Shown here: piece by piece, positions 1-64,000 of the stretch | Layout of the letters: every line of letters begins with the position of its first letter | Position numbering within the stretch: position 1 is the stretch's first letter | Source of the DNA: Deltaproteobacteria bacterium | GTDB lineage: Bacteria > Myxococcota_A > Polyangia > JAAYKL01 | Assembly: GCA_016937015.1 (NCBI GenBank) | Contig: JAFGWT010000543.1 | Span: 30,440-94,439, forward strand | Reading direction: 5' to 3' | DNA length: 64,000 bases | Notes under the pieces: model-generated | The model's database searches: none | Told to the model about the DNA's origin: nothing | The model's input: the letters and a program-made list of their open reading frames with translations, nothing else | Translations under genes and position numbers: made by a program

Positions 1-87
1 GTAAATGGTTATTTCAAAAAAAGTCAAACGTGAACCACGTCTTCGTTTATTGTGTTCAGCGGAGCGCTGTACTAAAATGAGAATGAA

Positions 88-552
88 ATGATTCTTCAAA
101 CAACAATTATTGACATTCTTGAACGACTGGCCGATGTGGAGCAGCTTGCCGCCGAATTATACGGACATTACGCACGCCTTTTTTCCACGCATCCAGTTGC
201 TTCCAAGGTATTTGCTCAAATGCAGCGCGAAGAGGAGTCTCATCGGAATCAGGTGATGCGGCAAAAGCAAGTGGTCGCACGTTTTTTGTCCGCAAACGAT
301 TTTATTGATGTCGATATGGCTGGGGTTGACATTGTGGCCAACGCCATACTGAGAAAGATATCGGAAAGTCGTTTGTCTCTAAAGGATGCCGTCGATTTCG
401 CCATCTGGATGGAGAGTGCCGGAATGGAATCCGCTTATCGAACGGCAGCGTCCAGATACAGCACGCATCTTGAAAAGCTGGCGCATGCACTGTCAATTGA
501 GGATTCGGCCCATATTGAACAACTTAAAAAGCTGCGGGCAAGCAGTGGATGA
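88..552 (+). CDS. ferritin-like four-helix-bundle protein (two E-x-x-H motifs: EESHRNQV and EDSAHIEQL)
   Basis: 154-aa ORF; paired ExxH motifs typical of di-iron ferritin-like/rubrerythrin-like folds; no upstream in-frame start. Confidence 0.45.
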   Translation: MILQTTIIDILERLADVEQLAAELYGHYARLFSTHPVASKVFAQMQREEESHRNQVMRQKQVVARFLSANDFIDVDMAGVDIVANAILRKISESRLSLKDAVDFAIWMESAGMESAYRTAASRYSTHLEKLAHALSIEDSAHIEQLKKLRASSG

Positions 553-610
553 AGTTTTTATAGACTTCCCGCGGGGACAACCGGACGTTCGCAGCCCCAA
601 AAGGTTTTTC

Positions 611-1612
611 TCAATCCCTGCCAAACAGTGCCAGCATGGCTTTTAGTATCCCAATGTGTTCACCTTTGTGCTTGGTTGCAAGAACTGGCACCGAGCATTG
701 TTTGATGAGCTGTTCGGTGACGCTCCCCAGCAAAACGCCGGCGGCACCGCTGCGGCCCCGGGCGCCAATGACAACCAGATCGCAATGGCGTGCTTCAATT
801 TCACGTTCGAACACATTTGCGGGATGGAACGTTTCGTCCACTCGACAGTCAAAGGTGATTTTGGCATTTGCCGTATGAATTTTGCGCTTTAGAGCATCAC
901 ATTCCCTTTTGGCAAAAAAAGTCGCTGTTTCAATTTTCTTTTCACGGGGCTCAACCGGATCCGGCGCACCGCCGGGGTAATGAATATCATTGTATACCTG
1001 AAACAGATTCAGGGCATGTATTTCGGCGTTGAATGCGATGCCAAGGTCAATGGCCGTTTGCAATGCAAGTGTTGAGCACCTGGAATCGCGTATCGGACAG
1101 AAGATTTTCGTGAGCCGCGGTACGAACTCTTCTGGCACCACCAATACAGAGCATGTTGATTTTCTGGTCACTCGCCTCGGAAGAATGGCCACGTCACCCA
1201 TTTCAAGACGTGCACCCAGATGTCTCCCCATTACAATAAGGTCAATGTCTTCGTCATGAGCGACCATCAGCGTATCTTTCAGCTGATTTCCCACGAAAAC
1301 CTTGACCTCCTGATGGATGCCGTCGATGTCTCCAAAGTGTCTCACCGCAGCTCCAGTCATTGCGTCTGTATAGCCGGTTGTCAGGCGCACAATTTCGTCG
1401 TGGTACTGACGGTCCAAATCCAATTTGCTCGTTCCTTCGACTTCTGATGCGATAGCCAATCGCGATTCCAGTGGGGTGTCGTGGATAACATGGAGAAGAT
1501 AGACCGTTTTCAAACCAACCGTTTTGGCTATCATATGCGTGTATTCGATAACATGCGCATCCAGGTTGACATCTTCCACACACACCAGAACCTTTTCAAG
1601 TTTGTTTTCCAT
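611..1612 (-). CDS. tandem universal stress protein (two UspA domains)
   Basis: 333 aa; two Usp-like halves each ending in the G-x-x-G-(9)-G-S ATP-binding motif (GRHLGARLEMGDV..; GARGRSGAAGVLLGSVT). Confidence 0.8.
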   Translation of the reverse strand: MENKLEKVLVCVEDVNLDAHVIEYTHMIAKTVGLKTVYLLHVIHDTPLESRLAIASEVEGTSKLDLDRQYHDEIVRLTTGYTDAMTGAAVRHFGDIDGIHQEVKVFVGNQLKDTLMVAHDEDIDLIVMGRHLGARLEMGDVAILPRRVTRKSTCSVLVVPEEFVPRLTKIFCPIRDSRCSTLALQTAIDLGIAFNAEIHALNLFQVYNDIHYPGGAPDPVEPREKKIETATFFAKRECDALKRKIHTANAKITFDCRVDETFHPANVFEREIEARHCDLVVIGARGRSGAAGVLLGSVTEQLIKQCSVPVLATKHKGEHIGILKAMLALFGRD

Positions 1613-1647
1613 GCGGCGACTCCTTTTCCTATGCTGCCCGTCGACAG

Positions 1648-2212
1648 TTACGCCGATACAGCAATGTAAAGAAACGCGCGGGCAATAATGCCAACCGTTT
1701 CCAAAATTCCCATGGCTATAATTAAAAAGGCAATTCCCTTTCCACCATCAGAAAGGCATCGTACTGCGGCGGCCCCAACCTGAGTCTGCATCCCGTCACT
1801 TAACATTTCAGCCAGACCTCCCGCCAGCCCAATGCCATGCAGCAGCGCGTCTTTGGCTGTGACAATATCTGCCGGAACCGACAGCAGTTTGTGCACCAGT
1901 ATCATTGCACACTGGGTGTGGAAAAAGGGCATACCCACCACACACATGGGTCATCTCTGCGACCTTGCCGTCAAGCCGATACTCGAAACCGGGTTCACTA
2001 AGGTTGGTATCCACTCCGAACAGCACCCTTTTTTGTGCGTCCAACTGTGCCGTGACGTTGACGTTAACCTGTTCCATGATTTGCGCTGATTTATTTTGAG
2101 CGCGGGAGATGATTTGAGTCGCGTCGGCTTCCGCTGTCCTGTGGGCCTGGTCGCCTGCTGCGATGCCGTCCTGCGGCAATTGATGCACAAATGATTCGAT
2201 TGTGTGCTGCAT
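1648..2212 (-). pseudogene. frameshifted gene for a small membrane protein (coiled N-terminal part, Gly-rich C-terminal TM hairpin resembling ATPase proteolipid-like segments)
   Basis: two overlapping minus-strand ORFs (1808..2212 and 1648..1947) in different frames; both halves look protein-like; the overlap contains an A5/T5 homopolymer (1932-1936) where a 1-nt indel would fuse them. Confidence 0.3.
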
Positions 2213-3000
2213 TATGGCACAGGTATTAGGCTCGATACATCGGTACCAGCCTCCAAATGTGTCCTGGCCATGTCATTCCAGGCGGTTGTAATAACAGCCA
2301 CCGCGTCATCTGGTCGGATGGTTCCCGTGTTTATAACTATATCGTAATGACGTGAGTCTTCCCAGTTCTCTCCAAAAAGCTGATGAATGAATTTTGCGCG
2401 CTGCACATCGCTCTCGCTGATTATTTTCATGGCTTCTTTATGCGTGCAACTGTTTCGCGCCATCACGCGTTTCTCCCTAAAACGCATGGGTGCAACAATC
2501 CGAATGTCCAGTCTGGGACATGTTTTAGGCAGGAATCCTGCGCCCCGACCCAGCAAGACAACGTTTCCTGTTTCCATAAAGTAATTAATCGCTCTGAGTA
2601 AATGGCGATGATGCAAATCGGAATCGATGGTGGAGCGATTTCGAAGCATGCTTCTCATCCATTCGCCCAACTGCGAATGGACCCGTTCATCCATCACGTC
2701 CACCAACTCCTTTGTTATACGTGATCGTGTTGCCACTTCATCCATTATGCGAAAGCCAAGAAGTTCGCATCCAAGTTCGCTTGTCAGTGATTTGGCTATT
2801 TCCGACGCACCGCTGCCAATCAGCCTGGATATTGTGATGACCGGTTTCGGGAGGTGTCGCCTGTTATAAACGTTTTTTACCGTTTCCTTTTGTAAATTCC
2901 AGCGAAGATGCTGCTTCTCGAGTATTGCCTGAATAGATTGTGTCATACGCGACCCCCATGGTATGATCCCCGGCATTTCGCACGGGATGTGTGGTGGCAT
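2212..3000 (-). CDS. cytidylate-kinase-like family P-loop protein
   Basis: ITISRLIGSGASEIAKSL motif matches the ITISREYGSGG signature of the cytidylate kinase-like AAA family; true start may be an internal Met. Confidence 0.6.
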   Translation of the reverse strand: MPPHIPCEMPGIIPWGSRMTQSIQAILEKQHLRWNLQKETVKNVYNRRHLPKPVITISRLIGSGASEIAKSLTSELGCELLGFRIMDEVATRSRITKELVDVMDERVHSQLGEWMRSMLRNRSTIDSDLHHRHLLRAINYFMETGNVVLLGRGAGFLPKTCPRLDIRIVAPMRFREKRVMARNSCTHKEAMKIISESDVQRAKFIHQLFGENWEDSRHYDIVINTGTIRPDDAVAVITTAWNDMARTHLEAGTDVSSLIPVP

Positions 3001-3361
3001 TAAAAATGTGCAAAGGCAGTGCCAGCGATTCAGCGTAATCCGTGAAAAAATTAGTGTTTTTTAATTCAATAGGTTTGGGGATCGTGTTTAATTATTTTCC
3101 CATCATTGCACGTAAAAGGTGAACAAATTGACCCGGAATGGGGTGTAAACTTACCTTTGTACGGTTGATTTGGTTCGGGCGACAGTGACACAGGGAAATT
3201 GGACGCTGAGAATTGCAAATCCATGACAAAATCTCTCATGTTCCTGGCATGAGTGGGATGGATTTTGATTGAATCATTACAAACGGCGCCAATTTCAAAA
3301 AGACAGGTTACAAAACGCTGATGATATGTGTATTTCCATTAAGTCTAACAAGAGGTAAATC

Positions 3362-4606
3362 ATGAGCTCCAAATCTTATCAAAATCATAAATTGCTATTT
3401 TTGTTTTCAGTGGTGCTTTGGATGCATACCATCTTCGCTGCGTCCGCGTCTGCACAAGGGAACGGCACTCCAAATCCCGCGACACCGGTTTCCAAATCCA
3501 ATAAAGTGGTGATTTTTCCGTTTGACGGCATTAATGTATCCGAGGACATCGGTGCGGCAGTATCGGAGGTCTTCAGTTCCGCGCTGGTGGCTGCCTCTTT
3601 TGTGGTTATTGACTGGGAACCTTATCGGGATACATTGGAAGCTGCCGAAAGCGTCCCCAGTCTGGCCCAAAGTCTGCAGCCGCCGCAAGATTCTTCCGTT
3701 AAAAAAACGCCCAGTATCTCTGACAAAACAACAGACGAGGTGAACTCGGAGGTTGCCGTCACCGAGCAGAATGAAACAGAATCGCCACCAATGGAGCCGT
3801 CTCAGGCGGTTTCGGCGAACGTTCCTCCGTTGACTGCAACCGCGCCAGGCAGTCGCAACCTCACCGAAACGCAAAAAAAACGTATCGCTTCAGCTGTGGG
3901 AGCGACCGGTTACATCGATGGAAAAGTGGTGAGACTGGGCACCAAGTATACCGTTCGTGTTAATTTAAAGGACTTGTCCGCTAACGTATTGGCACAAAAA
4001 GAGATGAAAGCTGCCGACGACAACGATTTGTATCTCGCATTGACGCGTATCGCGGTGGCGTTAAAAGAGAACGTGTCAACCGAACAGACGCAGAATCTCA
4101 ACAACGCCACGCTTGCAGAAACCAATACTTTGCCGAACCGCGCGCGTGTCCAGAACTACAACGGGTTTATGCTGGGGGGCGGCGCAGTCTTTGGTTCGGA
4201 TAAGGATTATGGTCTGATGACCGGCGGCTATCAGGGGGTGTGGGAAGTGCGACGTATGCGACTGGGGTTGAATCTCGCGTTGAACTTCGGATCTGACAGC
4301 CACCGCTTCGCGCTGTCAGGTGGCCTGTTGGTATCGGTATATTTGTCGGATGAAAGCGTGTCGCCGTATCTCGGAGGCGCGATGGGGGTGTACATTGGCG
4401 ATTTAATCAAGCGTTCAGATAACGGGGACGACGTATACGAGGAAGATTCAGGTATCGGTTTTGTGGTAAATCCGGTTTTTGGCGTCGAGTTTCTGCGAGA
4501 AACCCGCATTCGATTGTTTTTGGAACTGAAATACGGTTTCCTTGTCAGTGCCATGGGCGATTTAGGTCACGGACCCATGCTGGCATTCGGACTGGCATTT
4601 AATTGA
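3362..4606 (+). CDS. secreted/outer-membrane protein with C-terminal Gly/aromatic-rich beta-barrel-like region
   Basis: N-terminal signal peptide (LLFLFSVVLWMHTIFAASASA); C-terminal alternating hydrophobic/Gly pattern ending in aromatic ...LAFGLAFN typical of OM beta-barrels. Confidence 0.4.
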   Translation: MSSKSYQNHKLLFLFSVVLWMHTIFAASASAQGNGTPNPATPVSKSNKVVIFPFDGINVSEDIGAAVSEVFSSALVAASFVVIDWEPYRDTLEAAESVPSLAQSLQPPQDSSVKKTPSISDKTTDEVNSEVAVTEQNETESPPMEPSQAVSANVPPLTATAPGSRNLTETQKKRIASAVGATGYIDGKVVRLGTKYTVRVNLKDLSANVLAQKEMKAADDNDLYLALTRIAVALKENVSTEQTQNLNNATLAETNTLPNRARVQNYNGFMLGGGAVFGSDKDYGLMTGGYQGVWEVRRMRLGLNLALNFGSDSHRFALSGGLLVSVYLSDESVSPYLGGAMGVYIGDLIKRSDNGDDVYEEDSGIGFVVNPVFGVEFLRETRIRLFLELKYGFLVSAMGDLGHGPMLAFGLAFN

Positions 4607-4704
4607 TGATTTCAGGACGGATAGTCTAAGACCGGTCAACTGTTTATCAGCTGTGTTTGGGGATTTGTTTGAAAAGTGGTCTTTGGATCTGGTTGCAATT
4701 TTTT

Positions 4705-6339
4705 TTACTGATTATTCATTTCCAGTTTGAGATTGCCGCCCAGGCCGGTACGATTGTTGCCACCTAGTTTGAGTTTGTTTCCGCCCAACGATGCGCCATC
4801 GTCATTTTGAAGATTGAGTTTTAGCTCTCCAGGAGAAGAGGGGGCAGGCAAATCCAGAGCCAGATCGCCATTGGCGCCGGTATCGGTATCGTTTTCATCC
4901 GCCTCTTCCGCGTCGGGGGTATCCGTTTCAGACAGCTGAAACAGCTTACGGAGTTCGTCTCTCACAGCTTCGGACGGCGCTTTTTCGAGGGCCTGATTAA
5001 CCACTTTGCGCATCTCATCAAATCGGGCGGTCGCACGATACACCTGCGCAAGAATCATGAGCGACTGAAAGCTCTCTTTGGATAATCTGACAGCCTTTTT
5101 TGCATATTCAATTGCTTTGTCCGTTTCACCGGACATTGCCGCCAGCTGCGCTCTCGTGGCAGCGATTTCGGCTGAAGCGGGCGCAATTTTCTCTGCGATA
5201 TCGAGTTCCTGCCTGGCCGAATCCGCATCTCCACGCATCATAAACAGCGCGGCCAGCAGCGCGTGCGCCTGATAGTATTCAGGAAATTCAGTCAGTGCTT
5301 CACGTATTGCGGATTCGGCATCCGTGAGATCGCTTTGAGTCATCAGCTGGACCTGCGCAAGCGATACCTTGGTGACGGCCCAGTTACGTGTTTTTTTTGC
5401 TTTTTCAAACTCGGAAATGGCTTCCTGAATGGCGCTGCTTCCTAAAAATATTTTTCCTCGGTGAATTTTAAACGTGGCATTCTCCGGCGCCAGTTCCACT
5501 GCAATCTGATTGTCTTTCAAGGATTCGGATAACGCCAGTTTGGCAAATTTACTGAGGCTGCGATGCGCATAGAACGGCGCTGTGGCTGTTGCGGTATCGA
5601 GTTTGATTAGATTTGCATTCTCGACTTTTTCCTCCCTGCCAGCCCAGGGATCAAAGAGTGCGTCGCCGCTAATGATGGCGTATCTGGAGTACACCGCCGA
5701 TGGATCCGCCGGCGTTTTTTCCTTTTTATAATTAAGAATTTCGACCATTTGAGCGTTTGGTACCCCTGCACTCAGACTTGCTGCCAGCAGCAGGGCAGCA
5801 ATTTCGTAGCTGGACGCCTCGAAGCTCTCTTCGCCCTGTATCTTCTCCAGCAATTCCCCTGCGGTCAAAGGCCCCGGCATCCTGGGTTCAGTCTGAGAAA
5901 ACGCTCGCCATTTCTTATCCTTTTTCAGTTTCAGTAATTCGAGGTATATTGCCCGGACCGCATCTGTGCCGTCTTTTCCATCTGCGACCTTTTTTGAGAA
6001 AGCGTCGATTTTTCCGGTGGATTCAAAAGGCACAATCGCGCTCCCGGTTTCGATACCGAGGCTTTCGAGCTGCGCCTTTACGTCATCAGGTGCCACATCG
6101 GGGGCAGCTGTTTCGGCCGTGGATGACGTTGTCCGCGTGAAATACCAGCCTGCAGCCCCCACCACTAACGCCAGAATAACTGTCACGGGGACGAGAAGTC
6201 GTGGCTTGGATTGGGGACCAGATGTCTTTTTTTCCTTCTCCGGCTCCACGTCATGAATGCCCATACACTCGGGACATCGAACTTTTTCTTTTTTTTCAGA
6301 TTCAAATGTTATGTCGCAATGGTTGCATCGATATTTCAT
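4705..6339 (-). CDS. zinc-ribbon / single-TM / TPR-repeat protein with a degenerate transglutaminase-like core
   Basis: N-terminal CxxC...CxxC ribbon (CNHCD..CPEC), one TM helix, C-terminal ~250 aa of TPR-like repeats; central region has a transglutaminase-like spacing but Cys/His replaced (SSYEIAALL / YAIISGDALFDPW). Confidence 0.5.
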   Translation of the reverse strand: MKYRCNHCDITFESEKKEKVRCPECMGIHDVEPEKEKKTSGPQSKPRLLVPVTVILALVVGAAGWYFTRTTSSTAETAAPDVAPDDVKAQLESLGIETGSAIVPFESTGKIDAFSKKVADGKDGTDAVRAIYLELLKLKKDKKWRAFSQTEPRMPGPLTAGELLEKIQGEESFEASSYEIAALLLAASLSAGVPNAQMVEILNYKKEKTPADPSAVYSRYAIISGDALFDPWAGREEKVENANLIKLDTATATAPFYAHRSLSKFAKLALSESLKDNQIAVELAPENATFKIHRGKIFLGSSAIQEAISEFEKAKKTRNWAVTKVSLAQVQLMTQSDLTDAESAIREALTEFPEYYQAHALLAALFMMRGDADSARQELDIAEKIAPASAEIAATRAQLAAMSGETDKAIEYAKKAVRLSKESFQSLMILAQVYRATARFDEMRKVVNQALEKAPSEAVRDELRKLFQLSETDTPDAEEADENDTDTGANGDLALDLPAPSSPGELKLNLQNDDGASLGGNKLKLGGNNRTGLGGNLKLEMNNQ

Positions 6340-6456
6340 ATTAATTCTGCTCCGCAGGTTTGAAGTGACGCCCTGGTGTATGGGGCACGCTCCTGATTGT
6401 CAATAGCGGATGGGCGGGTTTTTTATTCCCCAAAATCAGTTTTATATTGTTTCGGT

Positions 6457-6963
6457 CTATTGTTGACAGGACAAAATTCTGGCGGGTTTGCCATCGGCTC
6501 TTTTCAATTTGCTGGCAGTGCAACGGCCCATTTCCCGGCACACTTTGGATTTCGTGCAATCCGTATCGCCACCCACAACGCAGAACCCATCATCCCCTGG
6601 GGTACATTTTCCAAATTCGGCGCACACTTCCGATGCCCTGCACCCTTCTCCATCCGCGACACATATTCCAACGGAGCGGTTACCAACGTTGTTGGGTTTA
6701 AAAACGCATTCTCCCAGTTTTGTACAGTTGGTTGATTGTTTGCAATCAATGGGCCTCGTGGCAACACAGCGATCCCCGGGGGCATAAGTACATTTCCCCG
6801 CATTGATGCACTCCTCTTTTTCCAGGCACGACAAATTCTGTACGCAATTGCCCGCCTTTGCCCGTTCAAATCCGATAGGACATGAATCACTGCCCTGGAG
6901 CAGTACACAACCGGATACAAAAGGAAAAAGGGTAATAAAAATAGATGGATAAAGCAGTTTCAT
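6457..6963 (-). CDS. Cys-rich secreted lipoprotein with periodic C-x(5-7)-G-x-C repeats
   Basis: start chosen at internal Met with AGGAGA RBS 7 nt upstream; lipobox FVSGC; 24 Cys in 150 mature residues with recurring (A/P/L)G-x-C motif. Confidence 0.55.
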   Translation of the reverse strand: MKLLYPSIFITLFPFVSGCVLLQGSDSCPIGFERAKAGNCVQNLSCLEKEECINAGKCTYAPGDRCVATRPIDCKQSTNCTKLGECVFKPNNVGNRSVGICVADGEGCRASEVCAEFGKCTPGDDGFCVVGGDTDCTKSKVCREMGRCTASKLKRADGKPARILSCQQ

Positions 6964-7235
6964 GGGTATCTCCTGTTTGTGCGATGCGGAAAAATGCAAA
7001 TATAACAGAAATTGTCGGCGTTGAACAGACGGGGTTAAGGCTGACTACGCCAACATCCAACAAATAATTACACTGCCTATTGATGGATGATCGCTGTGTG
7101 TACAATTTTTATTTCTGTTTTCCTGCACTGTGTTGTGAAGTATTGTGACTAAACTGATCACGCGAACTGGCGTGTCCGGAGATTGCTTTGCCTGCAATTG
7201 CTGTGTGCAATTGCTGTGAACGAAGGAGAAATAAT

Positions 7236-7412
7236 ATGGATATTGAATCAAAAGTGCTGTCAACTATGAAAAAAGCAGGAGAGCCATTGAATGCTGGAAA
7301 AATTGCAGAACTGTCTGGTCTTGATCGCAAGGATGTTGATAAAGCCATGAAGAACCTGAAGGCGGATGCGAAAATCGTCTCTCCCAAACGATGTTATTGG
7401 TCACCCAAATAA
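7236..7412 (+). CDS. 58-aa stand-alone winged-helix DNA-binding protein (AsnC/HTH_24-like)
   Basis: AAGGAG RBS 7 nt upstream of ATG at 7236; sequence [27 protein letters not shown] resembles HTH recognition helix plus wing. Confidence 0.45.
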
Positions 7413-7625
7413 TTTCTGCAACTTGCACAACGTCATTTTGGGCGTCAATAACAGGTGGAGCGCGCAGGTTGAACTCTTGTTTACGCCCTGATTATCGAAA
7501 AAAATAAATAGGTTATCGTATAATTTAATTCACCTGACATCAAACCTGGCAGGCACTTTAATGTAAAGTTATATTTTCACCACAAAAGTAATATTAAACC
7601 AATTTACGATCTATTCGAGGGATTC

Positions 7626-8489
7626 ATGCTGAACAGAACGATACTTTTTGTAATAATACTGGTGATTTGCGGCTGTGTGAGTACTACCTATGCGCCGCCT
7701 GAGGACGATGTGAAGGATTCGGGGTCTCCCAATGATTCAGATTCGGGGCCAACCGGCGACAGCGACACCGATACCGACACGGACGCTGATACGGACACCG
7801 ATACGGATACTGATACAGACACCGATACCGATACAGACACCGATACCGATACAGACACCGATACCGATACAGACACCGATACGGACACCGATACGGATAC
7901 TGATACAGACACCGATACAGATACAGACACAGATACAGATACAGACACAGATACAGACACAGATACAGACACCGATACGGATACTGACACAGATACCGAC
8001 ACAGACACAGATACTGACATTGATACCACCACTGATTCTGAATCAGGTAGCGACACGATGGATACCGCAGATTCCGAAACGACAGATTCTGGATTGAACT
8101 GCACCGGCGGCACAACGGAATGCAACGGCGACTGCGTTGACTTGACATCAGATCCCAATAACTGCGTGACCTGTGGGAATGTCTGTTCAGACCCCACGCC
8201 ATACTGTGGTGCAACCGGGTGTGAGGCCGGGATTTTGCTGGCATACGGTGTCGGGGTTGAATTAGAGCCTGGCACTTATGCGATAACCACCGGAGCGACA
8301 GATAATCCATCCGGAACTGGTACCCTTGCGTTGCAGTCTGCAGGGGGCACAACCATTGATGCCAGCGTCACCTTTGACGGTACAACCGCCGAGGGCAATG
8401 ATTACTATGTCTCCTTTCCGAATATACCGGAGGAAACGACCGGTTCGCTAACCATCTCTGCATCGGTAACTATTACTTTTGAGTGGTAG
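7626..8489 (+). CDS. secreted lipoprotein: ~90-residue (Asp-Thr)n linker + Cys-rich module + beta-rich C-terminal domain
   Basis: lipoprotein signal (VICGC); DTDTDT... run encoded by GATACNGACACN repeats (7755-8030); C-x-G-x-C-V-D-L-x-S-D-P-N-N-C-x-x-C-G-x-x-C module. Confidence 0.6.
   Translation: MLNRTILFVIILVICGCVSTTYAPPEDDVKDSGSPNDSDSGPTGDSDTDTDTDADTDTDTDTDTDTDTDTDTDTDTDTDTDTDTDTDTDTDTDTDTDTDTDTDTDTDTDTDTDTDTDTDTDTDTDTDTDTDIDTTTDSESGSDTMDTADSETTDSGLNCTGGTTECNGDCVDLTSDPNNCVTCGNVCSDPTPYCGATGCEAGILLAYGVGVELEPGTYAITTGATDNPSGTGTLALQSAGGTTIDASVTFDGTTAEGNDYYVSFPNIPEETTGSLTISASVTITFEW
7755..8030 (+). repeat. GATACN/GACACN hexanucleotide-type coding repeat ((Asp-Thr)n linker)
   Basis: directly visible ~45 dipeptide-coding repeats inside CDS 7626..8489. 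Confidence 0.9.
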
Positions 8490-8526
8490 GTCAATTTTTT
8501 CGGCGCCAGTCGAACGACAAAAAAAA

Positions 8527-8550
8527 GGCGGGAATCGCTTCCCGCCTTTT
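8527..8550. terminator. bidirectional rho-independent terminator between convergent genes
   Basis: GGCGGGAA-tcgc-TTCCCGCC hairpin flanked by A6 upstream and T4 downstream, between 7626..8489(+) and flgE(-). Confidence 0.6.
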
Positions 8551-8585
8551 AATTGGTGATGAGGTGTTTTTAAGGAGCCTTCTTA

Positions 8586-9878
8586 CTAACGTTTCAGGTT
8601 CACGATCTCCTGGTAAAGCTGATCCGCTGTGGTAATGGTTCGGCTGTTGGCCTGGAAACCGCGCTGATATGCAATCAGATCCACAAATTCCGCTGCAAGA
8701 TCCACGTTGGATTGCTCCAATGCGTTTGATGTGATGGACCCGGCAGAACCTTCGCCCGCGCCGCCCACGCGTGCTGCACCGGACCCCTGCGTTTCAGCCC
8801 AGAGATTGCCACCGGCGCGCGCCAGTTCACCCTCGGCGTTGAAAGTCGCCATTGCCACCTGACCCACCAGACGCTGTTCACCGTTGGAGTAAATGGCCAT
8901 CACATGGCCGTTGCCTTCAACTCCCACGCCGTTCAATTCCCCGGTGCCGTAGCCGTCCTGCTCCTGGCTGCGTATGATGCTCGATGCAGCATACTGGGTC
9001 ACGCCATCGAGGCCTGTACCGCCTTCGGCAATGCTTTCGCCAAAATCAACTTGAATATCCTGCGAAGATGCGCCAGCGAAGGTGACCGTAAAAGGTGCGC
9101 TGGTATCATCAGCGAGGAATCCATCTGTGGTGAACGTCATCGTTCCGTTGCCAACCTGAGCATATGCGCCTGGTGTGCCGCCTAAATCGCCGTCATCCAC
9201 CAGACCGTACCATGACCATGCATTGGCACCGGTTTTGGCAAAATAAACGTCCATACGGTGAGATTCGCCAAGCGAATCATATACGGTGATCGCCGTTGAA
9301 AAATTGGATGCAATACCGGGGTCAAAGTTGGGATCCGCCAGATTCCACGGCGCTGTCGGCACATCTGCACCGGAATCCAGGTTTGCGGAAATATCAATGT
9401 TTTCCGATGCCTGAGGTGGCAAAATGGTGTTGGCAATGCGCAGGTCGGTCAGTTGATTGCTGATGTTGCCATTTGCGGTCGCCAGGTACCCCTGCAGGGT
9501 TAATCCCGCAGGATTCACCAGGGCTCCGGAGTTATCAAGCGTAAACTGGCCGGCACGAGTGTAAAAGTCGTTGGTCCACCCTCCGTTATTGCCGTTTACA
9601 ATGAAGAAACCGTTTCCGTTGATGGCGAGATCCGTTGGTGACTCCGTTGTAATAAATGTCCCCTGCGAAAAAACTCGCGTTATCCCCTGAATGGTCGAAC
9701 CCGATCCTGGCGCATCCGTCGCCAGAATGGAATGTCCGAGCACGTCAGCGAATACCACGGATTCCGCCTTGTACCCTGTGGTGTTGACATTGGCGATGTT
9801 GTCACCCACCACGCCAAGCGCTTTGCCATGGGACGCCAGTCCGGCCACGCCTGTGTATAGGGTTTTGATGATACTCAT
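8586..9878 (-). CDS. flgE: flagellar hook protein FlgE
   Basis: N-terminal SxxxGLxxxxxxLxVxGNNIANxNTxGYK and C-terminal VDLAxEFVxLIxxQRGFQANSRxITTADQ signatures. Confidence 0.9.
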   Translation of the reverse strand: MSIIKTLYTGVAGLASHGKALGVVGDNIANVNTTGYKAESVVFADVLGHSILATDAPGSGSTIQGITRVFSQGTFITTESPTDLAINGNGFFIVNGNNGGWTNDFYTRAGQFTLDNSGALVNPAGLTLQGYLATANGNISNQLTDLRIANTILPPQASENIDISANLDSGADVPTAPWNLADPNFDPGIASNFSTAITVYDSLGESHRMDVYFAKTGANAWSWYGLVDDGDLGGTPGAYAQVGNGTMTFTTDGFLADDTSAPFTVTFAGASSQDIQVDFGESIAEGGTGLDGVTQYAASSIIRSQEQDGYGTGELNGVGVEGNGHVMAIYSNGEQRLVGQVAMATFNAEGELARAGGNLWAETQGSGAARVGGAGEGSAGSITSNALEQSNVDLAAEFVDLIAYQRGFQANSRTITTADQLYQEIVNLKR

Positions 9879-9932
9879 TCGAACTCTCCTTAGGCTGTTG
9901 GCACATCAGTGTGCCGCATTCCTAACACCTCA

Positions 9933-10610
9933 TCAGTTAGTCGTGCTGGGGTAAACTCCCACTATATTTGCTACAGTCGCCTGTAGATCACCCAGTTCCA
10001 GTATTGCGGATCCGCTGTTATAATTAACGCCGTCCACTTTAGCTCTAACGCGTGCTTCATATTGTATGGGGGTACCATCGCTGTCAGCCGCATGGACTGC
10101 CATTGTGTACACCCCCGCGGGTACCAGCTCCCCGTTGTTGTCCATAGTGTTCCATTCCACGTCCACCGATCCCATATTCTTCGAACCAAGATTCATGCTG
10201 CGAACCACGTCTCCAGCGCTGTTTGAAAAATCCACTATCACATTGTCCGCATTCTTGGTGAGTATGAATCCAGTATGGACCGGATCTCCTGTGCCATTAA
10301 CCATCATGTTTTTGCTGATAACTTCCACTTCCTTGCCGATATAGGATGCAGCGGAACTCTCGTATGCAGCCGTCTGAATGGTGCCCAGATTCGAGATCCC
10401 TTCGTTGACTGACACGAGCTGTTCCACGTTGGAGAAAGTGGCCAGCTGGGCGACAAACTCGTGATTCTTCATCGGCTCAAGCGGATCCTGATGCTGCATC
10501 TGAGAGATGAGCAATTTCAGAAAATCCTCCTTGCCCATAAATGAATTGTCAGAAGACTGACTTTTCAAAATCTGGGTTGTGGCACTTTCTGCGATGGTTC
10601 CAATAGTCAT
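9933..10610 (-). CDS. flgD: flagellar hook assembly/capping protein FlgD
   Basis: KEDFLKLLISQMQHQDPLEPMKNHEFVAQLATFSNVEQL matches FlgD N-terminal signature; position between fliK and flgE. Confidence 0.85.
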   Translation of the reverse strand: MTIGTIAESATTQILKSQSSDNSFMGKEDFLKLLISQMQHQDPLEPMKNHEFVAQLATFSNVEQLVSVNEGISNLGTIQTAAYESSAASYIGKEVEVISKNMMVNGTGDPVHTGFILTKNADNVIVDFSNSAGDVVRSMNLGSKNMGSVDVEWNTMDNNGELVPAGVYTMAVHAADSDGTPIQYEARVRAKVDGVNYNSGSAILELGDLQATVANIVGVYPSTTN

Positions 10611-10689
10611 TGTCTATTTCCTCATCGGTGCAAAATGCGTTGTCGCAAATTGCGGTGCATGCCGGATATGATCCATGGCATGACGAGTC

Positions 10690-11547
10690 TCATCGGAGAC
10701 CGGCGTGCGTTGACACTGTGGTCCCGTTGTTATGCTGTCCCTCAACTGAGCCAGCGCGCCTGTACCCTCGGGAAATCTCGAACTGTTCAAGGGAAAGGTC
10801 GATCCCTGAAAGCTGCCGTTTGAGCTCGCCGATTGCAAATGAGAGCGCAGCGGCCGCGCGACGGTCCGTAATGTGCGCGGTAATGAAGACCTTTTTTCCC
10901 TTAAGCGTAACATCCAGTTTTACTTCTCCCAGTTCCTTTAAATCCAGCGTCAAAAAAACGCTGTTTCTTTTGCTCAAGCTGGTACTACGCAAGACGCGTA
11001 CCAACTTTTTGAGTTCTGCCTCTGAAACCAGCGATACCAGTGCAGTCTTGCCTTGAGAAGGCGGGCGAGCAGGCATTGAAGCAAATGCAGATGCTGGAAT
11101 TTCCTTGTTAATTTGCGAATTTGCAACTTCAGATGCTTCAGATTGATGCCCCTTGTGAGCGCCGCGATGACGCGCATTCATCGAGTGATTGCTGTACTGC
11201 TGTTCAGGATTTTGACTACCGGTGCTTTTTACAGTGACAGTGGTATGACGTTTTTCTGACAGATCCCCAGAACTATTGACGCTTTCCGGGATAATCGCTG
11301 GCAGGCAGTGATGTACTGGCCTGTCGTGTCTTTTCTGTTCCTCTTTGTCAGGATTTCCACCTGGGTTCGCTGCGGCAGCGTATAGAGATGCGCCAATTGA
11401 ACCAGCATCGGTGCCTGCTTTTTGACGGGTTTCTTCCATTAATCGGGCAAATGGTGTCAACGCGGGATCCTGTATCACCACTGAATTCGTTGACATGTGC
11501 ATCGGAGGTGCAGGAGTATGGGGCATGGGCAAATCAATCTGCATCAT
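10690..11547 (-). CDS. fliK: flagellar hook-length control protein FliK
   Basis: Pro/Ala/Gln-rich N-terminal half, C-terminal L-x-L-x-L-x-E-L-G-x-V-x-L FliK_C-like segment; position fliJ-flbB-fliK-flgD; ATGA overlap with upstream gene. Confidence 0.7.
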   Translation of the reverse strand: MMQIDLPMPHTPAPPMHMSTNSVVIQDPALTPFARLMEETRQKAGTDAGSIGASLYAAAANPGGNPDKEEQKRHDRPVHHCLPAIIPESVNSSGDLSEKRHTTVTVKSTGSQNPEQQYSNHSMNARHRGAHKGHQSEASEVANSQINKEIPASAFASMPARPPSQGKTALVSLVSEAELKKLVRVLRSTSLSKRNSVFLTLDLKELGEVKLDVTLKGKKVFITAHITDRRAAAALSFAIGELKRQLSGIDLSLEQFEISRGYRRAGSVEGQHNNGTTVSTHAGLR

Positions 11548-12374
11548 TTCTGCTCTCCATCCGTGTCGGTCTTTCCATCGGGCGCTTCTGGCAATGCCAC
11601 GTCTTCCAGCTCCGGAACGGTTGGTACCCTGGGGCCCATCAGGCCGCGCGCGAGCTCCGCGGCCTTTACAGGTGCCATATTGCTTAAAATCTCCGCGGTC
11701 TTGGTGCTGCTCAGTCCGCTCAACACTTCAATTGCGTCTTCAGTGGGCATTGACGTAATCATTTGTGCGCAGGATTGAGGATTCATCCCTTCGATGGTTT
11801 TGAGCAGCTGTTCAACCCGTTGCTGCCTCTCTTTTCGCAACCGTTGAATCTCTGGCTGTAGGCTTTCTTTGTTTTCAGATTCTGTGTAATTAAGATATTT
11901 TACAATGAATTCTTTATGTTTTTCTTTGATTTTTTCCCAGTGCTTCAGGAGCTTTTCATGCTCTTTTTTATACTGTTCAGCAATCTGTGCACCGGCATTG
12001 TTAAGGGTGTCCTGGGTATCGCTTCTGAGTTTTTCAAGGGCCGATTTCTGAAACAGTGCCTCGGATTCAAGCCGGGTAACCATCTGTTCCCGCTGGATTA
12101 TGTCCCGTTCCTTCTGTTCCAGGCTGACGCGTTTTGCTTCGAGCAGCTGCGCAATTTCCACCAGTTCGTTCCCGGTTACCTGGATCGGCGGAATTGCGGA
12201 TAAATCGATCACCTTGTCTTTCGTCGCCGCGCCATTTTCAGTTTCCGCCGCCGTATCTTCGGTGTCCGCAGTATTTGAATCCCTTGCTGTATCTTTGGAT
12301 TTGTCGGACTTTTCAAAATATCCGCAGCCTGCAATAAAAACCAGCCAACCATATATAAATATACGCGTTATCAC
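11544..12374 (-). CDS. flbB: flagellar operon MgtE_N-domain protein (FlbB / YlxF-like)
   Basis: N-terminal TM/lipobox, coiled coil, C-terminal MgtE_N-like segment (AQMITSMPTEDAIEVLSGLSSTKTAEILSNMAPVKAAEL); occupies the ylxF slot of Bacillus/spirochaete fla operons. Confidence 0.6.
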   Translation of the reverse strand: MITRIFIYGWLVFIAGCGYFEKSDKSKDTARDSNTADTEDTAAETENGAATKDKVIDLSAIPPIQVTGNELVEIAQLLEAKRVSLEQKERDIIQREQMVTRLESEALFQKSALEKLRSDTQDTLNNAGAQIAEQYKKEHEKLLKHWEKIKEKHKEFIVKYLNYTESENKESLQPEIQRLRKERQQRVEQLLKTIEGMNPQSCAQMITSMPTEDAIEVLSGLSSTKTAEILSNMAPVKAAELARGLMGPRVPTVPELEDVALPEAPDGKTDTDGEQK

Positions 12375-12814
12375 CGATGTGCCTCCCGTGTGGCGGTCAG
12401 ATCATCAATCTCAGACTGCTGTTTGAGACTCTGGTCCCTCTCCAATGCCTCTTTCCGATGTGTGTGCAGCGTTTCCATCTGTTTTACTCTTTTATGCGAT
12501 GCAAGCAGCTTTGCACGCCTGGCCTCGGTGTCGTGCTTTTTCTGTGCCAACTGATTCTCACTTTTTCGCAGGTCCGACTGCGCCCATTTGGCACTCTGTT
12601 CGGCAAGGGCGAGGTCTTCCGGCGTAATGCTCTTTCCCGTGATGTCACGAATCGCATTCAATTCGCCATCAAGCGCCTGCATGGCCATGTCGCGTTCGGA
12701 TTCGGCATGGGCTTCGTTTCGTCGTGCTTCGTCCATTTCTTTGGCGTCGATATCCCGCTGGCGTTCCCGGAACGCGATGAGCCTTTTGATTTTTCTAATG
12801 TTTTCGGCTGTCAT
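12371..12814 (-). CDS. fliJ: flagellar export chaperone FliJ
   Basis: 147-aa charged coiled-coil protein immediately downstream of fliI, 4-nt overlaps on both sides. Confidence 0.7.
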   Translation of the reverse strand: MTAENIRKIKRLIAFRERQRDIDAKEMDEARRNEAHAESERDMAMQALDGELNAIRDITGKSITPEDLALAEQSAKWAQSDLRKSENQLAQKKHDTEARRAKLLASHKRVKQMETLHTHRKEALERDQSLKQQSEIDDLTATREAHR

Positions 12815-14163
12815 GAGTTGCGCCTTTTGTTCTTCCGACTCCCCGCTTCAACCTGCCTTATCAGCGTCGCCAATTGCTGCGTGGATTCGTCGTAGCCGGA
12901 ACGGGTTGTCTGAGGCTGGGATACGTAGTTCATGAACAGGGGCATGAACTGTATGGCCTTGTCAACCGTGGCATCACTGCCCTGCTGGTATGCGCCAATT
13001 TTGATCAAATCTTCGGCCTGATAGTAGTCTGACAGCATGGCGCTGGCCTCTCTGGCAGCGGCCATATTTTCAGGGGAGGATAACTGGGTTATCAGTCGCG
13101 ATTTGCTGGAAAGTACATCCACCGCCGGATAAATACCCCGGTTTGCATAGTCCCTTGACAAAATGATGTGTCCATCCAGCAGGGCTCGCGTGCTGTCTGC
13201 CACTGGGTCCACCATATCGTCGCCTTCCACCAAAACCGTGTAAATGCCTGTAATGCTGCCATTTTTGCTGTTGCCAGCGCGCTCCAGAAGCCTGGCGAGC
13301 TCGACAAATACAGAAGGCGGATATCCTTTGGTAGCCGGTAATTCACCACCTGCGAGTCCCACTTCCCGCAACGCCATCGCATATCGGGTCAGTGAATCGA
13401 GCAGCAGTACCACCCGTCGTCCCTTATCCCGAAAATATTCGGCAATCGATGTAGCGTAGAGAGCGCCACGAACACGGGTTAGGGGGGCCTGATCCCCTGT
13501 TACCGCCACCACGCAGGTGCGGCTTCGGTTTTCGGCAGTGACGGCATCCTCTACGAACTCGCGGACTTCACGGCCGCGTTCTCCCACCAGTCCAATCACG
13601 CAAACATCGAATTCGCCATGCATGCTCAGCATTGAAAGCAGAGTGGTTTTGCCAACACCCGCACCCGCGTAAATCCCCACACGTTGCCCCTGGCCCAGCG
13701 TCAGCATCGAATCGAGAACCCGGACGCCTGTTTCGAGAATCCTGTCGATGCGGGTTCGGCTCATTGGACTTGGAGGCGTGCCTCGGAGGGATTGTCGGGC
13801 GTTCAGCGTCAATGGCTTGTCATCGAGGGCACGGCCATGGGCGTCCACAATCCGTCCCAGCAGTTCATCGCCCACCGGAACCAGAGTATCCGTATTGCGC
13901 AATGTGGCGGTGCATCCGGTGAAAATGCCTTCGAGCGAATCAAATGCCATGCATAGGACATGATCTTCATCAATTCCTATCGCTTCTGCTGCCAGCGGTC
14001 TGGACGCACCCGGTGGCCACAAATCCACCTGCTGGCCCACAGATGCCCGTAATCCGCGCACTTTCAGCACCGGACCCACAATGGAAATCACCTGTCCCTC
14101 CATCTTCAGCCGGGACAGTTCCTTCATATGCGCAATGAACTGCTGCTCCTGTGCGGCCAGCAT
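12811..14163 (-). CDS. fliI: flagellum-specific ATPase FliI
   Basis: Walker A GIYAGAGVGKTTLL, Walker B VVLLLDSLTRYA, F1-beta-like fold; flanked by fliH and fliJ. Confidence 0.95.
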   Translation of the reverse strand: MLAAQEQQFIAHMKELSRLKMEGQVISIVGPVLKVRGLRASVGQQVDLWPPGASRPLAAEAIGIDEDHVLCMAFDSLEGIFTGCTATLRNTDTLVPVGDELLGRIVDAHGRALDDKPLTLNARQSLRGTPPSPMSRTRIDRILETGVRVLDSMLTLGQGQRVGIYAGAGVGKTTLLSMLSMHGEFDVCVIGLVGERGREVREFVEDAVTAENRSRTCVVAVTGDQAPLTRVRGALYATSIAEYFRDKGRRVVLLLDSLTRYAMALREVGLAGGELPATKGYPPSVFVELARLLERAGNSKNGSITGIYTVLVEGDDMVDPVADSTRALLDGHIILSRDYANRGIYPAVDVLSSKSRLITQLSSPENMAAAREASAMLSDYYQAEDLIKIGAYQQGSDATVDKAIQFMPLFMNYVSQPQTTRSGYDESTQQLATLIRQVEAGSRKNKRRNS

Positions 14164-14828
14164 CAGATGTCTCCTCCCTGCTCAAGTGAAAACAAAGTTT
14201 TCAGCTTCGCCAGCCGCTGGAATACCTCTGCGTTAACCGTTTTCCTGCCTGCATTCACCACACACCCCATCGCGGACACCGACGGGTCCACCTTAACGGT
14301 CACATTCTCCATCTCCTCCAGGAGATTCAGTAATTCGTGCTCTTCAAATGCGGCGTGGATGTCCGGATGCAGTCGCACCACTGGGCGATCCGATTCATCA
14401 AACATTCCTAGAGATTCTTTAACAATTTCAATTGTTTTCTCCGGTTTTGCCTCAAGAGTGCCACAGGTCAGCTGTTCAGCGATGGCGAAGGCCAGTCTGA
14501 CACAGAATGAGAGATCCCGTTCTGTCATTTCCTTCCTGACCCGTGCCAGCTCGCTGATGGATGTGGCCAACAACTTCAGATTGTTTTCAACCCTCGGGTC
14601 CGGCTCGGGTTCGGGTGGCGGCGGCGGCGGTGGTTCCGGCTCGGGCGGTGGCGGTGGTTCCGATTTTGGCCTGCTGTGCATCTGCGGCCCCGGTTGCGGC
14701 GTTGCGAATGGTTGTCCAATAACAATATTTGAAATCGGCTCTTCTGCCGCAGCTTTCGCGGACGCACCAGACCAGTCCGGCGTTCCCACATCAAATCCAC
14801 CTTTGTTCTCCGGATCGAACCAGATCAT
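14163..14828 (-). CDS. fliH: flagellar assembly protein FliH
   Basis: position between fliG and fliI; coiled-coil then FliH_C-like segment; contains an EPEPPPPPPPEPEP low-complexity insert. Confidence 0.7.
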   Translation of the reverse strand: MIWFDPENKGGFDVGTPDWSGASAKAAAEEPISNIVIGQPFATPQPGPQMHSRPKSEPPPPPEPEPPPPPPPEPEPDPRVENNLKLLATSISELARVRKEMTERDLSFCVRLAFAIAEQLTCGTLEAKPEKTIEIVKESLGMFDESDRPVVRLHPDIHAAFEEHELLNLLEEMENVTVKVDPSVSAMGCVVNAGRKTVNAEVFQRLAKLKTLFSLEQGGDI

Positions 14829-15868
14829 ACAATTTCCTCTCCGCCACGTCCCGCGACCACGATGGCACCTTCTGATTCAAGCCGCAATGCCGTATCCACA
14901 ATCTCCTGCTGTGCCTTTTCCACCTCGGACAACTTGACCGGACCCATGGCCGCAAGGTCGTCCAAAAGTATCTCCGCGGCACGACTCGACACCGACGACA
15001 ATATTTTGTCCCGCAGGGTATCGCTTGCGGTCTTGAGTGCGAGTACCAGCTGATCGTTGCTGATTTCCTTGATGACCGCCTGCATGCCGCGGCCCTGAAC
15101 ACTTATAAGATCTTCGAATCCAAACATCGCTCGTCGCAGGCGCAGCACCATCCCCGGATCCTCATCCCCAATATTGGTGAGCAGATCCTCGGTTTCATCA
15201 ATGGATAGATTGGAAAGGATGCCAGCCACCCGTGCAATCCCATCCACCTGGATACTGTCTCCGGAATCCACTTCGGACAGCTGGTCTTCAACCGCCGTAA
15301 ACAGGGCGGTAACCGTCGAATTGGGAATCGATTCCAGGGTCGCCATTTTGGCCAGGATTTTGGCCTGGATTTCCCCATCCATCAGGCTCAGCACTTTGGC
15401 GGCGTACCCCGGGGATAGCTCCGCCAGAATGGCAGCAACCACCTGCGGGTTTTCAGGCTCAAGCACAGCAACCACTTCTTCAGGCGTTCTTTTTTCGATG
15501 GATGCATATGGTTTGTCGTGGTCGGTTTCCTTGAAAAGGGAGCGACTTCGGTCACTTCCAAGGGAACGCTGTGCCAGCCTTTCAATGTATGCAGTTCCGG
15601 CGCCTGCCGGTAGAACTGGGGTTCGCGCGTCGTTTAGAAAATCGCGATATGTTCTGGCAAGGGAGGTTGAATCGGTTTGATATTCCTTACCTGCCAGCGC
15701 GTGCAGCATTCGAATATCCTCGGGACTCATGTGGCGAAGCACTTTTGATACAGTGTCTTCTTCTAGAGACATTATCAGCAGCACGGCCTGCGTGGGCTTT
15801 GTCAATTCCACGTACTTTTTCTGCTCCGCGGGTGGATTGGCGGGCTGCTTAGCGATTTGCGTTGCCAT
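14825..15868 (-). CDS. fliG: flagellar motor switch protein FliG
   Basis: 347 aa; armadillo-like repeats, conserved charged C-terminal torque helix region (..ILLDDLAAMGPVKLSEVEKAQQEIV..). Confidence 0.9.
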   Translation of the reverse strand: MATQIAKQPANPPAEQKKYVELTKPTQAVLLIMSLEEDTVSKVLRHMSPEDIRMLHALAGKEYQTDSTSLARTYRDFLNDARTPVLPAGAGTAYIERLAQRSLGSDRSRSLFKETDHDKPYASIEKRTPEEVVAVLEPENPQVVAAILAELSPGYAAKVLSLMDGEIQAKILAKMATLESIPNSTVTALFTAVEDQLSEVDSGDSIQVDGIARVAGILSNLSIDETEDLLTNIGDEDPGMVLRLRRAMFGFEDLISVQGRGMQAVIKEISNDQLVLALKTASDTLRDKILSSVSSRAAEILLDDLAAMGPVKLSEVEKAQQEIVDTALRLESEGAIVVAGRGGEEIV

Positions 15869-17601
15869 CAGCTGTTCTCCCTCGCTGCCACGGGTTTTTC
15901 ATGAATCCATTTTTTAATGATGCGGGCAGCAGTTTCGCTGTCTTCTTCAAACACGTTTTTCACCTGCGCCATCATTTCGGTTGTGCGATTGGCGTATTCC
16001 TCGAATCCAGGCGGAGCGTTAAAAATTGACATGTCCGGAAGAGATGCCACAGATTGGGGGGACATCCCGTCGGTCTGGCCTGGCAACTGTCTGTTTTGTT
16101 CCTCGATCATTGATTCCAGCTCATGTACCGGTCTGGGGAAGGGAAGGGTGCCAGTACCGGGCTGCGCACCCAGAAAATGTGTTCCCATGGACGCCGTCGC
16201 GGGTTGGTGGCGTTTTCTGAATGTGGCCAGCGCCAAAAATGCAAACAGCACCACCAGAACGCCAACTGCGATGGGCAGGTACTGTTTCCACGGGAACGGC
16301 GCCTTAATCGCCTCGTCGTCCAGCGGTTCGGGCTGATGGAAGGAAATGGACTGAACAGAGATCTGATCCCCCCGATTCTTGCTGTACCCTATCGCGCCCT
16401 GAACGGCGGTTTCAATTTTTTTCAGCTCCTCTTTTGAGCGGGGGACAAACTTTTCGCCCTCTTTATTAACTCCATCAACCAGCACCGAAATGGTGATTCT
16501 TTCCAGTTCACTTCCGGTGCCAATCGTTTTTTTGACGATTTTATCGATTTCCCAGTTTTTGGTTTCCAGTTCCTTGCGCGTGTTGCTCTGCGCGTTATTG
16601 GATCCTGGCTGTTCCCCCCCCGGCAGATTGGACCGCGAACCGGGAATCCCCTCGCCACCACCGCTTTGCGTCCCAGCCACTTCCAGTTCCCTGCGCTCAC
16701 TGCGGACAGCTGTTTTGGCAGGGTCGTAATGTTCCTCCTGAACTTCGTTTTTACTGAAGTCAAATTCGGCCGCCACTCGGGTAATTGATTTGCCAGGCCC
16801 CACGAGCTGGTCGAGCATCTCCTGAACGCTCTGCTGGATGTTTTGCTCATAGCGGGTTTTAAACTCCATGCCCTCGCCACCGTTGCCCCCCACACCTGAC
16901 CTGGCGGACAAGAGCTTTCCGTGGGTGTCGACAATCGTTACCTGATCGGGGGAGAGTCCTTCCACACTCGATGATACAAGGTGAACAATGGCACTTACGG
17001 TCTCTTTGGGGAGTTCCCGTCCCCGGTGAAGCTCAAGAATCACGGAAGCCTGCGCAGGTGTTGACTCCTTGCCGAGCAGCGTGCGCTTGGGCAGAACCAG
17101 GTTGGCCTTTGCGTTTTTCACAACATTGATGCGGGCGATGGTACGTGACAATTCGCCTTCCAGTGCCCGTCTCATGGCAACGCGTTCTTCGAATTCGGTC
17201 ATCCCGAACTGTTGGTGATCAAACAGTTCGAAACCGACGCCGCCGCCGGTGGGCAGTCCTTCAGTGGCCAGTTCAAGACGCAGTTCGTGAAGACTTTCGT
17301 CGGGAACCAGAATTCGTGTGCCAGCCTCTTCAAGCCGGTAAGGAATTTTTTTGCCTTTCACAAATTCAATGATCGCCGAAGCGTCTTCGGGGGTCAGATT
17401 ATTGTAAAGCGTGCGATAACTGTTGTTTTCGACAGTCATCAGCATCGCGGTGGCGCCAAGAGTAAGAATCCCGATGATAATTACCGACGCTTTCAGCATC
17501 CTGGGCTGTTGTTGCCAGAATCCTTTGACCTGCAGCAGCTTTTCCCTGGCCACATCCTGGGGCTGCTTTTTAACGCCGTTAGTCTGATTATTGTTGTCCA
17601 T
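15868..17601 (-). CDS. fliF: flagellar M-ring protein FliF
   Basis: 577 aa, two TM segments flanking a large periplasmic domain, C-terminal FliG-binding tail; canonical fliE-fliF-fliG order. Confidence 0.9.
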   Translation of the reverse strand: MDNNNQTNGVKKQPQDVAREKLLQVKGFWQQQPRMLKASVIIIGILTLGATAMLMTVENNSYRTLYNNLTPEDASAIIEFVKGKKIPYRLEEAGTRILVPDESLHELRLELATEGLPTGGGVGFELFDHQQFGMTEFEERVAMRRALEGELSRTIARINVVKNAKANLVLPKRTLLGKESTPAQASVILELHRGRELPKETVSAIVHLVSSSVEGLSPDQVTIVDTHGKLLSARSGVGGNGGEGMEFKTRYEQNIQQSVQEMLDQLVGPGKSITRVAAEFDFSKNEVQEEHYDPAKTAVRSERRELEVAGTQSGGGEGIPGSRSNLPGGEQPGSNNAQSNTRKELETKNWEIDKIVKKTIGTGSELERITISVLVDGVNKEGEKFVPRSKEELKKIETAVQGAIGYSKNRGDQISVQSISFHQPEPLDDEAIKAPFPWKQYLPIAVGVLVVLFAFLALATFRKRHQPATASMGTHFLGAQPGTGTLPFPRPVHELESMIEEQNRQLPGQTDGMSPQSVASLPDMSIFNAPPGFEEYANRTTEMMAQVKNVFEEDSETAARIIKKWIHEKPVAARENS

Positions 17602-17617
17602 TTATTATCCTTCGGAA

Positions 17618-17905
17618 TTACATTCTCATGTTCATAACTTCCTGGTACGCCATCAGCATTCGATTTCGTACCGCGCCAACCAGCTTGAATGTGATGGTGG
17701 CCCTCTCCGCTGCTATCATGGTGTCATGAATATTATTGTGTTTACCCGCTGCAAAATCCGCCCCTATCTGCTCCGATTCCTTCATGATATTGTTCGCCTT
17801 CGACAGAAAATCACTGAAGTGGTCGCCCAGATCAGGCTTCTTAATATTGTTCTCGGTTAAAAGAACACCCTGCAGCGACGATGTTTCAATGGGGCCGACA
17901 GGCAT
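17618..17905 (-). CDS. fliE: flagellar hook-basal body protein FliE
   Basis: 95 aa, FSDFLKxAxxxxxExxxxxDxxxxxxAxGKxNNIHDTMIA...FKLxxxVRNRxxxAYQEVMNMRM signature. Confidence 0.85.
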   Translation of the reverse strand: MPVGPIETSSLQGVLLTENNIKKPDLGDHFSDFLSKANNIMKESEQIGADFAAGKHNNIHDTMIAAERATITFKLVGAVRNRMLMAYQEVMNMRM

Positions 17906-18348
17906 TAGATGTTACCTCCGATACCAAGTGCGGAACGTCCCACCCGGCCTACGGCTTTCATTGCTGTCGCGCCCGCATCATAGGCACGGGACGCCATAAT
18001 CATGTTCACCATTTCCTCGGTGACATTCACATTTGGATAAGCCACAAAACCAGCCTGATCAGCGTCAGGATGGGAGGGATCATACACCATCTGAGCGGGA
18101 TTCTGATCTGTGACAATCTCCTTCACCCGCACGCCATGCGCCTGTTGCGACAGTCGGTCACCGAGCAGCTCTTCGAACTTGTTCTGCACCGGGTCCGATT
18201 GAAAAACCGGATCCTTGCGACGATAGGGACCGCCTTCTTCAGTTCTTGTGGTCTGAGCATTGGCGAGATTGGACGCAACGATGTTTAGCCTGGTGCGCTG
18301 CGCCGTTAAAGACGACGAAATGATTTCCATTGCGCTGAAAACGTTCAT
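17905..18348 (-). CDS. flgC: flagellar basal-body rod protein FlgC
   Basis: MNVFSAMEIISSSLTAQRTRLNIVASNLANAQTT N-terminus and C-terminal rod motif (EMVNMIMASRAYDAGATAMKA). Confidence 0.9.
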   Translation of the reverse strand: MNVFSAMEIISSSLTAQRTRLNIVASNLANAQTTRTEEGGPYRRKDPVFQSDPVQNKFEELLGDRLSQQAHGVRVKEIVTDQNPAQMVYDPSHPDADQAGFVAYPNVNVTEEMVNMIMASRAYDAGATAMKAVGRVGRSALGIGGNI

Positions 18349-18359
18349 GCTACGCTCCT

Positions 18360-18752
18360 TTATCTACCATCCGCAGCCGCATACTTCAGGATGCCCAGCT
18401 GGTGGCTGACCACTTTGCTCACAGTTTCATATCTCAGGGTATTGGCGTTCAACTGAGCCATTTCCTTGTCGAGACTCACATAGTTCAAGTCATTTCCGGG
18501 AACGTGATCCCGAACTTCGTAAACCTCGTATTCGCTGGCCAGTCCCAGTCCGTTGGTTTTGTAGTGCGTGTCATGGGTGCGCTGCAGCGCCATTGCGAAT
18601 TCACTACCCCCTTCAAAATCGCTTCGTTTTATTTCTTTAGGGGTAAATCCCGGGGTATCCACGTTGGCGATATTCCCCGAAATGAGATTTTGCCGCGCCA
18701 TATGAAAATTCAGGGCGCTCGCAACGCCGTTCACATTGTCAAACATGCTCAT
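18360..18752 (-). CDS. flgB: flagellar basal-body rod protein FlgB
   Basis: SGNIANVDTPGF rod motif, 130 aa, precedes flgC. Confidence 0.9.
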   Translation of the reverse strand: MSMFDNVNGVASALNFHMARQNLISGNIANVDTPGFTPKEIKRSDFEGGSEFAMALQRTHDTHYKTNGLGLASEYEVYEVRDHVPGNDLNYVSLDKEMAQLNANTLRYETVSKVVSHQLGILKYAAADGR

Positions 18753-20332
18753 GGGGTTGCCCCTTTCTTTTTCAGGTTTTCCAGCTGTCCCTGCATCTCC
18801 TGTGTCTGCTTTTTTATCGTTGCCAGAGTGGCCCAGCTGCTGTTGCGATCCTGCAGGATTTTAAGGATACTTTGATACAATCCGTTGTTCTTCTTTTGTT
18901 CCGCATCCAGAAGTCCGTAATACAGCGCATGATCGGGCAACGTACTCAACGCCTTTACCGACAGGCGCTTGCCTTCCTTAAGTGCGATTTCAGTACGCAG
19001 TCTTGTTGCGAATTTGTTCTGAATCCCGTCGATTCGATTTTTGTTCGCGTCCGGGATGATCAGTTCTGTGGAGGTGGCTCGTTCTGCCCGCACCGTCGCT
19101 TCAACGTGTGCCAGATTATCGTGGGATGATAGCGAAATCAGGGTTTCAGCCTCGGTAAAATCATCGACAGCCGCAATCCAATCTCCCTCCTGCAGCCCAA
19201 CATACGCACGCACCCTGAGCAGACGTCCACGCGCCCAACCAGGCAGGGCTTTTTCTTCAAGAAAGTACGATGCGGCGTCTCGTGCTTTTACGTACTGTCC
19301 AGCGTCAAGATATGTTTCGGCCAGTACTGGTGCTGCCCGCAACAAATCCTTGTTGTCCAGTCGTCCCATGATTCTGTCTGAATACGCGGCCAATACAGAA
19401 CCCAATCCAATCCGAATCAGATGGTCCGCCGCGATTTCAAGCAGATTGAGCGAAAAAAATCGCGTTAAGTAGTCTTTTTCAAATTTAATAAACGTGTCTG
19501 TAAGCCTGGAGGTGTCATCCAAACGTGCGTATTTCAGCAGTGTATTGATTAGGATTGTTTTTCGATGTGTTTCTATTCGCTGCAGAATCTTTTCAGATTC
19601 TTTCTCTCTGTTAGGGGTTTCTCGGAGATAGTCACCCAAAGTGCTTAAAATGTATTCCGCTTCATCCACATCACCAATGGAAAATTGACACCAGGAGATC
19701 AGAAATGCTGATTCGATGGCTTCGGGTGTATCAAATCTGCTGGAGAGCGGATTGCACTTTGCTGCGACACTTTCAGTGAGTGCTGCCTCCACCACATTGA
19801 TGCGGTTTTCGGTCAACAGTTTCTTTTCCGGTGCTGCGGATTCTTCGAGAAAAAGCGCCTTGCGCGCACCGACAACATCGCCCTTTTTTAACAGTTCTAT
19901 TGTATGAACAGGCAGTGGAACAAGCGAATCCGGATCGAGCAAAGCGTTCAGTGCATCCTTTTCCGAACGTGAATTGCCAACGATAATTTGGACCTTTTTA
20001 TGCTGTTTCTTTCCATTGAATTTTAAAGACGCATTCTTGGAGTACAGCTCAACGGTCATTTTGGACTGACGGTTTGGGAACAGCCGATACTCAATATCAG
20101 TATTTTCAAGCGAATCACGAATTTCCTGCTCCTGCACAGGTGACCATTCCCTGAAATACATACGCACGCCACGCTCATCTTCGTCCTCTTCCAGATGAAC
20201 AATTTTTTCGTCAAAGGCCAGAACAGAAAGCTCTTTGAGTGACCACATGTCGTCATCAGCGGCGGCAATGCCTGGCAAAACGATGGCGACTGAAAAGAGT
20301 AACGTGATGTGAATTTTATTCGGACATTTCAT
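18749..20332 (-). CDS. secreted TPR-like/helical-repeat protein, first gene of the flagellar operon
   Basis: clear signal peptide (KIHITLLFSVAIVLPGIAAA); 4-nt overlap with flgB start implies co-transcription; no recognisable catalytic motif. Confidence 0.5.
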   Translation of the reverse strand: MKCPNKIHITLLFSVAIVLPGIAAADDDMWSLKELSVLAFDEKIVHLEEDEDERGVRMYFREWSPVQEQEIRDSLENTDIEYRLFPNRQSKMTVELYSKNASLKFNGKKQHKKVQIIVGNSRSEKDALNALLDPDSLVPLPVHTIELLKKGDVVGARKALFLEESAAPEKKLLTENRINVVEAALTESVAAKCNPLSSRFDTPEAIESAFLISWCQFSIGDVDEAEYILSTLGDYLRETPNREKESEKILQRIETHRKTILINTLLKYARLDDTSRLTDTFIKFEKDYLTRFFSLNLLEIAADHLIRIGLGSVLAAYSDRIMGRLDNKDLLRAAPVLAETYLDAGQYVKARDAASYFLEEKALPGWARGRLLRVRAYVGLQEGDWIAAVDDFTEAETLISLSSHDNLAHVEATVRAERATSTELIIPDANKNRIDGIQNKFATRLRTEIALKEGKRLSVKALSTLPDHALYYGLLDAEQKKNNGLYQSILKILQDRNSSWATLATIKKQTQEMQGQLENLKKKGATP

Positions 20333-20345
20333 ACCCGAAACGGGG

Positions 20346-20362
20346 TTGCAATCCGTATGCCA
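20346..20362 (-). promoter_or_regulatory. sigma-54-like -24/-12 element (TGGCAT-N5-TTGCA)
   Basis: reverse complement of 20346..20362 reads TGGCATACGGATTGCAA with consensus GG/GC spacing; caveat: only ~12 nt from the ATG at 20332. Confidence 0.25.
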
Positions 20363-20466
20363 CGGTTATCCAAATGAATTTATTCAGTTTTTTGACGCTT
20401 CTGTCAGAAATTTGAGCGGTGCAGGGTCAGAATGATGACTGTTGCGTTCGTCATTTGACGCTTCAT

Positions 20467-20562
20467 TCAATGGACGATGCAGGCAATGGACGATGCAGGC
20501 AATGGACGATGCAGGCAATGGACGATGCAGGCAATGAACGATGCAGGCAATGGACGATGCAG
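20467..20562. repeat. 6 x 16-bp perfect tandem direct repeat (CAATGGACGATGCAGG; copy 5 has one G>A)
   Basis: read directly from sequence; lies in the 270-bp leader between the xylanase 3' end and the flagellar operon start. Confidence 0.95.
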
Positions 20563-20603
20563 GTTTGCGATAAATCGACGGGGAAAGGAATGGGGAAGTG
20601 GAA

Positions 20604-21779
20604 TCAGTCGAACCTAACGGTTACTTCAGCGTGACCGGAGCTATGATATCCCTCTACAACCAACGATACCTCGTAGAAAGATCCCATTTGCAGGCCATAC
20701 TGTCCCCATGCCTGAAAGTGGGGGGCGACAGTAATCGTGCCGCTGGTACGCTTGTCGGTGCGCACGCTCCAGAACTGTGGGAAAGTGGCGGTTCCTTCGA
20801 TGGACGGCTGGTTGATTCGGTCGCTTTTGTATACCTCATAAGTGCCACCATCCACCTGAATCGTACCCAGGGGGCTTGTCCCTGGTGGACGCCAGCTGCC
20901 CCAGCTATCCACGATGTAGTATTCAACCAACGGATTTTGCGTCCAGCCGTAAATCGCCAGATAGGAATTGCCGTTGGGCTGGTAATTCGCACTGTAGGTC
21001 ACCACAGGCTCGGCGGATCCGGGTCTGACGCCTTTTCGGGCCAGATAATTCCCCTGTGCCTCGGTCCAGTCTGCGACAAAGCCGACCGCGGTATTGGTCA
21101 TACAGGCGGAACCACTGTCCGTCCAGATTTCGTAGGTGAGTCCGCAATGCTTACCTGACTGTGCGCTCGCGCAAGCCTGCATATCCCCTTCGGTACATGC
21201 GGGGGGATCGGCGTCTGTATCCGTGTCCGTATCGGTATCAGTGTCCGTATCAGTGTCCGTATCAGTGTCTGTGTCCGTATCGGTATCGGTATCCGTATCA
21301 GTGTCCGTATCAGTGTCGGTGTCAGAATCCGTAGCGCCGGGTTCGCAACAGATTGGTGTCTCTGATGGACATGTGTAGTCGGGGAGATAAGTGCCATTCA
21401 TGTTTCGACATTCTCCCTGTCCAACACAAGTTCCCGGACAATTCGTATCGCCATCTGAATCAGTGTCCGTATCTGTATCGCTGTCCGAATCCGAGTCTGA
21501 ATCGGTATCTGTATCCGTGTCCGAGTCGGTGTCTGAATCTGAATCAGTGTCTGAATCTGAATCAGTATCCGAATCAGTGTCTGAATCAGTGTCTGAATCC
21601 GAATCAGAATCGCTGTCAGTGTCTGTGTCACTGTCGGTATCTGCATCTGAATCCGAATCGCTATCTGAGTCGGAATCTGAATCGCTGCTGCCTTCTCTTA
21701 AATTGTCTTCTCCGCCAGTACACGCCGCGAAGAGAGAGACGGCAGACAGTAAGATTAAAACCAGTGCATGCTTCGTCAT
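20604..21779 (-). CDS. GH11 endo-1,4-beta-xylanase with lipoprotein signal, two (Asp-Ser/Asp-Thr)n linkers and an 8-Cys mini-module
   Basis: C-terminal 190 aa align by eye to GH11 signatures ([22 protein letters not shown] ... [12 protein letters not shown] ... [21 protein letters not shown]; both catalytic Glu present); start set at Met with lipobox LFAAC. Confidence 0.9.
21201..21332 (-). repeat. (Asp-Thr)n coding repeat, xylanase linker 2
   Basis: GTATCNGTGTCN repeats visible on + strand. Confidence 0.9.
21444..21686 (-). repeat. (Asp-Ser/Asp-Thr)n coding repeat, xylanase linker 1
   Basis: ~80-residue SD/TD run encoded by GA(R)TC/GTGTC-type repeats. Confidence 0.9.
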
Positions 21780-22074
21780 TTGGCTTTCCCTTTCAAAAAA
21801 ATCATTAATAAACCTTTTTATTTGCACCCCAGTCTCAAGCAAACAAGGGGTAATACATCTTAAAAAACGGGAAAATTTCGCTCATTATCGTTAAACGCTG
21901 ATCGCTAAAGATAGTACCATGGCGTTGTGTAATCGGAGCACCTAATTGGTTATTTTGTGATTTTTTTTTGGCATATGAATATTTTTACTGGTCGCTATGA
22001 TCGAAAAAAATGCAAGATTGGTCGCATTATGATATTTTTTACTTTATTTTTCGACGCCTTGTCCCTCCCTTTGA

Positions 22075-23148
22075 TTGACCTGTTTATCCTTGCGTGATAT
22101 CTGGTTTTTTCGGCCCATTGAGCAATACGTTATGATGACAGGACTACGCACAATAAAAGATCAGGAAACTGCTATCGCGATACTTCAACGCGGGTTGCAG
22201 TTCGATAAACTTCACCACGCGTATTTATTCGAAGGACCTCCAGGGGTCGGAAAACAGCTCACAGCATTGGCTTTGGCTCTGGCAATTAACTGCGATTCTG
22301 AAAAGGATGGCTGTGGCGAGTGCATCCATTGTCGGAAGCTGTTAAAAGGAAACCATCCGGATTATCTGGAACTGACGCCTCCCGACGGAAAGCGGAATAT
22401 CTTGATTGACGGTGTTCGTGAAGCCGAAGCGTGGATTCGAATGCGTCCTCATGAGGGTAAGGCCAGAATTCTGGTTATTGCACCTGCTGACGCGATGACT
22501 GAATCTGCCGCCAACGCATTGCTGAAAACGCTTGAAGAACCCCGACGGGGCAATTACATCATTCTGGTTACCGCCGCGTCGTCGTCATTGCTGCCTACAG
22601 TGCGGTCGCGATGCCAGTCTGTCCGTTTCCATGCTTTATCGGAACAAACGGTTTTGGAGATACTGATTAGCGGTGGAATGTCCGAAGACGATGCGAAGCT
22701 TCTGGCATCTGTCAGCCGTGGTTCAATGGAGACGGCCACACAGTTTCGCAGTGAAGAGGTGTCGGGCAGGGTTGCACTGGTCTCACAGCTTCTTGAGGGG
22801 GCATCGAGTCGAATTCCTGATTTGGCGCTTGATGCGGCGTCAAAAATCAGGGATCGCGGTGAGGCCATTGCTGTACTGGAGTTGTTGCTGGTGGTCATGG
22901 AGGCACTGTTAAGAATACGCGCCGGAGCCAGAAGCGACTCTGGAACTAAACTTATTTTTGGAGATTTGCTTGGTAAACTGCAAAATGGCAGTGTACAGAT
23001 CGCAGCCTCGCATGTCGCGGCGATTCACCGCGCATTGGTGAGCATACAGCGGAATAACATGAATCCTCAGCTTGCGCTCGAAGGAATGATTATGAATATG
23101 CGCAGCAGGCAAAAGGATGATTTTTGGAGCAGGATTGGTGCGAAATGA
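22075..23148 (+). CDS. holB: DNA polymerase III delta-prime subunit
   Basis: HAYLFEGPPGVGKQLTALALALAINC P-loop region, C-x-x-C...C zinc module (CGECIHCRKLLKGNHPD), SRC arginine finger (TVRSRCQSV); true start may be the internal MMTGL at 22132. Confidence 0.8.
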   Translation: MTCLSLRDIWFFRPIEQYVMMTGLRTIKDQETAIAILQRGLQFDKLHHAYLFEGPPGVGKQLTALALALAINCDSEKDGCGECIHCRKLLKGNHPDYLELTPPDGKRNILIDGVREAEAWIRMRPHEGKARILVIAPADAMTESAANALLKTLEEPRRGNYIILVTAASSSLLPTVRSRCQSVRFHALSEQTVLEILISGGMSEDDAKLLASVSRGSMETATQFRSEEVSGRVALVSQLLEGASSRIPDLALDAASKIRDRGEAIAVLELLLVVMEALLRIRAGARSDSGTKLIFGDLLGKLQNGSVQIAASHVAAIHRALVSIQRNNMNPQLALEGMIMNMRSRQKDDFWSRIGAK

Positions 23149-24854
23149 GTGCTGACGAAAAGACAGGAGCGAACAATGCTCCTTCTAATAATGCGGAAAA
23201 TAATTCAGATTCAAAGCGGGAACCTCGGGACAGCCGAATGCCTGGCCCGAGAAAAAAGAGACGAAAAAATACGCGAAATTCTCGAATTCCACGACCGGAG
23301 CAAACTTCGGAGCCGCGGGAGGTGGAGGAACAATCTCTGGGTCCTGGTCGGAAAAAGCGAATTTTTAAACGACGACGCGCCAACGCGGAACAGGTTGTAC
23401 CCAATAATTCGGCAGATGCCAATCCTAAAAGCGTCCCAAGTGGTGAGGAACAAAACGGGGGACGGCGTAATCGGCGCAATCGAAGCGCACAGGGAAAAAC
23501 GCGCAAGCAATCTCAGGACACCAGACGGGACAGGACACGGGCGCGGCATGAGTCACAGGGGAGGGATAATGCCATTCACGGGGATTCCCAAAATCATCGA
23601 CGCCGAAGCGCTGGCGGTGAAACCGGTACTCAACCCAGCGGAGACAGAGAGAGTCTGCCGCCAGTGGCGCTCAACGACAGCGCGCCAGACGGATCTTTTT
23701 TTGGTAACGATTACACCGATATTGACACCCGTGGGACAGGACGAAATGTGCCCGCGTATGCCGCAACGGACGAAGCAGAAATAGTATCTGTTGAGAATTT
23801 CTTTTCGGGGCGAAAGGATACCGATTTTTCGTCGATGACAGATGCGGAGCTGGATTTTCTGAAGCCCCACGAGGCAAATGAAAATGATCTGTATCTGGAT
23901 TTGCCGGAACTTGACACCTCCCATCCCCCCAGAGGGAAGCTGATGGACATAGTTGGCGTAAAAACCCACAGGAGCGGCATTATTGAACCTTTCGATTGCG
24001 AGGATCTGATTCTTGCCCGTGGCGATGAGGTGATCGTCGAAACGGATAGGGGACTCGCCATTGGGGAGGTAATGGTTCCCACCACCAGACGGTGGGTAAG
24101 TCGCGATGTCCCCAGGGTATTTCGCGCAGCCACCCCCAATGATATGCGTCAGCGTGATCGCAATCTTCAGAAAGCGGCCGAAGCGGTTGACCTGTGCCAG
24201 AGATCCATCGTGCGTCTTCGACTGGTAATGAAACTTGTCGAAGTGATTTATCTGCATGGCGGAAATAAGGCAGTTTTTTATTTTATGGCTGAAGGGCGGG
24301 TGGATTTTCGTCAACTGGTCAAGGAGTTGGCAAGGGAACTTCATATTCGGGTTGAAATGCGTCAGATTGGTGTTCGCGATGCATCCCGAATGATCGGAGG
24401 TATCGGCACGTGCGGTTTGCAGTTGTGCTGCACTCGCTATATTCGTGAATTTCAGCCGGTATCCATCCGCATGGCCAAAGATCAGGATTTGGTTTTAAAC
24501 CCCGAAAAAGTATCCGGACAATGTGGTCGATTGATGTGTTGTCTCGCGTACGAAGAAGAGGTTTACAAGGAAAAAGGGAAAGCCATGCCCCGGGTGGGAA
24601 AAATCGTCGAAACCCCACATGGTTGCGGGCGAGTCAGAGACAGGGACATTTTAAGGGGACTTGTTCGGGTTGAACTTGAAGGTGAACACGGGTTGACGCC
24701 TTTTGAAATCGCCGATATCCGCCCGGTAAAGCAAACTGCTGATATGGGCCGCGGACGGCGAAATGAGCATCGGGAGAAAGAGGCGGATGCACCCGATAGT
24801 CCAGCTGCCAGTCCTGAACCTGAATTGACTGAAGAAAACAAATCCAGCGAATAA
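23145..24854 (+). CDS. ricT: PSP1/RicT(YaaT)-family protein with ~280-aa Arg/Lys/Ser-rich disordered N-terminal extension
   Basis: C-terminal 270 aa carry the PSP1 domain incl. GTCGLQLCCTRYIREF and CGRLMCCLAYEEEVY Cys motifs; ATGA overlap with holB stop (conserved holB-yaaT synteny). Confidence 0.75.
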   Translation: MSADEKTGANNAPSNNAENNSDSKREPRDSRMPGPRKKRRKNTRNSRIPRPEQTSEPREVEEQSLGPGRKKRIFKRRRANAEQVVPNNSADANPKSVPSGEEQNGGRRNRRNRSAQGKTRKQSQDTRRDRTRARHESQGRDNAIHGDSQNHRRRSAGGETGTQPSGDRESLPPVALNDSAPDGSFFGNDYTDIDTRGTGRNVPAYAATDEAEIVSVENFFSGRKDTDFSSMTDAELDFLKPHEANENDLYLDLPELDTSHPPRGKLMDIVGVKTHRSGIIEPFDCEDLILARGDEVIVETDRGLAIGEVMVPTTRRWVSRDVPRVFRAATPNDMRQRDRNLQKAAEAVDLCQRSIVRLRLVMKLVEVIYLHGGNKAVFYFMAEGRVDFRQLVKELARELHIRVEMRQIGVRDASRMIGGIGTCGLQLCCTRYIREFQPVSIRMAKDQDLVLNPEKVSGQCGRLMCCLAYEEEVYKEKGKAMPRVGKIVETPHGCGRVRDRDILRGLVRVELEGEHGLTPFEIADIRPVKQTADMGRGRRNEHREKEADAPDSPAASPEPELTEENKSSE

Positions 24855-24899
24855 TCAACCCCCCGATGCTGTTGGTGATGCGAATATGGTGTCTTAAAG

Positions 24900-25889
24900 A
24901 TGAGTAATTTTGCTTTGCCCATGGCACTGCCCAATTTTCCAGCGGCAATCAGAGATGCCGGAAGTTCGTTTGCCCCCGCGCGACTGGCTGCCTGTGTGTC
25001 CTTTTCTCTTGTAGACGACTCCGATATTCCCCAGGCGGTTCAGCTACTTTCCGCGATGCTAGCTGACTCCGAATTACAGATACGTATCCAGTCAATTGAG
25101 AGTCTGGCCGCATTGGTCGAGCGCGGCGCAGACGTGGACAGGGCATCGATGCAGTGTGTATACGAAAATGGCCATGCAGACCTCCGTGCGGTACTGCTGC
25201 AAAATGGGCGTCAGTTGCTGTCATCCCCCTTGATAGCTGCGATAGATGCGGCCAGCAGCAAGGATGAGCTTCTGCGATACAGTGCAGCTGTTTCGCTGGG
25301 CGCAATGCTGGACGACGAAAAAGCGCAGGAAATCAGGAATGTGTTGCTGACACTGCTGGATGATGAATCAATGGAAGTGCGTATCACCGCCGCATTTCAG
25401 TTGGGGGCGCGGGGTTCTGAAAAGTCTGCTGTTCTCCTTGAATCTTTGGTCGAAAGTCAAGACGATAAGGCGATTGAAGCGATGATCATTTTGGCTCAGC
25501 TGGGATTGTCCCGGAGCCGGAAAGTGCTTGAAAATGTGGCGCAGCGACGATTTGCGCCACCAGCATTGCGTGCGATGGCCAGTACCGCTTTGATTCGCAT
25601 GTACGGAAACAGTTACTTCAGTGGTCTGAATGACATGCTGCAGTCCTGGCGCAAATCAAGACGATTGGCCGCTTTGCGCGCCTGCGCCGCGATTCCCTCT
25701 GATTCACTGGCGGAGACATTGGCGCATCACGTTGTTTCCGCCGTCGGTGAGGATGAACAGTCCGCCGCCCTTTGGGCGCTGTGGCAGGTTGTATCGAAAT
25801 ACCCCCATTGTGCGCCTGTTCTAAATGAACTGCGTGTTCATCTTGGCAAGTCACTGACAGATGAGCTGTCAGAATATGGGAAAGGATAA
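24900..25889 (+). CDS. HEAT/PBS-lyase-like repeat protein
   Basis: ~30-residue helical repeats with recurring xxVRxxAAxALGxxG pattern (EVRITAAFQLGARG; ALRAMASTALIRMYG). Confidence 0.5.
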   Translation: MSNFALPMALPNFPAAIRDAGSSFAPARLAACVSFSLVDDSDIPQAVQLLSAMLADSELQIRIQSIESLAALVERGADVDRASMQCVYENGHADLRAVLLQNGRQLLSSPLIAAIDAASSKDELLRYSAAVSLGAMLDDEKAQEIRNVLLTLLDDESMEVRITAAFQLGARGSEKSAVLLESLVESQDDKAIEAMIILAQLGLSRSRKVLENVAQRRFAPPALRAMASTALIRMYGNSYFSGLNDMLQSWRKSRRLAALRACAAIPSDSLAETLAHHVVSAVGEDEQSAALWALWQVVSKYPHCAPVLNELRVHLGKSLTDELSEYGKG

Positions 25890-25893
25890 ACCT

Positions 25894-26757
25894 ATGGTGG
25901 CGTTTCAAAAAAAATCGCAACACGTGCAGCTGAGCACTTCGCCGCAGAGTGTCCCACTGTTTGATTCTCACGCTCATTTGGACATGTTGATTCAAAGGGG
26001 ACTTAACCTTGATGACATAATGAATAGTGCATTGGAAATTGGACTGAAGGGAATCATCGCTGTTGCCTGTGCAGATAAGGAAGGTGAGTACGCGGATGGC
26101 CTTGCGGCGGCGGCCGAATATCCAAATATCTGGCGTATCGCCGGTGTACATCCCCATTCCGCGTCGATTGTCAGTGATGGCGCAGTAGAACAGTTGCGTG
26201 TGGCGCTATTGCAATCCAAAGCGATTGGGTTGGGTGAAATTGGATTGGACTATCATTACAACTACAGTTCACCGCAGGCGCAGCGCAGCGCATTTATTGC
26301 GCAACTCAAGCTGGCGCGAGAACTTCGGCTGCCGGTTGTCGTTCACACGAGAAATGCAGACGATGATACATTTGCCATACTGGATGGAGAGGGTGTGTCT
26401 GAATACGGCGGCGTGATTCACTGCTTCTCATCAGGAGAAAAGTTCGCGTCACAGGCACTGGAAATGGGGTTATATCTGTCGTTTTCGGGGATTGTGACAT
26501 TTCCAAAATCGACGGAAATACAGGAAGTGGCCAAATGGATTCCCGAAGAACGGATATTGAACGAGACCGATTCTCCCTTTCTTAGCCCCGCGCCAAAACG
26601 AGGCGGAATTAATACTCCTGAAAAAGTAAGGTTCGTCACGCAAAAAATTGCCGAACTTCGCAACGTTCCTCTGACAGAGATGGCTGCTGCAATCTATAAA
26701 AATACACAACGCTGTTTTAATTTATCCCTGGAAAATATGTCGAATGAAAAGGAATGA
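25894..26757 (+). CDS. tatD: TatD-family metal-dependent hydrolase
   Basis: LFDSHAHLD, GEIGLDYHY, VVHTR, HCFSSG, ETDSPFL motifs; start set at Met with AAAGGA RBS after HEAT stop. Confidence 0.85.
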   Translation: MVAFQKKSQHVQLSTSPQSVPLFDSHAHLDMLIQRGLNLDDIMNSALEIGLKGIIAVACADKEGEYADGLAAAAEYPNIWRIAGVHPHSASIVSDGAVEQLRVALLQSKAIGLGEIGLDYHYNYSSPQAQRSAFIAQLKLARELRLPVVVHTRNADDDTFAILDGEGVSEYGGVIHCFSSGEKFASQALEMGLYLSFSGIVTFPKSTEIQEVAKWIPEERILNETDSPFLSPAPKRGGINTPEKVRFVTQKIAELRNVPLTEMAAAIYKNTQRCFNLSLENMSNEKE

Positions 26758-27133
26758 CAAGATGACAGAGCGGGTTTTAGATGCTGATAAATACCTTGGG
26801 ATGCTCTTTGAGGCAATGAATCAGAAGAATCTGGCATTGCTTGAGGGGGCACTTGCGGAGAATGCAGTGTTTTATTTTCCGAAGACTGCACCAATCGAAG
26901 GAAAAAAGCGCATCATTACTTTTTTGAAAATTTTACTGCGGAAATACCCTGATTTGAATTTTACAGTGCGCCGCATAATTGGAAACACTGCCAGCGCAGC
27001 AGCTGAGTGGTCCAACCACGGCACATCTTCAAACGGCGATTCATACCAAAATGCCGGGGCGACATTTCTTGAAATGAAAGAGGGCAAAATCATCTATATC
27101 AGCGACACCTTTAAAAATACCGAGATAGTTTAA
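26744..27133 (+). CDS. NTF2/SnoaL-like small protein
   Basis: 129 aa; pattern of alternating hydrophobic strands and ...FLEMKEGKIIYISDTF C-terminus typical of NTF2-like cone fold; weak. Confidence 0.4.
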   Translation: MKRNDKMTERVLDADKYLGMLFEAMNQKNLALLEGALAENAVFYFPKTAPIEGKKRIITFLKILLRKYPDLNFTVRRIIGNTASAAAEWSNHGTSSNGDSYQNAGATFLEMKEGKIIYISDTFKNTEIV

Positions 27134-27286
27134 TTGCCAATTCTGTTATTTGTGATTTTTTGTAATTTTATCAAATAGATGTCCCGTCTTCATGTGGTAT
27201 AATTGTATTTTACGCCGTTTAGCCTGATTGATGAGATTGGGGTGTGCGGCATATCAGACGGACGCCATTTTATTCTGGAGGCATTT

Positions 27287-28177
27287 ATGAAGATGGTTAC
27301 TTTTACTCGGTCTGCCTTATTATTGTTTTTACTGTTTTTGTTGCTTGCAATGATATCGTGTTCGGAAAAGAGCGCGGATGAGCCACTGAATGACACCAAC
27401 CTCTCGGAGAATCAAGATACTACCACTGATTTTTCTGGCGACACGGATACTGATACCGACACCGATACTGATACAGATACCGACACCGATACTGATACCG
27501 ACACAGATACTGACACAGATACTGATACAGATACTGATACAGATACTGATACCGACACTGATACCGACACTGATACTGATACAGATACCGACACAGATAC
27601 TGTTACCAACACAGATGTCGACATGCATTCCGATTCAGATACGGCTACTGGTTCTGAAGATGATACAGACACTGGTTCCGGTTTAAATACTGATTCTGAT
27701 TTTGATGCTGACAGTGTTACTGACACAGATACGCATGCTGATTCCGACACGAGTGCCGACGCGAATACTGATACCGCAACAGATTCCGGCACCGATGCCG
27801 CCCCGGTGGCTGCTATTCTGGACGATTTACATCCGGGGTGGTACGCAAATGACTGGCACTACAAATCCAACTGCGCCTATAGTAACTGCCACAATGGTCT
27901 TGGTCCGGATCTGCCCACCGATCATGGAAGCTACGACGAACCATATTGCGCGGATTGCCATGGGGGAAATGGCGCATGGAAGCCAAATACTGCACACAAC
28001 CACCACCCGTCCCCCATGCCGACGAATTGTACTGGTTGCCATACCAACGGGCAACATGGCTTTACTCAGGACGCGGATTGCATTGCCTGCCATCTTGCGA
28101 ATGTTGGTACGGTGGATGGCTTCAGCACGCTTGGATGCGAAGCCGTGATATGCCATGCGGTTACCCCCACGCCGTAA
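27287..28177 (+). CDS. lipoprotein with (Asp-Thr)n linker and C-terminal c3-like multihaem cytochrome module
   Basis: GGAGG RBS; signal+lipobox (LAMISC); 3 canonical CxxCH (CADCH, CTGCH, CIACH) plus 2 CxxxxCH (CAYSNCH, CEAVICH) within ~100 aa with many extra His. Confidence 0.6.
   Translation: MKMVTFTRSALLLFLLFLLLAMISCSEKSADEPLNDTNLSENQDTTTDFSGDTDTDTDTDTDTDTDTDTDTDTDTDTDTDTDTDTDTDTDTDTDTDTDTDTDTDTVTNTDVDMHSDSDTATGSEDDTDTGSGLNTDSDFDADSVTDTDTHADSDTSADANTDTATDSGTDAAPVAAILDDLHPGWYANDWHYKSNCAYSNCHNGLGPDLPTDHGSYDEPYCADCHGGNGAWKPNTAHNHHPSPMPTNCTGCHTNGQHGFTQDADCIACHLANVGTVDGFSTLGCEAVICHAVTPTP
27441..27620 (+). repeat. (Asp-Thr)n coding repeat
   Basis: GATACNGACACN-type repeats, ~58 residues of pure DT. 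Confidence 0.9.
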
Positions 28178-28277
28178 TCATGGCTTTTAATGACGTAACC
28201 ATACTATCCGGTCGTGATTAACAGCATAGTGTGAAATTTTCAGTTGGGGCATGGGAAGGAAAGAGCAGCGATTTCTT

Positions 28278-28658
28278 CTATTTTGACGACCAGTTGCCGT
28301 GAATAGTGCAGTATTCCCTTGCAACAAGAGTATCGCTGTAAGGCACGTAAAATTCTGCTTCCGGTGGATCTCCTGGCTTTAGATATTTTCGCTGTACATA
28401 GTCACCGTTGATGACTTCAATCCATTCGATGAAGTGTTCTGCAATCATTGGGTGCGCCGTGGAGCCAACGACCACTTTGATTCCTTTTTCGGTTTTTTCG
28501 ATGATCGGTACGTGCTTCTCAGTGCTGTGATCAGCAGTCTTCTCTTTTTGGAGTGTCATTTCTTTGCCACAGCAGACCAGTGTACCGCCGGATGCATGTC
28601 CGACTTCCACCACATTGCCACATATTTCACATTTGTATATTTCCAGTCTTTTGGTCAT
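28278..28658 (-). CDS. dfx: desulfoferrodoxin (2Fe superoxide reductase)
   Basis: N-terminal desulforedoxin CxxC...CC site (CEICGNVVEV...VCCGKEM) and C-terminal neelaredoxin domain (EKHVPIIE...HPMIAEHFIEWIEV). Confidence 0.9.
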   Translation of the reverse strand: MTKRLEIYKCEICGNVVEVGHASGGTLVCCGKEMTLQKEKTADHSTEKHVPIIEKTEKGIKVVVGSTAHPMIAEHFIEWIEVINGDYVQRKYLKPGDPPEAEFYVPYSDTLVAREYCTIHGNWSSK

Positions 28659-28750
28659 AGCTTCCCCTCTGTCGTTTAATAATGGTCTATTCTTTGCTTT
28701 CTGCTTCGTAGAATAAGCACGGAAAAAATAAAAGCAAACTCCGAGGGAAA

Positions 28751-29167
28751 TTAATTTTCCAGAATATTAAGTCCCACTTCGATATGGGTTTTCAAATCAT
28801 GCATGTTGACCGGTTTGCAGATATAATCGTCGGCGCCACCTTCCAATGCGTCAATTGCATTTTCGAGCCCATCATTACCAGTTAGCATAATGATGTGAAA
28901 ACGTGTTTCGTTGTCCTCTGCAAATTTTCGAGCGTGTTTACACCAGGCGATACCGTCCATTCCAGGCATGGACCAATCCAAAACAACCACCGAAGGCTGG
29001 CCGGGGTCGAGGGCATCAAGGGCTTCTCGCTGGTCGAGATAAAAAGCGGTATCCCAGGAGGTCTCGAGTTTATCGAAATATCTTTTTAAGGAGTTCAGAA
29101 ATATTTCTTCGTCGTCCACAAAAATCACTTTTTCCGTCATTGCTCTCTCCCTGACTGAGTACATCAA
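28751..29167 (-). CDS. single-domain CheY-like response regulator
   Basis: receiver motifs: DD pair (FVDDEE), phospho-Asp context (VVLDWSMPGMDG), conserved T (IIMLTG) and K (YICKP). Confidence 0.8.
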   Translation of the reverse strand: MMYSVRERAMTEKVIFVDDEEIFLNSLKRYFDKLETSWDTAFYLDQREALDALDPGQPSVVVLDWSMPGMDGIAWCKHARKFAEDNETRFHIIMLTGNDGLENAIDALEGGADDYICKPVNMHDLKTHIEVGLNILEN

Positions 29168-29433
29168 AGAAGCATAATTCTCAGTTTCTCACCTATATAG
29201 CGTCCGTTAGGTTGCCAGATTAAGCTGCTGGCAGAAAAAATTCGAAAAAATGCCATCGCCGAGAGGGAGTGCATATTTGCCAACTGTTTGTTTTTTTTAA
29301 ACAAACATGCCCATTATTTCCTTTTACAGATTCGTTTTGCGTTGGATTTATAAGACAGTTTTATGTATTGTCGTTATATTGTTTTAATTGTTGCCTTTAA
29401 CAATCCCATCTCGATGTGAAAACGTAGGTCAGT

Positions 29434-31062
29434 ATGAAAAAAAGCAGGTTTTTTAAAGAATCCAAGTTGCGAAAGTATAAAGATAAAGCCAGCGATTTGA
29501 TCGAAAAAGGCAAGTACGAAAAAGCGCTATCCATCTACAGGGATATCCTTCAGGCGTTTCCCAACGATACCGCGATTATGCTCAAAATTGGGGATTTGTG
29601 TAAAAAGATGAATTTGATCCCTGAAGCGGTGGCAGTCTACAGCGCCGCTGCGGAATACCATGCCCAGTCGGGAAGATTGCTTCAGGCCATTGCGGTCTGT
29701 CGGCTGATACTCGAAGTCGATGGATCACATCGCGCCACTCAGCAGAAACTCGCGTCACTCTACGCGCAAAAATATGGTTCCTCTGAGTTGTCGGGCATAA
29801 CGGATTTGAATGAAGCAGTGGAAGCACCCACAGGGGCGGAAAGTATCAGACTCACGGAAGCAGACCTGAAGCCTCGGCCGCGGGTGTCTACCAGTGCCGC
29901 GCCATCAGTCTCGTCGCCGGCATCCCAATTTGACGATACAACTGAAAATCCACTTGCGGGCAATTCCGATGAAACCGCGAAGGTACAGGTTTTCGAGCTT
30001 GACGAGTATGCCGCATCCAATGCGGAAACGTCTGGAACAGATGGGCTGCGGCTTGATTTTACGCCGGTATTTGAGAACGATGAGGAGCCATCGGCCGTAT
30101 ATGAGCAAGAGGATTTGGATGAGTATCTGGCTGAGCTGAAGGCGGCGGGACTAACGAGCGAACTGGAAGCGGAGCAGGAGGCACTAAATGCAGGTCCTCG
30201 GCCAGCAACTGAGCGCAATTTGATACTGCAAATATCCAGGCCCGCGCCACCACCGCAAACCCTTCCGCCGATGCCACTCTTTTCCAGTTTGGACGAAGGC
30301 GCGTTGATTGACCTGATTAACGAACTCCCGATGCGACATTTTGAAGCACTCGAGACAATTGTGAGTGATGGCGACCACGGTGATTCATTTTTTATTATTA
30401 TTTCGGGTAGCGTGGAAGTCTTTAAAAATGGCGAGAGCCTGGCCACCCTTGAAGAAGGCGCTTTTTTTGGCGAAATGGCCATGCTCTTTCCTGGTCCCAG
30501 GCAGGCGACAGTGGTTACAGTGGAACCATGCGACCTGTTCGAAATTTCGAATGAACAGTTGAACAGATTACGGATGAACCATCCACGCGTTGGCAGGGTT
30601 TTACTCGAATTCGCTGAGGATCGACTGCTGAATAATCTCCTGAATACATCCCCAATTTTTGCACCGTTCGACGATGTGGAGAGACAGTCGCTTATGGACA
30701 AATTTGAACCTTATCTTATCGATCCCGGAACAGTCGTGATTCAGGAAGGGGAGCAGTCTTCGGGACTGTATCTGATTGTCATTGGTGAAGTATCTGTCAC
30801 TATGACTGGCGATAACGGAGAGCCCACCGAGATTGAAAGGCTGAAGGGAAACGAAATATTTGGAGAGGTTTCGCTGCTGTCGCATTCCGGCGCGATTTCC
30901 ACAGTGACCACTGCAACTCAGACCCGTGTACTCATGCTGCCACGCGCCCGTTTCAGTGAACTCATTATGACCCACCCACAGGTGCTGGAGTTGGTAGCCG
31001 CTATTTCCGATGAGCGCATCGCCACAATGAAAGCAATTAAGGAAGGCCTTTCAAATCAATAG
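29434..31062 (+). CDS. TPR + two cyclic-nucleotide-binding (cNMP) domains, no recognisable output domain
   Basis: N-terminal TPR-like helices; two cNMP modules with FGE-M-A-L and FGEVSLL phosphate-binding-cassette motifs. Confidence 0.75.
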   Translation: MKKSRFFKESKLRKYKDKASDLIEKGKYEKALSIYRDILQAFPNDTAIMLKIGDLCKKMNLIPEAVAVYSAAAEYHAQSGRLLQAIAVCRLILEVDGSHRATQQKLASLYAQKYGSSELSGITDLNEAVEAPTGAESIRLTEADLKPRPRVSTSAAPSVSSPASQFDDTTENPLAGNSDETAKVQVFELDEYAASNAETSGTDGLRLDFTPVFENDEEPSAVYEQEDLDEYLAELKAAGLTSELEAEQEALNAGPRPATERNLILQISRPAPPPQTLPPMPLFSSLDEGALIDLINELPMRHFEALETIVSDGDHGDSFFIIISGSVEVFKNGESLATLEEGAFFGEMAMLFPGPRQATVVTVEPCDLFEISNEQLNRLRMNHPRVGRVLLEFAEDRLLNNLLNTSPIFAPFDDVERQSLMDKFEPYLIDPGTVVIQEGEQSSGLYLIVIGEVSVTMTGDNGEPTEIERLKGNEIFGEVSLLSHSGAISTVTTATQTRVLMLPRARFSELIMTHPQVLELVAAISDERIATMKAIKEGLSNQ

Positions 31063-31125
31063 ACTCGTTTATACCGCTCACTTTGTTATTGGAGATTCTT
31101 TAGAAGAAATTGAGTTTCTTGCTGA

Positions 31126-31272
31126 TTAGTTGCTCAGCAACAAATGTACGGTCATAAACAATGCCAGCGCCGCAAAAACACTGATTCCATAAACAGTGGG
31201 GCCGTTTTTTTCCAACCAGGTGCGCTGGCTATTTTCTTTATTGTCAATTTTTTTATCGTTAATGTCTGTCAT
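31126..31272 (-). CDS. possible 48-aa small membrane protein (unannotated in ORF track, <60 aa)
   Basis: ATG at 31272..31270 to TAA at 31128..31126; C-terminal hydrophobic helix GISVFAALALFMTVHLLL; no clear RBS. Confidence 0.2.
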   Translation of the reverse strand: MTDINDKKIDNKENSQRTWLEKNGPTVYGISVFAALALFMTVHLLLSN

Positions 31273-31985
31273 ACTGCACTCCATATGTTTTCACATGGAT
31301 TAAATCGCACCATGTGAACAGGCTGTTGTCGTTATGCTATTTTTTTTCAGAACTAATATGCCTTCAGCTGGTTACATCCTGCTTAGGCTATGCATGTGAC
31401 AGTTGAGGCGGTCGTTCGGGGAGAAACCGGTAATCGCCACCTGCGCGCGACATGGGGAGGCATGGGGGGATGACCACAAAAAAAATACCATATGCAAACT
31501 GAATATTAATTGGGATTTCTGCAGAAAACGATTCTTCTTCCAGCAGATGTGACGTGTCTGCCGGCACATGAAAGGGTAAGTCCGCCGCATTTGGCATGTG
31601 CAAAACAGAGCGCTTAACCGTAAAATCCGTCGGTTCTTCAATTGACTGCATCATCAGCCACATGGAGGCACAAACAGCTGATATTATTAAAAATGCAATA
31701 TATTTTAAAGAGTTACGGAACACGATACCTGCCTTTTATTGAACGGCGAATCATCCTTGCAAATCGTTGATTTGAACCGACCGCCTTATTAATTATATAA
31801 GCAGTGCTGCACTGAACGCAACCCGGAGACACATTTTGGCGGTAACGTGCGGGCAACAATACATACTCACCGGCCCCCAAAAAAAATATCCGGTTTCCCA
31901 TTTTTGTTTCTCCAGGTGTTCATATCGCAAAAGCAATTACATGCAGCAGGCAACCGTCAGCTGCGTGGGAGGGGAGACGACGTTT

Positions 31986-34145
31986 ATGAAACAGAAAAGA
32001 ATATTTAGACACATCGGGTGGCTTGCGGTGCGGGCTGTTTTACTGTCAGTGACACTGCTTGGGACAGGATGCGGCGACGATGCCGGCGAATGGCAGAGCA
32101 TGAAGGTCCGGATGGTGCGCCACAACCTTATTTCTTTCAACAATGCACAGTCGTTTGTGGCGTATGCACAGGACGCAGCCAGCCAACGCATGCGGGCAGA
32201 GGTTGAACTTCAACGTGCTCAGGACATTGCGTGGCTGACCACCGAGCCGGCATTGCGTGATATGCCAACCGCCAACGCTGATGTTGATTACGCCGAAGAT
32301 ATGGATTCGAGTTCTTCAGATGCCAAAGGCGATGACGCCGGCGGCACGGCAGGGCATTCAACGACGAACACCCAGGAGGCTGGTGTGGATGAGGCGGACA
32401 TAGTTAAAACCGATGGGCAGTATATCTATGCTTTGAGTGGCGGAAAGCTGGTTATCGTAAAAACGCAGGAAGGCGTTTTAACAAAATCCGGCAGCATTGA
32501 CGTGGGTGGGTTCGCAAGGGAGATGTTCATTAACGGTAACGTGGTCGCTGTGTTTTCGAATCGTGCAGAAGCGGATGTGCCAGAAGAAATGCGCTATCCA
32601 ATGAACGATAATGCAAATCTGTACAACATCAAATATGACGACATGTCCGTAGATGATGTGGCGATGCCCGATTCGGATCCAGGAACGGGAAAAGCCTATT
32701 GCGACGAGTATGGTTGTGCAGGCAACACATATCTGCAACTGGCGCTCGTGGATGTGAGCAATCCATCGGCGCCGTCGCTTATCCGCACGATGATTTACGG
32801 CGGACAGTATGTGACGTCTCGCATGGTTAATGGCGTTGCGCGTCTCGTGCTGGACACACCTCTGTATAATCTCTCCATGACCTGGGACTATGGCGACAAT
32901 CCGGACTGGTCAACAGAGCAGGGGCTCAATACGGCCTATGCGAACGTGATTCGCGAAAATGAAACCGCATTCAGCGCATTGACGATGAAAGACATTGTTC
33001 CCGGAAAATGGGATTCCAAAACAAACGCAGTCACACTTCTGGTGAATCCTGAAAATATTACTGCGCCGCAAACACCCAATGGGGTTGGATTACAAACAAT
33101 TGTGTCTATTGATTTAAATAGCCCTATGGCCGATTCCACGCAGGAAGGTGTTTTTTCACAGCGTGGCATTGTCTATGCCAGCACAGAATCCCTTTATCTC
33201 ACAAGTGCCAGAGACTGGGTATCCCTTGCAATGGAATCGGGCCTTTGGTCAGGTTATGAAAACCAGACAACCGGTATTCATAAATTTGACATCAGCGGCA
33301 ACACATTGGATGTTCCCTGGTTGGCCACCGGCACTGTGGACGGACGGCTGCTGAATCAGTTCAGCATGGGCGAGAAGGATGGATACCTGCGGGTTGCGTC
33401 CACTACAGGTGATTTCTGGTGGGGCGATGCTGGAAACACGCTGGACAACCACGTGTTTGTCTTGGGGCAGGCGGGAACGATGCTTAAACAGATCGGCCAT
33501 ATAAGTGGACTCGGTGCGGGAGAGGAAATCTACGCCGTGCGTTTCATGGGCGACAAAGCATTTATTGTCACATTTTTCCAGAGCGATCCCCTGTTCACCA
33601 TTGACCTTAGCGACCCCGCGAACCCAACAAAACTGGGCGAATGGGTTGGTCCGGGATATTCAACGTATCTGCATCCGTACGGCGACAATCTGTTGATTGC
33701 ACTTGGGGAGGAAGACTGGCAACCGACGATCTCCCTATACAATATTGCAGATTTCTTCAATCCGGTTCTGGTTCAGCGCATTCCGCTTGGCACTGACGCA
33801 TGGAGTGCTGCGCTCTACGATCACAAGGCATTCACCTTTAATCCCGAAACAGGCTTTTTGGCTCTTCCCTTCAGTGGCTGGACAGACGGTTTTCAGACGG
33901 GAATTTTGACTTACAAAATCAGTGAGGGCGGTATCGAACCCCGCGGAACCCTTAACATGGCCACTGAGGATGACTCATATTACTCTGAAGCGTTGCGTTC
34001 GATGTACATTGATGAGTTTCTCTATGGAATGTCCAGATGCAGCATCGGTTCGGCGCCAATCGATTCTCCGGAAAGCATCACTTCAAGCGTGGCATTGTTT
34101 GACGGAGAAAACTGCGCCGGCGATTTGTATCCGTACTGGTACTGA
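31986..34145 (+). CDS. secreted beta-propeller-domain protein (COG4880/Beta_propel-like)
   Basis: start at MKQKRIF with signal/lipobox (LLGTGCG); early EAGVDEADIVKTDGQYIYALSGGKLVIV motif that I recall as characteristic of this family; ~700-aa beta-rich remainder. Confidence 0.5.
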   Translation: MKQKRIFRHIGWLAVRAVLLSVTLLGTGCGDDAGEWQSMKVRMVRHNLISFNNAQSFVAYAQDAASQRMRAEVELQRAQDIAWLTTEPALRDMPTANADVDYAEDMDSSSSDAKGDDAGGTAGHSTTNTQEAGVDEADIVKTDGQYIYALSGGKLVIVKTQEGVLTKSGSIDVGGFAREMFINGNVVAVFSNRAEADVPEEMRYPMNDNANLYNIKYDDMSVDDVAMPDSDPGTGKAYCDEYGCAGNTYLQLALVDVSNPSAPSLIRTMIYGGQYVTSRMVNGVARLVLDTPLYNLSMTWDYGDNPDWSTEQGLNTAYANVIRENETAFSALTMKDIVPGKWDSKTNAVTLLVNPENITAPQTPNGVGLQTIVSIDLNSPMADSTQEGVFSQRGIVYASTESLYLTSARDWVSLAMESGLWSGYENQTTGIHKFDISGNTLDVPWLATGTVDGRLLNQFSMGEKDGYLRVASTTGDFWWGDAGNTLDNHVFVLGQAGTMLKQIGHISGLGAGEEIYAVRFMGDKAFIVTFFQSDPLFTIDLSDPANPTKLGEWVGPGYSTYLHPYGDNLLIALGEEDWQPTISLYNIADFFNPVLVQRIPLGTDAWSAALYDHKAFTFNPETGFLALPFSGWTDGFQTGILTYKISEGGIEPRGTLNMATEDDSYYSEALRSMYIDEFLYGMSRCSIGSAPIDSPESITSSVALFDGENCAGDLYPYWY

Positions 34146-34473
34146 TGGCGGTGTGATACACAGCGCAGTACTTGGGTAACCGCCAGCTGAAGCGTGGGAA
34201 TGTCACGCAAATAGCTATAATCAAAGTTGATAAATTTCCACATGCTTGATTTGCGCAACGAAAAAAAACGAAACATTTTTGTGCAACTGATTAATGGGGA
34301 AATACAATTGTGTGCCGTGAAAAAATCTGTTATTGACTGCCACTCCCTCAGATAATGCCGTAATTCAGTAACTTTTTTGTAGGTTGTACATTCTGGTACA
34401 TATATTGCTTGCGCCTCGACGTCGTTTAACATGCGACATAATCGAGATTTCAGCTACGCAAGGAGACAACTCA

Positions 34474-35763
34474 ATGGCCCTAAGACCAAACAAACTTCTA
34501 ATTTTGTTTTTCGCCGTTCTTTCTCTGTTGTCCAGTCAAAGCGCCGTGGCGGCAGACACTGACGGATTGACAGCAATTACAAATTCTTCGAACACACTGT
34601 TTATATTGATTGGCGCGGTGATGATCCTTGCCATGCACAGTGGATTCGCATTTCTTGAAGTGGGTTCCGTGCGCAGAAAAAACCAGGTAAACGCATTAAA
34701 TAAAATTATCGCCGAGTGGGGGTTTTCAACACTTATATATTTCTTCATCGGATATCCCATATCGAGGGGAATCAATTTCCTGGTGCCAATCAGTGATATG
34801 TCAGCGAACAACGGACTCGACTATGTCCGGTTCTTTCTGTTTCTTGGATTTGCAGCCTGTATCCCCGCAATTATTTCAGGCGGCGTTGCTGAGCGTTCAA
34901 AGTTTTGGACAAACTCCATTGCCGGCGGAATATTTGTCGGTCTGGTGTATCCATTTATCGAAGGCGCCACCTGGGGCGAGTTTTCGACCACATTGGGGGG
35001 TACAGAAGGATGGCTGGCGACAACCTTTGGCGCACCGTTCCATGACTTTGCAGGCTCGGTGGTGGTGCATGCCACGGGCGGCTGGCTCGCATTGCCCGCA
35101 GTTATTCTGTTGGGGCCACGCATTCGTGTCGCCGAAACCGATACCATTGAGGTTAGCTCAATTCCGTTTTTGGCGCTGGGGTCATGGATTCTGATTGTAG
35201 GGTGGTTTGGATTTAATGTAATGAGCGCCGGTGCGATAAATAACATCTCAGGTCTGGTTGCCATTAACTCTTTGCTCGCAATGGTTGGCGGCACCATCGC
35301 TGCATTGATTGTGTCCAAAAATGATGCAGGATTTGTACACAACGGCGCACTCGCTGGCTTGGTGGCAGTGTGTGCCGGTTCAGATTTGTATCATCCCGTG
35401 GGCGCTTTGGTTGTGGGTGCTGTTGCTGGTCTTATTTTCGTATTTATGTTTCAGGTTGAGTCGTCCAAACTCAAATGGGATGATGTGCTTGGCGTTTGGC
35501 CCCTACACGGCCTGTGTGGTATCTGGGGGGGGATCGCTGCGGGGATCTTTGGTATGGAAGCATTGGGCGGTGCAGGTGGCGTATCGTTTATGTCACAAAT
35601 CATCGTTTCACTGGGCGTTATCGCTGTCTCACTGGTTGCCAGCTTTGGAGTGTACGGATTATTAAAGAAAACGGTTGGTATCCGGTTGCATGCACAGCAG
35701 GAGCGTATTGGTTCAGATATTTCCATTCATGCCATTGCATCATCTCCGGAAGAGATGTTTTGA
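34474..35763 (+). CDS. amt: ammonium transporter (Amt family)
   Basis: AGGAGA RBS; signal peptide, 11 TM helices, Amt signatures (DFAGGTVVH-like DFAGSVVVHATGG; twin-His region), followed by P-II gene. Confidence 0.9.
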   Translation: MALRPNKLLILFFAVLSLLSSQSAVAADTDGLTAITNSSNTLFILIGAVMILAMHSGFAFLEVGSVRRKNQVNALNKIIAEWGFSTLIYFFIGYPISRGINFLVPISDMSANNGLDYVRFFLFLGFAACIPAIISGGVAERSKFWTNSIAGGIFVGLVYPFIEGATWGEFSTTLGGTEGWLATTFGAPFHDFAGSVVVHATGGWLALPAVILLGPRIRVAETDTIEVSSIPFLALGSWILIVGWFGFNVMSAGAINNISGLVAINSLLAMVGGTIAALIVSKNDAGFVHNGALAGLVAVCAGSDLYHPVGALVVGAVAGLIFVFMFQVESSKLKWDDVLGVWPLHGLCGIWGGIAAGIFGMEALGGAGGVSFMSQIIVSLGVIAVSLVASFGVYGLLKKTVGIRLHAQQERIGSDISIHAIASSPEEMF

Positions 35764-35831
35764 ATTCAGGTATTCAACTACTCAGGTGTAAAACCACAAC
35801 GTATTTTACTGATTTATTTAAGGACAGGACT

Positions 35832-36173
35832 ATGAAACTTGTAATCGCAATCATTCAACCAGAGCGGCTTTCCTACGTTAAAGAAGAACTGTTTAAGGCC
35901 GAAGTGCGCAAGATGACAGTCAGTCGAGTTAAAGGCTGCGGACAGCAGATGGGATACGAATCATCTTACCGCGGCAAAATTCATTCTGTTAATCTTCTGG
36001 ACAAAATACGAATTGGTATCGTGGTGAATGATGATTTTGAGCAGAAGACCATCGATGCAATTGTTGCGGGCGCGCGTACCGGAAACATTGGTGACGGAAA
36101 AATATTTGTACAGGAGCTGCACCGGTGCATCCGTATTCGAACTGGCGAAGAAGGTCACGATGCAGTTGGATAA
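35832..36173 (+). CDS. glnK: nitrogen regulatory protein P-II
   Basis: MKLVIAIIQPERL... 113 aa; T-loop RYRG-like segment (YRGKIHSVNLL); amt-glnK pairing. Confidence 0.9.
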   Translation: MKLVIAIIQPERLSYVKEELFKAEVRKMTVSRVKGCGQQMGYESSYRGKIHSVNLLDKIRIGIVVNDDFEQKTIDAIVAGARTGNIGDGKIFVQELHRCIRIRTGEEGHDAVG

Positions 36174-36222
36174 CCATTAATCTGTAGCTGTAGGAAGCGA
36201 AAATCCCAATGCAGTGCAGCAG

Positions 36223-38946
36223 TTAGTTGCGTGTCATTTGCATCAGTGTTTTTTGGTTTCTTTTTATCGTTTTTGCTTTGGCACTTGAAACGTTATCTTT
36301 CATTTGCAAAAAGCGTTCGTACGATGCGAGAGCGTCTGAAGCATATTGATGGCGCAGTTTTTTAGATTTCTCTATTTTGGTCAGATTGTATTCTGTGCGA
36401 CCTTTTACAAACCATGTGTTTGGCGGAATTCGGCCTGATCGTCTGATAATCTCGTTAAAGTGTGCGAGAGAGGATTTCAACACATCATATTGCTGTTCGC
36501 GAGTCAGTTTTGTTTTTCCGTCCCTTCCTGAGTCCCCCTTCTGATACAGGTCCATTCCATTGTCGTAGAGTTGTTCAATATTCATCTCGGCGATAGGTTC
36601 GATGTTATAGAGAGATATTGATTCTGATGGCTTCGCAACTGGTGCATTTTCTGCTTCTTCTGGCGCCGACGGTTTGGCAATGACAGCTGATTCCATTGAT
36701 GTGGATTCCTGTGGGTTGACGGAAGATACCGCCGCAGTCGTTACATCACTCTGGTCAGCTGAGGCCTTTGTCAATGTTGAATCCGCAGACAGGGGAGGCG
36801 TTACCTCTGCGTTGGTGTTGCCAGTTCGTTTTATCTCTTTATCCTGTTTTGGCGACGCTGCTGCCGAATCTCCCCATGTTGGCAGCCTGTTCAGAACAGG
36901 AAGGCTGTCCTTCGAAATGGGTGACCATGGTGACAGGAGGATGGCCACAGTGCTGCACAATAGCAGCACAACACCAACAATAACCCCTGCAATCAGTTTT
37001 CTACTACCAGTTGAGCCGATTGGATAAAATGAGATATTGGATTCCTCGGGAATGTCCTCATCCACCACGGATTCCTGTAATTTTGACAGGTCGATTTGCT
37101 GAATCTCATCATCCCCATTAAACACTGCGTGTGACCCGATATCCGCATCTGTTTCCACTTGTCTGCTTTGCTGTGCAGCCAATGCACCAATGTTTTCGTG
37201 GGTGGTGGTCAATGTTGCTTCTTCATCCTGAGTGTCGGGCGTCTGATATACCGCGGGGGCGGGCAGGGTGCCGGTGGCGGGCTGCAGCTTAATCACGGGG
37301 GGCGTGCCGATTTTTGTCTGGCTTGGCGGTCTGTTTGGTTTGTTCGTTCGAGCTGATGTGCCTGCGATGGCCCCGGGAATAGTGGAAAACATTTCGTCAA
37401 TTTCTTCGGGATTCAGTTGTTGCAGCTCGTTTACATCCACTTCGTCGGTATCGTTACCGACCATTGCAGTGGCTTTGTTGACCATCGCAGATTTCCATTT
37501 TTCGGCTTCCAGTTTCAAGTCGTTTATTTCCGCCCGCAGGCCAGATAGTCCTTTCCCCATTAATTTACCAATGCGCATCTCCATATCGGTAAGTTCAACC
37601 TGCAACTCCGCGTGAATTCGTTCTTCAATTTTAGGCAGTTCCTCCGAAACCCATTTCTCCATGGTTTTGGAAATCTCACCTGTCGCGAGCGCCAGTACGT
37701 CTCCCCTTGTACCAGCCAGGCGCTTTTGAATGTCCGTCCGGATTCGAGACTCCAACTCATCCATCTGATCCGGCAGCTGATCCATAACTTTCTGTACAAT
37801 TGACTGCATTTCCGATTCGATAATCGATCGGCGGTGCGATCGTCGCGGCTCAAACGGATCAGCCGGTGCAATCGACGCAAAACTGTCTGCCGCCATACTG
37901 GTGCGCGATTTGAGTTTCGGGGAACTGTTTCGTTTTTTTGGACGCAACCTCGCAGAGCTTGGTCTGTGGGGCAATATGGAATCCATGGCCCCTTCTGAAA
38001 GAGGCCCCTGGGTCTGTTCTTTGTGATTGTTTTCAGGCATCATGGAGATTGTGCCACTTTCGTCGTTGTCGAGGTTTGCGAGATTTACGAGAGAAAACAT
38101 CCCGTTCGACATAATATTGTCATTTTGACGTGTCCCCTGCCAGCCTGGCGAAAAAACCACCACACACCCATGTGTTTTTCCAAATTCTCTGAGCGCTTCA
38201 GCAATTCGTTGTGCCTGTTCCCGTGGGTCACCTTCGCCCATCCAGTGTTTCAGCTGATTCAGTGGAAAACTGGAGAGCGCTGCTTCCCTCGAAAAGAAGA
38301 CAAGCTGCTCGTTTTTTTTCATTGGTACAGTATTGGTTTGTATCTGCGGAATGAAATCACCTAAATCGCCAATCTTGCTGAACAGTCCACCGGCAATGTG
38401 ATCCTGCGTCAGCTTTTGAACCCTGGCGCCCACCAGATATTGCTGCGATTCGCCTCTATGGGAAATGTGAATTCCTCCATCGTAGTAGACAACCGCTTCC
38501 AGACTGTTGGTAATCCTGCTTATTAGACTGTTTTTCGCAGGTGCTTTTACATTGTTGGCCGCCTCCATTTTGTACGCGACCATCTCATCCTGCCCGTGGG
38601 TTACAGTATCCACCAGCATCTGATCAAGACCAGAGACTGTCTGTCCAAGCAGATTGCGAAACGCCGGATCGGAAGCGTCGACGTTGTCTGCCTTGCCGGC
38701 ACTGTTTTTTAAATAGTTGGAGATGTATTCCGCGATCAATGCGGTCGCAGTATTGCCCAGCTCATCAAGGATGGCAGTGTCAACACCGCTGCCTCGAAGT
38801 CGAATAGTATGGGCTTCCGCCATAACGATGGCGCCGTTTTCGGGATTTACAGTCAAATGGACTGTGCCGGATTTTTCAGGATCCAGAAATGCGACCCCAA
38901 CAGCACCGTTGGAGAACATGTTTTCGTCAACCGTCATGTCATCCAA
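36223..38946 (-). CDS. 907-aa single-TM protein: N-terminal PP2C-like (degenerate) domain, coiled coil, TM, C-terminal helical domain
   Basis: N-terminal 270 aa have PP2C-like layout but metal-binding DGxGG replaced (ILDELGNTAT); Pro/Ser-rich linker, coiled coil, TM helix LIAGVIVGVVLLLCSTVAILL; function unknown. Confidence 0.45.
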   Translation of the reverse strand: MDDMTVDENMFSNGAVGVAFLDPEKSGTVHLTVNPENGAIVMAEAHTIRLRGSGVDTAILDELGNTATALIAEYISNYLKNSAGKADNVDASDPAFRNLLGQTVSGLDQMLVDTVTHGQDEMVAYKMEAANNVKAPAKNSLISRITNSLEAVVYYDGGIHISHRGESQQYLVGARVQKLTQDHIAGGLFSKIGDLGDFIPQIQTNTVPMKKNEQLVFFSREAALSSFPLNQLKHWMGEGDPREQAQRIAEALREFGKTHGCVVVFSPGWQGTRQNDNIMSNGMFSLVNLANLDNDESGTISMMPENNHKEQTQGPLSEGAMDSILPHRPSSARLRPKKRNSSPKLKSRTSMAADSFASIAPADPFEPRRSHRRSIIESEMQSIVQKVMDQLPDQMDELESRIRTDIQKRLAGTRGDVLALATGEISKTMEKWVSEELPKIEERIHAELQVELTDMEMRIGKLMGKGLSGLRAEINDLKLEAEKWKSAMVNKATAMVGNDTDEVDVNELQQLNPEEIDEMFSTIPGAIAGTSARTNKPNRPPSQTKIGTPPVIKLQPATGTLPAPAVYQTPDTQDEEATLTTTHENIGALAAQQSRQVETDADIGSHAVFNGDDEIQQIDLSKLQESVVDEDIPEESNISFYPIGSTGSRKLIAGVIVGVVLLLCSTVAILLSPWSPISKDSLPVLNRLPTWGDSAAASPKQDKEIKRTGNTNAEVTPPLSADSTLTKASADQSDVTTAAVSSVNPQESTSMESAVIAKPSAPEEAENAPVAKPSESISLYNIEPIAEMNIEQLYDNGMDLYQKGDSGRDGKTKLTREQQYDVLKSSLAHFNEIIRRSGRIPPNTWFVKGRTEYNLTKIEKSKKLRHQYASDALASYERFLQMKDNVSSAKAKTIKRNQKTLMQMTRN

Positions 38947-39014
38947 AACGGCAGTTGCCTTACTTTATCTTAGGTTTTTTAATCAGATGAGGTTACTTTT
39001 TTACCGAAAATTCA

Positions 39015-41603
39015 TCAAAGTGCGTGATAATTTTGAGTTGTCGGTTCCCTGGAAGGAATCAATCCTGGGTTCTCAATCAGATGGCACATAACGAAACTGT
39101 CTGTCTGAATCGTTTTGAATAGTGCCATGCGATTCAGCGCATCAGGTATTGGGGTGTACATCTGCAATTTAGTGACAGTGCCGGTTCTGAACGATTCATA
39201 TCGAATTTGTGTATCCGACACGCCGCGTCGGCGCAGTGCATCAACCAATGGCCTGTACAGTGTTGGTGGGCCACAAATGAAATATGTTTTTCTGTCGAGG
39301 TTGTCAGGGAACAGCTCCAATACACCGCGGACTGATACACGACCGGTTCTGCCTTTCCAGAAACGGGAAGGACGAGAAAGGATGTGTGTTAGTCTGATGT
39401 TTGGATTTCTATTAACGACCTCGTTAATTTCGTCTTTGAATATTAAATCGGCCTCATGTCTGGCGCCGTACACCAGGTGAACCCGAGGTGCTTCGCGACT
39501 GCCGTCAAATTCCCGGAGCATGCTCATTATGGGAGTGATACCGCTACCTACCGCAATGGCCACAATGTCCTTTGTATCGCGTTCGGGAACATACACAAAA
39601 TCACCGAACGGTCCTGTTACAGAAAGCCTGTCTCCCACGCGCACATCGTTTACCAGCCAGCGGGACATGTTGCCGCCGGGCTGTGCTTTGACCGTGATAT
39701 CCAAATATTTGCCGTTTTCCGGCGCAGACGAAATACTGTACGCCCTTGTGACTCGTTGGCCACGGATATCCGCTGTGACATCCATATATTGACCTGCCCT
39801 GAAGTGCATGAACCGTTCTTTTTCCGGAAACAGACGCAAAGTCACCGTATCTGCCGTTTCAACTTTTCGAGATGTCACTTTCACCAGAATGTTGGCCGCG
39901 TGAAATCGCGCTGATTTATCGTAAGTACTGATGAAGGGTTCTTCCAGCGAGGAATTGTCGTACTTTCTGTACTTGCTTCGAATCACTTTTCCCACCCGTT
40001 TGCCGTCCCGAAACATCAGTTTCCAGCCATTAAGGCGCCGTTGCAGCGTTTGGTCGCGCACCGTCTGGCTCGCGCCGATGCCATAGGGGAGTTCATTCAC
40101 TTCTCCCCATTGCTCAAGAATGCACATAGCCGTGTTGTATCCGGATGTAATCACGCCCTGGTAGCCAGCGCTCGGGCGCGTCCATGCGCCTGCAAACCAA
40201 AGACCTTCCAGAGGCCCTTTGTTGTCCATTCGGAACCCCGGATTTTCCTCTGGCGTATTCGCGAAGCCATATATGGCGCCCTGCGGGTTTCCGGTATACC
40301 TGACATTGCTGACCGGCGTCGATACTATTTGAGTTTCAATTGCATCCCTTATCGCGGGGAACCGCTCGGCGACAATCTTTAGCAGCATTTTGCCGTAGCG
40401 CTCCTTTTCGATTGCATACTCCGCATCATTCAGGCTTGTCCACACCTCTCCCTGCTGAAGAATTGTAATCGCCAGCACGCCTTTTCCTTTCCGAGCAAAC
40501 GATGGGTTGGCGATGTCATATGCACACACCGAAACAACACCGGGAGAGCATAACTGGCCACAGCTTTCCCATTGCTTGTTCATATCTGTCTCCAGGTTGA
40601 TGTACAACTCGTGGTTGTGGATTCCCAACTCCCGGGTTGGTCGGTTCAGTCCAAGATAAAGCGTCACTGTTCCCGCACTGGGGGCGGCTGCCTCAAGACG
40701 GCGGATATGTTTGGGTTGAATGTGTTGCCTGTCAATGAGCCGTGTCAGTGTGCTGTATGGATCCGCGTTGGATATGACCGTATCTGTGAAGAAGGTATCG
40801 CCTTTGTCGCTTACAACCCCACAAACCCGACCATTTTCAACCAGAATCTGCTGAATTCCTTCTGACAGATGCACTTCGCCTCCATTTTCGCGAATTACAT
40901 CGGCATAAGCATTTGATAGTGACTGACTTTTTCCTTCAATTGTTACCGCTCCCCAGGTCAGGTAGCTGCTGACGCCGGCCGCAAACAGTAAGAACGACAG
41001 TTTGTCAGGGGGCAATCCGAAGTATCCCCAAAGCTGACCGAGAACCAGTTTCAGATTATCATTGGATATGTACCGGTTCATAACGTCCGATACAGTGGTT
41101 CCGGCTGCGTGCGCAAGGTTGGGAAATCGAGCCAGTGTTGGTAACGGGCTGGTCCCATATCCGCCTTCGCGAATGAGCTGAACTTCTTTGCCGACCGTAA
41201 CGATCTGCTGGATAAACGAATGAATCCCCGCTGCTTCGTCTGGAAATGCACTGATCAACACCGATTCGGCGTTGGCCGGAGAACGCGGGATGGTGATGTC
41301 CACACCATCTGCCATTGTGCGATACAGGTCCGGCAAAGGAATGAAGTTAACTTTGTCCAGTATGCCCAATGCGTCATAAAAAGTCCTGAGCGGTCCAGGA
41401 TTATCGGGTGTGCCAACACCGCTCATGGCATGAAGAGAAACTTCAAACTCAAAACCGTCTCTGAAAAAAGTTGTTGCGTATCCGCCCGGCTGACTGTGCC
41501 GTTCAAATACCGCCACTTTATGTCTATTTTTTGCAAGCGTTGCCGCGACGGTTAATCCCCCAAGGCCACTGCCCACAATGATTGCTTTAAACTGATTTCT
41601 CAT
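39015..41603 (-). CDS. fusion flavoenzyme: CrtI/phytoene-desaturase-like FAD oxidoreductase + C-terminal FNR-like (FAD/NAD(P)-binding) reductase domain
   Basis: N-terminal dinucleotide-binding GSGLGGL..VFERHSQPGG; C-terminal RAYSISS (RxYS FAD motif) and GSGITP (NAD(P) motif) of ferredoxin-reductase-type domains. Confidence 0.7.
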   Translation of the reverse strand: MRNQFKAIIVGSGLGGLTVAATLAKNRHKVAVFERHSQPGGYATTFFRDGFEFEVSLHAMSGVGTPDNPGPLRTFYDALGILDKVNFIPLPDLYRTMADGVDITIPRSPANAESVLISAFPDEAAGIHSFIQQIVTVGKEVQLIREGGYGTSPLPTLARFPNLAHAAGTTVSDVMNRYISNDNLKLVLGQLWGYFGLPPDKLSFLLFAAGVSSYLTWGAVTIEGKSQSLSNAYADVIRENGGEVHLSEGIQQILVENGRVCGVVSDKGDTFFTDTVISNADPYSTLTRLIDRQHIQPKHIRRLEAAAPSAGTVTLYLGLNRPTRELGIHNHELYINLETDMNKQWESCGQLCSPGVVSVCAYDIANPSFARKGKGVLAITILQQGEVWTSLNDAEYAIEKERYGKMLLKIVAERFPAIRDAIETQIVSTPVSNVRYTGNPQGAIYGFANTPEENPGFRMDNKGPLEGLWFAGAWTRPSAGYQGVITSGYNTAMCILEQWGEVNELPYGIGASQTVRDQTLQRRLNGWKLMFRDGKRVGKVIRSKYRKYDNSSLEEPFISTYDKSARFHAANILVKVTSRKVETADTVTLRLFPEKERFMHFRAGQYMDVTADIRGQRVTRAYSISSAPENGKYLDITVKAQPGGNMSRWLVNDVRVGDRLSVTGPFGDFVYVPERDTKDIVAIAVGSGITPIMSMLREFDGSREAPRVHLVYGARHEADLIFKDEINEVVNRNPNIRLTHILSRPSRFWKGRTGRVSVRGVLELFPDNLDRKTYFICGPPTLYRPLVDALRRRGVSDTQIRYESFRTGTVTKLQMYTPIPDALNRMALFKTIQTDSFVMCHLIENPGLIPSREPTTQNYHAL

Positions 41604-41634
41604 CGTCTTCCTCCGCTGGGATTGCCACGTTTTG

Positions 41635-42237
41635 CTATGCGTTGTTGCGAATGTTTTTCAGAATGTCGTATGCGTTGCTCACGAACCCTCGCGAGAAGAG
41701 GGACGGTGGAACACTGCCACCCAGATCCAGATGATTTATGTAGGTTATCCTGGTTCGCTTTCCGCCGTCTATGGGGGTCAGCGTCCAGCTGCCCTGAACA
41801 TTGCGCACAGGAATACCTTTGGGATTTACTGGTTTTCGCTCATTGGTTTTAGTCCAGCGCCGAACATATTGCGGATACCCATCCACATCAGTTACCTGCC
41901 AGTTCACTTTAACTACATAATGTCTGTCTTTAATCATCCAGTTGCCCAGCCGCACATACACGTAATCACAGCCGTTACCGCAGCTGTCAATGGTATTATG
42001 TTCTTTCAGTCCATCGATTTTTATGGTTTCAGTTACGTATTCCCACACCCTTGGGGTGGGCGCATTAATTGTAGTCACCGCTTTTACTTCCGGCACTTCA
42101 CTTTTGGGGTGATTCGTAGTGAATACACTGATTCCCTCCTCTTTGCCATGTCTCTCCCATTTACCCTTTGCATTGACATCCGAGACCAGTACCAGTGCTG
42201 CCGTGGCAAGGCTGACTGTTACAACTGAATTAATCAT
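41635..42237 (-). CDS. secreted START/SRPBCC-domain lipid-binding protein
   Basis: signal peptide; ~170-aa domain with START-like pattern (VWEYVTE...KE..TIDSCGNG...YVVKVNW...GSWTLTPIDGGK.RITY); weakly supported. Confidence 0.5.
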   Translation of the reverse strand: MINSVVTVSLATAALVLVSDVNAKGKWERHGKEEGISVFTTNHPKSEVPEVKAVTTINAPTPRVWEYVTETIKIDGLKEHNTIDSCGNGCDYVYVRLGNWMIKDRHYVVKVNWQVTDVDGYPQYVRRWTKTNERKPVNPKGIPVRNVQGSWTLTPIDGGKRTRITYINHLDLGGSVPPSLFSRGFVSNAYDILKNIRNNA

Positions 42238-42457
42238 GACTATCCTCCGTTAATGCGCGTTTTCTTCAGCTATTGTAATGAGTGATGAGTGATGATGCGC
42301 AATTTTGAATAATTTAAATCTCTTCAAAAATTAGTCAACGATTTTGCGCCAGATTTTATCTAAGTGTTTATTATTGCGTTATTAATTGTTTTGGGAGTTA
42401 TTGGGCAAAATGTTTTTGACGGATTTTTGAATAGATAATTTCGCAAGGAAGGCTTAG

Positions 42458-43036
42458 CTAAGCGGCCTGTTCAAGCTCGCTACGGGAGCCAAGTCGGGTG
42501 CGGAGGGCGTTGCGACCCCGGTGGAGACGAGACATGACAGTGCCAACCGGACATGTCAGTTCACCAGCGGCCTCCGCATATGACAGGCCGTTCACATCGC
42601 ACAGCATAACCACCTGACGATATTCCGGTTTCAGCTCATCCATGGCTGCCGTGACGGTGTCGCCAAAACCGTCATCATTATACACATTGCCATCCTGGTG
42701 TGTGGTACGTCGTCCCATCTCGCCAATCGACCATGTTCTGAGCGCATAGCTGCCTTCTTCTTCCATGGTTTTCTCTTCAAGTCTGATTCGTCTGACAATG
42801 GAGATGTACCGATTTTTCATTATGCGGGCGAGCCATGCTCTGATGTTGGTACCTTCCTGATAGCTGGTGCGAAATTTGAGTGCCAATAGCATCGTGTCCT
42901 GAAGAAGATCTTCGGCACGGGATACATCGTGGGTCAGCGACACTGCGAGTTTCAACAGATTGCCGCGGTGGTCTTCAAGCTGGTTTTCAAAACTAATAAT
43001 GTCATTGAAATTTCTGGCGATATTTTTCATGGTCAT
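42458..43036 (-). CDS. ECF-type RNA polymerase sigma factor
   Basis: region 2 (LLQDTMLLALKFRTSY..NIRAWLARIMKNRYIS) and region 4 (SYAEAAGELTCPVGTVMSRLHRGRNAL) motifs; no obvious anti-sigma adjacent. Confidence 0.85.
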   Translation of the reverse strand: MTMKNIARNFNDIISFENQLEDHRGNLLKLAVSLTHDVSRAEDLLQDTMLLALKFRTSYQEGTNIRAWLARIMKNRYISIVRRIRLEEKTMEEEGSYALRTWSIGEMGRRTTHQDGNVYNDDGFGDTVTAAMDELKPEYRQVVMLCDVNGLSYAEAAGELTCPVGTVMSRLHRGRNALRTRLGSRSELEQAA

Positions 43037-43237
43037 TCCTCTTTCCCGTTGCTAAGTGGTTGTTGATAGAGCTATTGAGCAAAGACAATGCCAGGATTGT
43101 CCCAATTGGCGGATTTTGGAAAAAATTAATTAATTCGTAGGTTTAAGAGGATGGCTGTGTTGGATTGAACATCAGTGATGCCGAGATTGCAGGAGGAATT
43201 GTCTTTTTTTAAGCGATTTTATATGCAATTAGTAGAT

Positions 43238-43657
43238 TTAATGGTTTCGTTCATGCTGACAGAGCTCAGTCAGAACACCGGCGGTGGATTTGGGATGAAG
43301 AAAAGCGATTTGCGCGCCACCGGCACCGATTCGAGGTGTTTCGTCTATCAGGCGCAGCCCATCCGCCTGAGCCTCTTTCAGCGATTCCTCCAAATCATCG
43401 ACCTCAAAGGCAATGTGATGAAATTTGGGTTTGTTGTCGTTGCCGGATAAAAACTTTTGCACGGGACTGTCTTCGGCAGTGGGTTCCAAAAGCTCTATTC
43501 GAGATTCACCCACCTGCAGAAAGGCCACTCTGACCTTTTGATCGGCGACATCCTCAGTGCCCAGAAACGACAGCCCCAGGGTGTCTCTAAAGATATGCAG
43601 ATATTCTTCGATGTTGGGGACCGCAATTCCAATATGACTGATTTTCTTTGCTGACAT
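43238..43657 (-). CDS. VOC-family protein, methylmalonyl-CoA epimerase-like
   Basis: start set at Met with AAGGAT RBS; ISHIGIAV ... HIAFEVDD ... metal-ligand pattern of glyoxalase/MCE fold. Confidence 0.65.
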   Translation of the reverse strand: MSAKKISHIGIAVPNIEEYLHIFRDTLGLSFLGTEDVADQKVRVAFLQVGESRIELLEPTAEDSPVQKFLSGNDNKPKFHHIAFEVDDLEESLKEAQADGLRLIDETPRIGAGGAQIAFLHPKSTAGVLTELCQHERNH

Positions 43658-43871
43658 GTTTTTTATCCTTTCATACAGAAGTCGCACCATACGTTATCCG
43701 GCTGCAAAAGTACATATTTGTCATTGCCAACAAAATCACCACAGACTTATCATAACGGCTTCTAACGATTTTCGATTTGGTGTATAGCGATTGGCAACCT
43801 TGAGAAGGGGCGATTTAAAGGTGCGCAGTCACCGAGACAATACGTTTTAAGAAAACTTTAAGGACGAAATA

Positions 43872-45692
43872 ATGAAGAAGTATGATGCGATTGCGGTAAT
43901 TGATTTTGGTGGACAGTACGCTCATCTGATTGCGAACAAGGTTCGGCGGCAAAATGTGCTGGCAGAGATTAGACAACCTGAGGATTCGGTTGAGACCCTT
44001 GCCGGCTACAGGGGAATCATCCTTTCGGGAAGCCCGGCGCTCACATCACAGGGGGATGAGCCCGGATTCAATACCGAAATTCTCAACATGGATTTGCCAA
44101 TACTGGGTCTGTGTTTTGGGCATCAGGAGATCGCGCATCGCTATGGCGGTGAAATCGAACATCATGGCCGGGAATGGGGCTTCGCCAATTTCTACAAATC
44201 AATTGATCATCCTCTGTTTGAGGGGCTGAACGAAGTGGAGCAGGTGTGGATGAGTCACAATGATTCCGTTGTGGCAGTGGGGGAAGGGTTTGAGGAATTC
44301 GGTTACACCACTCTCGAAAAAGGTGGGAAGAAGCACGGTTTTGCAGCGATTGGCTCTGATAAGTATAAACGATACGGCGTTCAGTTTCATCCCGAAGTTG
44401 ACGATACCCCTAATGGTCATGTGATTATCTCCAACTTCGTCAAAAATATTTGCGGGTGCAAACCATCATGGACAATGGAAAGCTATCTCGCTGGTCAGGT
44501 GGATCGCATCCGTGAACAGGTGGGTGACGGGTCGGTTTTCCTGCTGGCATCGGGAGGTGTGGACTCCACGGTTGCTGCCAAACTGTTTGCGGAAGCCATA
44601 GGCAATGATCGACTGCACCTGTTGCACATCGATAATGGATTGATGCGAAAGAATGAAAGCCAAAACGTTATTGAGATGTACAGGCGTCTTGGTCTTGACA
44701 CCAATTTTCATTTTTACGACGCCACAGATGATTTTTTGAATGCTCTGGGCGACGAAATCTCTCCAGAAGAAAAGCGCCGCATCATTGGCAATACCTTTGT
44801 TGAGGTCTTTGACAAAAAGGCGCGAGAACTGGGTATCGAAGATCATTTACTGGGGCAGGGCACCATTTATCCCGATACCATCGAAACCGGCGCCACAAAA
44901 AGATCCGATACAATCAAGACCCATCACAACCGGGTGCCAATCATCGATGAGCTGATTAAACAGGGTAAAGTGATTGAACCGCTGGCGGATCTCTACAAGG
45001 TTGAAGTGAGGGAGCTGGGTGAAAAACTGGGCATTGATGCCAAAGCGGTATGGCGGCATCCGTTCCCAGGGCCTGGGCTTGGGGTGCGGCTGTTATGCAG
45101 CGATGGGAGTGACGACGACGATTTATCCGAGCCGACTCGTCTCGCGAACAGGATTGCAGAGGAATATGGGCTCACTGCTGTTGCTTTGCCAATCAAATCA
45201 GTTGGCGTAAAGGCGGATTTGCGTACGTATGAACATCCTGTTGTCATTAATGGTGACGCGCCATTTTCCACATTGCAGGAAGCGGCCGGACGTATTTTTA
45301 AGGAAGTGGCCGGAATCAATCGCTGCATCTGGAATCTGTCTGACGTGCCAATTATGGATGCTGCACCACTTGCTGCCACTATGGAAAAAGAACGACTGGA
45401 TCTGTTGCGTGAAGCCGATGCGGTGGTCATGGATGGCCTTCGTCGTCATGGCCTTTACGACAGCATATGGCAGTGCCCGACCGTGTTTATTCCCATGAGT
45501 GTCAACGGCAAGGGACAGGAGCTCTGCGTTGTGCGCCCAATTCACTCCGAACGGGCAATGACCGCCACTGCTGCCAGTCTCCCTCAAAAACTTATCATTG
45601 AACTTCGGGAGCAGATTCTCCGGCTCAGAGGTATTTCCGGACTTACCCTGGATTTGACCTCAAAGCCGCCTGGCACTATAGAGTGGGAATAA
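43872..45692 (+). CDS. guaA: GMP synthase (glutamine-hydrolysing)
   Basis: class-I GATase (LGLCFGHQ), PP-loop SGGVDS, C-terminal KPPGTIEWE identical in style to GuaA termini. Confidence 0.9.
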   Translation: MKKYDAIAVIDFGGQYAHLIANKVRRQNVLAEIRQPEDSVETLAGYRGIILSGSPALTSQGDEPGFNTEILNMDLPILGLCFGHQEIAHRYGGEIEHHGREWGFANFYKSIDHPLFEGLNEVEQVWMSHNDSVVAVGEGFEEFGYTTLEKGGKKHGFAAIGSDKYKRYGVQFHPEVDDTPNGHVIISNFVKNICGCKPSWTMESYLAGQVDRIREQVGDGSVFLLASGGVDSTVAAKLFAEAIGNDRLHLLHIDNGLMRKNESQNVIEMYRRLGLDTNFHFYDATDDFLNALGDEISPEEKRRIIGNTFVEVFDKKARELGIEDHLLGQGTIYPDTIETGATKRSDTIKTHHNRVPIIDELIKQGKVIEPLADLYKVEVRELGEKLGIDAKAVWRHPFPGPGLGVRLLCSDGSDDDDLSEPTRLANRIAEEYGLTAVALPIKSVGVKADLRTYEHPVVINGDAPFSTLQEAAGRIFKEVAGINRCIWNLSDVPIMDAAPLAATMEKERLDLLREADAVVMDGLRRHGLYDSIWQCPTVFIPMSVNGKGQELCVVRPIHSERAMTATAASLPQKLIIELREQILRLRGISGLTLDLTSKPPGTIEWE

Positions 45693-45714
45693 TAGGTAAT
45701 TTCTGTATATCGCT

Positions 45715-46077
45715 TTATCTGCGGATTTTCAGGTTGGTTTTCTCACGATGTTTGTCGAGATGAATTGCCCGGTGATGGGCAGTCTGGGCGAATCGTTCAA
45801 CAATTTTGGGTAAATCCGAATTCTCCCAGACATCAGCAAACAACTTTGAGTCCAGCAGGCGACGGTGCACCTGATACAGGGATTCGCCGTCCTGCGTGTA
45901 TTGAATATCCTGCTGATTTATTTTAATATTGCCGTCAAAGATTTTGTCGCACAGTGATCGAACTGTGTAGTCAAAGAATTTTTCAACATCTGACGAAGAC
46001 TCTGCGCCACTCATCTGGCTTCGATACTGATGCATTAAGTCATTTTCAAACCTGTTGTATGAAATCCGTGTAGCCAT
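45715..46077 (-). CDS. hypothetical 120-aa protein
   Basis: ORF only; no recognisable motifs. Confidence 0.3.
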   Translation of the reverse strand: MATRISYNRFENDLMHQYRSQMSGAESSSDVEKFFDYTVRSLCDKIFDGNIKINQQDIQYTQDGESLYQVHRRLLDSKLFADVWENSDLPKIVERFAQTAHHRAIHLDKHREKTNLKIRR

Positions 46078-46676
46078 GCATTACTCCTTCTTCTGAAATT
46101 CCGCAGTCTTATGCCATCGTTACAGGCAGGCAAAAATACAGAATTTCCCGCTATTGGCGTTTTCCGCCTTATTGATAAATTGTAAAAACGTTTTGTGATT
46201 TGATGTCCGACTGACGCGAACCCAAAAACAGCTGGAAGAATGTGTTTTCACACGTGTTGCTGTCATGCCTAAAACATATTCACTGCAGCGGGACATGCAA
46301 TTTTAAATGCAGATATTTTGAACCTTCACACGATAGGAAAGTGGCCCTGCGCCATAATTTCGATTTAATTTATCTATAGGCTATCTTCATTTTTTGGGGG
46401 ATTGTTTGCCAGAATAATGCTGACCCAGGCGATTCAGCGCCCAGTAGAAAAGGGGGATGGCGCCGTTCGCTGATATTTCTTTGAATTTCAGAATTTATCA
46501 TCAGAATTTATTAATTGATACTTTATTTATGCGCGCAATGTTGATAGATGGCGAACGTTGCCGGTAGTTGACAGCATCCCTCGATATTTCAGGAAGGTGA
46601 TTCATTGACAGTTGCGTGACGACGCATAAACACATAAGTTATTATGTGCCTTTTCCAGATTCGGTGGAGAATCATT

Positions 46677-47327
46677 GTGAGCGCTAATACTGTAATTTTT
46701 GACTTTGACGGTACACTGGTGGACTCTTTTGGGTTGTCGGTTCGACTGAGCAACATGCTTGCGCCCGAGTACGGTTATCGGACAGTTCGTGACAGCGAAG
46801 TACCAACGTTAAAAAAACTGCCTTTGCCTGAACTTTTTAAGCAACTTGAATTCCCTTTGTACAAATTACCGGTAGTTATGGCAAAGGCCCGTAGAGAAAT
46901 GGGCCGTGAAATCGAAGCAATCTGCATGTTTGATGGTATGCCGCAGATGCTGGAGAGGCTGCGTTTGGCCGGTCTTCGACTTGGTATCGTTACGTCAAAC
47001 TCTCTTCATAATGTACAGTGTTGTTTGACGAAAAATGGTGTACTCGAACTGTTTGATTTTGTTCATTCCGCGAAGAATGTATTTGGCAAGCACCGGGTGC
47101 TGAGCAAATTGATGAAAAAAATGGAACTGTCTCATGATTCCGTCATTTACGTGGGCGACGAGGGGCGAGATATCGAAGCATCCCGCAGAGTAAATATTCC
47201 CATCATTGCGGTGGCATGGGGATTTCAGGACAAGGAGCGACTGAGCAAAATGTCGCCGGATTATCTTGCGGAACTTCCCTCCGATATAGAAAAATTTGTA
47301 CTTTCATATTTCACAGAAAACGAATAG
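46677..47327 (+). CDS. HAD-superfamily hydrolase (phosphoglycolate-phosphatase-like)
   Basis: GTG start after GGTGGAG RBS; motif I IFDFDGTL, motif II IVTSN, motif III/IV K..GDEGRD. Confidence 0.75.
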   Translation: MSANTVIFDFDGTLVDSFGLSVRLSNMLAPEYGYRTVRDSEVPTLKKLPLPELFKQLEFPLYKLPVVMAKARREMGREIEAICMFDGMPQMLERLRLAGLRLGIVTSNSLHNVQCCLTKNGVLELFDFVHSAKNVFGKHRVLSKLMKKMELSHDSVIYVGDEGRDIEASRRVNIPIIAVAWGFQDKERLSKMSPDYLAELPSDIEKFVLSYFTENE

Positions 47328-47397
47328 TAAGTGCTGCTGACACTTGTTCGATCCGTCGTGTAAACACACTGTCGACCGGGCAGAATTGAGAGGTCTA

Positions 47398-48084
47398 ATG
47401 GCGAATAATATGACGTTTTTGGAAACTTCCGTTGGCAAAAAGGTGCTTATGGCCGCCACCGGATTCATCATTTTTGGATTCGTGGTAGTACATATTCTGG
47501 GTAACCTGCAACTTTTTCTGGGGCCGGAAGCGCTGAATCAGTACGCGGCATTCTTGCAGGCGTCCGGTCCCATAAAATGGACCGTGCGTATTGTTCTGGC
47601 TGCCAGTGTGCTGGCTCACATTGTCAGTGCGGTGATGGTAACGCTGCAAAACTGGCGGGCCAGACCACAGAAATACGCGGTAAAACGCTATCAGGAAACC
47701 ACCTATGCTGCGCGCACCATGTGGCTGGGGGGCCCTATTATCGGGCTGTTCGTGGTGTATCATTTGCTGCATTTTACAACTGGACACTGTCATCCGGTTA
47801 AAGCGGGATTTATCCCCGATTCGAACGGGGTTATTAACGTATACAATAACGTCATATTCGGATTTCAGGACACTGTCGCCTCTGGTGTCTATATCTTCAC
47901 AATGGTGCTGATTGGCCTGCATCTGTATCACGGACTGTGGAGTATGATGCAGAGTGTCGGATTGAATCATCCTAAATACAACCATTGGCGCAAGGCATTC
48001 GCGGTGTTGTTCGCGCTGTTAATCGCCACGGCCGGTATCTCGTTGCCTGTATCGGTATTGCTGGGCCTGGTTACTCCGGTGTAA
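47398..48084 (+). CDS. frdC: fumarate reductase/succinate dehydrogenase dihaem cytochrome b subunit (5-TM, type B)
   Basis: 5 predicted TM helices with conserved His pairs; directly precedes flavoprotein and Fe-S subunits (Wolinella/Bacteroides CAB order). Confidence 0.8.
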
Positions 48085-48104
48085 CCGAGACAAGGAGCTT
48101 GCAT

Positions 48105-50018
48105 ATGAAACTTGATTCAAAAGCCCCGGACGGGCCAATCGAAAATCGCTGGGATTCACATAAATTCAACATGAAGCTGGTGAACCCGGCAAACAAGCGG
48201 AAATTTGACATCATCGTCGTAGGGGCCGGGCTCGCGGGTGCGTCGGCATCTGCAACTTTGGCCGAACTCGGATACAACGTGAGATGCTTTTTTTATCAGG
48301 ACAGTCCCAGACGGGCGCACAGTATTGCAGCCCAGGGAGGGATTAACGCCGCAAAAAATTATCAGAGTGATGGCGACAGCATTCATCGTCTGTTTTACGA
48401 CACTGTGAAAGGTGGAGACTATCGTGCGCGGGAATCCAATGTCTATCGGTTGGCTCAGGTCAGCAATAATATTATTGACCAGTGTGTGGCGCAGGGCGTC
48501 CCGTTTGCCAGAGAGTACGGGGGCAATCTGGCGAACCGATCATTTGGCGGCGCGCAGGTATCCCGAACTTTTTATGCCCGTGGACAAACGGGACAGCAGT
48601 TGCTGTTGGGTGCCTATTCGGCGCTGATGGCGCAGGTTAACGCCGGAAAGGTGAAACTGCACCGACGTAGCGAGATGCTTGAACTGGTCGTTGCAGATGG
48701 TCGGGCCCGCGGTATTGTCACCCGCGATATGGTCACTGGAAAAATAGAATCCCATGCTGCAGATGCCGTAGTGCTTGCCACAGGTGGTTACGGCAACGTG
48801 TTTTATCTGTCGACAAATGCCAAGGGATGCAATGTCACTGCAGCCTGGCGGGCATACACAAAAGGCGCTGGATTTGCCAATCCCTGTTACACCCAGATTC
48901 ATCCCACCTGTATTCCGGTGCATGGCGAATATCAGTCCAAACTGACGCTGATGAGCGAATCCCTGCGCAACGATGGCCGCATCTGGGTTCCAAAGAAAAA
49001 GGGTGACGATCGCGTGCCCACATCGATTCCGGACCACGAACGCGATTATTATCTGGAACGTCGATATCCATCATTTGGCAATCTGGTTCCGCGGGACGTA
49101 GCTTCCCGTGCTGCTAAAAAAGTGTGCGATGAAGGCCTTGGCGTTGGCAGCAGTGGTTTAGGGGTTTATCTGGATTTTTCAGACGCGGTAAAGCGACTGG
49201 GCGAAGACGGTGTTCGCGAGCGATATGGTAATCTTTTTCATATGTACGAAAAGATCACCGCAGAGAATCCTTACAAAGTACCGATGCGAATTTTTCCTGC
49301 GGTGCATTACACCATGGGCGGTCTGTGGGTGGATTACAACCTGATGACAACCATTGATGGCTGCTTTGCCATTGGCGAGGCCAATTTTTCCGATCACGGC
49401 GCGAATCGTCTGGGCGCCAGTGCACTGATGCAGGGACTTGCGGACGGTTATTTCATTTTGCCTTACACCATTGGCGACTACCTGGCGACTGCTGGTAAAA
49501 ACAGCATCCACAGCGATGACAAATATTTCTCAAAATCGAAGGATGATGCGCATGGCAAAGTAAACAGGCTGCTGGCCATCAAAGGTGAACGTACCCCGGA
49601 TTCATTTCATCGGGAACTGGGCAAGCTTCTTTGGGACAACTGCGGCATGGCGCGCAGTGACGAGTCGCTTAAGCGCGCGCTGGAAAAAATTCCAAAAATA
49701 AAAGACGAATTTTGGCAAAACGTCAAAGTCCCGGGGGAGGGCAAGGAACTCAATCAAACGCTGGAAATGGCGGGCCGTGTGGCTGACTTCATCGATTTTT
49801 CGGAAGTTCTGGTTAGAGACGCTCTTGCGCGCACCGAGTCCTGTGGCGGTCATTTCAGGGTGGAAAGCCAGACCGATGAAAACGAAGCCAAACGGGACGA
49901 CGATAACTTCGCACATGCGGCCGTGTGGGAATATAAAGGGGAGGGCACCATTCCGGAACGTCATACGGAACAGCTGTCGTTTGAATACTGCAAGCCGAGT
50001 CAAAGGAGTTACAAATAA
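48105..50018 (+). CDS. frdA: fumarate reductase/succinate dehydrogenase flavoprotein subunit
   Basis: [19 protein letters not shown] fold, covalent-FAD His context ([14 protein letters not shown]), active-site HPT and RL motifs; start at MKLDSK. Confidence 0.95.
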
Positions 50019-50764
50019 TGAATTTTACGCTCAAAGTGTGGCGCCAGAAGCCCGGTGAAAAAGGGAAAATCGTTACATATGACGCAAAAGAGATAAGTTC
50101 GGATGCGTCTTTTTTGGAGATGCTCGATATCGTGAATGAGCGCCTTGTCATTGAGGGGGAGGAAGCCATTGCATTTGATCATGACTGTCGCGAAGGAATC
50201 TGCGGTATGTGCGGCTGTGTGGTGAACGGATATGCCCATGGCCACCAGGAAGGCACCACGCTTTGTCAGCTACATATGCGCGCATTTGAGGACGGCAGTG
50301 TGATATATGTGGAGCCTTGGCGGTCGAGGGCATTTCCGGTACTCAAGGATTTGGTTGTGGATCGCAGTGCGTTTGACGCCATTATCACAGCAGGTGGTTA
50401 CATTTCAATTCGAACCGGATCCGCGCCGGATGGCAATGCTATCGCCGTGTCGAAAGAAACAGCCGATGCAGCCATGGATGTGGCGGAGTGCATTGGGTGC
50501 GGCGCATGCGTGGCGGCCTGTCCGAATGCATCGGCGATGTTGTTCACATCGGCCAAAATATCTCAGCTGGCACTATTGCCGCAGGGACAGCCGGAACGCA
50601 TGACTCGGGCGCAACGTATGGTTCGAGCGATGGAAGTAGCGGGGTTTGGCGCATGCACCAATCACGGCGAATGCGAAGCTGCATGCCCAAAAGAAATCAA
50701 ACTCGACAATATTGCCCGGCTGAATAGGGAATTTATTGGCGCGTCGGTCAAAAAGCAAGCTTGA
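50018..50764 (+). CDS. frdB: fumarate reductase/succinate dehydrogenase iron-sulfur subunit
   Basis: 2Fe-2[11 protein letters not shown], 4Fe-4[13 protein letters not shown], 3Fe-4S C...CEAACP motifs. Confidence 0.95.
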
Positions 50765-50774
50765 GGCGGTTACA

Positions 50775-52316
50775 ATGAGTAGAGCCGAAATGACTCCGGG
50801 GAATCTCATTCATCAATTTTACGGTTATCTGTTTATTCACAAGCGTATTTACATACTGCTGCTGGCCGTTGCGTTGGCTGGATGCGGTAAAACGTCAGCA
50901 GAGCAGGCGCCCGTTCCAACAGCCACTCAAAAAAGCGCTGAGCAAAATCCGCGCGCAAGTGTGGAGAAGGCGGGGGCATCGCATCCTGTGACTGTCGAGA
51001 AACCGCCATTTAACAAGGTGCTGGTGGTACTCATTGATGCGCTTCGTGCGGATAAACTTGGATGCTATGGGTTTAACGAGCCCACGTCACCGGCCATCGA
51101 CCAACTCGCCAGGGAATCCATCTTATTTGAAAATGTGCATTCTGCTTCTCCATGGACGGCGCCATCATTCGGCACCCTTTTTACCGGAGTATCTCCCACC
51201 GTTCACGGTGCCGGTAAAATGCTGGGTAAGAATTCCAAATCCGGCAAGTCCGTGCACGGAGTAACCGTTGGTGGTATCCGAAAAGATTTGCCAACGCTTG
51301 CGGAATTGATGCCTGAAAAAATGAAAACAGCAGCGGTGGTGAACAATTCATTTGTATGTAAAGAGCTTGGATATGCGCGTGGGTTTGATGATTTTGATTT
51401 TCAGATTGCACGTTTAACCAGTTATCGAACTGCGGATCAGGTTACTGATGCAGCCATCAAGTGGTTGGCGCAAAACAGGAACAATTCTTTTTTTTATTTC
51501 CTTCATTATTTCGATCCGCACATTCAGTATGCCCCGCCTAAAAAGTATTTACCAATATTTGCGCCGAATAAACCGCCTCGAATCGCATATCCTTTCATTG
51601 ACCACGCATCTGCGCGGGATGGAAGCCTCAATCCCAGCAAGGCGGAGAAAGCTTTTATTCGCGGTCTGTACCATGGCGAAGTGCGATTTGTAGATGATGA
51701 GTTCAATCGACTCGTAGCGTTCATGACCAGGGAAGGATTAATGGATGATACGTGGATCATCATATTGTCGGACCATGGGGAGGAATTGTTCGAGCACGGC
51801 AGTTTTGATCATGGGCACCGATACGAAGAGGAAGTCACACGCGTGCCATGGATTATCCGTCCTCCGGGTGGTAAGTGGCATGCTGGGTTAAGAGTGTCGG
51901 CTAATGTATCCCATGTTGATATATTTGCCACGCTGCTCGACCTGGCAAATGTTTCTTTACCGGCTCATAGCGAAGGCGAAAGTGTCCTTCCCATGCTCGA
52001 CCAAAAGGAAAATGGCAGTCGGACTTCATACATGGAATTTAACCTGTTTAATGGTCAACAGGCCGCGTTGTTCGATGGCCGATATAAACTTATTTATGAT
52101 ATTCGCCGGGAAAGCGCATTTGTATATGATCTGCTAAACGATCCGGCGGAACAAAAGAAATTGAATGATGCGAATGATCAGTTTGCAAAATTGCTTGAAC
52201 AACTCAAAAGGAAGCAGGCAAAACTCAAAACGATTTCTTCAGGAAAAGAAGAAAACAGTGCCGTTTTATCAGATGAGTCTCGTGATGCGTTAAAATCACT
52301 CGGGTATATTAAATAG
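50775..52316 (+). CDS. sulfatase-family (alkaline-phosphatase superfamily) lipoprotein with Thr at the nucleophile position
   Basis: lipobox LAGCGK; VLIDALRAD...GCYG metal-site motif; FGly motif C/S-x-P-x-R replaced by T-A-P-S-F (ASPWTAPSFGTLFTG). Confidence 0.75.
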   Translation: MSRAEMTPGNLIHQFYGYLFIHKRIYILLLAVALAGCGKTSAEQAPVPTATQKSAEQNPRASVEKAGASHPVTVEKPPFNKVLVVLIDALRADKLGCYGFNEPTSPAIDQLARESILFENVHSASPWTAPSFGTLFTGVSPTVHGAGKMLGKNSKSGKSVHGVTVGGIRKDLPTLAELMPEKMKTAAVVNNSFVCKELGYARGFDDFDFQIARLTSYRTADQVTDAAIKWLAQNRNNSFFYFLHYFDPHIQYAPPKKYLPIFAPNKPPRIAYPFIDHASARDGSLNPSKAEKAFIRGLYHGEVRFVDDEFNRLVAFMTREGLMDDTWIIILSDHGEELFEHGSFDHGHRYEEEVTRVPWIIRPPGGKWHAGLRVSANVSHVDIFATLLDLANVSLPAHSEGESVLPMLDQKENGSRTSYMEFNLFNGQQAALFDGRYKLIYDIRRESAFVYDLLNDPAEQKKLNDANDQFAKLLEQLKRKQAKLKTISSGKEENSAVLSDESRDALKSLGYIK

Positions 52317-52370
52317 CCAATGCAAAAAATTGAGCCGAAATTATTTTTTTATGCTACCATATCTGAGGAA

Positions 52371-52386
52371 GGTGAAAATTTTCACC
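52371..52386. promoter_or_regulatory. 16-bp perfect palindrome GGTGAAAATTTTCACC (CRP-family-like GTGA-N6-TCAC core)
   Basis: read from sequence; ~260 bp upstream of Cys-rich lipoprotein gene A. Confidence 0.3.
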
Positions 52387-52648
52387 ATTTATTAAACTTA
52401 ATGTTAAAACTTGACCTGGAATCGCAAAGTGAGAAACCTACGGAACCTATCGGAATACAAAAGTTTTTTGGTTAAGAATGGCATTGGAATTTCTTTGAAC
52501 GCGTTTCTTTTATATATTCACTTTTCGCGTCAAAGAGCGTAAAATGTGGCGCAGCAAAAAACAATATCTTTAGGGATATTCACTTAAGGAATCCGGATCT
52601 GATGCAAGGAAAATTTCAGGTCCATAGCAAATTGTGAGGGAATTTATC

Positions 52649-53569
52649 ATGAAAAAACAAAACCTATTATTAATCTTAGCGATGGCGCTGCTTACCGGTT
52701 TTGCATTTATTGGATGCGGAACCGATGATGAGGGCCCGGGCCTGAACAAGTCTGCCACAGGCGACTCTGACAGTGACACTGACAGCGACAGCGACTCTGA
52801 CAGTGATTCAGACAGCGACAGCGACTCAGATAGCGACAGCGACTCAGACAGCGACAGCGATACTGACAGCGATAGCGATAGCGATGGCGGTGGTACCGAA
52901 TGTGACGGCAACGACAAAGATTGCTACAGCGAATGCTGGGGTTGTGCATTGTCTTCAGCTGCACTTTGTAAACCAACGCTTGAAGATTGCCTGATGGACA
53001 CAAAATGTGCTGCGTATTACGATTGCAAAGACAAAACCTGCTGTGGCGGTAACGACAACTGCCTCACTGGCGACGAGTGGGAAGACTGCATGAAAGGTTG
53101 TGCTGAAACCGCAGAAGCAACCGATGCAACTCTCGAAATGTATAAAGACATCGATTATTGTGTTGCCTGTGAAGCATGTGAAATCTCATGCGCACAGGGC
53201 GAGTCCGCTGACTTCGCCATGTGTGGTAATCCTGAAGATATGAACAACCCCGACAATCCCTGCTACGAAGCCGATGCTGAACCCGGTCAGACTGCCTGTT
53301 TCTCATGGGCCGGTTGGGGTGGACCCTGTACGACCGCCGTTACAAACTGCAAAAACGACGACAAATGTGAGACTCTGGAGACATGTGTAAACGAAACCTG
53401 GGCGTATGACGATTGGTCCGCCCGTCAGGACGTTTGTTTCGCAGATGCTGGATCAGCTGCCGAAACACTGTATTGGGCTTACATGCAATGCATCTACTGT
53501 GACGCATGTGATGTCGCCTGTCTTAAAGATGCTGGCTCCAAAAACTGCGACGAATACAGCGGTAAATAG
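52649..53569 (+). CDS. Cys-rich secreted lipoprotein, paralogue A ((Asp-Ser)n linker + ~250-aa novel Cys-rich domain)
   Basis: TGAGGG RBS; lipobox FIGC; shares with paralogue B the motifs CDGxDxDCYxxCWGCALSS, CVACxxCxISC, ACFSWAGWGGPC, DDWSARQD, YMQCIYCxAC. Confidence 0.6.
   Translation: MKKQNLLLILAMALLTGFAFIGCGTDDEGPGLNKSATGDSDSDTDSDSDSDSDSDSDSDSDSDSDSDSDSDTDSDSDSDGGGTECDGNDKDCYSECWGCALSSAALCKPTLEDCLMDTKCAAYYDCKDKTCCGGNDNCLTGDEWEDCMKGCAETAEATDATLEMYKDIDYCVACEACEISCAQGESADFAMCGNPEDMNNPDNPCYEADAEPGQTACFSWAGWGGPCTTAVTNCKNDDKCETLETCVNETWAYDDWSARQDVCFADAGSAAETLYWAYMQCIYCDACDVACLKDAGSKNCDEYSGK
52763..52885 (+). repeat. (Asp-Ser)n coding repeat (GACAGY/GAYTCN)
   Basis: visible hexanucleotide repeats within paralogue A. 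Confidence 0.9.
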
Positions 53570-53791
53570 CTGAGTCCTCGGATAACCATTTCCCCCATTT
53601 CATTTCTTTTATTCAATCTGTAGGTGATATTTTTTAAGTGACATTCTTTTCCCAGGATGCCGCTGAAAATAACTATTTTTTTTTGAGCCGAATTGAATTT
53701 GGTTCCCACCATATTACTATAGCAACACGAATGATGCCGCAACTGGTTACGGTATCACGTGCTTTTATGTCTTAAACGATGGAGGTCTCTT

Positions 53792-54724
53792 ATGAAAAGG
53801 TTAACGTTTTTATCAACCCGTGTAGTGCGTTTTTTCTTTGTATTGTTTTTATTGGCAGGCTGCAATGTGAACAACGGTTCATCTGAAACAGGCGCCGATT
53901 CCGATTCTGATGCCGACACAGATTCTGATGCCGATACAGATTCTGACACCGATTCAGACACGGATGCTGATTCCGAATCGGATTCCGGCGGAGAGGACTC
54001 CGAAACAACGGCTGAATGTGATGGCGCCGACATGGATTGTTATGATGATTGCTGGGGCTGTGCCTTATCGTCTTCGGCTTGCAAACCGCTGGTCGAACAA
54101 TGCTTGTCGGATACAGTCTGCGCAGCATATTACAACTGTAAAACAACAGACTGTTGTGACGAAAACAATAACTGCCTCGAAGGCGATGCATGGGAGGCAT
54201 GCATGGCGGATTGCTCCGCTGAAGCTGAACTGACAGAGGCCGCATTTAACATGTTCACGGCCATTGACAAGTGTGTGGCCTGCGATGAATGCAGCATATC
54301 CTGCGGAGAAAAGCGAAAAGATGAGTTCTCCATGTGCGTGGATCCTGTGGTGGATATAACCATCGATACGCCTTGTTATGATGAAGACATTGAAGGCGAG
54401 GAAGTTGCCTGCTTTTCGTGGGCTGGCTGGGGCGGACCGTGTAGCTGGGCCACTAAACAGTGTAAAGATAACGCGGATTGCGCCGCTCTAGAAACGGCAA
54501 TTAACGAGACTTGGGAGTTTGATGACTGGAGTGCGCGCCAGGACATCATTTGGGGTGAGACGGCAGATGACATTGAAGCGCTCTATTGGGAATATATGCA
54601 ATGCATTTACTGTGGCGCCTGCTACGAAACCAAGTGCTATTCTCACGCGCAATCGAAGAATTGCGAGGAATACTGGGAAACGCATGGTGGCGGTGAAGAA
54701 GATACTGAAACTGCCTCAGAGTAA
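53792..54724 (+). CDS. Cys-rich secreted lipoprotein, paralogue B
   Basis: GGAGG RBS 6 nt upstream; lipobox LAGC; (Asp-Ser/Asp-Thr/Asp-Ala)n linker 53881-53995; same conserved Cys-rich domain as paralogue A. Confidence 0.6.
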   Translation: MKRLTFLSTRVVRFFFVLFLLAGCNVNNGSSETGADSDSDADTDSDADTDSDTDSDTDADSESDSGGEDSETTAECDGADMDCYDDCWGCALSSSACKPLVEQCLSDTVCAAYYNCKTTDCCDENNNCLEGDAWEACMADCSAEAELTEAAFNMFTAIDKCVACDECSISCGEKRKDEFSMCVDPVVDITIDTPCYDEDIEGEEVACFSWAGWGGPCSWATKQCKDNADCAALETAINETWEFDDWSARQDIIWGETADDIEALYWEYMQCIYCGACYETKCYSHAQSKNCEEYWETHGGGEEDTETASE

Positions 54725-54935
54725 GACTTTTTCCTTTTTTTGTTTCATCTGAATTCTAAATCCGCTAATAGCTACTCACATTTGTCGACGTGGTGGCAAG
54801 CCATGATTGGCGCGACACGAAGATGCAGAGATGTTGCGTCTGCCCCGCTTACACCATGACTTGTTTTGTGGTAATTATATATTGGACTTACTGCTGCTTG
54901 CGGCTTACCACGAATTTTGTTGATAAAGGAGAACC

Positions 54936-55202
54936 ATGTCGAAGAATAACGATGCCACTTCGGAAAGTCGACGAAAAGGCACAGTTGTCATAAACGAAGA
55001 ACGATGCAAAGGGTGCACCTATTGTGTTCGGTTCTGTCCCACCGGCGCCCTGGAGATGACTGATCGCCTTAATCACAAGGGATACAACCTGCCAACACTG
55101 GCCTATCCAGATAAGTGCAATGGATGTGACATGTGCGGCATGTATTGTCCTGACTTTGCCATTTTTGGTCGCAGAATTGGACAGAATGAGGAGGACGAGT
55201 AG
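54936..55202 (+). CDS. oorD: 2-oxoacid:ferredoxin oxidoreductase delta (2x[4Fe-4S] ferredoxin) subunit
   Basis: CKGCTYCVRFCP and CNGCDMCGMYCP clusters; first gene of D-A-B-C operon. Confidence 0.8.
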   Translation: MSKNNDATSESRRKGTVVINEERCKGCTYCVRFCPTGALEMTDRLNHKGYNLPTLAYPDKCNGCDMCGMYCPDFAIFGRRIGQNEEDE

Positions 55203-55205
55203 AAA

Positions 55206-56363
55206 ATGGGCAAAACCAGAAAAATCGTCGATACAGGAACTCATTTCATTGATGGCAACATGGCATGCGCGGAAGGTGCAATTGCCGCTGGCTGTCGCTT
55301 TGTATCCGGATATCCCATTACGCCGTCAACAGAAGTGGTGGAACATCTCGCAAAAAGGTTTCCTGAAATTGGCGGAATGTTTATCCAAATGGAGGATGAA
55401 TTGGCTGCGTCCATCTGCTTTCAGGGCGCTGTCTGGAGCGGTGTAAAAGGCATGACGGTAACCTCCGGACCCGGTTTTTCGTTGATGATGGAGCATGTTG
55501 GACTCGCCGCTGCGTTGGAAACGCCATCTGTTTTTGTTGATGTCCAGAGGGCAGGGCCTTCCACCGGTCTGCCCACTGCACCGGCACAGCAGGATATGAT
55601 GCAGGCAAGGTGGGGGTCTCATGGTGACTACGAAATTATTGCGTTATCGCCCAGCTCGCCTCAGGAGTGTTTTGACTATATCGTCATTTGTTTTAATCTG
55701 GCCGAAAAATACAGATGTCCCGTTTTTTTCATGATGGATGAAACGGTTGGGCATATGCACGGGAAGGTAAAGATTCCATCTCCTGATGAAATCGAAGTAG
55801 TGGAACGAAAAAATACATCCCGTCCACCAGGGGAATATAAACCATACAAAATCTACGGTGGGGACGTACCTGAAATGGTCAAGGTGGGAATGGGACATCG
55901 TATTCACATCACAGGGCTGACTCATGACGAACAGGGCTATCCCGCCATGACAGCGAGTGCACAGCAGATTCTTGTAAAACGACTATGTTCGAAAATCACC
56001 GACAATGTCGAAGATATTTCGATTATTAAGACTGATGAAATTGAAGACTCCGAGGTTGTCGTGATTTCTTACGGTATTACCTCGCGAATTGTTGAGTACG
56101 CCGCCGGGATTGCCAGAAAAAAGGGAATCAAAACAGGTACTGTGCAACTGGTCACCATCTGGCCCTTTAACGACAAAGCGATTCGGGAGATTGCCGCTCA
56201 AACCCGGCATATCATTGTTGCGGAGATGAATCTCGGACAAATGGTTCTCGAAGTGCAGCGCGCGGTTGCGAATAAGGTGCCTGTTCATTTTCTTGGAAAT
56301 GCAGGCGGACGCACTCTGGACCCGGAAACGATTATCGAAAAAATTATGGAGGTGGTCCAATGA
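55206..56363 (+). CDS. oorA: 2-oxoglutarate/2-oxoacid:ferredoxin oxidoreductase alpha subunit
   Basis: GNMACAEGAIAAGCRFVSGYPITPSTEV N-terminal signature of KorA/PorA. Confidence 0.9.
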   Translation: MGKTRKIVDTGTHFIDGNMACAEGAIAAGCRFVSGYPITPSTEVVEHLAKRFPEIGGMFIQMEDELAASICFQGAVWSGVKGMTVTSGPGFSLMMEHVGLAAALETPSVFVDVQRAGPSTGLPTAPAQQDMMQARWGSHGDYEIIALSPSSPQECFDYIVICFNLAEKYRCPVFFMMDETVGHMHGKVKIPSPDEIEVVERKNTSRPPGEYKPYKIYGGDVPEMVKVGMGHRIHITGLTHDEQGYPAMTASAQQILVKRLCSKITDNVEDISIIKTDEIEDSEVVVISYGITSRIVEYAAGIARKKGIKTGTVQLVTIWPFNDKAIREIAAQTRHIIVAEMNLGQMVLEVQRAVANKVPVHFLGNAGGRTLDPETIIEKIMEVVQ

Positions 56364-57214
56364 CGGAAATCAAATCGCATCCGGTTGATGGCCTGCTTCG
56401 CACAGATAGAATGCCTCACATTTGGTGTCCGGGTTGCGGTGTGGGCACTTCGGTCAATTGTTTTACCAGAGCCATTGAAAAGCTCGAGATGGATTTGGAT
56501 AGACTCCATGTGGTCTCGGGTATTGGCTGCACCGGTCGCGTGGCCGGATATATCAATGTGGATTCATTCCACACGACTCACGGTCGAGCATTGGCGTTTG
56601 CGACTGGCCTGTCGCTGTCGCGGCCGGATTCGAAGGTGGTCGTTTACTCAGGAGACGGAGATATAGCGGCCATCGGCGGCAATCATTTGATTCATACTGC
56701 AAGACGCAACGTGGATATGACCGTTATTTGCGTCAACAACTACACATACGGCATGACCGGCGGACAGGTGACCCCGACTACGCCGGATAAAGCCCTTGCC
56801 AGCACCACACCTTTCGGCAACTTTGAACATACTTTCAATATCCCCAATCTAGTGGCTGCAAGCGGGGCAACATACGTGGCGCGCTGGACGGTGTTTCATG
56901 TGAGGCAATTGACACGGGCAATGGTCAAAGCCCTTCAGCATCCTGGATTCTCCTTTATTGAAGTACTGAGTCCCTGTCCAACTTTGTTTATGCGGCGCAA
57001 CAAGCTTGGCGCGGCCGTCAATCTAATGGAATATTTCAGAGACAGTGCTGTTATCGAAAACGGCGCGGACACCAGAACTGTGGGATTGAATGAAGGTCGA
57101 ACAGTGCTTGGTGAGTTTGTCAATATGAGATTGCCCACCCTTCGCGAGAGTTACGAAAACCGAATGAAGGAAGCTTTGGGGGACGCGTTTGTGCCATACG
57201 AGGGAGACAAATGA
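56360..57214 (+). CDS. oorB: 2-oxoacid:ferredoxin oxidoreductase beta (TPP-binding) subunit
   Basis: WCPGCGxG, GIGC, TPP-binding GDGD motif (YSGDGDIAAIGGNHLIH); 4-nt overlap with alpha. Confidence 0.9.
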   Translation: MTEIKSHPVDGLLRTDRMPHIWCPGCGVGTSVNCFTRAIEKLEMDLDRLHVVSGIGCTGRVAGYINVDSFHTTHGRALAFATGLSLSRPDSKVVVYSGDGDIAAIGGNHLIHTARRNVDMTVICVNNYTYGMTGGQVTPTTPDKALASTTPFGNFEHTFNIPNLVAASGATYVARWTVFHVRQLTRAMVKALQHPGFSFIEVLSPCPTLFMRRNKLGAAVNLMEYFRDSAVIENGADTRTVGLNEGRTVLGEFVNMRLPTLRESYENRMKEALGDAFVPYEGDK

Positions 57215-57750
57215 ATAAGGTAGATATCCGAATTTGCGGAATGGGTGGTCAGGGTGTTATTATGAGCGGACTGGTGATTGGCAAAGCCGCATCCATTTAC
57301 GAAGACAAATGGTCCACAATGATTCAGTCCTTTGGACCGGAAGCCAGAGGTAGCACCTGCGCTGCGCAAGTAATGATTAATGACACGCAGATAGGATATC
57401 CTTACATAAAAAGGTCAGACATCTTTCTGGTGTTTAGCCAGGCCGGATACGAAAAGTATGTGGATGAGCTTAAGGAAAACGCCATACTCATTTACGAGAA
57501 TGAATTGATTACATTGGACGATCGTGTCCCATCGGGCGTGAAGAGCTGCGGTATTCCCGCCACGCGTATCGCTCACGAACAGATTGGCAAGGTGATTACC
57601 TTTAACATGGTTATGCTTGGCTATTTTGCGCGCCGCACGAATGTCGTTGATGTTGAAGCCATAAAAAAATCCATCGTGGATAGTGTGCCCTCCGGCACCG
57701 ATCAAATCAATCTGAAGGCATTTCAAGCCGGATACGACTATTCGGAATAG
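57211..57750 (+). CDS. oorC: 2-oxoacid:ferredoxin oxidoreductase gamma subunit
   Basis: ICGMGGQGVIMSG...SFGPEARGS signature; 4-nt overlap with beta. Confidence 0.85.
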   Translation: MNKVDIRICGMGGQGVIMSGLVIGKAASIYEDKWSTMIQSFGPEARGSTCAAQVMINDTQIGYPYIKRSDIFLVFSQAGYEKYVDELKENAILIYENELITLDDRVPSGVKSCGIPATRIAHEQIGKVITFNMVMLGYFARRTNVVDVEAIKKSIVDSVPSGTDQINLKAFQAGYDYSE

Positions 57751-58243
57751 TTTTTTCCGTTGCACTGACGACGTTCATTCTCGGATTAGACCGATAGGGG
57801 AACCAGTTGCCAGTGCACCCTTTTTCGGTTCACCGACTGGAATCGCACAACTGTCTCACCGGTAATATGTATGTTGTGGCGACTGTTGGCGAATCAAAAT
57901 CAAATGATATCCAATAGCCCGCAAAAGAAGACAATGTCTCAACAGCCATGCTGGAAATTAGAATTGCCAAGCCGGTGCTGGCCCTTTGCGTGGCGAACCA
58001 CGGTGTCGGATGCGGAATAAGTTGAGGCAACAGTTATTGACGGTCGCTGGCAGATGGTACTGGATTGCACAGGGAGCGAGAAGTCTGGAGCCCGTCAGGG
58101 AGAGCCCGTCAGGGAGAGCCCGGCAGGGATTTTGTGTAACCTGTCCTGACATCGTTAAACAGGTACCCGGTTTTCCCAGTGGGCACTTTTCTGTTTGCGG
58201 TAAAGAAGATTCTGACGGGCTCCTTGGGCTCGGCTCAAGAGCG

Positions 58244-59593
<1,350 letters not shown>

Positions 59594-59812
59594 AATTACT
59601 CCTCGTTTTTTTGAGTTCAAACACCTTGTCAATTATCGGTATAGTTTAGTCATAATCCAGCTTGTGCAAAGTGAATAATCGGTTTTTAAAAATATACATT
59701 TTAAAAATACTGAAATTGCAATTTTAATATAATTTTTTGCTTGCGGTCATGATTCCAGAAGTGAGCGGAAAATTCGGAGGTACCCATTAAATGGACCACG
59801 TATCGGCCGTTT

Positions 59813-62197
59813 ATGACAAGGACGCTTAAAAATAACAAATGCATAGAAACAGTCAATAAAATGCGCGACCACAGAGACCCACAGTATATTATTTTACTGG
59901 CATCCGCTGGCCAGCTAACAGTTGACCAACACGGAAATGTGCAGCGTTTCGATGAACGATTCAGGCTTCGTTATGTAGAACTGACCGCTTTTGGTGATGA
60001 CACATCCAGACATGCGCTTTTTCTGTTGTGTCCGCGCAATCAGTTACATTGTCAGGCCGTTTCAGAATGTCTGCGGATGGGCAGTGCAAAACGTCGCATG
60101 ATTTTCCAGATTAGCGAAGCTGAACATAACGCTGTTGAAGTGGAGCTGATATATACCCCATCCGGCGCTGGTGAGCTCCTGGCAGATATTACCGTTTTCG
60201 AAAAGGGCATCGTCCCAGGCTCCGAGCAGAACGAACAACGACAGGCCTGCGAAGCCGAATCCTGTGGTAAATATATCAAAAAGGTGAGCAGCGAATTCAG
60301 AACGCCCATGAACGGGATTATCGGCATGGCAGGATTGCTGCTGGATACACCACTGACGTCAGAACAGCAGGAATACGCAAAGACCATGCGGCACAGCGCG
60401 GAATCCCTGATGCGAACGGTCAATGATCTGATGGATTTGTCACGAATACAGTTGGGCGAACTGGCACTTGATGAAGCACCTTTTGACTTTCGGTTAATCA
60501 TTCGCAACATAGATGTTGCAATGATTGAACTGTCAGAAAGCAAGGGGCTCAGCTACCACTGTGTTGTTGATGACAATCTCACCAGTAATCTGGTTGGCGA
60601 TGCTGGCAGGTTGCGTCAGGCCATCAGTACAATCATTCTCAATTCCATCGAATCGACCACGCGGGGAAATATTCTAATTCGCTACGAAGAGGCAGCGCGT
60701 TTGAAGGATAAAGTTGTCGTTGAAATTTCCATCTCGGATACTGGGATTTCTCTCGACGAGAATCAACGCGCGACCCTTTTTGATGCCTTTTTTGACACAG
60801 CGCAGCCATCTGCACGGAAGTTTGGCGGATCAGGACTCGGCCTTTATGTGGCCAGGAAGCTGATTGAAACAATGGATGGGCGTATTGAAATTATTCCAAT
60901 ACATGATGGCGGAATTACATTTCGAATTAGATTATCCCTTTTGGTGCCTGAAGAAAAAATTTCATATTCGGCCCCGTCAATGTGGACGGAAGAAACTAAA
61001 ATAATTGTTTTTGATGAGATTGGGTCGGCAGAGCGAATATCGATTCAACTGGTGGAACAATACAACTGTGAGTGCGAGTATCAGGACAATGCCGAGGAAG
61101 TGTTTCTGGCTATGCGCAATGCCCAACAGGCAGGAAAACCATTTGTAGTGGCAATTCTTGATATGGATCATATCTCGGATTACTCCGGATATCCAATTAC
61201 GGGTAAAGAGCTCGGAATGAAAATCAAACAGCACGAGCAGTTGCAGGACACTATTATAATTATGCTTACGGCACGCGGAATGATTGGCGATGTACGTGAA
61301 CTGCGGCAAATGGGTTTTGAGGTATATCTGCCGAAGCCTGTTAATGTCGATCAGCTTGGACAAAGCATTCTTCTGGCCAAAAGCAATCGACACATGTTTG
61401 AACAGCATTTACCCAGTGTGATTACGCGTCATACGCTGGAGGAAGAGTTGAAGCGCGGCGCGCACATTCTGCTTGTGGAAGATAATGTTGTGAATCAAAA
61501 AGTTGCACAAAAGCTGCTGGAGAAGCTGGGGTACCAGGTGACTATCTGCAAGGATGGTGAGGAATGTATCCGTGCGCTGTCATTGGACAATTACGACCTG
61601 GTCTTCATGGATATACAGATGCCCAATATGAATGGCTTTGAAGCCACTCGTATTGTACGTGACACTTCCTCGAAAGTCCTTGACCACACCGTTCCCATCG
61701 TTGCGATGACAGCGTACACCTCTGACGAGGATAAACATCAGTACCTCAGCGCAGGCATGAATGACTATATGTTCAAGCCAGTCAGTATGTCTGGCTTCGA
61801 TCAGATGGTCACCAAATGGGTTTCGAATGTTCATCACAGAGATGCGCTGTGTGCGAAGCTTCCACGAGAGGAGGTGCTGTTCGAGCCGGATAGATTGCGG
61901 GAACAGCTTGTGGGAGATGAAGATTTGTACAATCGGATAATAGAATCGTATCTTCATGAAACTGTGCAGCAGATTGGAAAATTGAAAGATGCGGTCGCGC
62001 ATGATGAACTCAAGCGCACTCGTGATATTGCCCGGATGCTCATCAACGCATCAGATGATGTTACCGCAAGGAGCATGAAAAGTATTGCCCGCCAGATTGA
62101 ACAGGCAGCCATATCTGCCAACCGAATGCGGCTTACCGGTCTCATTGAAAAGCTCGACGGACAGTTTGAGAAAACCCGACAGTTTATTGGAAACTGA
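59813..62197 (+). CDS. hybrid sensor histidine kinase (cytoplasmic N-domain, HisKA, HATPase_c, receiver, C-terminal HPt)
   Basis: H-box FRTPMNGIIGMAGLL; G2 box GSGLGLYVARKL; receiver ILLVEDNVVNQ...DLVFMDIQMP...; HPt-like helix with Hxx(K/R) near C-terminus (AHDELKRTRDIARML). Confidence 0.9.
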   Translation: MTRTLKNNKCIETVNKMRDHRDPQYIILLASAGQLTVDQHGNVQRFDERFRLRYVELTAFGDDTSRHALFLLCPRNQLHCQAVSECLRMGSAKRRMIFQISEAEHNAVEVELIYTPSGAGELLADITVFEKGIVPGSEQNEQRQACEAESCGKYIKKVSSEFRTPMNGIIGMAGLLLDTPLTSEQQEYAKTMRHSAESLMRTVNDLMDLSRIQLGELALDEAPFDFRLIIRNIDVAMIELSESKGLSYHCVVDDNLTSNLVGDAGRLRQAISTIILNSIESTTRGNILIRYEEAARLKDKVVVEISISDTGISLDENQRATLFDAFFDTAQPSARKFGGSGLGLYVARKLIETMDGRIEIIPIHDGGITFRIRLSLLVPEEKISYSAPSMWTEETKIIVFDEIGSAERISIQLVEQYNCECEYQDNAEEVFLAMRNAQQAGKPFVVAILDMDHISDYSGYPITGKELGMKIKQHEQLQDTIIIMLTARGMIGDVRELRQMGFEVYLPKPVNVDQLGQSILLAKSNRHMFEQHLPSVITRHTLEEELKRGAHILLVEDNVVNQKVAQKLLEKLGYQVTICKDGEECIRALSLDNYDLVFMDIQMPNMNGFEATRIVRDTSSKVLDHTVPIVAMTAYTSDEDKHQYLSAGMNDYMFKPVSMSGFDQMVTKWVSNVHHRDALCAKLPREEVLFEPDRLREQLVGDEDLYNRIIESYLHETVQQIGKLKDAVAHDELKRTRDIARMLINASDDVTARSMKSIARQIEQAAISANRMRLTGLIEKLDGQFEKTRQFIGN

Positions 62198-62232
62198 CGT
62201 CGCGGCTGGCGGCTGGAGTTGACATAATGGCT

Positions 62233-64000
62233 TTATTCGAAGATTTCGCGAACGCAACGTCCACCAATGGCTGAAGAGGTCGTGGCAGGGGCTTCCTTAT
62301 CCCGCGCGGCGTTTCTGAATGCGGATGCATACATGCTGTTGTAGCTGCCGCCGCGAACAACAAATTCGTCACCAACCGGGGGGCCTTGTGGGTTGATGCA
62401 GCTTTCTCCTGCACATCCTCCCAGAACCTCACCATATAAATCCTGTGTCCATTCAGAAACGTTGCCCATCATATCGTATAGTCCAAATGCGTTGGGTTGA
62501 AGACTTCGCACTTCGAAAACACGCGATGTGCCACAGCCAGGATTGTCCTCGTTCATGATGACACGGGAGCAGTCAGGTGCAGGCGTGTTTCCCCAGGGAT
62601 ACGCATAATATGTGTCCGCAACTCCATCGTGACCACACCTGGCCGCGTTTTCCCACTGGGCCTCGGTCGGAAGATCCCCCTCCAGATAGCTGCAGAATTC
62701 CAGGAGGCCTTCGTGGGTGATGCAGTTTATTGGCGCTGTGTTGTTTTCCTTGCCGTTGAATGTGCAACCGGTGGTGGTTGCCACATTGGCTGCATTGCAT
62801 CCGCCGTTCCGGACGCATACCGCATACATGCCCGCCGTCACTTCGCTGTCCATAATGTAATAATCAGAAAGTGTGACCGGAACACGCTGCTCATCATTAT
62901 CGCAATTTGTATCGAGGGACCAGTCACATCCCAGCGTGATCTCGCCGCCGCTGATTCGAACCCACGCCATACCATCCATCCCCGCTGGCACACACTTGTT
63001 ATCGACACTGCATGTCTCACCCGAGCCACATTCACCGCAGTCGACGTCGCCAACGGAACCGCACTCGATGTTATTGCATACATCCACACATACGCCGGCG
63101 TTATTACAGCCGAACATGTTGCCGAGGGAGGAACAGTCTCCACAGCTCACGCCCTCTACTGTACCGCATTGACGATCGCCGCATGCGTCCACACATGCCC
63201 CATTGCTGTCACATCCGAAAGTTGCGCCGTATTCGCTGCAATCGCCGCAGCTGATGCCATCGACAATGCCACACTCGCGATTTGAGCATACGTCAAAACA
63301 GGTGTGTGTTTCTGAACAGGCATAGGTAGCGCCATAGTCCGAACAATCACCGCAATTTACTCCGAGCAGCAAACCGCATTGGGCATTGGCACAGGCATCG
63401 ACACATTTGTAGTCGCTGCAGGTGTAGGTGAGACCTTGAGCGCAAGTGCCGCAATTGACGCCATTGGCAATACCGCATTCATAGGATGAATCGCAGGCAT
63501 CCAGACATTGGCCTGTCTCATTGCAGAATTCTCCATCACTGCACGTGCCGCAAATAAATCCGTCAACAGTTCCGCAAACCTGATTTAAACATGGAAACGC
63601 CACCTCGGCAGGTGTGCACCCAACAATATCAAAATCTGTTGCATCGTACCTGGTCTCAAGAATTCCGGTTTTACCGTCCTTGCTGATTTCTATCTCAAGT
63701 GTGCGAACGCCACCCACCCGTGGACTGCAGATACCCATTAGATAATATGATTTGGAGATGTCATGAATCAGAGCGGTGATTTTGGCAAAAGATGTTTTCA
63801 GCGCATCTGTGTTGGCGGCCCATTCAAATCCGTTTTTGCCAAACTGTTCCAATTCCTCCTGGTTGACATCGGTTCCAAGACCGACGGTGTACACGTAAAC
63901 TTCTGAAGATTGAATCAAATGATCCGCGGTTGTCTTTGACGCTGCCATTGCTTCATCAGTTCCATCGGTAAACAGAACCATGGATTCTGCTGATAAAATA
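62233..64000 (-). CDS. partial (N-terminus beyond window) multidomain protein: vWA-like + six ~35-aa Cys-rich repeats + C-terminal FGE/SUMF1-like domain lacking catalytic Cys pair
   Basis: LFTDGTD vWA motif; repeats of C-V-D-(A/V)-C-x-x-x-x-C-G-x-x-x-G-(V/I)-x-C-G-x-C; C-terminal FGE-like motifs (YAYPWGN, GLYDMMGNVSEWTQD, RGGSYNS) with SUMF1 GGSYMCHRSYC replaced by GGSYNSMYASAF. Confidence 0.7.
   Translation of the reverse strand, partial: ILSAESMVLFTDGTDEAMAASKTTADHLIQSSEVYVYTVGLGTDVNQEELEQFGKNGFEWAANTDALKTSFAKITALIHDISKSYYLMGICSPRVGGVRTLEIEISKDGKTGILETRYDATDFDIVGCTPAEVAFPCLNQVCGTVDGFICGTCSDGEFCNETGQCLDACDSSYECGIANGVNCGTCAQGLTYTCSDYKCVDACANAQCGLLLGVNCGDCSDYGATYACSETHTCFDVCSNRECGIVDGISCGDCSEYGATFGCDSNGACVDACGDRQCGTVEGVSCGDCSSLGNMFGCNNAGVCVDVCNNIECGSVGDVDCGECGSGETCSVDNKCVPAGMDGMAWVRISGGEITLGCDWSLDTNCDNDEQRVPVTLSDYYIMDSEVTAGMYAVCVRNGGCNAANVATTTGCTFNGKENNTAPINCITHEGLLEFCSYLEGDLPTEAQWENAARCGHDGVADTYYAYPWGNTPAPDCSRVIMNEDNPGCGTSRVFEVRSLQPNAFGLYDMMGNVSEWTQDLYGEVLGGCAGESCINPQGPPVGDEFVVRGGSYNSMYASAFRNAARDKEAPATTSSAIGGRCVREIFE

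Follow-up and report, generated by a model that had tools for sequence, protein, structure and literature searches.

Background

Why should a bacterium place some 45 consecutive Asp-Thr units between the lipid anchor and the folded part of an exported protein, and use comparable acidic repeats in several other lipoproteins encoded on the same stretch of DNA? The question arises from a 64-kb window (the whole stretch of DNA that was analysed) of a genome from the Polyangia order JAFGXQ01 (Zodletone-type Myxococcota), that of an uncultured, anaerobic, flagellated bacterium. Lipoprotein sorting and display are poorly understood beyond Proteobacteria, Bacteroidota and spirochaetes. In Myxococcus xanthus, the route by which lipoproteins reach the matrix is unknown (PMC3222651).

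Disordered lipoprotein tethers are a known kind of design; what is new here is a strongly acidic Asp-x variant, located N-terminally after the lipobox. The combination of lipobox and acidic tether is widespread in uncultured bacteria and appears to be unstudied, and a literature search returned nothing relevant on Asp-Thr repeats or DTDTDT peptides. Here we describe the anatomy, distribution, conservation and DNA dynamics of these tracts. We conclude that each tract probably forms the core of a long polyanionic tether, intrinsically disordered, between the diacylglyceryl-Cys anchor and folded cargo.

Results and discussion

Acidic tracts coincide with lipoboxes

A six-frame scan of the window identified eight acidic tracts, all in the frame of long open reading frames (ORFs), six ORFs in total (P1 to P6). 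The degenerate motif (GAY-WSN)x5 matches the window 118 times, whereas none of 100 dinucleotide-preserving shuffles yielded a match. All six tract proteins pass a PROSITE PS51257-type lipobox rule, which calls for Lys/Arg in the n-region, an uncharged hydrophobic h-region and [LVI..][ASTVI..][GAS]-Cys at position 15-35; the sites are ICG-C17 (P1), FAA-C20 (P2), MIS-C25 (P3), FIG-C23 (P4), LAG-C24 (P5) and LVG-C21 (P6). No other ORF of the window contains a D-x repeat. Tracts are present in 6 of the roughly 9 plausible lipoproteins and in none of about 45 other genes.

Strict tracts span 33-97 aa and lie within complete low-complexity, hydrophobic-poor tethers of 58-152 aa, a wider range than the 40-90 residues given by a first-pass annotation of this DNA. 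Measured by composition, every tether thus exceeds the 22 disordered residues after the lipidated Cys that characterize the long-linker lipoproteins of E. coli. The tethers have about one carboxylate per two residues and almost no Lys/Arg, resulting in a net charge per residue of -0.35 to -0.51 (about -0.4), and their contour length is 21-55 nm. Tracts begin at +9 to +25 relative to the lipidated Cys. In the tracts of P1-P5, almost every other residue is Ser or Thr, with Thr more frequent than Ser overall.

The cargo joined to these tethers varies from a GH11 xylanase and a putative multihaem cytochrome to C2 domains and orphan Cys-rich modules. The in-frame scan, Pfam, the lipobox rule and tether composition together bear out the central claim of the first-pass annotation, namely that acidic linkers join a lipid-anchor signal to diverse modules, and the gene coordinates it cited (7626, 20604, 27287, 52649, 53792 and 58244) are true gene starts or ends. 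Its count of six unrelated lipoproteins becomes five unrelated families, one of them the paralogue pair P4/P5, which it had itself recognised. Its statement that the linker always sits between lipobox and module is correct for the N-terminal tracts; the second tract of P2 and the two internal poly-Asp runs of P6 are inter-domain.

The tract proteins have a pI of 4.05, compared to a median pI of 5.9 and a Lys+Arg content of 11.3 % for the remaining 46 ORFs of the window. A halophile-type acidic proteome is rejected on this comparison. Cargo modules and other exported proteins of the window are likewise acidic and poor in Lys/Arg.

The six proteins and their cargo

P1 (7626 to 8489, plus strand) consists of a signal peptide with lipobox Cys17, a 24-aa spacer, the tract, a Cys-rich module and a small beta domain. 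Its tract of about 45 Asp-Thr units, or about 97 aa, lies at about 7749 to 8045 on the plus strand according to the six-frame scan, TRF and translation. It had been noted earlier at 7755-8030 and is real: TRF reports periods of 6, 12 and 18 nt at 7757-8019, in frame of the ORF. The cargo module is an orphan for which a word-indexed search found no homologue; the Pfam scan gave a weak Stig1 match, and the score against the NCBIfam MXAN_6577-like Cys-rich family was 33.8 bits, under the cut-off of 100. A single-sequence AF2 model of low confidence (pLDDT 47) predicts no secondary structure across the tract. The alignment of P1 with its syntenic counterpart at locus L001 is confined to the signal peptide, spacer and tract. 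Searches of public assemblies found no exact match to P1 or to FlgE from the window.

P2 (20604 to 21779, minus strand; lipobox Cys20) is a GH11 xylanase lipoprotein. The Pfam profile Glyco_hydro_11 (PF00457) matches with E=1.2e-64 and 217.7 bits against a cut-off of 27, over profile positions 3-178 of 178, and the domain lies at about 20619-21143. The six-frame scan located two tracts on the minus strand: about 85 aa of mixed Asp-Ser/Asp-Thr (about 21438 to 21710) leading from the lipobox to a 6-Cys mini-module, and about 47 aa of (Asp-Thr)n (about 21198 to 21344) linking this mini-module to the GH11 domain.

P3 (27287 to 28177, plus strand) is a putative multihaem c-type cytochrome lipoprotein with lipobox Cys25 and a tether that extends to about residue 175. 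Its haem module contains three CxxCH and two Cx4CH motifs; the Pfam c3 (Cytochrom_c3_2) and c7 profiles score below their cut-offs, as does the weak match to NCBIfam CctA. TRF and the six-frame scan place its tract, about 61 aa of (Asp-Thr)n, at 27425 to 27607 on the plus strand.

P4 (52649 to 53569, plus strand; lipobox Cys23) and its paralogue P5 (53792 to 54724, plus strand; lipobox Cys24) are Cys-rich lipoproteins with Sec-type signals that lack a twin-Arg motif. The tract of P4, found by TRF and the six-frame scan at about 52754 to 52906 (plus strand), is about 47 aa of (Asp-Ser)n with the 18-nt unit GACAGCGACTCAGACAGC, and that of P5, from the six-frame scan, is about 33 aa of mixed Asp-Ser/Thr/Ala at about 53882 to 54037 (plus strand). 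The P4 cargo contains 28 Cys, and two CxxCxxCxxxC motifs are conserved. A 2x[4Fe-4S] ferredoxin was considered for this cargo and rejected: the model (pLDDT 78.5) is all-alpha, unlike the beta-alpha-beta-beta-alpha-beta fold of ferredoxins, the motifs lie inside helices, and neither structure nor sequence comparison supports a ferredoxin. Among the redox modules that the first-pass annotation had proposed as cargo, the P3 cytochrome is therefore the one that stands.

P6 (58244 to 59593, minus strand; lipobox Cys21) matches Pfam C2 in two stretches at 51.9 bits against a cut-off of 22, the best at about 58319-58540. The six-frame scan shows a poly-Asp tether at the N-terminus, in whose core about 38 Asp follow one another (about 59336 to 59506, minus strand), and internal poly-Asp runs of 9 and 15 Asp (58679 to 58807, minus strand) that form an inter-domain linker. 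P6 has Lys at +2, a residue that acts at this position as an inner-membrane retention signal in Myxococcus xanthus (PMC3222651). As to the compartment, the xylanases and cellulases among the tract proteins argue for surface, vesicles or matrix, and the +2 Lys of P6 argues for the inner membrane. A periplasm-spanning role would fit the tethers equally well.

Tract DNA grows by block duplication

At the DNA level, the tracts agree in a degenerate consensus only. They had been described as near-identical and as ideal substrates for replication slippage and inter-locus recombination. Exact words common to tracts of different loci are just 14-17 nt long and fewer than in synonymous shuffles, which speaks against recombination between loci. 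Perfect 6-nt-period runs measure 10-35 nt, no longer than a random synonymous codon order yields, which removes the case for ideal slippage substrates. Across 26 tracts, identical neighbouring codon units show a weak trend to avoidance (Stouffer Z -2.7). With codon order as scrambled as random, the tracts were not built by pure slippage of a single unit.

The anticipated variation in linker length is real: lengths differ between orthologues, and internal block duplications are visible. Higher-order periods range from 18 to 54 nt, with 18 nt in P1 and in the N-terminal tether of P6, 48 nt in the second tract of P2 and 54 nt in P3. P1 additionally has an exact internal repeat of 53 nt, and its 18-nt period is perfect over a run of 71 nt. 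The tracts are not hypermutable microsatellites; they grow by occasional duplication of 18-54 nt blocks.

These data bear on whether the tracts could be contingency loci, in which hypermutable repeats let strains diverge rapidly in length or expression, as in phase or antigenic variation. The repeats do sit inside genes of likely surface proteins, tract length varies among orthologues, and P1 carries its 71-nt perfect run. However, the long perfect switching repeat that defines such loci is absent: the unit is 6 nt within coding sequence, so that length changes stay in frame and on/off switching is impossible, period-6 runs do not rise above synonymous shuffles, and tract DNA is not shared across loci. 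Furthermore, two independent assemblies of one population agree at every position of five tracts (1.3 kb), although the test is weak, given that the two genomes do not differ otherwise; in the same two metagenome-assembled genomes (MAGs), a true tandem-domain gene at another locus differs by one unit. In the pairs concerned (L203/L204 and L205/L206), the genomes are identical save for a 151-nt contig-end artefact, and the tract protein served as look-up key for one gene per pair. We consider contingency loci very improbable.

Length and charge persist while sequence turns over

An exhaustive search with a 97-aa query matched 3,934 protein clusters at E<=1e-3. Among the best 150 of these clusters, 97 combine a lipobox with an N-terminal tract. 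The lipobox Cys is the sole invariant alignment column among the global matches, and their tracts start at a median of +17; their tract lengths are biased by the 97-aa query. Their cargo is diverse and mostly of extracytoplasmic type, including Lcl_C, GH5/11/12, pectate lyase, beta-helix and propeller domains. D-x tracts are also found inside large non-lipoproteins. That these matches come from Myxococcota is hinted at only by accession prefixes and by Cys-rich repeats of Myxococcus type (DUF4215, TIGR02232). Tract genes reach a density of 0.5-3 per 10 kb in the lineage of the host, compared to 0.03 per 10 kb elsewhere in Myxococcota (1.19 Mb, 74 other loci). The stalk proposed earlier as lineage-specific is thus strongly enriched relative to other Myxococcota, but lipobox and D-x tract recur together in thousands of protein clusters.

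The Cys-rich family enables a comparison between orthologues. Linkers of its first orthogroup are 60, 57 and 62 aa long with charges of -23, -23 and -24, and those of the second are 50, 44, 38 and 41 aa long. The repeat sequence varies among members (DS, GDSDSDSD, DT/DA) while length and charge hold, in what amounts to seven proteins from a single family.

This pattern can be set against a neutral origin, in which flexibility alone is needed and Asp-x is the by-product of slippage and mutational bias in runaway low-complexity sequence. Such an origin would account for the loss of repeat sequence between orthologues and for the visible block duplications. It would also agree with the Gly/Thr/Ser tethers that serve the same job in other Myxococcota, and with the acidity of exported proteins and cargo here, a general trend that the tether may simply follow. 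Conversely, neutrality predicts neither the narrow bands of length and net charge kept within orthogroups despite sequence turnover nor the restriction of the window tracts to lipoproteins, and the random-like codon order excludes a single-unit slippage origin. The strict D-x alternation, with scarce Lys/Arg and hydrophobic residues, recurs moreover in tract genes on contigs of GC 0.41-0.72, so base-composition bias cannot explain the tracts. On balance, a neutral origin is rather unlikely.

Convergence with staphylococcal stalks

The staphylococcal Clf/Sdr proteins (ClfA, ClfB, SdrC/D/E) also carry dipeptide tracts of Asp and a hydroxy amino acid between envelope anchor and functional domain. 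The staphylococcal SD-repeat unit is GAYTCNGAYTCNGAYAGY. These SD repeats cover tens to hundreds of residues in degenerate 18-nt units, a length matched by the unit of P4 and by the 18-nt periods of P1 and P6. The window tracts align to the SD-repeat region alone of the NCBIfam SdrC, SdrD, ClfA and ClfB models, with scores of 22-90 bits against whole-protein cut-offs of 999-2500, and the LPXTG motif (LP.[TSA]G) is absent from all six tract proteins. In staphylococci, the tract lies on the C-terminal side of the functional domain and leads up to an LPXTG sortase anchor to Gram-positive peptidoglycan, whereas here it is N-terminal and follows a lipobox in a diderm. Staphylococcal cargo consists of MSCRAMM adhesin domains, in contrast to the enzymes and cytochromes found here, and Thr is preferred here over Ser. 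The resemblance is convergent, not homologous.

Two kinds of known linker raise the possibility that Ser/Thr in the tracts is O-glycosylated to give a stiff, protease-resistant, mucin-like stalk. Staphylococcal SD repeats are glycosylated by SdgA/SdgB, and the Pro/Thr linkers of cellulases provide a second precedent. More broadly, inter-domain linkers of cellulases and xylanases are Pro/Thr/Ser-rich, low-complexity, extended, usually uncharged and often glycosylated. The second tract of P2 likewise joins a Cys-rich module to a catalytic domain, but it contains no Pro and has extreme charge density. Glycosylation would suit the nearly invariable Ser/Thr at alternate positions and the weak compositional match of P1 to Pfam 'Mucin'. 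It cannot be a common requirement, since the poly-Asp of P6 and the Asp-Ala/Asp-Gly units of orthologues offer no hydroxyl residue, and an unsystematic look beside the tract genes noticed no glycosyltransferase. A glycosylated stalk therefore seems improbable.

The same carboxylates might instead bind Ca2+, Mg2+ or Fe, thereby cross-linking LPS or exopolysaccharide, buffering metal or attaching the cell to mineral or substrate. Their density of about one per two residues would favour this role. Orthologues often carry GD(T/S)D(T/S)D units, which we take to resemble DxDxDG calcium loops, but the Gly of DxDxDG is mostly absent from the window tracts. C2 domains are typically Ca2+-dependent, and P6 pairs them with poly-Asp. 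Against this, Pfam and NCBIfam scans of the six proteins gave no match to TSP_3, RTX or other curated calcium-binding repeats, and no genes for metal handling stand out as linked to those of the tract proteins. Cation binding would also leave the position of the tract between anchor and cargo unexplained, and as its main role we find it doubtful.

Acidic tethers on a neutral background

Among 42 Myxococcota GH11 lipoproteins, the tether has a median length of 90 aa, 34 % Gly, about 5 % acidic residues and a median net charge of -3.5. These proteins, from Sorangium, Anaeromyxobacter and Polyangiaceae, have the layout of P2: lipobox, short acidic patch, low-complexity tether and GH11 domain. P2 differs in having a net charge of -66 over 171 residues, and (D[ST])4 or longer occurs in none of the best 120 GH11 matches. 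The neutral Gly/Thr/Ser/Ala-rich tethers of Myxococcota are the probable evolutionary background of the acidic tracts. Neutral spacers evidently work in related bacteria, hence spacing alone does not explain the acidity.

Alternatively, the tract might serve mainly as a trafficking signal, with a long, disordered acidic N-terminus that addresses lipoproteins to Lol or to another route of surface export or vesicle packing, and so to the outer membrane, cell surface or matrix; this is compatible with a spacer role. In E. coli, an N-terminal disordered linker longer than 22 residues is present in about half of the outer-membrane lipoproteins (bioRxiv 10.1101/2021.01.05.425367). In RcsF, Pal and NlpD (El Rayes et al.), it is the length and disorder of this stretch after the lipidated Cys that matter, not its sequence, and a long enough linker is required for Lol-dependent sorting, its shown role. 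These linkers are about 20-50 residues long, non-repetitive and not polyanionic, and sorting does not need 50-150 residues.

In Bacteroidota, 2-4 acidic residues that follow the Cys direct lipoproteins to the cell surface and into vesicles (PMC5080379, PMC6222051). This lipoprotein export signal of glycan-degrading, surface- or vesicle-linked lipoproteins covers 4-5 residues at strictly +2 to +6 (C-X-K-(D/E)2-X or S-D-D-D-D) in a different phylum, whereas the tracts here cover 30-100 residues and start further from the Cys, both in the window and at the global median. Closer to the Cys, at least two Asp/Glu occur within +2 to +9 (C-S-G-x-D-D) in 35 of the 42 Myxococcota GH11 lipoproteins, and P2, P3 and P4 have 2-3 each, which would be in keeping with a signal; P5 and P6 have one each and P1 has none. 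In L205, a LolA gene is found close to the tract-gene cluster; in L207, a MAG with related architecture, lgt adjoins a tract gene. On the other hand, homologous GH11 lipoproteins of related Myxococcota are sorted with neutral tethers, and tracts occur between domains and within large non-lipoproteins. We regard a trafficking signal as an unlikely main role of the tracts.

A probable polyanionic spacer

The use of this tract type between domains, as in the second tract of P2 and the interior of P6, speaks more for a generic spacer than for a signal confined to the N-terminus. The SD region of SdrC was found experimentally to be disordered and highly extended, and it resists compaction via electrostatic repulsion (PMC9881980). 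By analogy, the acidic tethers are predicted to be extended, and their composition suggests that they are disordered. With Asp at every second position and Lys/Arg nearly absent, the chain would repel itself, and the anionic membrane or LPS surface should repel it as well, so that it would remain extended. Polysaccharide hydrolases, the cytochrome, lectin-like and orphan modules would thereby be held tens of nanometres off the membrane while staying attached to the cell or to vesicles through the lipid anchor. The acidic tether is the local version of a Myxococcota-wide layout of lipobox, long low-complexity tether and cargo. Selection would act on composition, length and charge rather than on sequence, and tract DNA undergoes rare gain or loss of 18-54-nt blocks followed by drift at synonymous sites.

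Conclusions

The tracts provide a simple recognition rule: a lipobox, about 17 residues, then 30-150 residues of Asp-x. This rule flags exported but uncharacterised proteins by the thousand, including many polysaccharide hydrolases, and can be used to predict the tethered exoproteome of uncultured bacteria. Many tracts are located at contig ends, so short-read MAGs probably truncate or under-represent such genes. Homologous GH11 enzymes with acidic and with neutral tethers constitute a natural experiment. As a second, independent origin of the SD-stalk solution, the tethers argue for polyanionic self-avoidance as a general way to build a molecular stalk.

A further reading, which we regard as distinctly unlikely, is that the Asp-x tract marks a dedicated lipoprotein display system of Myxococcota-like bacteria. 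The tether would then be at once an export ticket to the cell surface, vesicles or matrix and the building element of an anionic 'brush' around the cell, bridged by cations and loaded with enzymes. If true, such a system would replace cellulosome-like or Sus-like surface organisation in these anaerobic polysaccharide degraders, and its load would extend to redox proteins, for instance the tethered multihaem cytochrome P3.

Acidic tracts in six lipoproteins

The analysis confirms the repeat at 7755-8030. Tandem Repeats Finder places it at 7757-8019, with periods of 6, 12 and 18 nt, and in the frame of ORF 7626-8489 (P1) it translates to about 45 Asp-Thr units. A six-frame scan of the window revealed eight acidic low-complexity tracts, each of them in frame with a long ORF; the other frames contain none. 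One tract each lies in P1, in a cytochrome (P3, 27287-28177) and in two Cys-rich paralogues (P4, 52649-53569; P5, 53792-54724), and two each in a GH11 xylanase (P2, 20604-21779) and a C2/poly-Asp lipoprotein (P6, 58244-59593). The window has 118 matches to the degenerate pattern (GAY-WSN)x5, whereas 100 dinucleotide-preserving shuffles gave not one. All six tract proteins satisfy a PROSITE-style lipobox rule; no D-x tract was found in the remaining ORFs of the window, about three of which are plausible tract-free lipoproteins (6457-6963, 11544-12374 and 31986-34145). The tethers, taken as the whole low-complexity segments around the tracts, span 58-152 aa and exceed the strict repeats.

With eight in-frame tracts and a lipobox in every carrier, the description in the first-pass annotation of acidic linkers in six lipoproteins is correct with qualifications. 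The linker does generally sit between lipobox and functional module, but in two cases it joins domains instead: the second tract of the xylanase and the poly-Asp runs inside P6. Likewise, the repeats are near-identical at the level of a degenerate consensus but not in the exact DNA of different tracts.

Cargo modules and neighbouring features

The cargo is a GH11 domain in P2 (E=1.2e-64) and C2 domains in P6 (51.9 bits, with the cut-off at 22). P3 carries a cytochrome with three CxxCH and two Cx4CH motifs (profile matches below cut-off), P1 an orphan module with a Cys-rich and a beta part, and P4 and P5 paralogous Cys-rich modules. The Cys-rich module of P1 weakly matches a Myxococcus MXAN_6577-like family (NF041328, 33.8 bits). 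P4 and P5, both on the plus strand, contain 27-28 Cys, most of them invariant and some arranged in two CxxCxxCxxxC motifs, and have a confidently predicted all-alpha fold (pLDDT 78.5) with no counterpart in the PDB by structure or by sequence; their genes are flanked by a sulfatase/fumarate-reductase cluster on one side and a ferredoxin and pyruvate:ferredoxin oxidoreductase cluster on the other. P6, on the minus strand, combines a poly-Asp tether of 38 residues with a pair of C2-type domains that two further poly-Asp runs separate. C2 domains typically bind Ca2+ and phospholipid and are uncommon in bacteria; P6 could conceivably be a Ca2+-dependent membrane-to-membrane tether. Its gene is missing at the syntenic locus L081.

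Two short intergenic tandem arrays adjoin tract genes. At 20468-20563, six 16-nt units (CAATGGACGATGCAGG) in near-perfect tandem (97% matches) separate the minus-strand xylanase gene from the start of the likewise minus-strand ORF 18749-20332 and could form a regulatory binding array. At 58088-58129, a 14-nt unit (GAGCCCGTCAGGGA) is repeated three times directly 3' of the P6 gene. Within the xylanase, a 6-Cys mini-module (21339-21437, minus strand) is flanked by both tracts. FlgE (8586-9878), a beta-propeller lipoprotein (31986-34145) and ORF 62233-63981 are exported, very acidic (pI 4.1-4.3) and poor in Lys and Arg (together 3.7-6.3%), while the cytoplasmic proteins of the window are ordinary (median pI 5.9).

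A polyanionic variant of a phylum-wide design

The best 120 GH11 relatives (P0009-P0128) are mostly from Myxococcota (Sorangium, Anaeromyxobacter, Polyangiaceae), and the 42 with an intact N-terminus display a lipobox, a long tether of low complexity (median length 90 aa) and a GH11 domain. Their tethers comprise 34% Gly, 13% Thr, 12% Ser, 12% Ala and about 5% acidic residues, and (D[ST])4 or longer occurs in none of the 120; the window xylanase tether has 171 residues, is 40% acidic and carries a net charge of -66. Because the layout is the same in these relatives, the general design is phylum-wide and the acidic D-x composition is a variant of it. The acidity is explained neither by a halophile-like proteome, which is excluded, nor by GC content. 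In 35 of the 42 Myxococcota GH11 lipoproteins, a short acidic patch (C-S-G-x-D-D and variants) directly follows the lipidated Cys; it resembles the lipoprotein export signal of Bacteroidota (SDDDD; PMC5080379) and may be a sorting signal of secreted Myxococcota lipoproteins.

The tethers of the window proteins carry -0.35 to -0.51 net charges per residue, nearly lack Lys, Arg and hydrophobic residues, and reach contour lengths of 21-55 nm. The tracts align, far below family cut-offs, to the Ser-Asp region of the NCBIfam models for SdrC, SdrD, ClfA and ClfB, staphylococcal stalks with which they appear convergent. As CD, AUC and SAXS have shown, the SD region of SdrC is disordered and highly extended, and electrostatic repulsion makes it resist compaction (PMC9881980). 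From this analogy and from tether charge and composition, we infer a role for the tracts as polyanionic spacers that avoid themselves: the N-terminal lipid would fix the protein to the membrane and the tract would keep the cargo at a distance. Xylanases and cellulases require access to substrate polymers outside the cell. Lipoproteins of M. xanthus are secreted to the matrix (PMC3222651); P6, however, has Lys at +2 (CKKNK), an inner-membrane signal in M. xanthus (PMC3222651).

The tracts might instead act purely as sorting signals, and a contribution to sorting is plausible since a disordered linker is needed for Lol-dependent targeting in E. coli (bioRxiv 10.1101/2021.01.05.425367). However, the same tract type recurs between domains in the xylanase and P6 and is found inside some large non-lipoproteins, and the tracts start at +9 to +25, outside the positions that are critical to the Bacteroidota signal, all of which speaks for a spacer rather than for a signal that serves sorting alone.

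Conservation and dynamics of the repeats

The Cys-rich module family of P4 and P5 has eight members among 5.8 billion proteins. Six of them have an intact N-terminus. Five of these carry a lipobox and an acidic tract, whereas in the sixth (P0007) the place of the tract is taken by a region that is rich in Ser, Thr and Asp but not repetitive. Linkers measure 60, 57 and 62 aa in one orthogroup (net charges -23, -23 and -24) and 50, 44, 38 and 41 aa in the other, while the repeat itself varies by member among (DS)n, (GDSDSDSD)n and mixed DT/DA/DG. P1 and the syntenic gene at locus L001 are alignable solely over signal peptide, post-Cys spacer and tract (about 97 and 70 aa); their cargo is unrelated. 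Taken together, this indicates selection for composition, length and charge rather than for a particular sequence.

At the DNA level, a stretch of 53 nt is repeated exactly within P1, a length reached by none of 200 synonymous shuffles (maximum 38 nt); P1 also has a perfect period-18 run of 71 nt. Higher-order periods of 48 nt (second xylanase linker), 54 nt (cytochrome), 18 nt (poly-Asp) and 24-48 nt (other lineages) are also seen. At the minimal 6-nt period, the longest perfect runs are only 10-35 nt, not above random synonymous codon order, and over 26 tracts neighbouring units show a weak tendency to differ (Stouffer Z -2.7). A hypermutable microsatellite is therefore rejected, and with it the idea of an ideal slippage substrate; an on/off switch is excluded because the repeat unit is in frame. 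The proposed inter-locus recombination fares no better: exact words shared between DT tracts of different loci measure 14-17 nt, below 199-200 of 200 synonymous shuffles, and thus give no sign of gene conversion or exchange. The tracts are degenerate repeats, altered by occasional block duplication or loss.

In two pairs of independent assemblies, each pair from one population, five tracts (1.3 kb in total) are identical; as the paired genomes are otherwise identical, this shows reproducible assembly only. Elsewhere in the same two MAGs, beside a tract lipoprotein gene, a giant tandem-domain protein (L203:12349-17160, 1603 aa; L204:12349-17478, 1709 aa) differs by one 106-aa unit between assemblies that are nearly identical in all other respects (1 mismatch in 12.3 kb), reflecting either true copy-number variation or repeat collapse in assembly. 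Many (DT)8-coding matches in the metagenome contigs L082-L201 lie no more than 50 nt from a contig end; assemblies of short reads evidently break at tracts, and tract lengths taken from them call for caution.

Distribution of the architecture

The window carries the flagellar genes FlgE and FliF. Its FlgE is 90%, 77% and 64% identical to those of the Zodletone-spring 'Deltaproteobacteria' MAGs JAFGQN01, JAFGXQ01 and JAFGVO01, and 40-62% to those of other Myxococcota. These accessions define the Polyangia order JAFGXQ01, which is described as anaerobic, flagellated and enriched in GH5/9/10/11/12 enzymes, in a paper that mentions neither lipoproteins nor repeats (bioRxiv 10.1101/2021.07.06.451402). 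We found no published description of the acidic-tether architecture in the searchable literature.

Among 80 FlgE-centred loci, D-x tracts occur in the closest relatives only (L001, L004, L005 and L006), with the syntenic locus L081 extending the range to the JAFGXQ01 genus. Tract gene density is 0.5-3 per 10 kb in these loci and 0.03 per 10 kb in 74 other Myxococcota loci (1.19 Mb), the latter figure coming from four weak, non-repeat cases. A metagenome scan for (DT)8-coding DNA recovered at least 12 bacterial ORFs (about 17 with borderline cases) with the tract starting 6-48 residues past the lipobox Cys, on contigs of GC 0.53-0.72 among the matches listed. It also matched non-coding simple sequence, in TH/TQ/HR contexts and probably eukaryotic. 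An exhaustive phmmer search with P1 of 1.84 billion cluster representatives returned 3,934 matches at E<=1e-3; 97 of the best 150 have a lipobox and an N-terminal tract within 70 residues, with about 14 more near-misses, and members are unevenly spread, a few MAGs supplying many. In the alignment of the 97, the lipobox Cys is the sole invariant column, followed by Asp at every second position. Their cargo includes Lcl_C (13), GH12, GH11, GH5, pectate lyase, beta-helix, Laminin_G, propellers and redoxin, and many lack a family match. Hit neighbourhoods hold the Myxococcus-type Cys-rich repeats DUF4215 and TIGR02232, which suggests that these proteins come from Myxococcota.

Many global tract lipoproteins carry a small Cys-rich 'knot' between lipobox and tract (for example C-x-G-x-x-G-C-x-C...C-D-P-G-x-x-C; P0214, P0140, P0163, P0183, P0208, P0227, P0229 and L150). 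The densest cluster observed, at L205:890-14200 (JBNLED010000085, GC 0.60), has six consecutive tract-lipoprotein genes in 14 kb, one encoding a GH12 enzyme, with D-x tracts of 25-141 aa and a LolA gene 4 kb downstream. Large non-lipoprotein ORFs on L162 and L200 contain huge internal Asp-Thr tracts (about 474 and 190 aa), so the tract type serves as a giant internal spacer too.

With at least 12 metagenome ORFs and 97 of the best 150 clusters, the architecture reaches beyond order JAFGXQ01 and is widespread in uncultured bacteria, probably mostly Myxococcota. The original observation holds, and its interpretation does so in part: acidic linkers between lipobox and functional module are supported; lineage specificity, slippage and inter-locus exchange are not. 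By sequence and analogy, the feature is best regarded as a disordered lipoprotein tether in polyanionic form that has converged on the design of the SD-repeat stalks of staphylococci.

Follow-up and report, generated by a model that had tools for sequence, protein, structure and literature searches.

The 64-kb stretch of DNA analysed here (the window) contains a flagellar operon preceded by a 16-bp sequence that is repeated head to tail, with a sequence resembling a sigma-54 promoter between the repeats and the first gene. The locus raises the question of whether the repeats take part in controlling the operon, as an iterated enhancer or as a tuner of expression through their copy number, or whether control resides in other sequences of the same region.

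The array and its genomic setting

The repeats lie in an intergenic region of 271 bp (20333-20603), which runs from the stop codon of a GH11 xylanase gene to the ATG of the first operon gene and which is, as the preliminary description had it, the only sizeable one ahead of the flagellar operon. Tandem Repeats Finder and a pattern search placed the array of six 16-bp units at 20468-20563, read on the operon strand (-). Tandem Repeats Finder gave a period of 16, 6.0 copies, 97% matches and a score of 185, and the pattern search recovered 5 exact, head-to-tail copies of the unit CAATGGACGATGCAGG (CCTGCATCGTCCATTG on the operon strand) and 1 copy with a single mismatch (CAATGAACGATGCAGG, 20532-20547). 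The variant is the fifth copy and carries a G>A change (G20537A on the + strand), which reads C>T on the operon strand, where this copy is the second from the distal end. Both analyses thus bear out the six-unit array with one point difference described initially, and correct its position (20467-20562) upwards by one base. Allowing up to 3 mismatches, the unit was matched 10 times in the window against 0.84 expected, a number reached by none of 100 shuffles, and the pattern search found no single-copy occurrence of the unit in the other intergenic regions of the window. High-identity head-to-tail copies in non-coding DNA are one mark of a bacterial VNTR or minisatellite. Folding the array as single-stranded DNA gave no structure signal (z = +1.28). 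A BLAST search with the intergenic region found no match among plasmids and phages, and a 24-nt pattern across the unit junction had 0 matches in the metagenome contig collection and 0 in the viral contig collection. We also considered and rejected a replication origin or iteron at this site: the cumulative GC skew turns near 20 kb, yet it tracks gene orientation across the window, and a single 8/9 match resembling a DnaA box, TTATCCAAA at ~20366-20374, is not conserved in relatives.

Other repeats were seen in the window. A second array outside coding sequence (58088-58129; 3 x 14 bp, unit GAGCCCGTCAGGGA) is found in an intergenic spacer between convergent genes, not in a promoter, which shows that such arrays arise elsewhere in this genome; an inverted partial copy, TCTGACGGGCTCC (58211-58224), is located ~90 nt downstream of it, so that a long hairpin is possible there. 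In-frame repeats with periods of 6, 12 or 18 bp were found at 7757-8019, 21213-21684, 27446-27623, 52761-52889, 53894-53976 and 59349-59477, and they encode Asp-Thr, Asp-Ser or Ser-rich linkers of secreted proteins, including the GH11 xylanase. Coding tandem repeats are abundant in this genome.

The operon proposed in the preliminary description is real, and it has 13 ORFs rather than 12 genes. The first gene (18749-20332, -, ATG at 20332) encodes a secreted protein of 527 aa and is followed on the same strand (8586-18752, -) by flgB, flgC, fliE, fliF, fliG, fliH, fliI, fliJ, a gene for a 276-aa MgtE_N-like protein, fliK, flgD and flgE. The 527-aa protein (locus tag JXX14_25785) matched no Pfam or NCBIfam family. 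Its cluster has a single member, and 6 homologues were found among 5.8 billion clustered proteins (the nearest 57% identical), the gene being located directly before flgB in every case. The AlphaFold model (pLDDT 82) has, besides a signal peptide, an N-terminal beta domain (residues 33-120) and an extended TPR-like solenoid, and its structure matches were generic TPR proteins and, weakly, chain 9hmf_K of the C. jejuni flagellar periplasmic scaffold. The protein may be a lineage-specific periplasmic component of the flagellum.

For comparison we used six orthologous loci, namely the window and L002, L003, L004, L005 and L006. They were taken from contigs encoding homologues of the first-gene protein and, for L006 ('Polyangia bacterium'), from a genome found by a DNA-pattern scan; L008, which is the L003 contig, and L011, which is identical to L004 over the compared region, were not counted separately. 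The first-gene proteins of the six loci are only 45-58% identical. Two of the relatives are Zodletone-spring metagenome-assembled genomes, with accessions that refer to a novel order, JAFGXQ01, and a novel genus, JAFGQN01 (Polyangia, Myxococcota), lineages in which genes for flagellum assembly have been reported (bioRxiv 10.1101/2021.07.06.451402). The host is an uncultured, flagellated anaerobic myxobacterium, probably of the class Polyangia, order JAFGXQ01.

Synteny is kept among these loci in that the holB-PSP1-HEAT genes diverge from the flagellar operon, with a slot of variable content between them. This slot is empty in L003, L005 and L006. In L004 it contains two small genes and in L002 a D-S-repeat gene, similar in its repeats to those of the window; in the window it is occupied by the GH11 xylanase gene (20604-21779, -), with 40 nt between the stop codon of that gene and the array. 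Because its contents differ among relatives, the slot appears to be a hotspot of gene gain and loss, and the array sits at its boundary. The xylanase has a lipoprotein-type signal peptide and a D-S/D-T repeat linker, and this genome is the only one to carry it between holB and the flagellar operon; exact-protein look-ups with two alternative starts of the protein found nothing.

Because the sequence comes from a metagenome-assembled genome, the array or its copy number might have been created by the assembler. In line with this, the Logan unitig L001 breaks inside the array: this k=31 unitig from run SRR13394436 contains the gene and the promoter module and ends 30 nt into the array, as is expected where a k=31 de Bruijn graph meets a repeat. 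Against an artefact, L001 independently contains the proximal edge and ~1.9 units of the array. Moreover, the longest perfect periodic run in the 96-bp array (~69 bp) is shorter than the k87/k141 of sister assemblies and than typical reads, and the order across the junction (holB, variable slot, flagellar operon) is that of the relatives. Since the array can be resolved by large k-mers or single reads and synteny matches the relatives, a gross artefact is very improbable; the exact copy number of 6 rests on a single assembly.

The promoter and the module upstream of it

Between the array and the first gene lies the sigma-54-type -24/-12 element TGGCATACGGATTGCA (20347-20362, -), which has 1 mismatch to TGGCAC-N5-TTGCW: it reads TGGCAT-N5-TTGCA in the window, with exactly 10 nt between the GG and GC doublets. 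A single match of this kind is not significant by itself, as the window contains 46 sigma-54 matches with at most 2 mismatches where 44 are expected. The orthologous loci validate the call, since CGTGGCAY-N5-TTGCA is present in 6/6, always 14 nt ahead of the conserved ATG. The start codon is in turn fixed by the MKC/MNC N-terminus, part of the signal peptide, which is conserved in the protein alignment. Phylogenetic footprinting therefore strongly reinforces the sigma-54 match of the preliminary description. The caveat attached to that match, that the -12 element is very close to the start codon, holds as well: the intervening stretch is 14 nt long (20333-20346, -) and its length is identical in 6/6 genomes, so the short distance is a conserved property and no error in the promoter call. 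Judged by this conservation, the promoter of the flagellar rod/hook/export operon is a genuine and conserved one, probably dependent on sigma-54.

With transcription starting ~12 nt downstream of the GC doublet, as is usual in sigma-54 geometry, we infer a start site near 20336 and a leader of ~4 nt. Such a leader leaves no room for a Shine-Dalgarno sequence and would imply a nearly leaderless mRNA. A ~4-nt leader is unusual for a sigma-54 transcript; that of amtB in the window has 54 nt and contains AAGGAG. The stretch between the -12 element and the ATG (20333-20346, -) also contains a small dyad, ACCC-N6-GGGT, which is kept in 4/6 genomes. Besides the window these are L002, L003 and L006, the latter by a compensatory C:G to T:A double change; the dyad is absent from L004 and L005. 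It may serve as an operator or belong to a 5' structure.

Sites of the same type precede other genes of the window. The sequence TGGTAC-N5-TTGCT (34394-34409, +) is located 54 nt upstream of the AAGGAG-ATG of amtB-glnK (ATG at 34475), a perfect TGGCAC-N5-TTGCA (3009-3024, -) stands before a cytidylate-kinase-like gene, an unknown gene and a Usp gene, and a one-mismatch site (43078-43093, -) is found 41 nt before an ECF sigma-factor gene. The sites at amtB-glnK and at 3009-3024 support the use of sigma-54 in this genome. No rpoN gene and no gene for an enhancer-binding protein is present within the 64-kb window.

Alignment of the six loci further revealed that the ~125 bp between the promoter and the array form a module whose blocks keep both sequence and position, base for base, in 6/6 genomes. 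Numbered from the inferred start site, this module consists of half-site A, a GTCA at -120 to -123 that is conserved in 6/6 genomes (20456-20459, -), dyad B, GTCATCATTCTGAC, at -90 to -103 (GTCA-N6-TGAC; 20426-20439, -), and dyad C, TGACAGAAGCGTCA, at -57 to -70 (TGAC-N6-GTCA; 20393-20406, -), which has an A-run next to it. Between dyad C and the promoter the alignment contains a conserved A/T-rich spacer (AAAAAACTGAATAAATTCA...; 20365-20392, -), possibly a bend or a weak IHF-like site. GTCA is present at 29/30 half-site positions across the loci. When the alignment was folded, the dyad pairs were found never to vary and the covariation term was +0.25. Because the paired positions are invariant and covariation is unsupported, the module is conserved as DNA sites and not as RNA structure. 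The three GTCA/TGAC elements at about -57 to -123 are likely to be activator binding sites, and it is this module, rather than the array, that we propose as the candidate enhancer. The activator is possibly a FleQ/FlrA-like enhancer-binding protein.

We also scanned contig collections with a pattern of the module. No match was obtained in the metagenome contig collection (0 matches), and in genome contigs the scan yielded the new orthologue L006, found L008 and L011 again, and returned three other contigs, L007, L009 and L010. These three were rejected as unrelated or chance matches, about 1 chance match being expected by our own estimate; the sigma-54-like site of L007 has no ORF of at least 40 aa downstream.

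The predicted start site bears on a further possibility, namely that the array is transcribed, as part of a structured leader or 3'-UTR RNA or of a small ORF (20419-20634, +, 71 aa). The preliminary description had placed the array in the leader of the operon, ORFs do cross it, and a length of 6 x 16 = 96 bp preserves the reading frame. Set against this, the sigma-54 geometry puts the start site ~130 bp downstream of the array, and the ORFs overlap the conserved promoter sites and have no counterpart in the relatives. In addition, folding of the intergenic RNA gave no structure signal (z = +0.52), the Rfam scan of the intergenic region returned no match, and neither a terminator nor a sigma-70 promoter was found in it. 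A transcribed role for the array is extremely improbable.

Probable origin of the array and its relation to the candidate enhancer

Counted from the predicted start site, the array runs upstream from -132 to -227; its distance to the -24 element, 106-201 bp, agrees with the geometry given in the preliminary description and falls within the range in which enhancers are expected (about 80-250 bp upstream of -24/-12). That description had suggested that this geometry would fit an iterated enhancer, and had proposed comparing the copy number of the array in related genomes. This comparison spoke against the enhancer: the homologous region of the five relatives (L002-L006) contains no tandem repeat, so the array is absent from 5/5. 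Taken in every rotation and on both strands, the unit likewise scored at shuffle level in the upstream regions of 4/5 relatives. In the remaining one, L003, a 13/16 match to the unit, CTGCGTCGCGCATTGC, was found at ~3686 (-) inside the holB coding region, with a score that was reached by 0/200 shuffles. We consider this match probably incidental, five regions, 16 rotations and two strands having been tested.

The array was then compared with the conserved sites themselves. A 12-nt matrix trained on 25 half-sites of the relatives gave the five sites of the window 6.7-12.7 bits, scores that only the top 0.15% of window positions attain. In the array the best position scored -1.6 bits, a value reached by 3.75% of random positions. 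The 16-bp unit contains neither GTCA nor TGAC and has GTCC instead, although its core, CGTCCATTG, is alike to half-site A (CGTCAAATG) at 7/9 positions, which makes weak binding of the activator of the module to the unit core possible. The iterated enhancer of the preliminary description is therefore not borne out. The array is missing from all relatives, lacks the conserved half-sites and scores at background with the matrix, its unit has no dyad symmetry, and the conserved GTCA/TGAC sites between array and promoter fit the role better.

The 16 nt that adjoin the array on its promoter side bear on its origin. This sequence, AATGAAGCGTCAAATG (20452-20467, -), is in register with the array, is identical to the unit at 10/16 positions and contains half-site A, and it can be regarded as a degenerate seventh copy. 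Only 0.22% of the 16-mers of the window match the unit as well, and in-register 16-mers on the other side of the array match it at 4-7 positions. When Tandem Repeats Finder was run on the independent unitig L001, it counted this promoter-side flank as part of the repeat. Because half-site A lies within these adjoining in-register 16 nt, the array probably grew from the distal edge of the enhancer. We propose that a 16-bp segment containing the distal half-site A was duplicated in this lineage, that the extra copy, being unconstrained, diverged (GTCA>GTCC), and that recent slippage or unequal recombination would have then produced six copies, one of which later gained a point change. Such a history would account for the five identical copies, the single-base variant and the degenerate seventh copy. 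What resulted would be a stretch of ~96 bp that is inert or modulates only weakly, in a place that tolerates extra DNA: the newly inserted xylanase gene ends on one side of it, and the enhancer lies on the other.

The same observations can be read in favour of function. If the flagellar enhancer-binding protein bound the six units as extra weak sites, or if a regulator particular to this lineage bound them, the units would extend the enhancer and raise the local activator concentration or help oligomer assembly upstream of the sigma-54 promoter. The promoter is real, the array lies within enhancer range and abuts the conserved sites, the unit core resembles half-site A, and the adjoining 16 nt match the unit at 10/16 positions. 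Besides, the nearest relative is only 57-58% identical in its first gene, and the absence of the array there is thus compatible with a function acquired in this lineage. We nevertheless regard an extension of the enhancer as unlikely: 5/5 relatives lack the array, the unit has GTCC where GTCA stands at 29/30 half-site positions and is indistinguishable from background by the matrix, it has no dyad symmetry and does not occur as a single copy in other intergenic regions of the window, and its 16-bp period would place successive units on opposite faces of the helix.

Flagella are a classic target of phase variation, and the preliminary description had raised the possibility that the array is a contingency locus, in which slippage alters the number of units and so modulates expression of the flagellar operon. 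The near-perfect copies imply a recent expansion and a slippage-prone array, and by analogy with the VNTR of clbR, one of the documented promoter-adjacent VNTRs with copy-number-dependent effects (PMC10924459), a change in unit number might act on the promoter. What weighs against such an element is the location of the array. It overlaps neither the -24/-12 element nor the conserved upstream sites, leader or ORF, whereas phase-variable tracts lie inside the core promoter, leader or ORF. A gain or loss of units would shift no conserved spacing, and upstream of the array there is nothing conserved but the 3' end of the xylanase gene. Tuning of expression by copy number is for these reasons quite unlikely. 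A combination of the two functional readings, in which duplicates of the half-site would serve as weak sites and slippage would tune sigma-54-dependent flagellar expression through a copy-number-variable extension of the enhancer, is equally doubtful.

By the alignment, the array is outside the conserved regulatory logic of the operon. We favour the interpretation, to which we assign a probability of roughly 60%, that it is a minisatellite of recent origin, confined to this lineage, which expanded from the distal edge of the sigma-54 enhancer and has either no effect or a weakly modulating one. Its purity could reflect selection or homogenisation in addition to youth.

Comparison with known systems

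Seen as an ordinary promoter-adjacent minisatellite, the array would be of interest chiefly because it might mark strains or tune expression. More useful is the module, which, together with the sigma-54 promoter and the almost leaderless first gene, provides a testable model of rod/hook/export operon control in flagellated Myxococcota of an anoxic spring. The parts of this model are the promoter, the GTCA/TGAC sites and the first gene, and the module supplies motifs for finding the remaining regulon and the activator.

Tandem direct repeats of about 11-22 bp are also found in plasmid iterons and partition-site arrays, and in this respect the array resembles them; unlike these, it has no rep or par gene nearby and no plasmid or phage similarity. 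Phase variation by simple sequence repeats in promoters, as in Haemophilus and Neisseria, involves units of 1-9 nt, located for instance between the core promoter hexamers. Tracts of this type lie inside the core promoter, the leader or the ORF, and a change in unit number consequently switches expression. The array shares with them that a repeat tract is tied to the promoter of a surface or motility structure, but its units are of 16 nt and it is located outside core promoter, leader and ORF. In the pks islands of E. coli, an 8-bp VNTR upstream of clbR is reported to differ in size between strains, and promoter activity to depend on its copy number (PMC10924459). Like the clbR VNTR, the array is made of near-identical short units arranged head to tail in intergenic regulatory DNA ahead of an operon's first gene; unlike it, the array has a 16-bp unit and lies distal to all conserved promoter elements.

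The promoter and its module can be compared with the sigma-54-dependent class II flagellar promoters activated by FleQ, FlrA and FgrM in Pseudomonas, Vibrio and Geobacter. The locus differs from these systems in its Myxococcota host, in its ~4-nt leader without a Shine-Dalgarno sequence and in its first gene, which encodes a secreted TPR-like protein, and those systems have nothing comparable to the 6 x 16-bp array. As in those systems, a -24/-12 element precedes an operon of the fliE-fliF type, dyads are located upstream, and an A/T-rich stretch separates the sites from the promoter. Dyad B moreover shares its outer half-sites and their spacing with the FleQ box proposed for P. aeruginosa, GTCaNTAAAtTGAC (PMC6120874), a resemblance from which we claim no membership.

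Follow-up and report, generated by a model that had tools for sequence, protein, structure and literature searches.

What is the small Cys-rich segment that interrupts the acidic linker of a bacterial xylanase, and what could it contribute to the enzyme? The question arises from a window of 64,000 nucleotides (the whole stretch of DNA analysed here), in which a single gene on the minus strand combines a lipoprotein-type signal, two acidic linkers with a 37-residue mini-domain between them, and a GH11 catalytic domain. Its features, with the basis of each assignment, are as follows.

20604..21779, minus strand: whole gene, predicted lipoprotein GH11 endo-1,4-beta-xylanase of 391 aa (open reading frame list and translation; orthologue of the same architecture at metagenome locus L002).
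21720..21779, minus strand: predicted signal peptide and lipobox with putatively lipidated Cys20 (read from the sequence; LFAAC box also in the L002 orthologue).
21444..21683, minus strand: acidic linker 1, 80 residues of D-S/D-T dipeptides, residues 33-112 (regular expression on the translation).
21333..21443, minus strand, Cys core 21345-21440: six-Cys mini-domain of 37 residues, residues 113-149 (Cys positions, aligned further instances, pN/pS, AlphaFold2).
21210..21329, minus strand: acidic linker 2, 40 residues of (D-T) dipeptides, residues 151-190 (translation).
21144..21209, minus strand: Cys-containing N-terminal extension of the catalytic domain, 22 residues (pattern conserved in the nearest GH11 relatives).
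20619..21143, minus strand: GH11 catalytic domain, residues 213-387 (Pfam PF00457, E = 1.2e-64; PDB 4ixl_A, E = 6.6e-65).
20922..20924, minus strand: codon of Glu286, GH11 nucleophile position (motif aligned to solved GH11 xylanases).
20652..20654, minus strand: codon of Glu376 in VVEGYHSSG, GH11 acid/base position (motif aligned to solved GH11 xylanases).
20604-20606, minus strand: xylanase stop codon.

The open reading frame is continuous from its ATG start, and an alternative in-frame TTG upstream would extend the product to 412 aa. With either possible start, the product itself had no entry in the public protein collections searched. When SdhA was compared with reference genomes, the best identities (66-75%) were spread across many phyla, so that there is no close reference genome. 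The window also encodes FlgE, FlgD, FliK, FliI, FliH, FliG and FliF (8586-17601), in line with the flagellar genes listed in a preliminary description made from the sequence alone. The same description had the xylanase abutting the flagellar operon, which proved inexact: the gene is parted from flgB by a 271-bp spacer, carrying a 16-bp x 6 tandem repeat, and by a gene of 527 aa that lies directly downstream of the xylanase and overlaps flgB-flgC-fliE. A consensus scan from the xylanase to this 527-aa gene predicted neither a terminator nor a promoter, and a search for regulatory RNA and tRNA returned none. We considered a functional link to the flagella and rejected it, as the two are connected by adjacency only; their proximity looks incidental.

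The catalytic part is, by profile and alignment, an ordinary family-11 xylanase, as had been proposed together with its two catalytic glutamates. It matches PF00457 with 217.7 bits (cut-off 27) over profile positions 3-178 of 178, and GH11 chains of the PDB match the same region. The GH11 nucleophile lies in a ...PLxEYY... strand and the acid/base in ...EGYxSSG...; both the motif around Glu286 and that around Glu376 align with their counterparts in solved enzymes, and we take Glu286 to be the nucleophile and Glu376 the acid/base. Among the 120 nearest relatives listed, the identity of the catalytic domain is 59-78%, with the top 21 metagenomic matches at 68-78% and Sorangium at ~60-67%. Known GH11 xylanases (PDB 4IXL and 2F6B; Sorangium and metagenomic Myxococcota-like lipoproteins) are likewise full-length and carry both catalytic Glu. 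The GH11 relatives share the Cys-containing N-terminal extension, whose pattern C-x7-C-x8-HCG...C is kept in the nearest ones, Sorangium among them, and whose fourth Cys (Cys226) falls inside the GH11 match. Most of them also have a lipobox, its Cys around position 17-31 behind a hydrophobic N-terminus, and a long low-complexity linker. Their linkers, however, are Gly/Thr/Ser-rich ('TGG'), whereas that of the window xylanase is (Asp-Ser/Asp-Thr)n.

By eye, the signal sequence begins with a basic n-region, continues into a hydrophobic core and closes with an F-A-A-C box ending in Cys20, so that the protein has the lipobox of a lipoprotein and is predicted to be one. The lipobox, the 80-residue first linker and the 37-residue Cys segment were all found in the translation as described; the second linker is also present, but the 44 residues ascribed to it shrink to 40 of regular D-x (151-190), and ~42-44 are reached only with the ragged ends. 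At the DNA level, linker 1 is an imperfect repeat with periods of 12, 30 and 42, and linker 2 repeats with a period of 12/48. The linker type recurs, as previously noted, on other proteins of the window, namely four lipoproteins (a multihaem cytochrome-like protein, a Stig1-like protein and two Cys-rich paralogues), all of which lack the mini-domain; the regular D-x runs in these module-free tethers span 26-86 residues. A long (Asp-Ser)n stalk likewise distances the functional domain from the cell surface in staphylococcal MSCRAMM adhesins (ClfA/ClfB/SdrC/SdrD), and NCBIfam MSCRAMM models match the xylanase with E = 8e-26 to 4e-16. We nevertheless rejected an adhesin assignment: the matches lie wholly on the repeat region, are driven by the composition of the SD repeats and reach 90 bits against a cut-off of 1150. 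In contrast to the adhesins, the xylanase lacks both an LPXTG sorting signal and an adhesin A-domain, and its predicted anchor is an N-terminal lipid. Our literature search on acidic repeat linkers found nothing relevant.

The mini-domain has the framework C-x3-C-x5-C-x12-C-x6-CC, with Cys at residues 114, 118, 124, 137, 144 and 145. The translation thus shows six Cys where eight had been counted, and nothing points to the metal binding that had been suggested. The spacing of the six is identical, without indels, in 10/10 instances of the module that we collected, and an alignment of nine full-length copies (A4) contains 13 invariant columns. Apart from Cys, most of the conserved residues are Gly or Pro, and conserved aromatics occupy two positions only (an invariant Tyr in column 24 and Tyr/Phe/Ile in column 20). 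Comparison with the L002 orthologue gave a pN/pS of 0.07 at a pS of 0.55, next to 0.06 for the catalytic domain; the mini-domain is under purifying selection as strong as that on the enzyme it accompanies. AlphaFold2 predicted three short strands, with a pLDDT of 79 even from a single sequence. The six Cys presumably pair into three disulfides; in a knottin, or inhibitor cystine knot, the likeness that had been suggested for the segment, such bonds run C1-C4, C2-C5 and C3-C6 and form the knot. A CS-alpha/beta (cis-defensin) assignment of the 'CPGTC...GEC' stretch was tried and discarded: the gap between CxxxC and GxC is only three residues, no helix is predicted, and a C-terminal CxC is missing.

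We then have to ask where else this module occurs. An exhaustive HMMER search of 1.84 billion representative proteins recovered it in at least four further proteins, one of them with two copies; the figure is a minimum, given that neither the window protein nor the JGI proteins of L002-L005 are represented in the library. A metagenome scan added the four loci L002-L005. When 185,579 GTDB species representatives were screened with module patterns, 84 matches appeared and 0 were confirmed; word-index protein searches gave no matches, whether the query was the module by itself or a 6-sequence alignment. Altogether, the 10 instances come from one MAG (NCBI 'Deltaproteobacteria bacterium', locus tags JXX14_), one ENA assembly and two JGI metagenomes. 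As far as these searches reach, the mini-domain family is restricted to one lineage, very rare and previously undescribed.

It keeps company preferentially with xylan-active domains. The mini-domain accompanies GH11 (two orthologues), GH10 (E = 7e-49), a GH54 arabinofuranosidase (E = 9e-76) and a GDSL esterase (E = 1.6e-10), so that the preliminary proposal to look for it on other CAZymes was borne out. This apparent enrichment on hemicellulases comes from a small sample of 10 instances. In the GH11, GH10, GH54 and GDSL carriers it is the sole folded non-catalytic domain, and in the GH54 carrier the catalytic domain is the last, the protein ending directly behind it. Other carriers are a PMP beta-helix protein, a DUF285 repeat protein and two lipoproteins with Cys modules only; three are from the same MAG. 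Every carrier with a known N-terminus starts with a lipoprotein signal. Across five proteins that differ in signal peptide and C-terminal domain, linker 1 measures 74-80 and linker 2 32-56 residues. The module sits at the extreme C-terminus in P0121 (the protein with two copies) and P0124, and in P0123 it lies 44 residues from the anchor without a second acidic linker. From its recurrence, selection and variable setting, we conclude that the mini-domain is a genuine, conserved and mobile domain.

Comparison with known small domains supplied no family assignment. The whole protein has no CBM and no dockerin match in Pfam at E<=1, and the isolated mini-domain matches no CBM model (e.g. CBM_1, CBM_10) and no dockerin at E<=10; a mini-domain profile searched against the PDB returned no match. 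This agrees with the earlier remark that no canonical CBM is visible. With regard to the alternatives then named, the segment is neither a recognisable CBM or dockerin fragment nor confined to one CAZyme and unconserved, an outcome that favours the preliminary description. The closest parallels in layout are CBM1 (fungal, ~36 aa) and CBM10 (bacterial, ~45 aa), which have a similar size and a similar position behind low-complexity linkers on xylanases and other plant-cell-wall enzymes, with the presumed disulfides of the mini-domain as a further likeness. CBM10 occurs on Cellvibrio xylanases and cellulases behind poly-Ser linkers, and either module is often the sole accessory domain. The mini-domain differs from both in the number and framework of its Cys, in having only two conserved aromatic positions and in lacking a Pfam CBM match. 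A literature search on Cys-rich CBMs on xylanases found nothing relevant.

The six-Cys mini-domain was present in 0/120 of the nearest GH11 relatives listed. About 12 of these 120 (e.g. P0016, P0017, P0021, P0061, P0117) instead carry an ShK-like six-Cys module in the equivalent place, giving the order lipobox, linker, small six-Cys module, linker, GH11. That module has the framework C-x14-C-x9-C-x10-C-x3-C-x2-C, cannot be aligned with the window mini-domain and matches Pfam ShK weakly (E = 0.052), not the window mini-domain.

The explanation that we favour, tentatively, is that the mini-domain serves the surface-tethered xylanase as a small CBM-like module of a new kind, which targets it to carbohydrate. 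Signal peptidase II cleavage would leave an acylated Cys20 that holds the protein at the cell envelope, where we assume it to be exposed. The catalytic domain would then stand ~170 residues from the anchor on a polyanionic, probably extended (Asp-Ser/Asp-Thr)n tether, with an independently folding mini-domain about two thirds of the way along. By holding on to plant cell-wall material that contains arabinoxylan, the mini-domain would keep the enzyme in place; the GH11 domain, attached through the 40-residue linker 2, could then act at a high local substrate concentration and free its products near the cell. The order of enzyme, linker, small module, linker and anchor is the usual CBM layout. 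Several observations speak for this explanation: GH11, GH10, GH54 and the GDSL esterase represent four activities that jointly dismantle arabinoxylan; the module is not a generic part of the tether, given the four same-linker lipoproteins of the window without it; and the GH11 relatives with the ShK-like module show an analogous layout. Against it speak the carriers that are not CAZymes, since a general surface or protein-interaction role would cover all partners, as well as the two conserved aromatic positions, which are few for a CBM binding face, and the resemblance to protein-protein interaction modules discussed below. Judging from the company of xylan-active domains, the mini-domain may bind carbohydrate; since it also occurs on DUF285, PMP and Cys-only lipoproteins, we infer this binding rather than report it as a result. 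The comparisons support a 'carbohydrate-related accessory unit' as a reasonable hypothesis.

The sole Pfam signal of the mini-domain fits a different explanation. PF18398 (CLIP_SPH_mas) matched 6/9 copies over the full profile length with 11-15 bits (best E = 0.027 among real copies; a hand-made consensus reached 14.9 bits, E = 0.036), and the signal was gone in 6/6 controls that kept the Cys in position but shuffled all other residues. Clip domains comprise ~33-35 residues with six Cys, the fifth and sixth adjacent; their presumed role is in protein-protein interaction (PMC4676143). All 10 instances of the mini-domain share this arrangement. Arthropod clip domains (PF18398 / PF12032), however, lie N-terminal to a (pseudo)serine-protease domain in protease cascades, whereas the mini-domain is bacterial and found on GH11, GH10, GH54, GDSL, PMP and DUF285 lipoproteins. 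With scores below the gathering threshold of 26 bits and no serine-protease partner, it does not qualify as a clip domain, and the likeness should be read as a sub-threshold resemblance of unproven homology. The module could be a dockerin- or clip-like docking unit, through which the tethered enzymes, and adhesin-like proteins with them, attach to one shared partner or to one another in a hemicellulase-rich surface complex. Such docking would account for the module on unrelated surface proteins (DUF285, PMP beta-helix) and on lipoproteins with Cys modules only, and P0121 with its two copies resembles an adaptor. Yet the carriers with known N-termini are already lipid-anchored, which makes docking unnecessary for retention, the PDB profile search returned no clip domain, and dockerin-type Ca-binding repeats are absent from the xylanase in Pfam. 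We regard docking as a rather unlikely alternative.

A further possibility is that the module has no ligand of its own and serves as a rigid, disulfide-locked node of the tether, which could fix the spacing, resist proteolysis, or be recognised when long acidic lipoproteins are exported or sorted to the surface. The uniform linker lengths of the five cassette proteins, next to the more variable module-free tethers, would fit this role, as would the predominance of Gly and Pro among the conserved residues, which is typical of purely structural constraint. However, other tethered lipoproteins of the same genome manage without the mini-domain, its placement in P0121, P0124 and P0123 indicates that neither position nor spacing is obligatory, and selection equal to that on the catalytic domain, surface positions included, suggests a ligand. 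On balance, a purely structural node seems improbable to us. It is barely credible that the segment is no functional domain, arising by chance as a Cys-rich break in a linker of low complexity or by faulty assembly of a repeat-rich MAG contig: the gene product is missing from the collections searched and the repetitive flanking DNA could mean mis-assembled linker lengths, but nine other occurrences with identical Cys spacing in independent assemblies (two JGI metagenomes, ENA, NCBI, Logan), the low pN/pS and a confident AlphaFold2 prediction speak against this idea, which recurrence and purifying selection refute as far as sequence evidence goes.

Beyond the substrate-targeting explanation, a broader scenario can be drawn, which we consider unlikely as a whole: a new carbohydrate-binding (or surface-docking) family with a clip/beta-defensin-like Cys framework that would, with calibrated polyanionic tethers, organise an arabinoxylan-degrading set (GH11, GH10, GH54, esterase) on the surface of an uncultured deltaproteobacterial lineage. 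Should the likeness of the Cys framework to arthropod clip and beta-defensin-type domains prove structural, it would come as a surprise in bacteria; the trans-defensin-like scaffold is so far on record from animals only, and bacteria are credited with cis-defensins only (PMC11561630). Current understanding is not overturned by these findings, which give CAZyme biochemists a well-defined lead. The organism appears to display enzymes, cytochromes and Cys-rich proteins alike via a lipid anchor and very long (Asp-Ser/Asp-Thr)n tethers, a mode of display that would extend to its lineage as a whole. Within this set, the mini-domain is a candidate new CBM family, with no family assignment, no solved relative and a very narrow distribution, yet present on four different xylan-active enzymes. 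If confirmed, a disulfide-locked binder of 37 residues would be among the smallest known and useful as a fusion tag.

The xylanase gene (20604-21779, minus strand) is uninterrupted and comprises 391 codons from its ATG; an in-frame TTG 21 codons upstream is an alternative start that would yield 412 aa. GC content near the gene does not differ from that elsewhere in the window. The lipobox, the 80-residue Asp-Ser/Asp-Thr linker and the 37-residue segment of the preliminary description can all be read in the translation. That description was accurate apart from counting eight Cys in the segment; there are six (residues 114, 118, 124, 137, 144 and 145), in the framework C-x3-C-x5-C-x12-C-x6-CC.

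Architecture of the xylanase, from N- to C-terminus.
N-terminus: signal peptide with lipobox, Cys20 (read from the translation)
Between lipobox and linker 1: spacer of 12 residues (read from the translation)
Residues 33-112: linker 1, exactly 80 residues, Asp-Ser/Asp-Thr dipeptides
Residues 113-149: Cys module, 37 residues
Residues 151-190: linker 2, 40 residues, Asp-Thr dipeptides
Between linker 2 and GH11: short Cys-containing extension, 22 residues
Residues 213-387: GH11 domain (Pfam)

Judged by its sequence, the enzyme is an ordinary GH11. The domain covers the whole Pfam profile (217.7 bits, E = 1.2e-64; cut-off 27) and matches solved GH11 xylanases (E = 6.6e-65), to whose catalytic motifs those with Glu286 and with Glu376 (VVEGYHSSG) align, in agreement with the earlier reading of both catalytic Glu. 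Its identity to the 120 nearest relatives is 59–78%; the best 21 matches (68–78%) are nearly all unnamed metagenomic proteins, and Sorangium relatives are ~60–67% identical. The relatives share a Cys-containing N-terminal extension with the window xylanase, and most are also lipoproteins with long linkers, although theirs are Gly/Thr-rich whereas those of the window xylanase are acidic. Around 12 of the 120 carry a different six-Cys module at the same site between two linkers (C-x14-C-x9-C-x10-C-x3-C-x2-C; weak ShK-like signal, E = 0.052), and none carries the window-type module. Tethering GH11 to a lipid anchor, optionally with a small Cys module within the tether, is thus a theme of the clade as a whole, on which the window gene is a variation: its tethers are acidic and its module is new.

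Matches of the protein to staphylococcal ClfA/Sdr adhesins (NCBIfam) were rejected as composition artefacts, being confined to SD repeats and far under the family cut-offs. The xylanase product is absent from all protein collections queried, which do include its neighbours on that 98,825-bp contig of the NCBI MAG (for example FliI, MBN2719281, and GuaA, MBN2719307; locus tags JXX14_); the gene may have gone uncalled or been flagged as a pseudogene owing to its repeats.

Word-index searches with the module found no carriers. An exhaustive HMMER search of 1.84 billion representative proteins yielded four (P0121–P0124), all starting with a lipoprotein signal; three of them (P0121–P0123) come from the MAG that contains the window. 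In a scan of JGI metagenomes, Ga0316587 and Ga0316588 contributed four further loci (L002–L005), whose catalytic domains Pfam confirms.

Further carriers of the module.
P0121: two module copies and two copies of another Cys module
P0122: linker, module, linker, PMP-repeat beta-helix
P0123: linker, module, DUF285 repeats
P0124: the other Cys module, then this module at the C-terminus
L002: orthologue of the window xylanase, same architecture
L003: lipobox, linker, module, linker, GH10 (E = 7e-49)
L004: lipobox-linker-module-linker cassette on a GDSL esterase (E = 1.6e-10)
L005: module, linker, GH54 arabinofuranosidase catalytic domain (E = 9e-76)

The GH54 protein of L005 stops directly after its catalytic domain, with no further domain. 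In P0121 and P0124, which are lipoproteins without a catalytic domain, the second Cys module beside the six-Cys module has the rough pattern C-x6-C-x8-C-x3-W-x6-C-x6-C-x8-C (e.g. CEDGSRQCNGDMLEMCTDGKWRDFDDCEIQSEVCTVLMGVYQC) and no Pfam match.

Cys spacing is identical in all ten module instances, without indels, and 13 columns are invariant in the nine aligned full-length copies (six Cys, three Pro, two Gly, Leu and Tyr). L002 and the window gene differ widely at synonymous sites (pS 0.55–0.62), and pN/pS for the module (0.07) is indistinguishable from that for the catalytic domain (0.06). AlphaFold2 predicts a compact module with three short strands (pLDDT 79 from the single sequence, the same with an alignment). 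Together, the ten-instance recurrence, the spacing, the pN/pS value and the structure prediction rule out that the segment is Cys-rich by chance or arose by misassembly; the module is a real domain.

No canonical CBM had been visible at the outset, and Pfam finds neither a CBM nor a dockerin in the whole protein or in the isolated module, for which no model reaches threshold. A profile of the module has no relative among all PDB sequences. Its Cys framework also recalls beta-defensins. As of 2024, the defensins reported in bacteria were exclusively of the cis type (PMC11561630). The sole recurring Pfam signal is weak, to PF18398, which models the clip domain of masquerade, an arthropod serine-protease homologue. 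Six of nine copies match along the entire 33-position profile (best E = 0.027), scoring no more than 14.9 bits where the gathering score is 26. No match survived shuffling (0/6 with Cys fixed, 0/4 with all residues shuffled), and the loss in the Cys-kept shuffles indicates that the signal rests not only on the Cys framework. By definition, a clip domain contains six Cys that form three disulfides, Cys5 and Cys6 being direct neighbours; a role in protein–protein interaction is attributed to such domains (PMC4676143). The module does not qualify as a member of that family, and homology to it is unproven. The mini-domain is a very rare, unclassified domain family accompanying hemicellulases in one uncultured lineage. 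The MAG (NCBI label 'Deltaproteobacteria bacterium'; reads in SRR13394436) appears to come from a poorly sampled lineage; by SdhA (47985-50018) it has no close relative among 185,579 GTDB species representatives, the best identities (66–75%) being scattered over many phyla.

As the preliminary description had remarked of the linker type, the acidic tether recurs, here on four more window lipoproteins, none of which carries the module.

Other acid-tethered lipoproteins of the window.
7626-8489, plus strand: Stig1-like Cys-rich lipoprotein; ~90-residue Asp-Thr tether, motif CxGxCVDLxxDxxNCxxCG, then a C-terminal domain
27203-28177, plus strand: multihaem cytochrome-c3-like lipoprotein; Asp-Thr-rich tether of >100 residues
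52634-53569 and 53759-54724, plus strand: two adjacent paralogous lipoproteins; Asp-Ser tethers, Cys-rich domain of ~230 residues

The C-terminal Cys/His-rich domain of the 27203-28177 protein matches cytochrome c3 weakly (E = 8e-4) and contains several CxxCH-like motifs; the protein may be a tethered multihaem cytochrome, its tether long and polyanionic, and may bear on extracellular electron transfer. The paralogues have no Pfam match (at E ≤ 10 for a truncated form of the 52634-53569 protein, and at E ≤ 0.001 for 53759-54724). Directly after the GH54 gene in L005, a further lipoprotein (1276-2106, plus strand) has a ~60-residue Asp-Ser tether and a Cys-containing domain, which extends the tethered-lipoprotein style across the lineage.

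A 271-bp spacer containing a 16-bp × 6 tandem repeat (CAATGGACGATGCAGG; 20468-20563; 97% matches) separates the xylanase stop codon from the downstream same-strand gene.

Neighbouring genes.
18749-20332, minus strand: 527-aa secreted protein; faint TPR signal only, matches no recognised flagellar component
8586-17601: FliF, FliG, FliH, FliI, FliK-like protein, FlgD, FlgE
Upstream of the xylanase, divergent: holB, PSP1-domain gene, HEAT-repeat gene, tatD

Since its 3' end overlaps flgB, the 527-aa gene is apparently the first of the flgB-flgC-fliE-fliF... cluster. A simple consensus scan found no promoter or terminator between it and the xylanase, and the window has no Rfam families or tRNAs. 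The ORFs scanned include no second glycoside hydrolase, so the xylanase is fairly described as a lone fibre-degrading enzyme beside the flagellar cluster; nothing points to a functional link between the two. Elsewhere in the window, Pfam assigns a C2 domain (E = 1e-13), which is known chiefly from eukaryotic proteins, to a 462-aa protein (58244-59632, minus strand).

In the xylanase, a lipoprotein signal precedes a conserved mini-domain flanked by two polyanionic low-complexity linkers, and an intact GH11 follows. Once lipidated, the enzyme would be presented at the cell envelope by a tether of ~170 residues, with the mini-domain probably oxidised to three disulfides, and the module would target the tethered enzyme to its substrate. 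We tentatively favour this CBM-like role because the partners include four distinct arabinoxylan-active catalytic domains, because the module is the only accessory fold of those enzymes and is missing from other tethered lipoproteins of the same genome, and because the order enzyme-linker-module-linker-anchor is the classical CBM arrangement. Against it, DUF285, PMP-repeat and Cys-only proteins carry the module too, and few of its conserved residues are aromatic. This reading does not account for the uniform linker cassette. A protein-docking module, suggested by the resemblance to clip domains and by the adaptor-like P0121, seems unlikely. A role as a structural or sorting element within the tether is slightly less probable still; it draws support from the strikingly uniform cassette, whose linker 1 measures 74–80 residues in five proteins whose signal peptides and catalytic domains are unrelated.

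The interpretation of the module as a small binding unit is partly supported, as it proved to be no known CBM or dockerin fragment and is conserved on other CAZymes (GH10, GH54, the GDSL esterase and the GH11 orthologue of the metagenome loci). In conclusion, the xylanase itself is ordinary, and the mini-domain is a new module on a modular, anchored CAZyme.

Follow-up and report, generated by a model that had tools for sequence, protein, structure and literature searches.

The classical cytochrome c3 of Desulfovibrio vulgaris is marked by an N-terminal pair of His residues, a CxxCHH motif, and a 2-4-2-4 order of heme-motif spacings. Cytochromes of the c7 type, represented by the Geobacter PpcA family and by the dodecaheme GSU1996 (PDB 3ov0, 3oue, 3ouq, and 1rwj), are soluble periplasmic proteins in which each domain carries three CxxCH motifs, and tetraheme cytochrome c3 and the c3-like domains of the Hmc and nine-heme cytochromes of Desulfovibrio (PDB 1h29, 1gws, 1z1n, 1duw, and 1aqe) pack four hemes into approximately 100 residues and tolerate CxxxxCH motifs. 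In the flavocytochrome c3 fumarate reductase of Shewanella (Fcc3; PDB 1qo8), electrons enter a periplasmic flavoenzyme through a tetraheme module. PgcA of Geobacter sulfurreducens, presented under the name "microbial heme-tethered redox strings," is a lipobox-containing cytochrome in which Thr-rich repeats give reach and flexibility (PMC10570954). A comparable stalk outside the cytochromes is the long acidic Ser-Asp dipeptide repeat that separates the anchor of the staphylococcal Sdr/Clf adhesins from their functional domains.

Here, we analyzed a gene from a metagenome-assembled genome (MAG) within a stretch of 64,000 nucleotides of DNA, referred to below as the window. Its product is likely to be a Sec-exported, lipid-anchored c-type tetraheme cytochrome, with a probable role as an envelope-tethered carrier that relays electrons.

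An intact lipoprotein gene absent from public annotation

The gene occupies positions 27287 to 28177 of the window on the forward strand and is an intact open reading frame of 296 codons plus a stop codon. The 296-residue product is laid out in four parts, namely, a lipoprotein signal ending at Cys25, a 145-residue Asp/Thr-rich linker, a Cys/His module of approximately 100 residues, and a short tail. An alternative start, TTG at 27203, was rejected in favor of the ATG at 27287 because both a ribosome-binding site, GGAGG (27277 to 27281, + strand), read directly from the sequence 5 nucleotides upstream, and the signal peptide go with this ATG. No protein record matches the TTG start or two alternative starts, and the NCBI record of the MAG holds no protein accession for the gene. 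A second gene encoding a D[TS] linker that we checked (7626 to 8486) is likewise missing from the protein collection, which suggests that gene calling has trouble with such repeats rather than that the cytochrome gene has become a pseudogene. The last 207 residues of the protein recur without change on a Logan contig assembled from SRR13394436, a run that is possibly not independent of the source sample of the MAG and on which a literature search found nothing. The open reading frame is a real gene that public annotation lacks.

Four heme motifs and four further histidines are conserved in an unnamed family

The C-terminal part of the protein contains three CxxCH and two CxxxxCH motifs within 95 residues, which consume all ten of its Cys residues. 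Shuffling of the 126-residue C terminus excluded a chance origin for this cluster: five motifs arose in none of 200,000 shuffles and four in only 2 of 200,000.

A word-indexed search with the C terminus alone found no relatives, and a search with the full-length protein was swamped by unrelated DT-repeat lipoproteins, with a single true module homologue (P0070). An exhaustive HMMER scan was needed, and this detected 67 relatives at an E value of ≤1e-3. The module family comprises approximately 100 metagenomic proteins, mostly from Myxococcota-like MAGs, which are unnamed or labeled "hypothetical protein"; the same holds for every one of the 62 proteins retrieved by a profile search. A literature search for a Myxococcota lipoprotein multiheme cytochrome found none. 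We aligned 60 members with the target as the reference row (alignment A1, in domain numbering), to which the target is 34 to 52% identical. Sixteen columns are invariant, corresponding to H12, the four CxnCH motifs, G56, N58, and G59. The target carries all of them, which argues for continuing selection for heme binding.

In the target, the conserved module covers residues 171 to 279 (27797 to 28123, + strand), as delimited by alignment A1, profile matches, and an AF2 model. Its first motif, CAYSNCH (residues 196 to 202; 27872 to 27892), stands at a conserved position with variable spacing, with 2, 3, or 4 residues between the Cys residues in 53, 2, and 37 relatives, respectively. The second, CADCH (residues 221 to 225; 27947 to 27961), is followed by GGNGA-W. 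The third is CTGCH (residues 248 to 252; 28028 to 28042), and the fourth is CIACH (residues 265 to 269; 28079 to 28093). Variable spacing, of 2 to 6 residues, is confined in the family to motifs 1 and 3, the second and fourth motifs being CxxCH in every case. The remaining motif, CEAVICH (residues 284 to 290; 28136 to 28156), lies in a nonconserved C-terminal tail (residues 280 to 296; 28124 to 28177 with the stop codon). The preliminary description had counted five heme motifs. All five are present, but only four are conserved in the approximately 92 four-motif relatives, none of which has a motif at the position of CEAVICH, and the tail (domain residues 110 to 126) has a pLDDT below 50 in the AF2 model. 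The target may therefore be read as binding four, and possibly five, hemes.

The same description had pointed to abundant His for bis-His ligation, and the alignment bears this out at the level of sequence. Besides the four motif His residues, exactly four His residues are conserved in A1: H12 in 60 of 60 members, H43 in 59, H69 in 57, and H87 in 59. In the target, these predicted distal ligands are H182 (27830 to 27832), H213 (27923 to 27925), H239 (28001 to 28003), and H257 (28055 to 28057), all on the + strand. Eight such residues are enough for four bis-His hemes, and they follow a regular H...CxnCH arrangement that is repeated four times. This arrangement is unlike the pattern of Desulfovibrio cytochrome c3, and the spacing at motifs 1 and 3 varies within the family, so the mixture of CxxCH and CxxxxCH motifs cannot serve as the c3 signature that it was first taken to be.

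Other family signatures are an invariant HxGW start, the sequence CHGGNGA(C), and a covarying pair of Cys residues, one after GGNGA and one near the C terminus. Both Cys residues are found in 52 of the 60 members and neither in 7; in relatives, the pair presumably forms a disulfide. In the target, Trp stands in place of the first of these residues, and the aligned terminal site lacks Cys as well. Since its subgroup has lost the Cys pair and gained a tail, its function may have diverged.

The module is distantly related to cytochromes c7 and c3

We compared the target with the curated models considered for class III cytochromes (PF02085, PF14537, PF14522, TIGR04257, and NF047727). None scored above its threshold (Pfam c3_2, 19.2 versus 25; c7, 14.3 versus 24.8; NCBIfam CctA, 17.3 versus 180), and all 60 relatives also fell below the curated thresholds. 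Nevertheless, members touch Pfam models at E values of <0.1, with 45 of 60 reaching Cytochrome_C7, 33 c3_2, and 27 CIII. When the family profile was run against PDB sequences, the matches were almost exclusively c-type cytochromes. The best was GSU1996 (3ov0; 4.1e-17 overall), for which the per-domain E values are modest (1e-4 to 0.08) and the summed score can be inflated by Cys/His-rich repeats. This was followed by Hmc (1h29, 1.2e-9; 1h29 and 1gws both approximately 1e-9), the 16-heme cytochrome (1z1n, 2.8e-9), and the nine-heme cytochrome (1duw, 9.5e-5). Matches to Fcc3 (1qo8, 0.0016), to the small tetraheme cytochrome STC/CctA (NCBIfam CctA against the target, 0.0039), and to c3 itself (0.018) were weak, and those to Fcc3 and STC/CctA lie far below the family cutoffs. 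NCBIfam matches to the MSCRAMM adhesins SdrC/D and Clf (1e-14 to 1e-10), the only ones above noise in that collection, were rejected as compositional, at 53 bits against cutoffs of 999 to 2,500.

Module motifs 2 to 4 align with the three CxxCH motifs of each c7-type domain at similar spacing. A ligand-bearing segment precedes the middle motif in both, and both are small, heme-dense modules for electron transfer in the envelope. The target family differs from c7 in having four conserved motifs rather than three, the extra one being N terminal, in its HxGW, CHGGNGA(C), and Cys-pair signatures, and, in the case of the target, in being a long-stalked lipoprotein. With the Desulfovibrio proteins the module shares heme density, tolerance of CxxxxCH, and presumed bis-His ligation, and its four motifs can all be aligned with the c3-like domain at the C terminus of Hmc. 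In contrast to classical c3, the motif order is Cx4CH, Cx2CH, Cx2CH, Cx2CH (followed by the Cx4CH of the tail); only one His precedes each motif, and CHH is absent. The target thus has the motif density (roughly one per 25 to 30 residues), a candidate second axial His for each heme, and the profile similarity to solved members of class III multiheme cytochromes, but a score below every curated threshold. By these matches, the module is distantly related to the c7 and c3 cytochromes, a modest variant of a well-known class rather than a new kind of system.

The low scores leave room for a heme-free reading, in which the module would be a Zn-, Cu-, or Fe-binding or disulfide-rich domain or the open reading frame an unexpressed relic rightly skipped by annotation. 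Consistent with this are the missing accession, an AF2 model of the module (mean pLDDT of 70) for which a structure search found no match, and the 64-kb window itself, in which we found no cytochrome c maturation genes (ccm/ccs), quinol dehydrogenase, or other c-type cytochrome. However, the profile retrieves almost nothing but c-type cytochromes, the His after the second Cys is invariant in all four motifs, and four extra His residues, no more and no fewer, are conserved with them. The reading frame is intact, with a ribosome-binding site and every invariant residue, and a second linker gene shares its absence from the protein collection. We therefore consider the heme-free reading highly improbable and infer that hemes are attached covalently and ligated by two His residues each.

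The acidic stalk is shared by many lipoproteins of the lineage

Residues 1 to 25 (MKMVTFTRSALLLFLLFLLLAMIS-C25; 27287 to 27361, + strand) form a lipoprotein signal peptide with the lipobox Cys codon at 27359 to 27361. By direct reading, this segment satisfies a PROSITE-type lipoprotein rule (PS51257 type: K or R in the first 7 residues, an uncharged hydrophobic run, [AGS] at position -1, and Cys within residues 15 to 35), with K2 and R8, a hydrophobic core, and A-M-I-S-C25. Of the 92 four-motif relatives, 72 show a pattern that loosely resembles a lipobox. The signal peptide is followed by an acidic low-complexity stalk of 145 residues (residues 26 to 170; 27362 to 27796, + strand) that includes 50 Asp, 46 Thr, and 13 Ser residues. 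Within it, an uninterrupted (DT)27 run spans residues 52 to 105 (27440 to 27601). A linker of approximately 60 residues, as first reported, fits this pure run but not the whole stalk, which is more than twice as long. TRF analysis of the stalk DNA gave periods of 12 and 54 with 85 to 87% matches, indicating synonymous variation between repeat copies.

The preliminary description was correct in depicting a lipoprotein that combines an acidic DT stalk with a compact c3/c7-like multiheme module, as the lipobox, the stalk, and the profile homology to solved multiheme cytochromes attest. It had also presented the tethering of a cytochrome by such a stalk as an undescribed arrangement, a view that we do not share. 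The same type of linker occurs on four other lipoproteins in the window (7626 to 8489; 20604 to 21842, a GH11 xylanase; 52634 to 53569; and 53759 to 54724), which makes five in all, and on many unrelated lipoprotein-type enzymes of related MAGs. Among the latter, a Pfam GH5-type cellulase, an endo-mannanase, and an endo-galactanase carry the same signal, lipobox, and (D[TS])n. The DT stalk is a habit of the lineage and no special device. PgcA is, moreover, a published precedent for a lipoprotein cytochrome bearing Thr-rich strings of low complexity (PMC10570954). Compared by description, the target resembles PgcA in joining a lipobox to a cytochrome domain through low-complexity repeats. It differs in having one compact tetraheme module, similar to c7/c3-type and not monoheme domains, which is linked to the anchor by just one acidic (DT)n string. 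In PgcA, neutral (PT)n strings separate three monoheme domains, and the protein is released after cleavage. The Sdr/Clf adhesins share the acidic dipeptide stalk, but their anchor is a C-terminal LPXTG motif in place of an N-terminal lipid, and the functional domains are not homologous.

The preliminary description had considered an outward-facing conduit or an Fe(III)/humics-reducing module. In this reading, the cytochrome would be exposed at the cell surface, and the long acidic string would allow it to contact and reduce Fe(III), humics, or other acceptors outside the cell, providing an extra electron sink for a largely fermentative, fumarate-respiring xylan degrader. The glycoside hydrolases that bear the identical signal, lipobox, and (D[TS])n, including the GH11 xylanase of the window, must meet polymers beyond the outer membrane. 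PgcA, with its Thr-rich strings, can likewise be extracellular and bind and reduce metal oxides (PMC10570954), and the window contains genes for fumarate reductase and 2-oxoacid:ferredoxin oxidoreductase. However, a linker that is generic to the lipoproteins of the lineage says little about the final compartment. No porin-cytochrome, second multiheme, or secretion genes were found beside the target or the 27 homologous loci, and neither the window nor the 6 kb on either side of each of these loci contains a further open reading frame with at least two CxxCH motifs. The cluster of a porin with partner cytochromes that marks Mtr-type conduits is thus missing, leaving no visible route for electrons over the outer membrane, and the domain fusions of relatives, described below, point to soluble catalytic partners and not to minerals. 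On balance, we regard surface display as rather doubtful.

Fusions of the module to deiodinase-like and flavoprotein domains in relatives

In 9 of the 27 homologous loci (L002 to L028), the module is fused to a deiodinase-like domain, with an in-frame TGA in seven and Cys in two (L021 and L028). In 15 of the 92 four-motif proteins, the sequence breaks off precisely at the Sec codon of this domain, and a covarying bacterial SECIS-like hairpin with compensatory changes lies 11 nucleotides 3' of the TGA. The fused thioredoxin-fold domain matches AhpC-TSA (4e-4). In another fusion (L026), the module is joined to a FAD amine-oxidase-family domain. The layout of this relative is that of Fcc3, but its flavoprotein part belongs to the amine-oxidase family and not to the fumarate reductases, and the target itself has no fused catalytic domain. 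The fusions to deiodinase-like domains and to one flavoprotein make the module look like an extracytoplasmic electron-input unit.

These fusions could mean that the target is a dedicated donor and no general shuttle, feeding in trans an extracytoplasmic reductase that is a separate deiodinase-like thioredoxin-fold protein or a flavoprotein. The frequency of the deiodinase-like fusion, the Sec codon with its hairpin, and the single flavoprotein fusion all speak for such a role. On the other hand, tblastn found no deiodinase-like domain in the 64-kb window, stand-alone genes of the family have no conserved neighbor, and the target belongs to the possibly diverged subgroup with a tail and without the Cys pair. 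We judge this dedicated role to be unlikely for the target. We know of no function established for bacterial deiodinase-like proteins, and the selenoprotein fusions suggest that these act as heme-fed extracytoplasmic reductases. A heme-to-selenol path outside the cytoplasm is not mentioned in a 2026 selenoproteome review.

A model for a tethered electron relay

We favor the interpretation that the target is an envelope electron relay. Following cleavage of the signal peptide at Cys25, the protein would hang from the membrane, probably the outer membrane, on its disordered Asp/Thr string of some 145 residues. Long disordered N-terminal linkers have been described as typical of E. coli lipoproteins destined for the outer membrane (bioRxiv 10.1101/2021.01.05.425367). 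At the end of the string, the module of approximately 100 residues would covalently bind four low-spin bis-His hemes, with proximal ligands from the motifs beginning at residues 196, 221, 248, and 265 and distal ligands from H182, H213, H239, and H257; a fifth heme may sit on the lineage-specific tail motif at residues 284 to 290. The stand-alone protein would most likely take up electrons from donors that are quinol linked or periplasmic and pass them to partner reductases or to acceptors outside the cell, and in some relatives the module appears to be hard-wired to its catalytic domain, either the deiodinase-like Sec/Cys thioredoxin fold or the FAD amine-oxidase-family domain. The reading frame, lipobox, linker, heme and His pattern, cytochrome relatedness, and fusions of relatives are read from sequence and homology, whereas heme attachment, bis-His ligation, the membrane and its leaflet, and the partners of the target are inferred.

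A more speculative synthesis, which we think unlikely to hold as a whole, would treat the family as an unrecognized class of lipid-tethered tetraheme "plug-in" electron modules of Myxococcota-like bacteria, often wired to a selenocysteine deiodinase-like reductase to give a heme-to-selenol path outside the cytoplasm. The stand-alone, disulfide-less version in the target, with its possible fifth heme, would then be exposed at the cell surface by a string reaching up to approximately 40 nm, like the xylanase with the same anchor, and would be the outlet to external acceptors for the electrons of a polysaccharide degrader that lives mainly by fermentation.

A recurrent family of small multiheme cytochromes captured by no curated model represents an annotation gap. 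If the family does bind heme, anaerobic polymer-degrading Myxococcota-like bacteria that seem to be fermentative or fumarate respiring carry an extracytoplasmic electron carrier, which would bear on the spread of envelope and extracellular electron transfer.

Genomic neighborhood and flanking signals

A desulfoferrodoxin gene, dfx (28278 to 28658, - strand; Pfam Desulfoferrodoxin domains, 3e-20 and 2e-16), lies convergently 100 bp downstream, in agreement with the first account of the locus, which had placed dfx immediately downstream on the opposite strand. Drainage of electrons to O2 or H2O2 has been proposed for periplasmic cytochromes of anaerobes, and the target could have such a role in defense against oxygen or reactive oxygen species together with dfx. 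Besides this adjacency, relatives carry fusions of the module to deiodinase- and peroxiredoxin-like thioredoxin folds that might be peroxide related, given the match to AhpC-TSA. However, the two genes are not cotranscribed, because they are convergent, and desulfoferrodoxin is cytoplasmic. The adjacency is also not conserved: over 28 loci, no dfx or other oxidative stress gene recurs beside the homologues, where the only recurring elements are the family itself, the fused domain, and scattered or antisense open reading frames. The 64-kb window contains no paralogue of the module. With no conserved neighbor over the 28 loci, we rejected an operon-based assignment of function and a link to dfx, and a role in oxygen defense appears improbable.

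Upstream of the cytochrome gene, a 153-bp AT-rich gap 3' of a SnoaL-like gene contains a candidate extended -10 promoter element, TGgTATAAT (27195 to 27203, + strand), proposed from its match to the consensus; a consensus scan did not list it because a good -35 element is absent. At the other end of the gene, pattern matching identified a weak terminator-like hairpin (28171 to 28184, + strand), with a 5-bp stem that overlaps the stop codon and is followed by TTTT.

Gene structure and acidic stalk

Direct reading of the sequence confirmed the preliminary description of the gene at 27287-28177 (+), which is an uninterrupted ORF of 296 codons plus stop encoding a lipoprotein signal, a DT stalk and five C-x2/4-CH motifs. 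A ribosome-binding site, GGAGG (27277-27281, +), lies 5 nt 5' of the ATG. The 153-bp AT-rich gap separating the gene from the upstream SnoaL-like gene holds a perfect extended -10 match, TGgTATAAT (27195-27203, +), a candidate promoter element by consensus only, which the promoter consensus scan did not list because it has no -35. The desulfoferrodoxin gene dfx (28278-28658, -) lies downstream on the opposite strand, as had been described, and is convergent with the target. Exact-protein look-up found no record for any of three start-codon variants, so public annotation apparently passed over the gene. Accessions run consecutively through the SnoaL-like gene (MBN2719294.1), dfx (MBN2719295.1) and the response regulator (MBN2719296.1). 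The same look-up gave no record for the DT-stalk lipoprotein at 7626-8486, and the repeat-bearing lipoprotein genes of this MAG seem to be systematically missed by public annotation. The C-terminal 207 residues of the target have an identical copy on a Logan contig from run SRR13394436, which may or may not be independent of the MAG source sample.

On direct reading, residues 1-25 (MKMVTFTRSALLLFLLFLLLAMIS-C) follow the standard lipoprotein rule. Residues 26-170 form a 145-residue low-complexity stalk (50 Asp, 46 Thr and 13 Ser) that includes an uninterrupted (DT)27, and the underlying DNA repeats with periods of 12 and 54, its copies being 85-87% alike. Small lipoprotein-anchored multihaem c-type cytochromes are a well-known class, and the tether has precedents. 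The preliminary description knew of no earlier account of such a module tethered to a lipid anchor by a DT linker. The stalk itself recurs in four other ORFs of the window, which combine a signal peptide, a lipobox Cys, (D[TS])n and a domain at the C terminus in the same way. These encode a Cys-rich domain with a weak Stig1-like match (7626-8489), a GH11 xylanase in which a small Cys-rich insert lies between two acidic linkers (20604-21842), and tandem paralogues whose Cys-rich domain of approximately 230 aa has no above-threshold Pfam match (52634-53569 and 53759-54724). The full-length homologue search also brought up numerous proteins with DT repeats from "Deltaproteobacteria" and other MAGs; some of the matches listed were annotated by Pfam or at source as GH5-type cellulase, mannanase, galactanase, LTD, DUF1566 or FGE-sulfatase, and of the ten that were read at full length most had a lipobox-type N terminus. 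The DT linker is a convention across the lineage and is not specific to the target. A further precedent is Geobacter PgcA, a cytochrome that is likewise a lipoprotein and contains Thr-rich strings of low complexity; it is termed a "heme-tethered redox string," and its (PT)n stretches are implicated in binding metal oxides (PMC10570954). In E. coli, long disordered linkers are reported to be typical for lipoproteins bound for the outer membrane (bioRxiv 10.1101/2021.01.05.425367).

A family of four-motif, predicted haem-binding modules

All ten Cys in the last 126 residues of the target sit in the motifs CAYSNCH, CADCH, CTGCH, CIACH and CEAVICH, and none of 200,000 shuffles of these residues produced five motifs. 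Unrelated lipoproteins with DT repeats made up most of the full-length search output, and a single true module homologue (P0070, 42% identity) stood among the matches inspected. An exhaustive HMMER scan with the 126-aa C terminus against 1.84 billion representatives yielded 67 proteins at E <= 1e-3, and a profile search yielded 62 proteins, all unnamed or "hypothetical protein" at source. The relatives span 115-250 aa, and most have a lipobox, a disordered and often acidic predomain and then a module of approximately 95 residues. In an alignment of 60 modules with the target as reference, H12, C26, C31, H32, C51, C54, H55, G56, N58, G59, C78, C81, H82, C95, C98 and H99 (domain numbering) were invariant, and H43, H69 and H87 were kept in 57-59 sequences. 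The family pattern of four haem-attachment motifs plus exactly four more conserved His fits four bis-His haems by count, with H202, H225, H252 and H269 (full-protein numbering) as the proximal ligands within the motifs and H182, H213, H239 and H257 as the predicted distal ligands.

The mix of CxxCH and CxxxxCH motifs had been read as a cytochrome c3 signature. Across 92 four-motif family members, however, the number of residues between the Cys of motif 1 was 2, 3 or 4 (53, 2 and 37 members, respectively) and that of motif 3 ranged from 2 to 6, whereas it was 2 in motifs 2 and 4 of every member. The mix therefore reflects variation inside the family. Some relatives (P0201-P0204, P0184, P0235 and P0236) have six or eight motifs, with the N-terminal dihaem unit (HxGW...CxnCH...H...CxxCHGGNGA) repeated ahead of the C-terminal dihaem unit. 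Because of this repetition, the tetrahaem module appears to have been assembled from two different dihaem halves.

The target scored below the curated cutoffs of Pfam Cytochrom_c3_2 (19.2 versus 25 bits) and Cytochrome_C7 (14.3 versus 24.8) and of NCBIfam CctA (17.3 versus 180). Searched against all PDB sequences, the alignment profile matched almost exclusively multihaem c-type cytochromes: the c7-type domains of Geobacter GSU1996 (3ov0; E = 4.1e-17, per-domain 1e-4 to 0.08), Desulfovibrio Hmc (1.2e-9), the 16-haem cytochrome (2.8e-9), the nine-haem cytochrome (9.5e-5), flavocytochrome c3 (1.6e-3) and cytochrome c3 (0.018). The three motifs of the c7-type domains align with family motifs 2-4, and the C-terminal c3-like domain of Hmc aligns with all four. 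We conclude from these comparisons that the module belongs to the c3/c7 superfamily as a remote member and forms an unnamed family of its own. A non-haem or nonfunctional module is highly improbable, being contradicted by both the cytochrome profile matches and the conserved His pattern. What is new is an unnamed, unmodeled family that has a ligand pattern and a Cys pair of its own.

This pair consists of a Cys right after CHGGNGA and another near the C terminus; both are present in 52 of the 60 aligned modules and neither in 7. The two covary perfectly, which suggests a disulfide. In the target, the first site is occupied by Trp and the aligned terminal site lacks Cys. Its 17-residue C-terminal extension, modeled by AlphaFold2 with pLDDT below 50, carries the fifth motif, CEAVICH, which has no counterpart at that position among the four-motif relatives. 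H191 is also unique to the target ("WHYK" versus "WQYK" in the closest subgroup), and spare His are present at 237 and 240. Given this motif, H191 and the spare His, a fifth haem in the target is conceivable, if somewhat improbable. The lost Cys pair, the extra motif and the unannotated gene are novelties of the target alone.

Catalytic-domain fusions in relatives

At 9 of 27 homologous loci, the haem module shares a fusion protein with a deiodinase-like domain of thioredoxin fold, which matches NCBIfam NF038285 (1.5e-17) and, more weakly, AhpC-TSA and T4_deiodinase. Seven of these loci read into the domain through an in-frame TGA (FGSYT-U-PPY): L002 (fusion 8001-9065, TGA 8640-8642), L010 (TGA 6721), L012 (8481), L017 (4725), L018 (2631), L024 (8454) and L025 (1480). 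Cys occupies the TGA position in L021 (7791-8981) and L028 (3501-4856). Gene callers split or truncate the fusion proteins at the TGA, and 15 of the 92 family proteins end exactly at the fusion point. A 7-bp hairpin that begins 11 nt past the TGA is conserved in the seven loci (8631-8705 in L002; equivalent 75-nt stretches in the other six), with compensatory changes in four of its seven pairs and G/U in the loop, and is consistent with a bacterial SECIS element. These family fusions to Sec-containing deiodinase-like domains are new, and a 2026 selenoproteome review makes no mention of a tetrahaem-deiodinase-like selenoprotein fusion (PMC13188914). At L026 (31-2013), in a Thermodesulfobacteriota MAG, a lipoprotein carries a divergent haem module fused with a domain of the FAD amine-oxidase/phytoene-desaturase family (Pfam Amino_oxidase, 2e-23), a layout like that of flavocytochrome c3 but with a different flavoenzyme.

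The fusions of catalytic domains in relatives indicate that the haem module serves as an extracytoplasmic electron-input or relay unit. They are also the basis for an alternative that we consider unlikely, in which the target is a dedicated electron donor whose partner, a deiodinase-like protein or a flavoprotein, is encoded by a separate gene. Within the 64-kb window, no deiodinase-like domain or module paralogue was found.

Genomic context and proposed function

The window also encodes a flagellar gene cluster, a sulfatase, FGE-like proteins, an ammonium transporter and regulators. A three-gene succinate dehydrogenase/fumarate reductase (47344-50764, +; flavoprotein and Fe-S subunits plus a membrane subunit whose match is weak), a 2-oxoacid:ferredoxin oxidoreductase (55206-57750) and dfx fit an anaerobic quinone-using lifestyle, and such metabolism could feed an envelope cytochrome. 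Neither Ccm/Ccs genes nor a second protein with at least two CxxCH motifs was found within the 64 kb. We propose as the probable function that the target would be exported by Sec, receive its lipid at Cys25 and depend on a Ccm or Ccs system for maturation, and that a c7/c3-like module with four bis-His haems, on a long flexible acidic tether, would relay electrons within the cell envelope. The intact gene, the lipobox, the linker, the conserved pattern of motifs and His, the homology to solved cytochromes and the fusions in relatives are shown by the sequence comparisons; attachment of haem, its ligation, the compartment and the partners are inferred.

The 27 homologous loci, mostly from Myxococcota or Myxococcales, "Deltaproteobacteria" and Thermodesulfobacteriota MAGs, share no conserved neighboring gene, and no other multihaem ORF lies less than 6 kb from any of them, which argues against a porin-cytochrome conduit and against a functional tie to dfx. 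The surface-displayed outlet to Fe(III) or humics proposed in the preliminary description draws on PgcA and on the architecture common to the target and the window xylanase, but no conduit genes were found, and we regard it as possible yet doubtful. The dfx next door had also been pointed to; its adjacency is not kept across the 27 loci and the two genes are convergent, making O2/ROS defence together with dfx very unlikely.

Elsewhere in the window, an 862-aa protein (39015-41603, -) is a fusion of two parts, an amine-oxidase-type flavoprotein and an FNR-like FAD/NAD-binding module, and adjoins a 907-aa ORF with no Pfam match (36223-38946, -). A 462-aa protein (58244-59632, -) contains a C2 domain (Pfam, 1e-13), which binds Ca2+ and lipid, occurs mainly in eukaryotes and is uncommon among bacteria.
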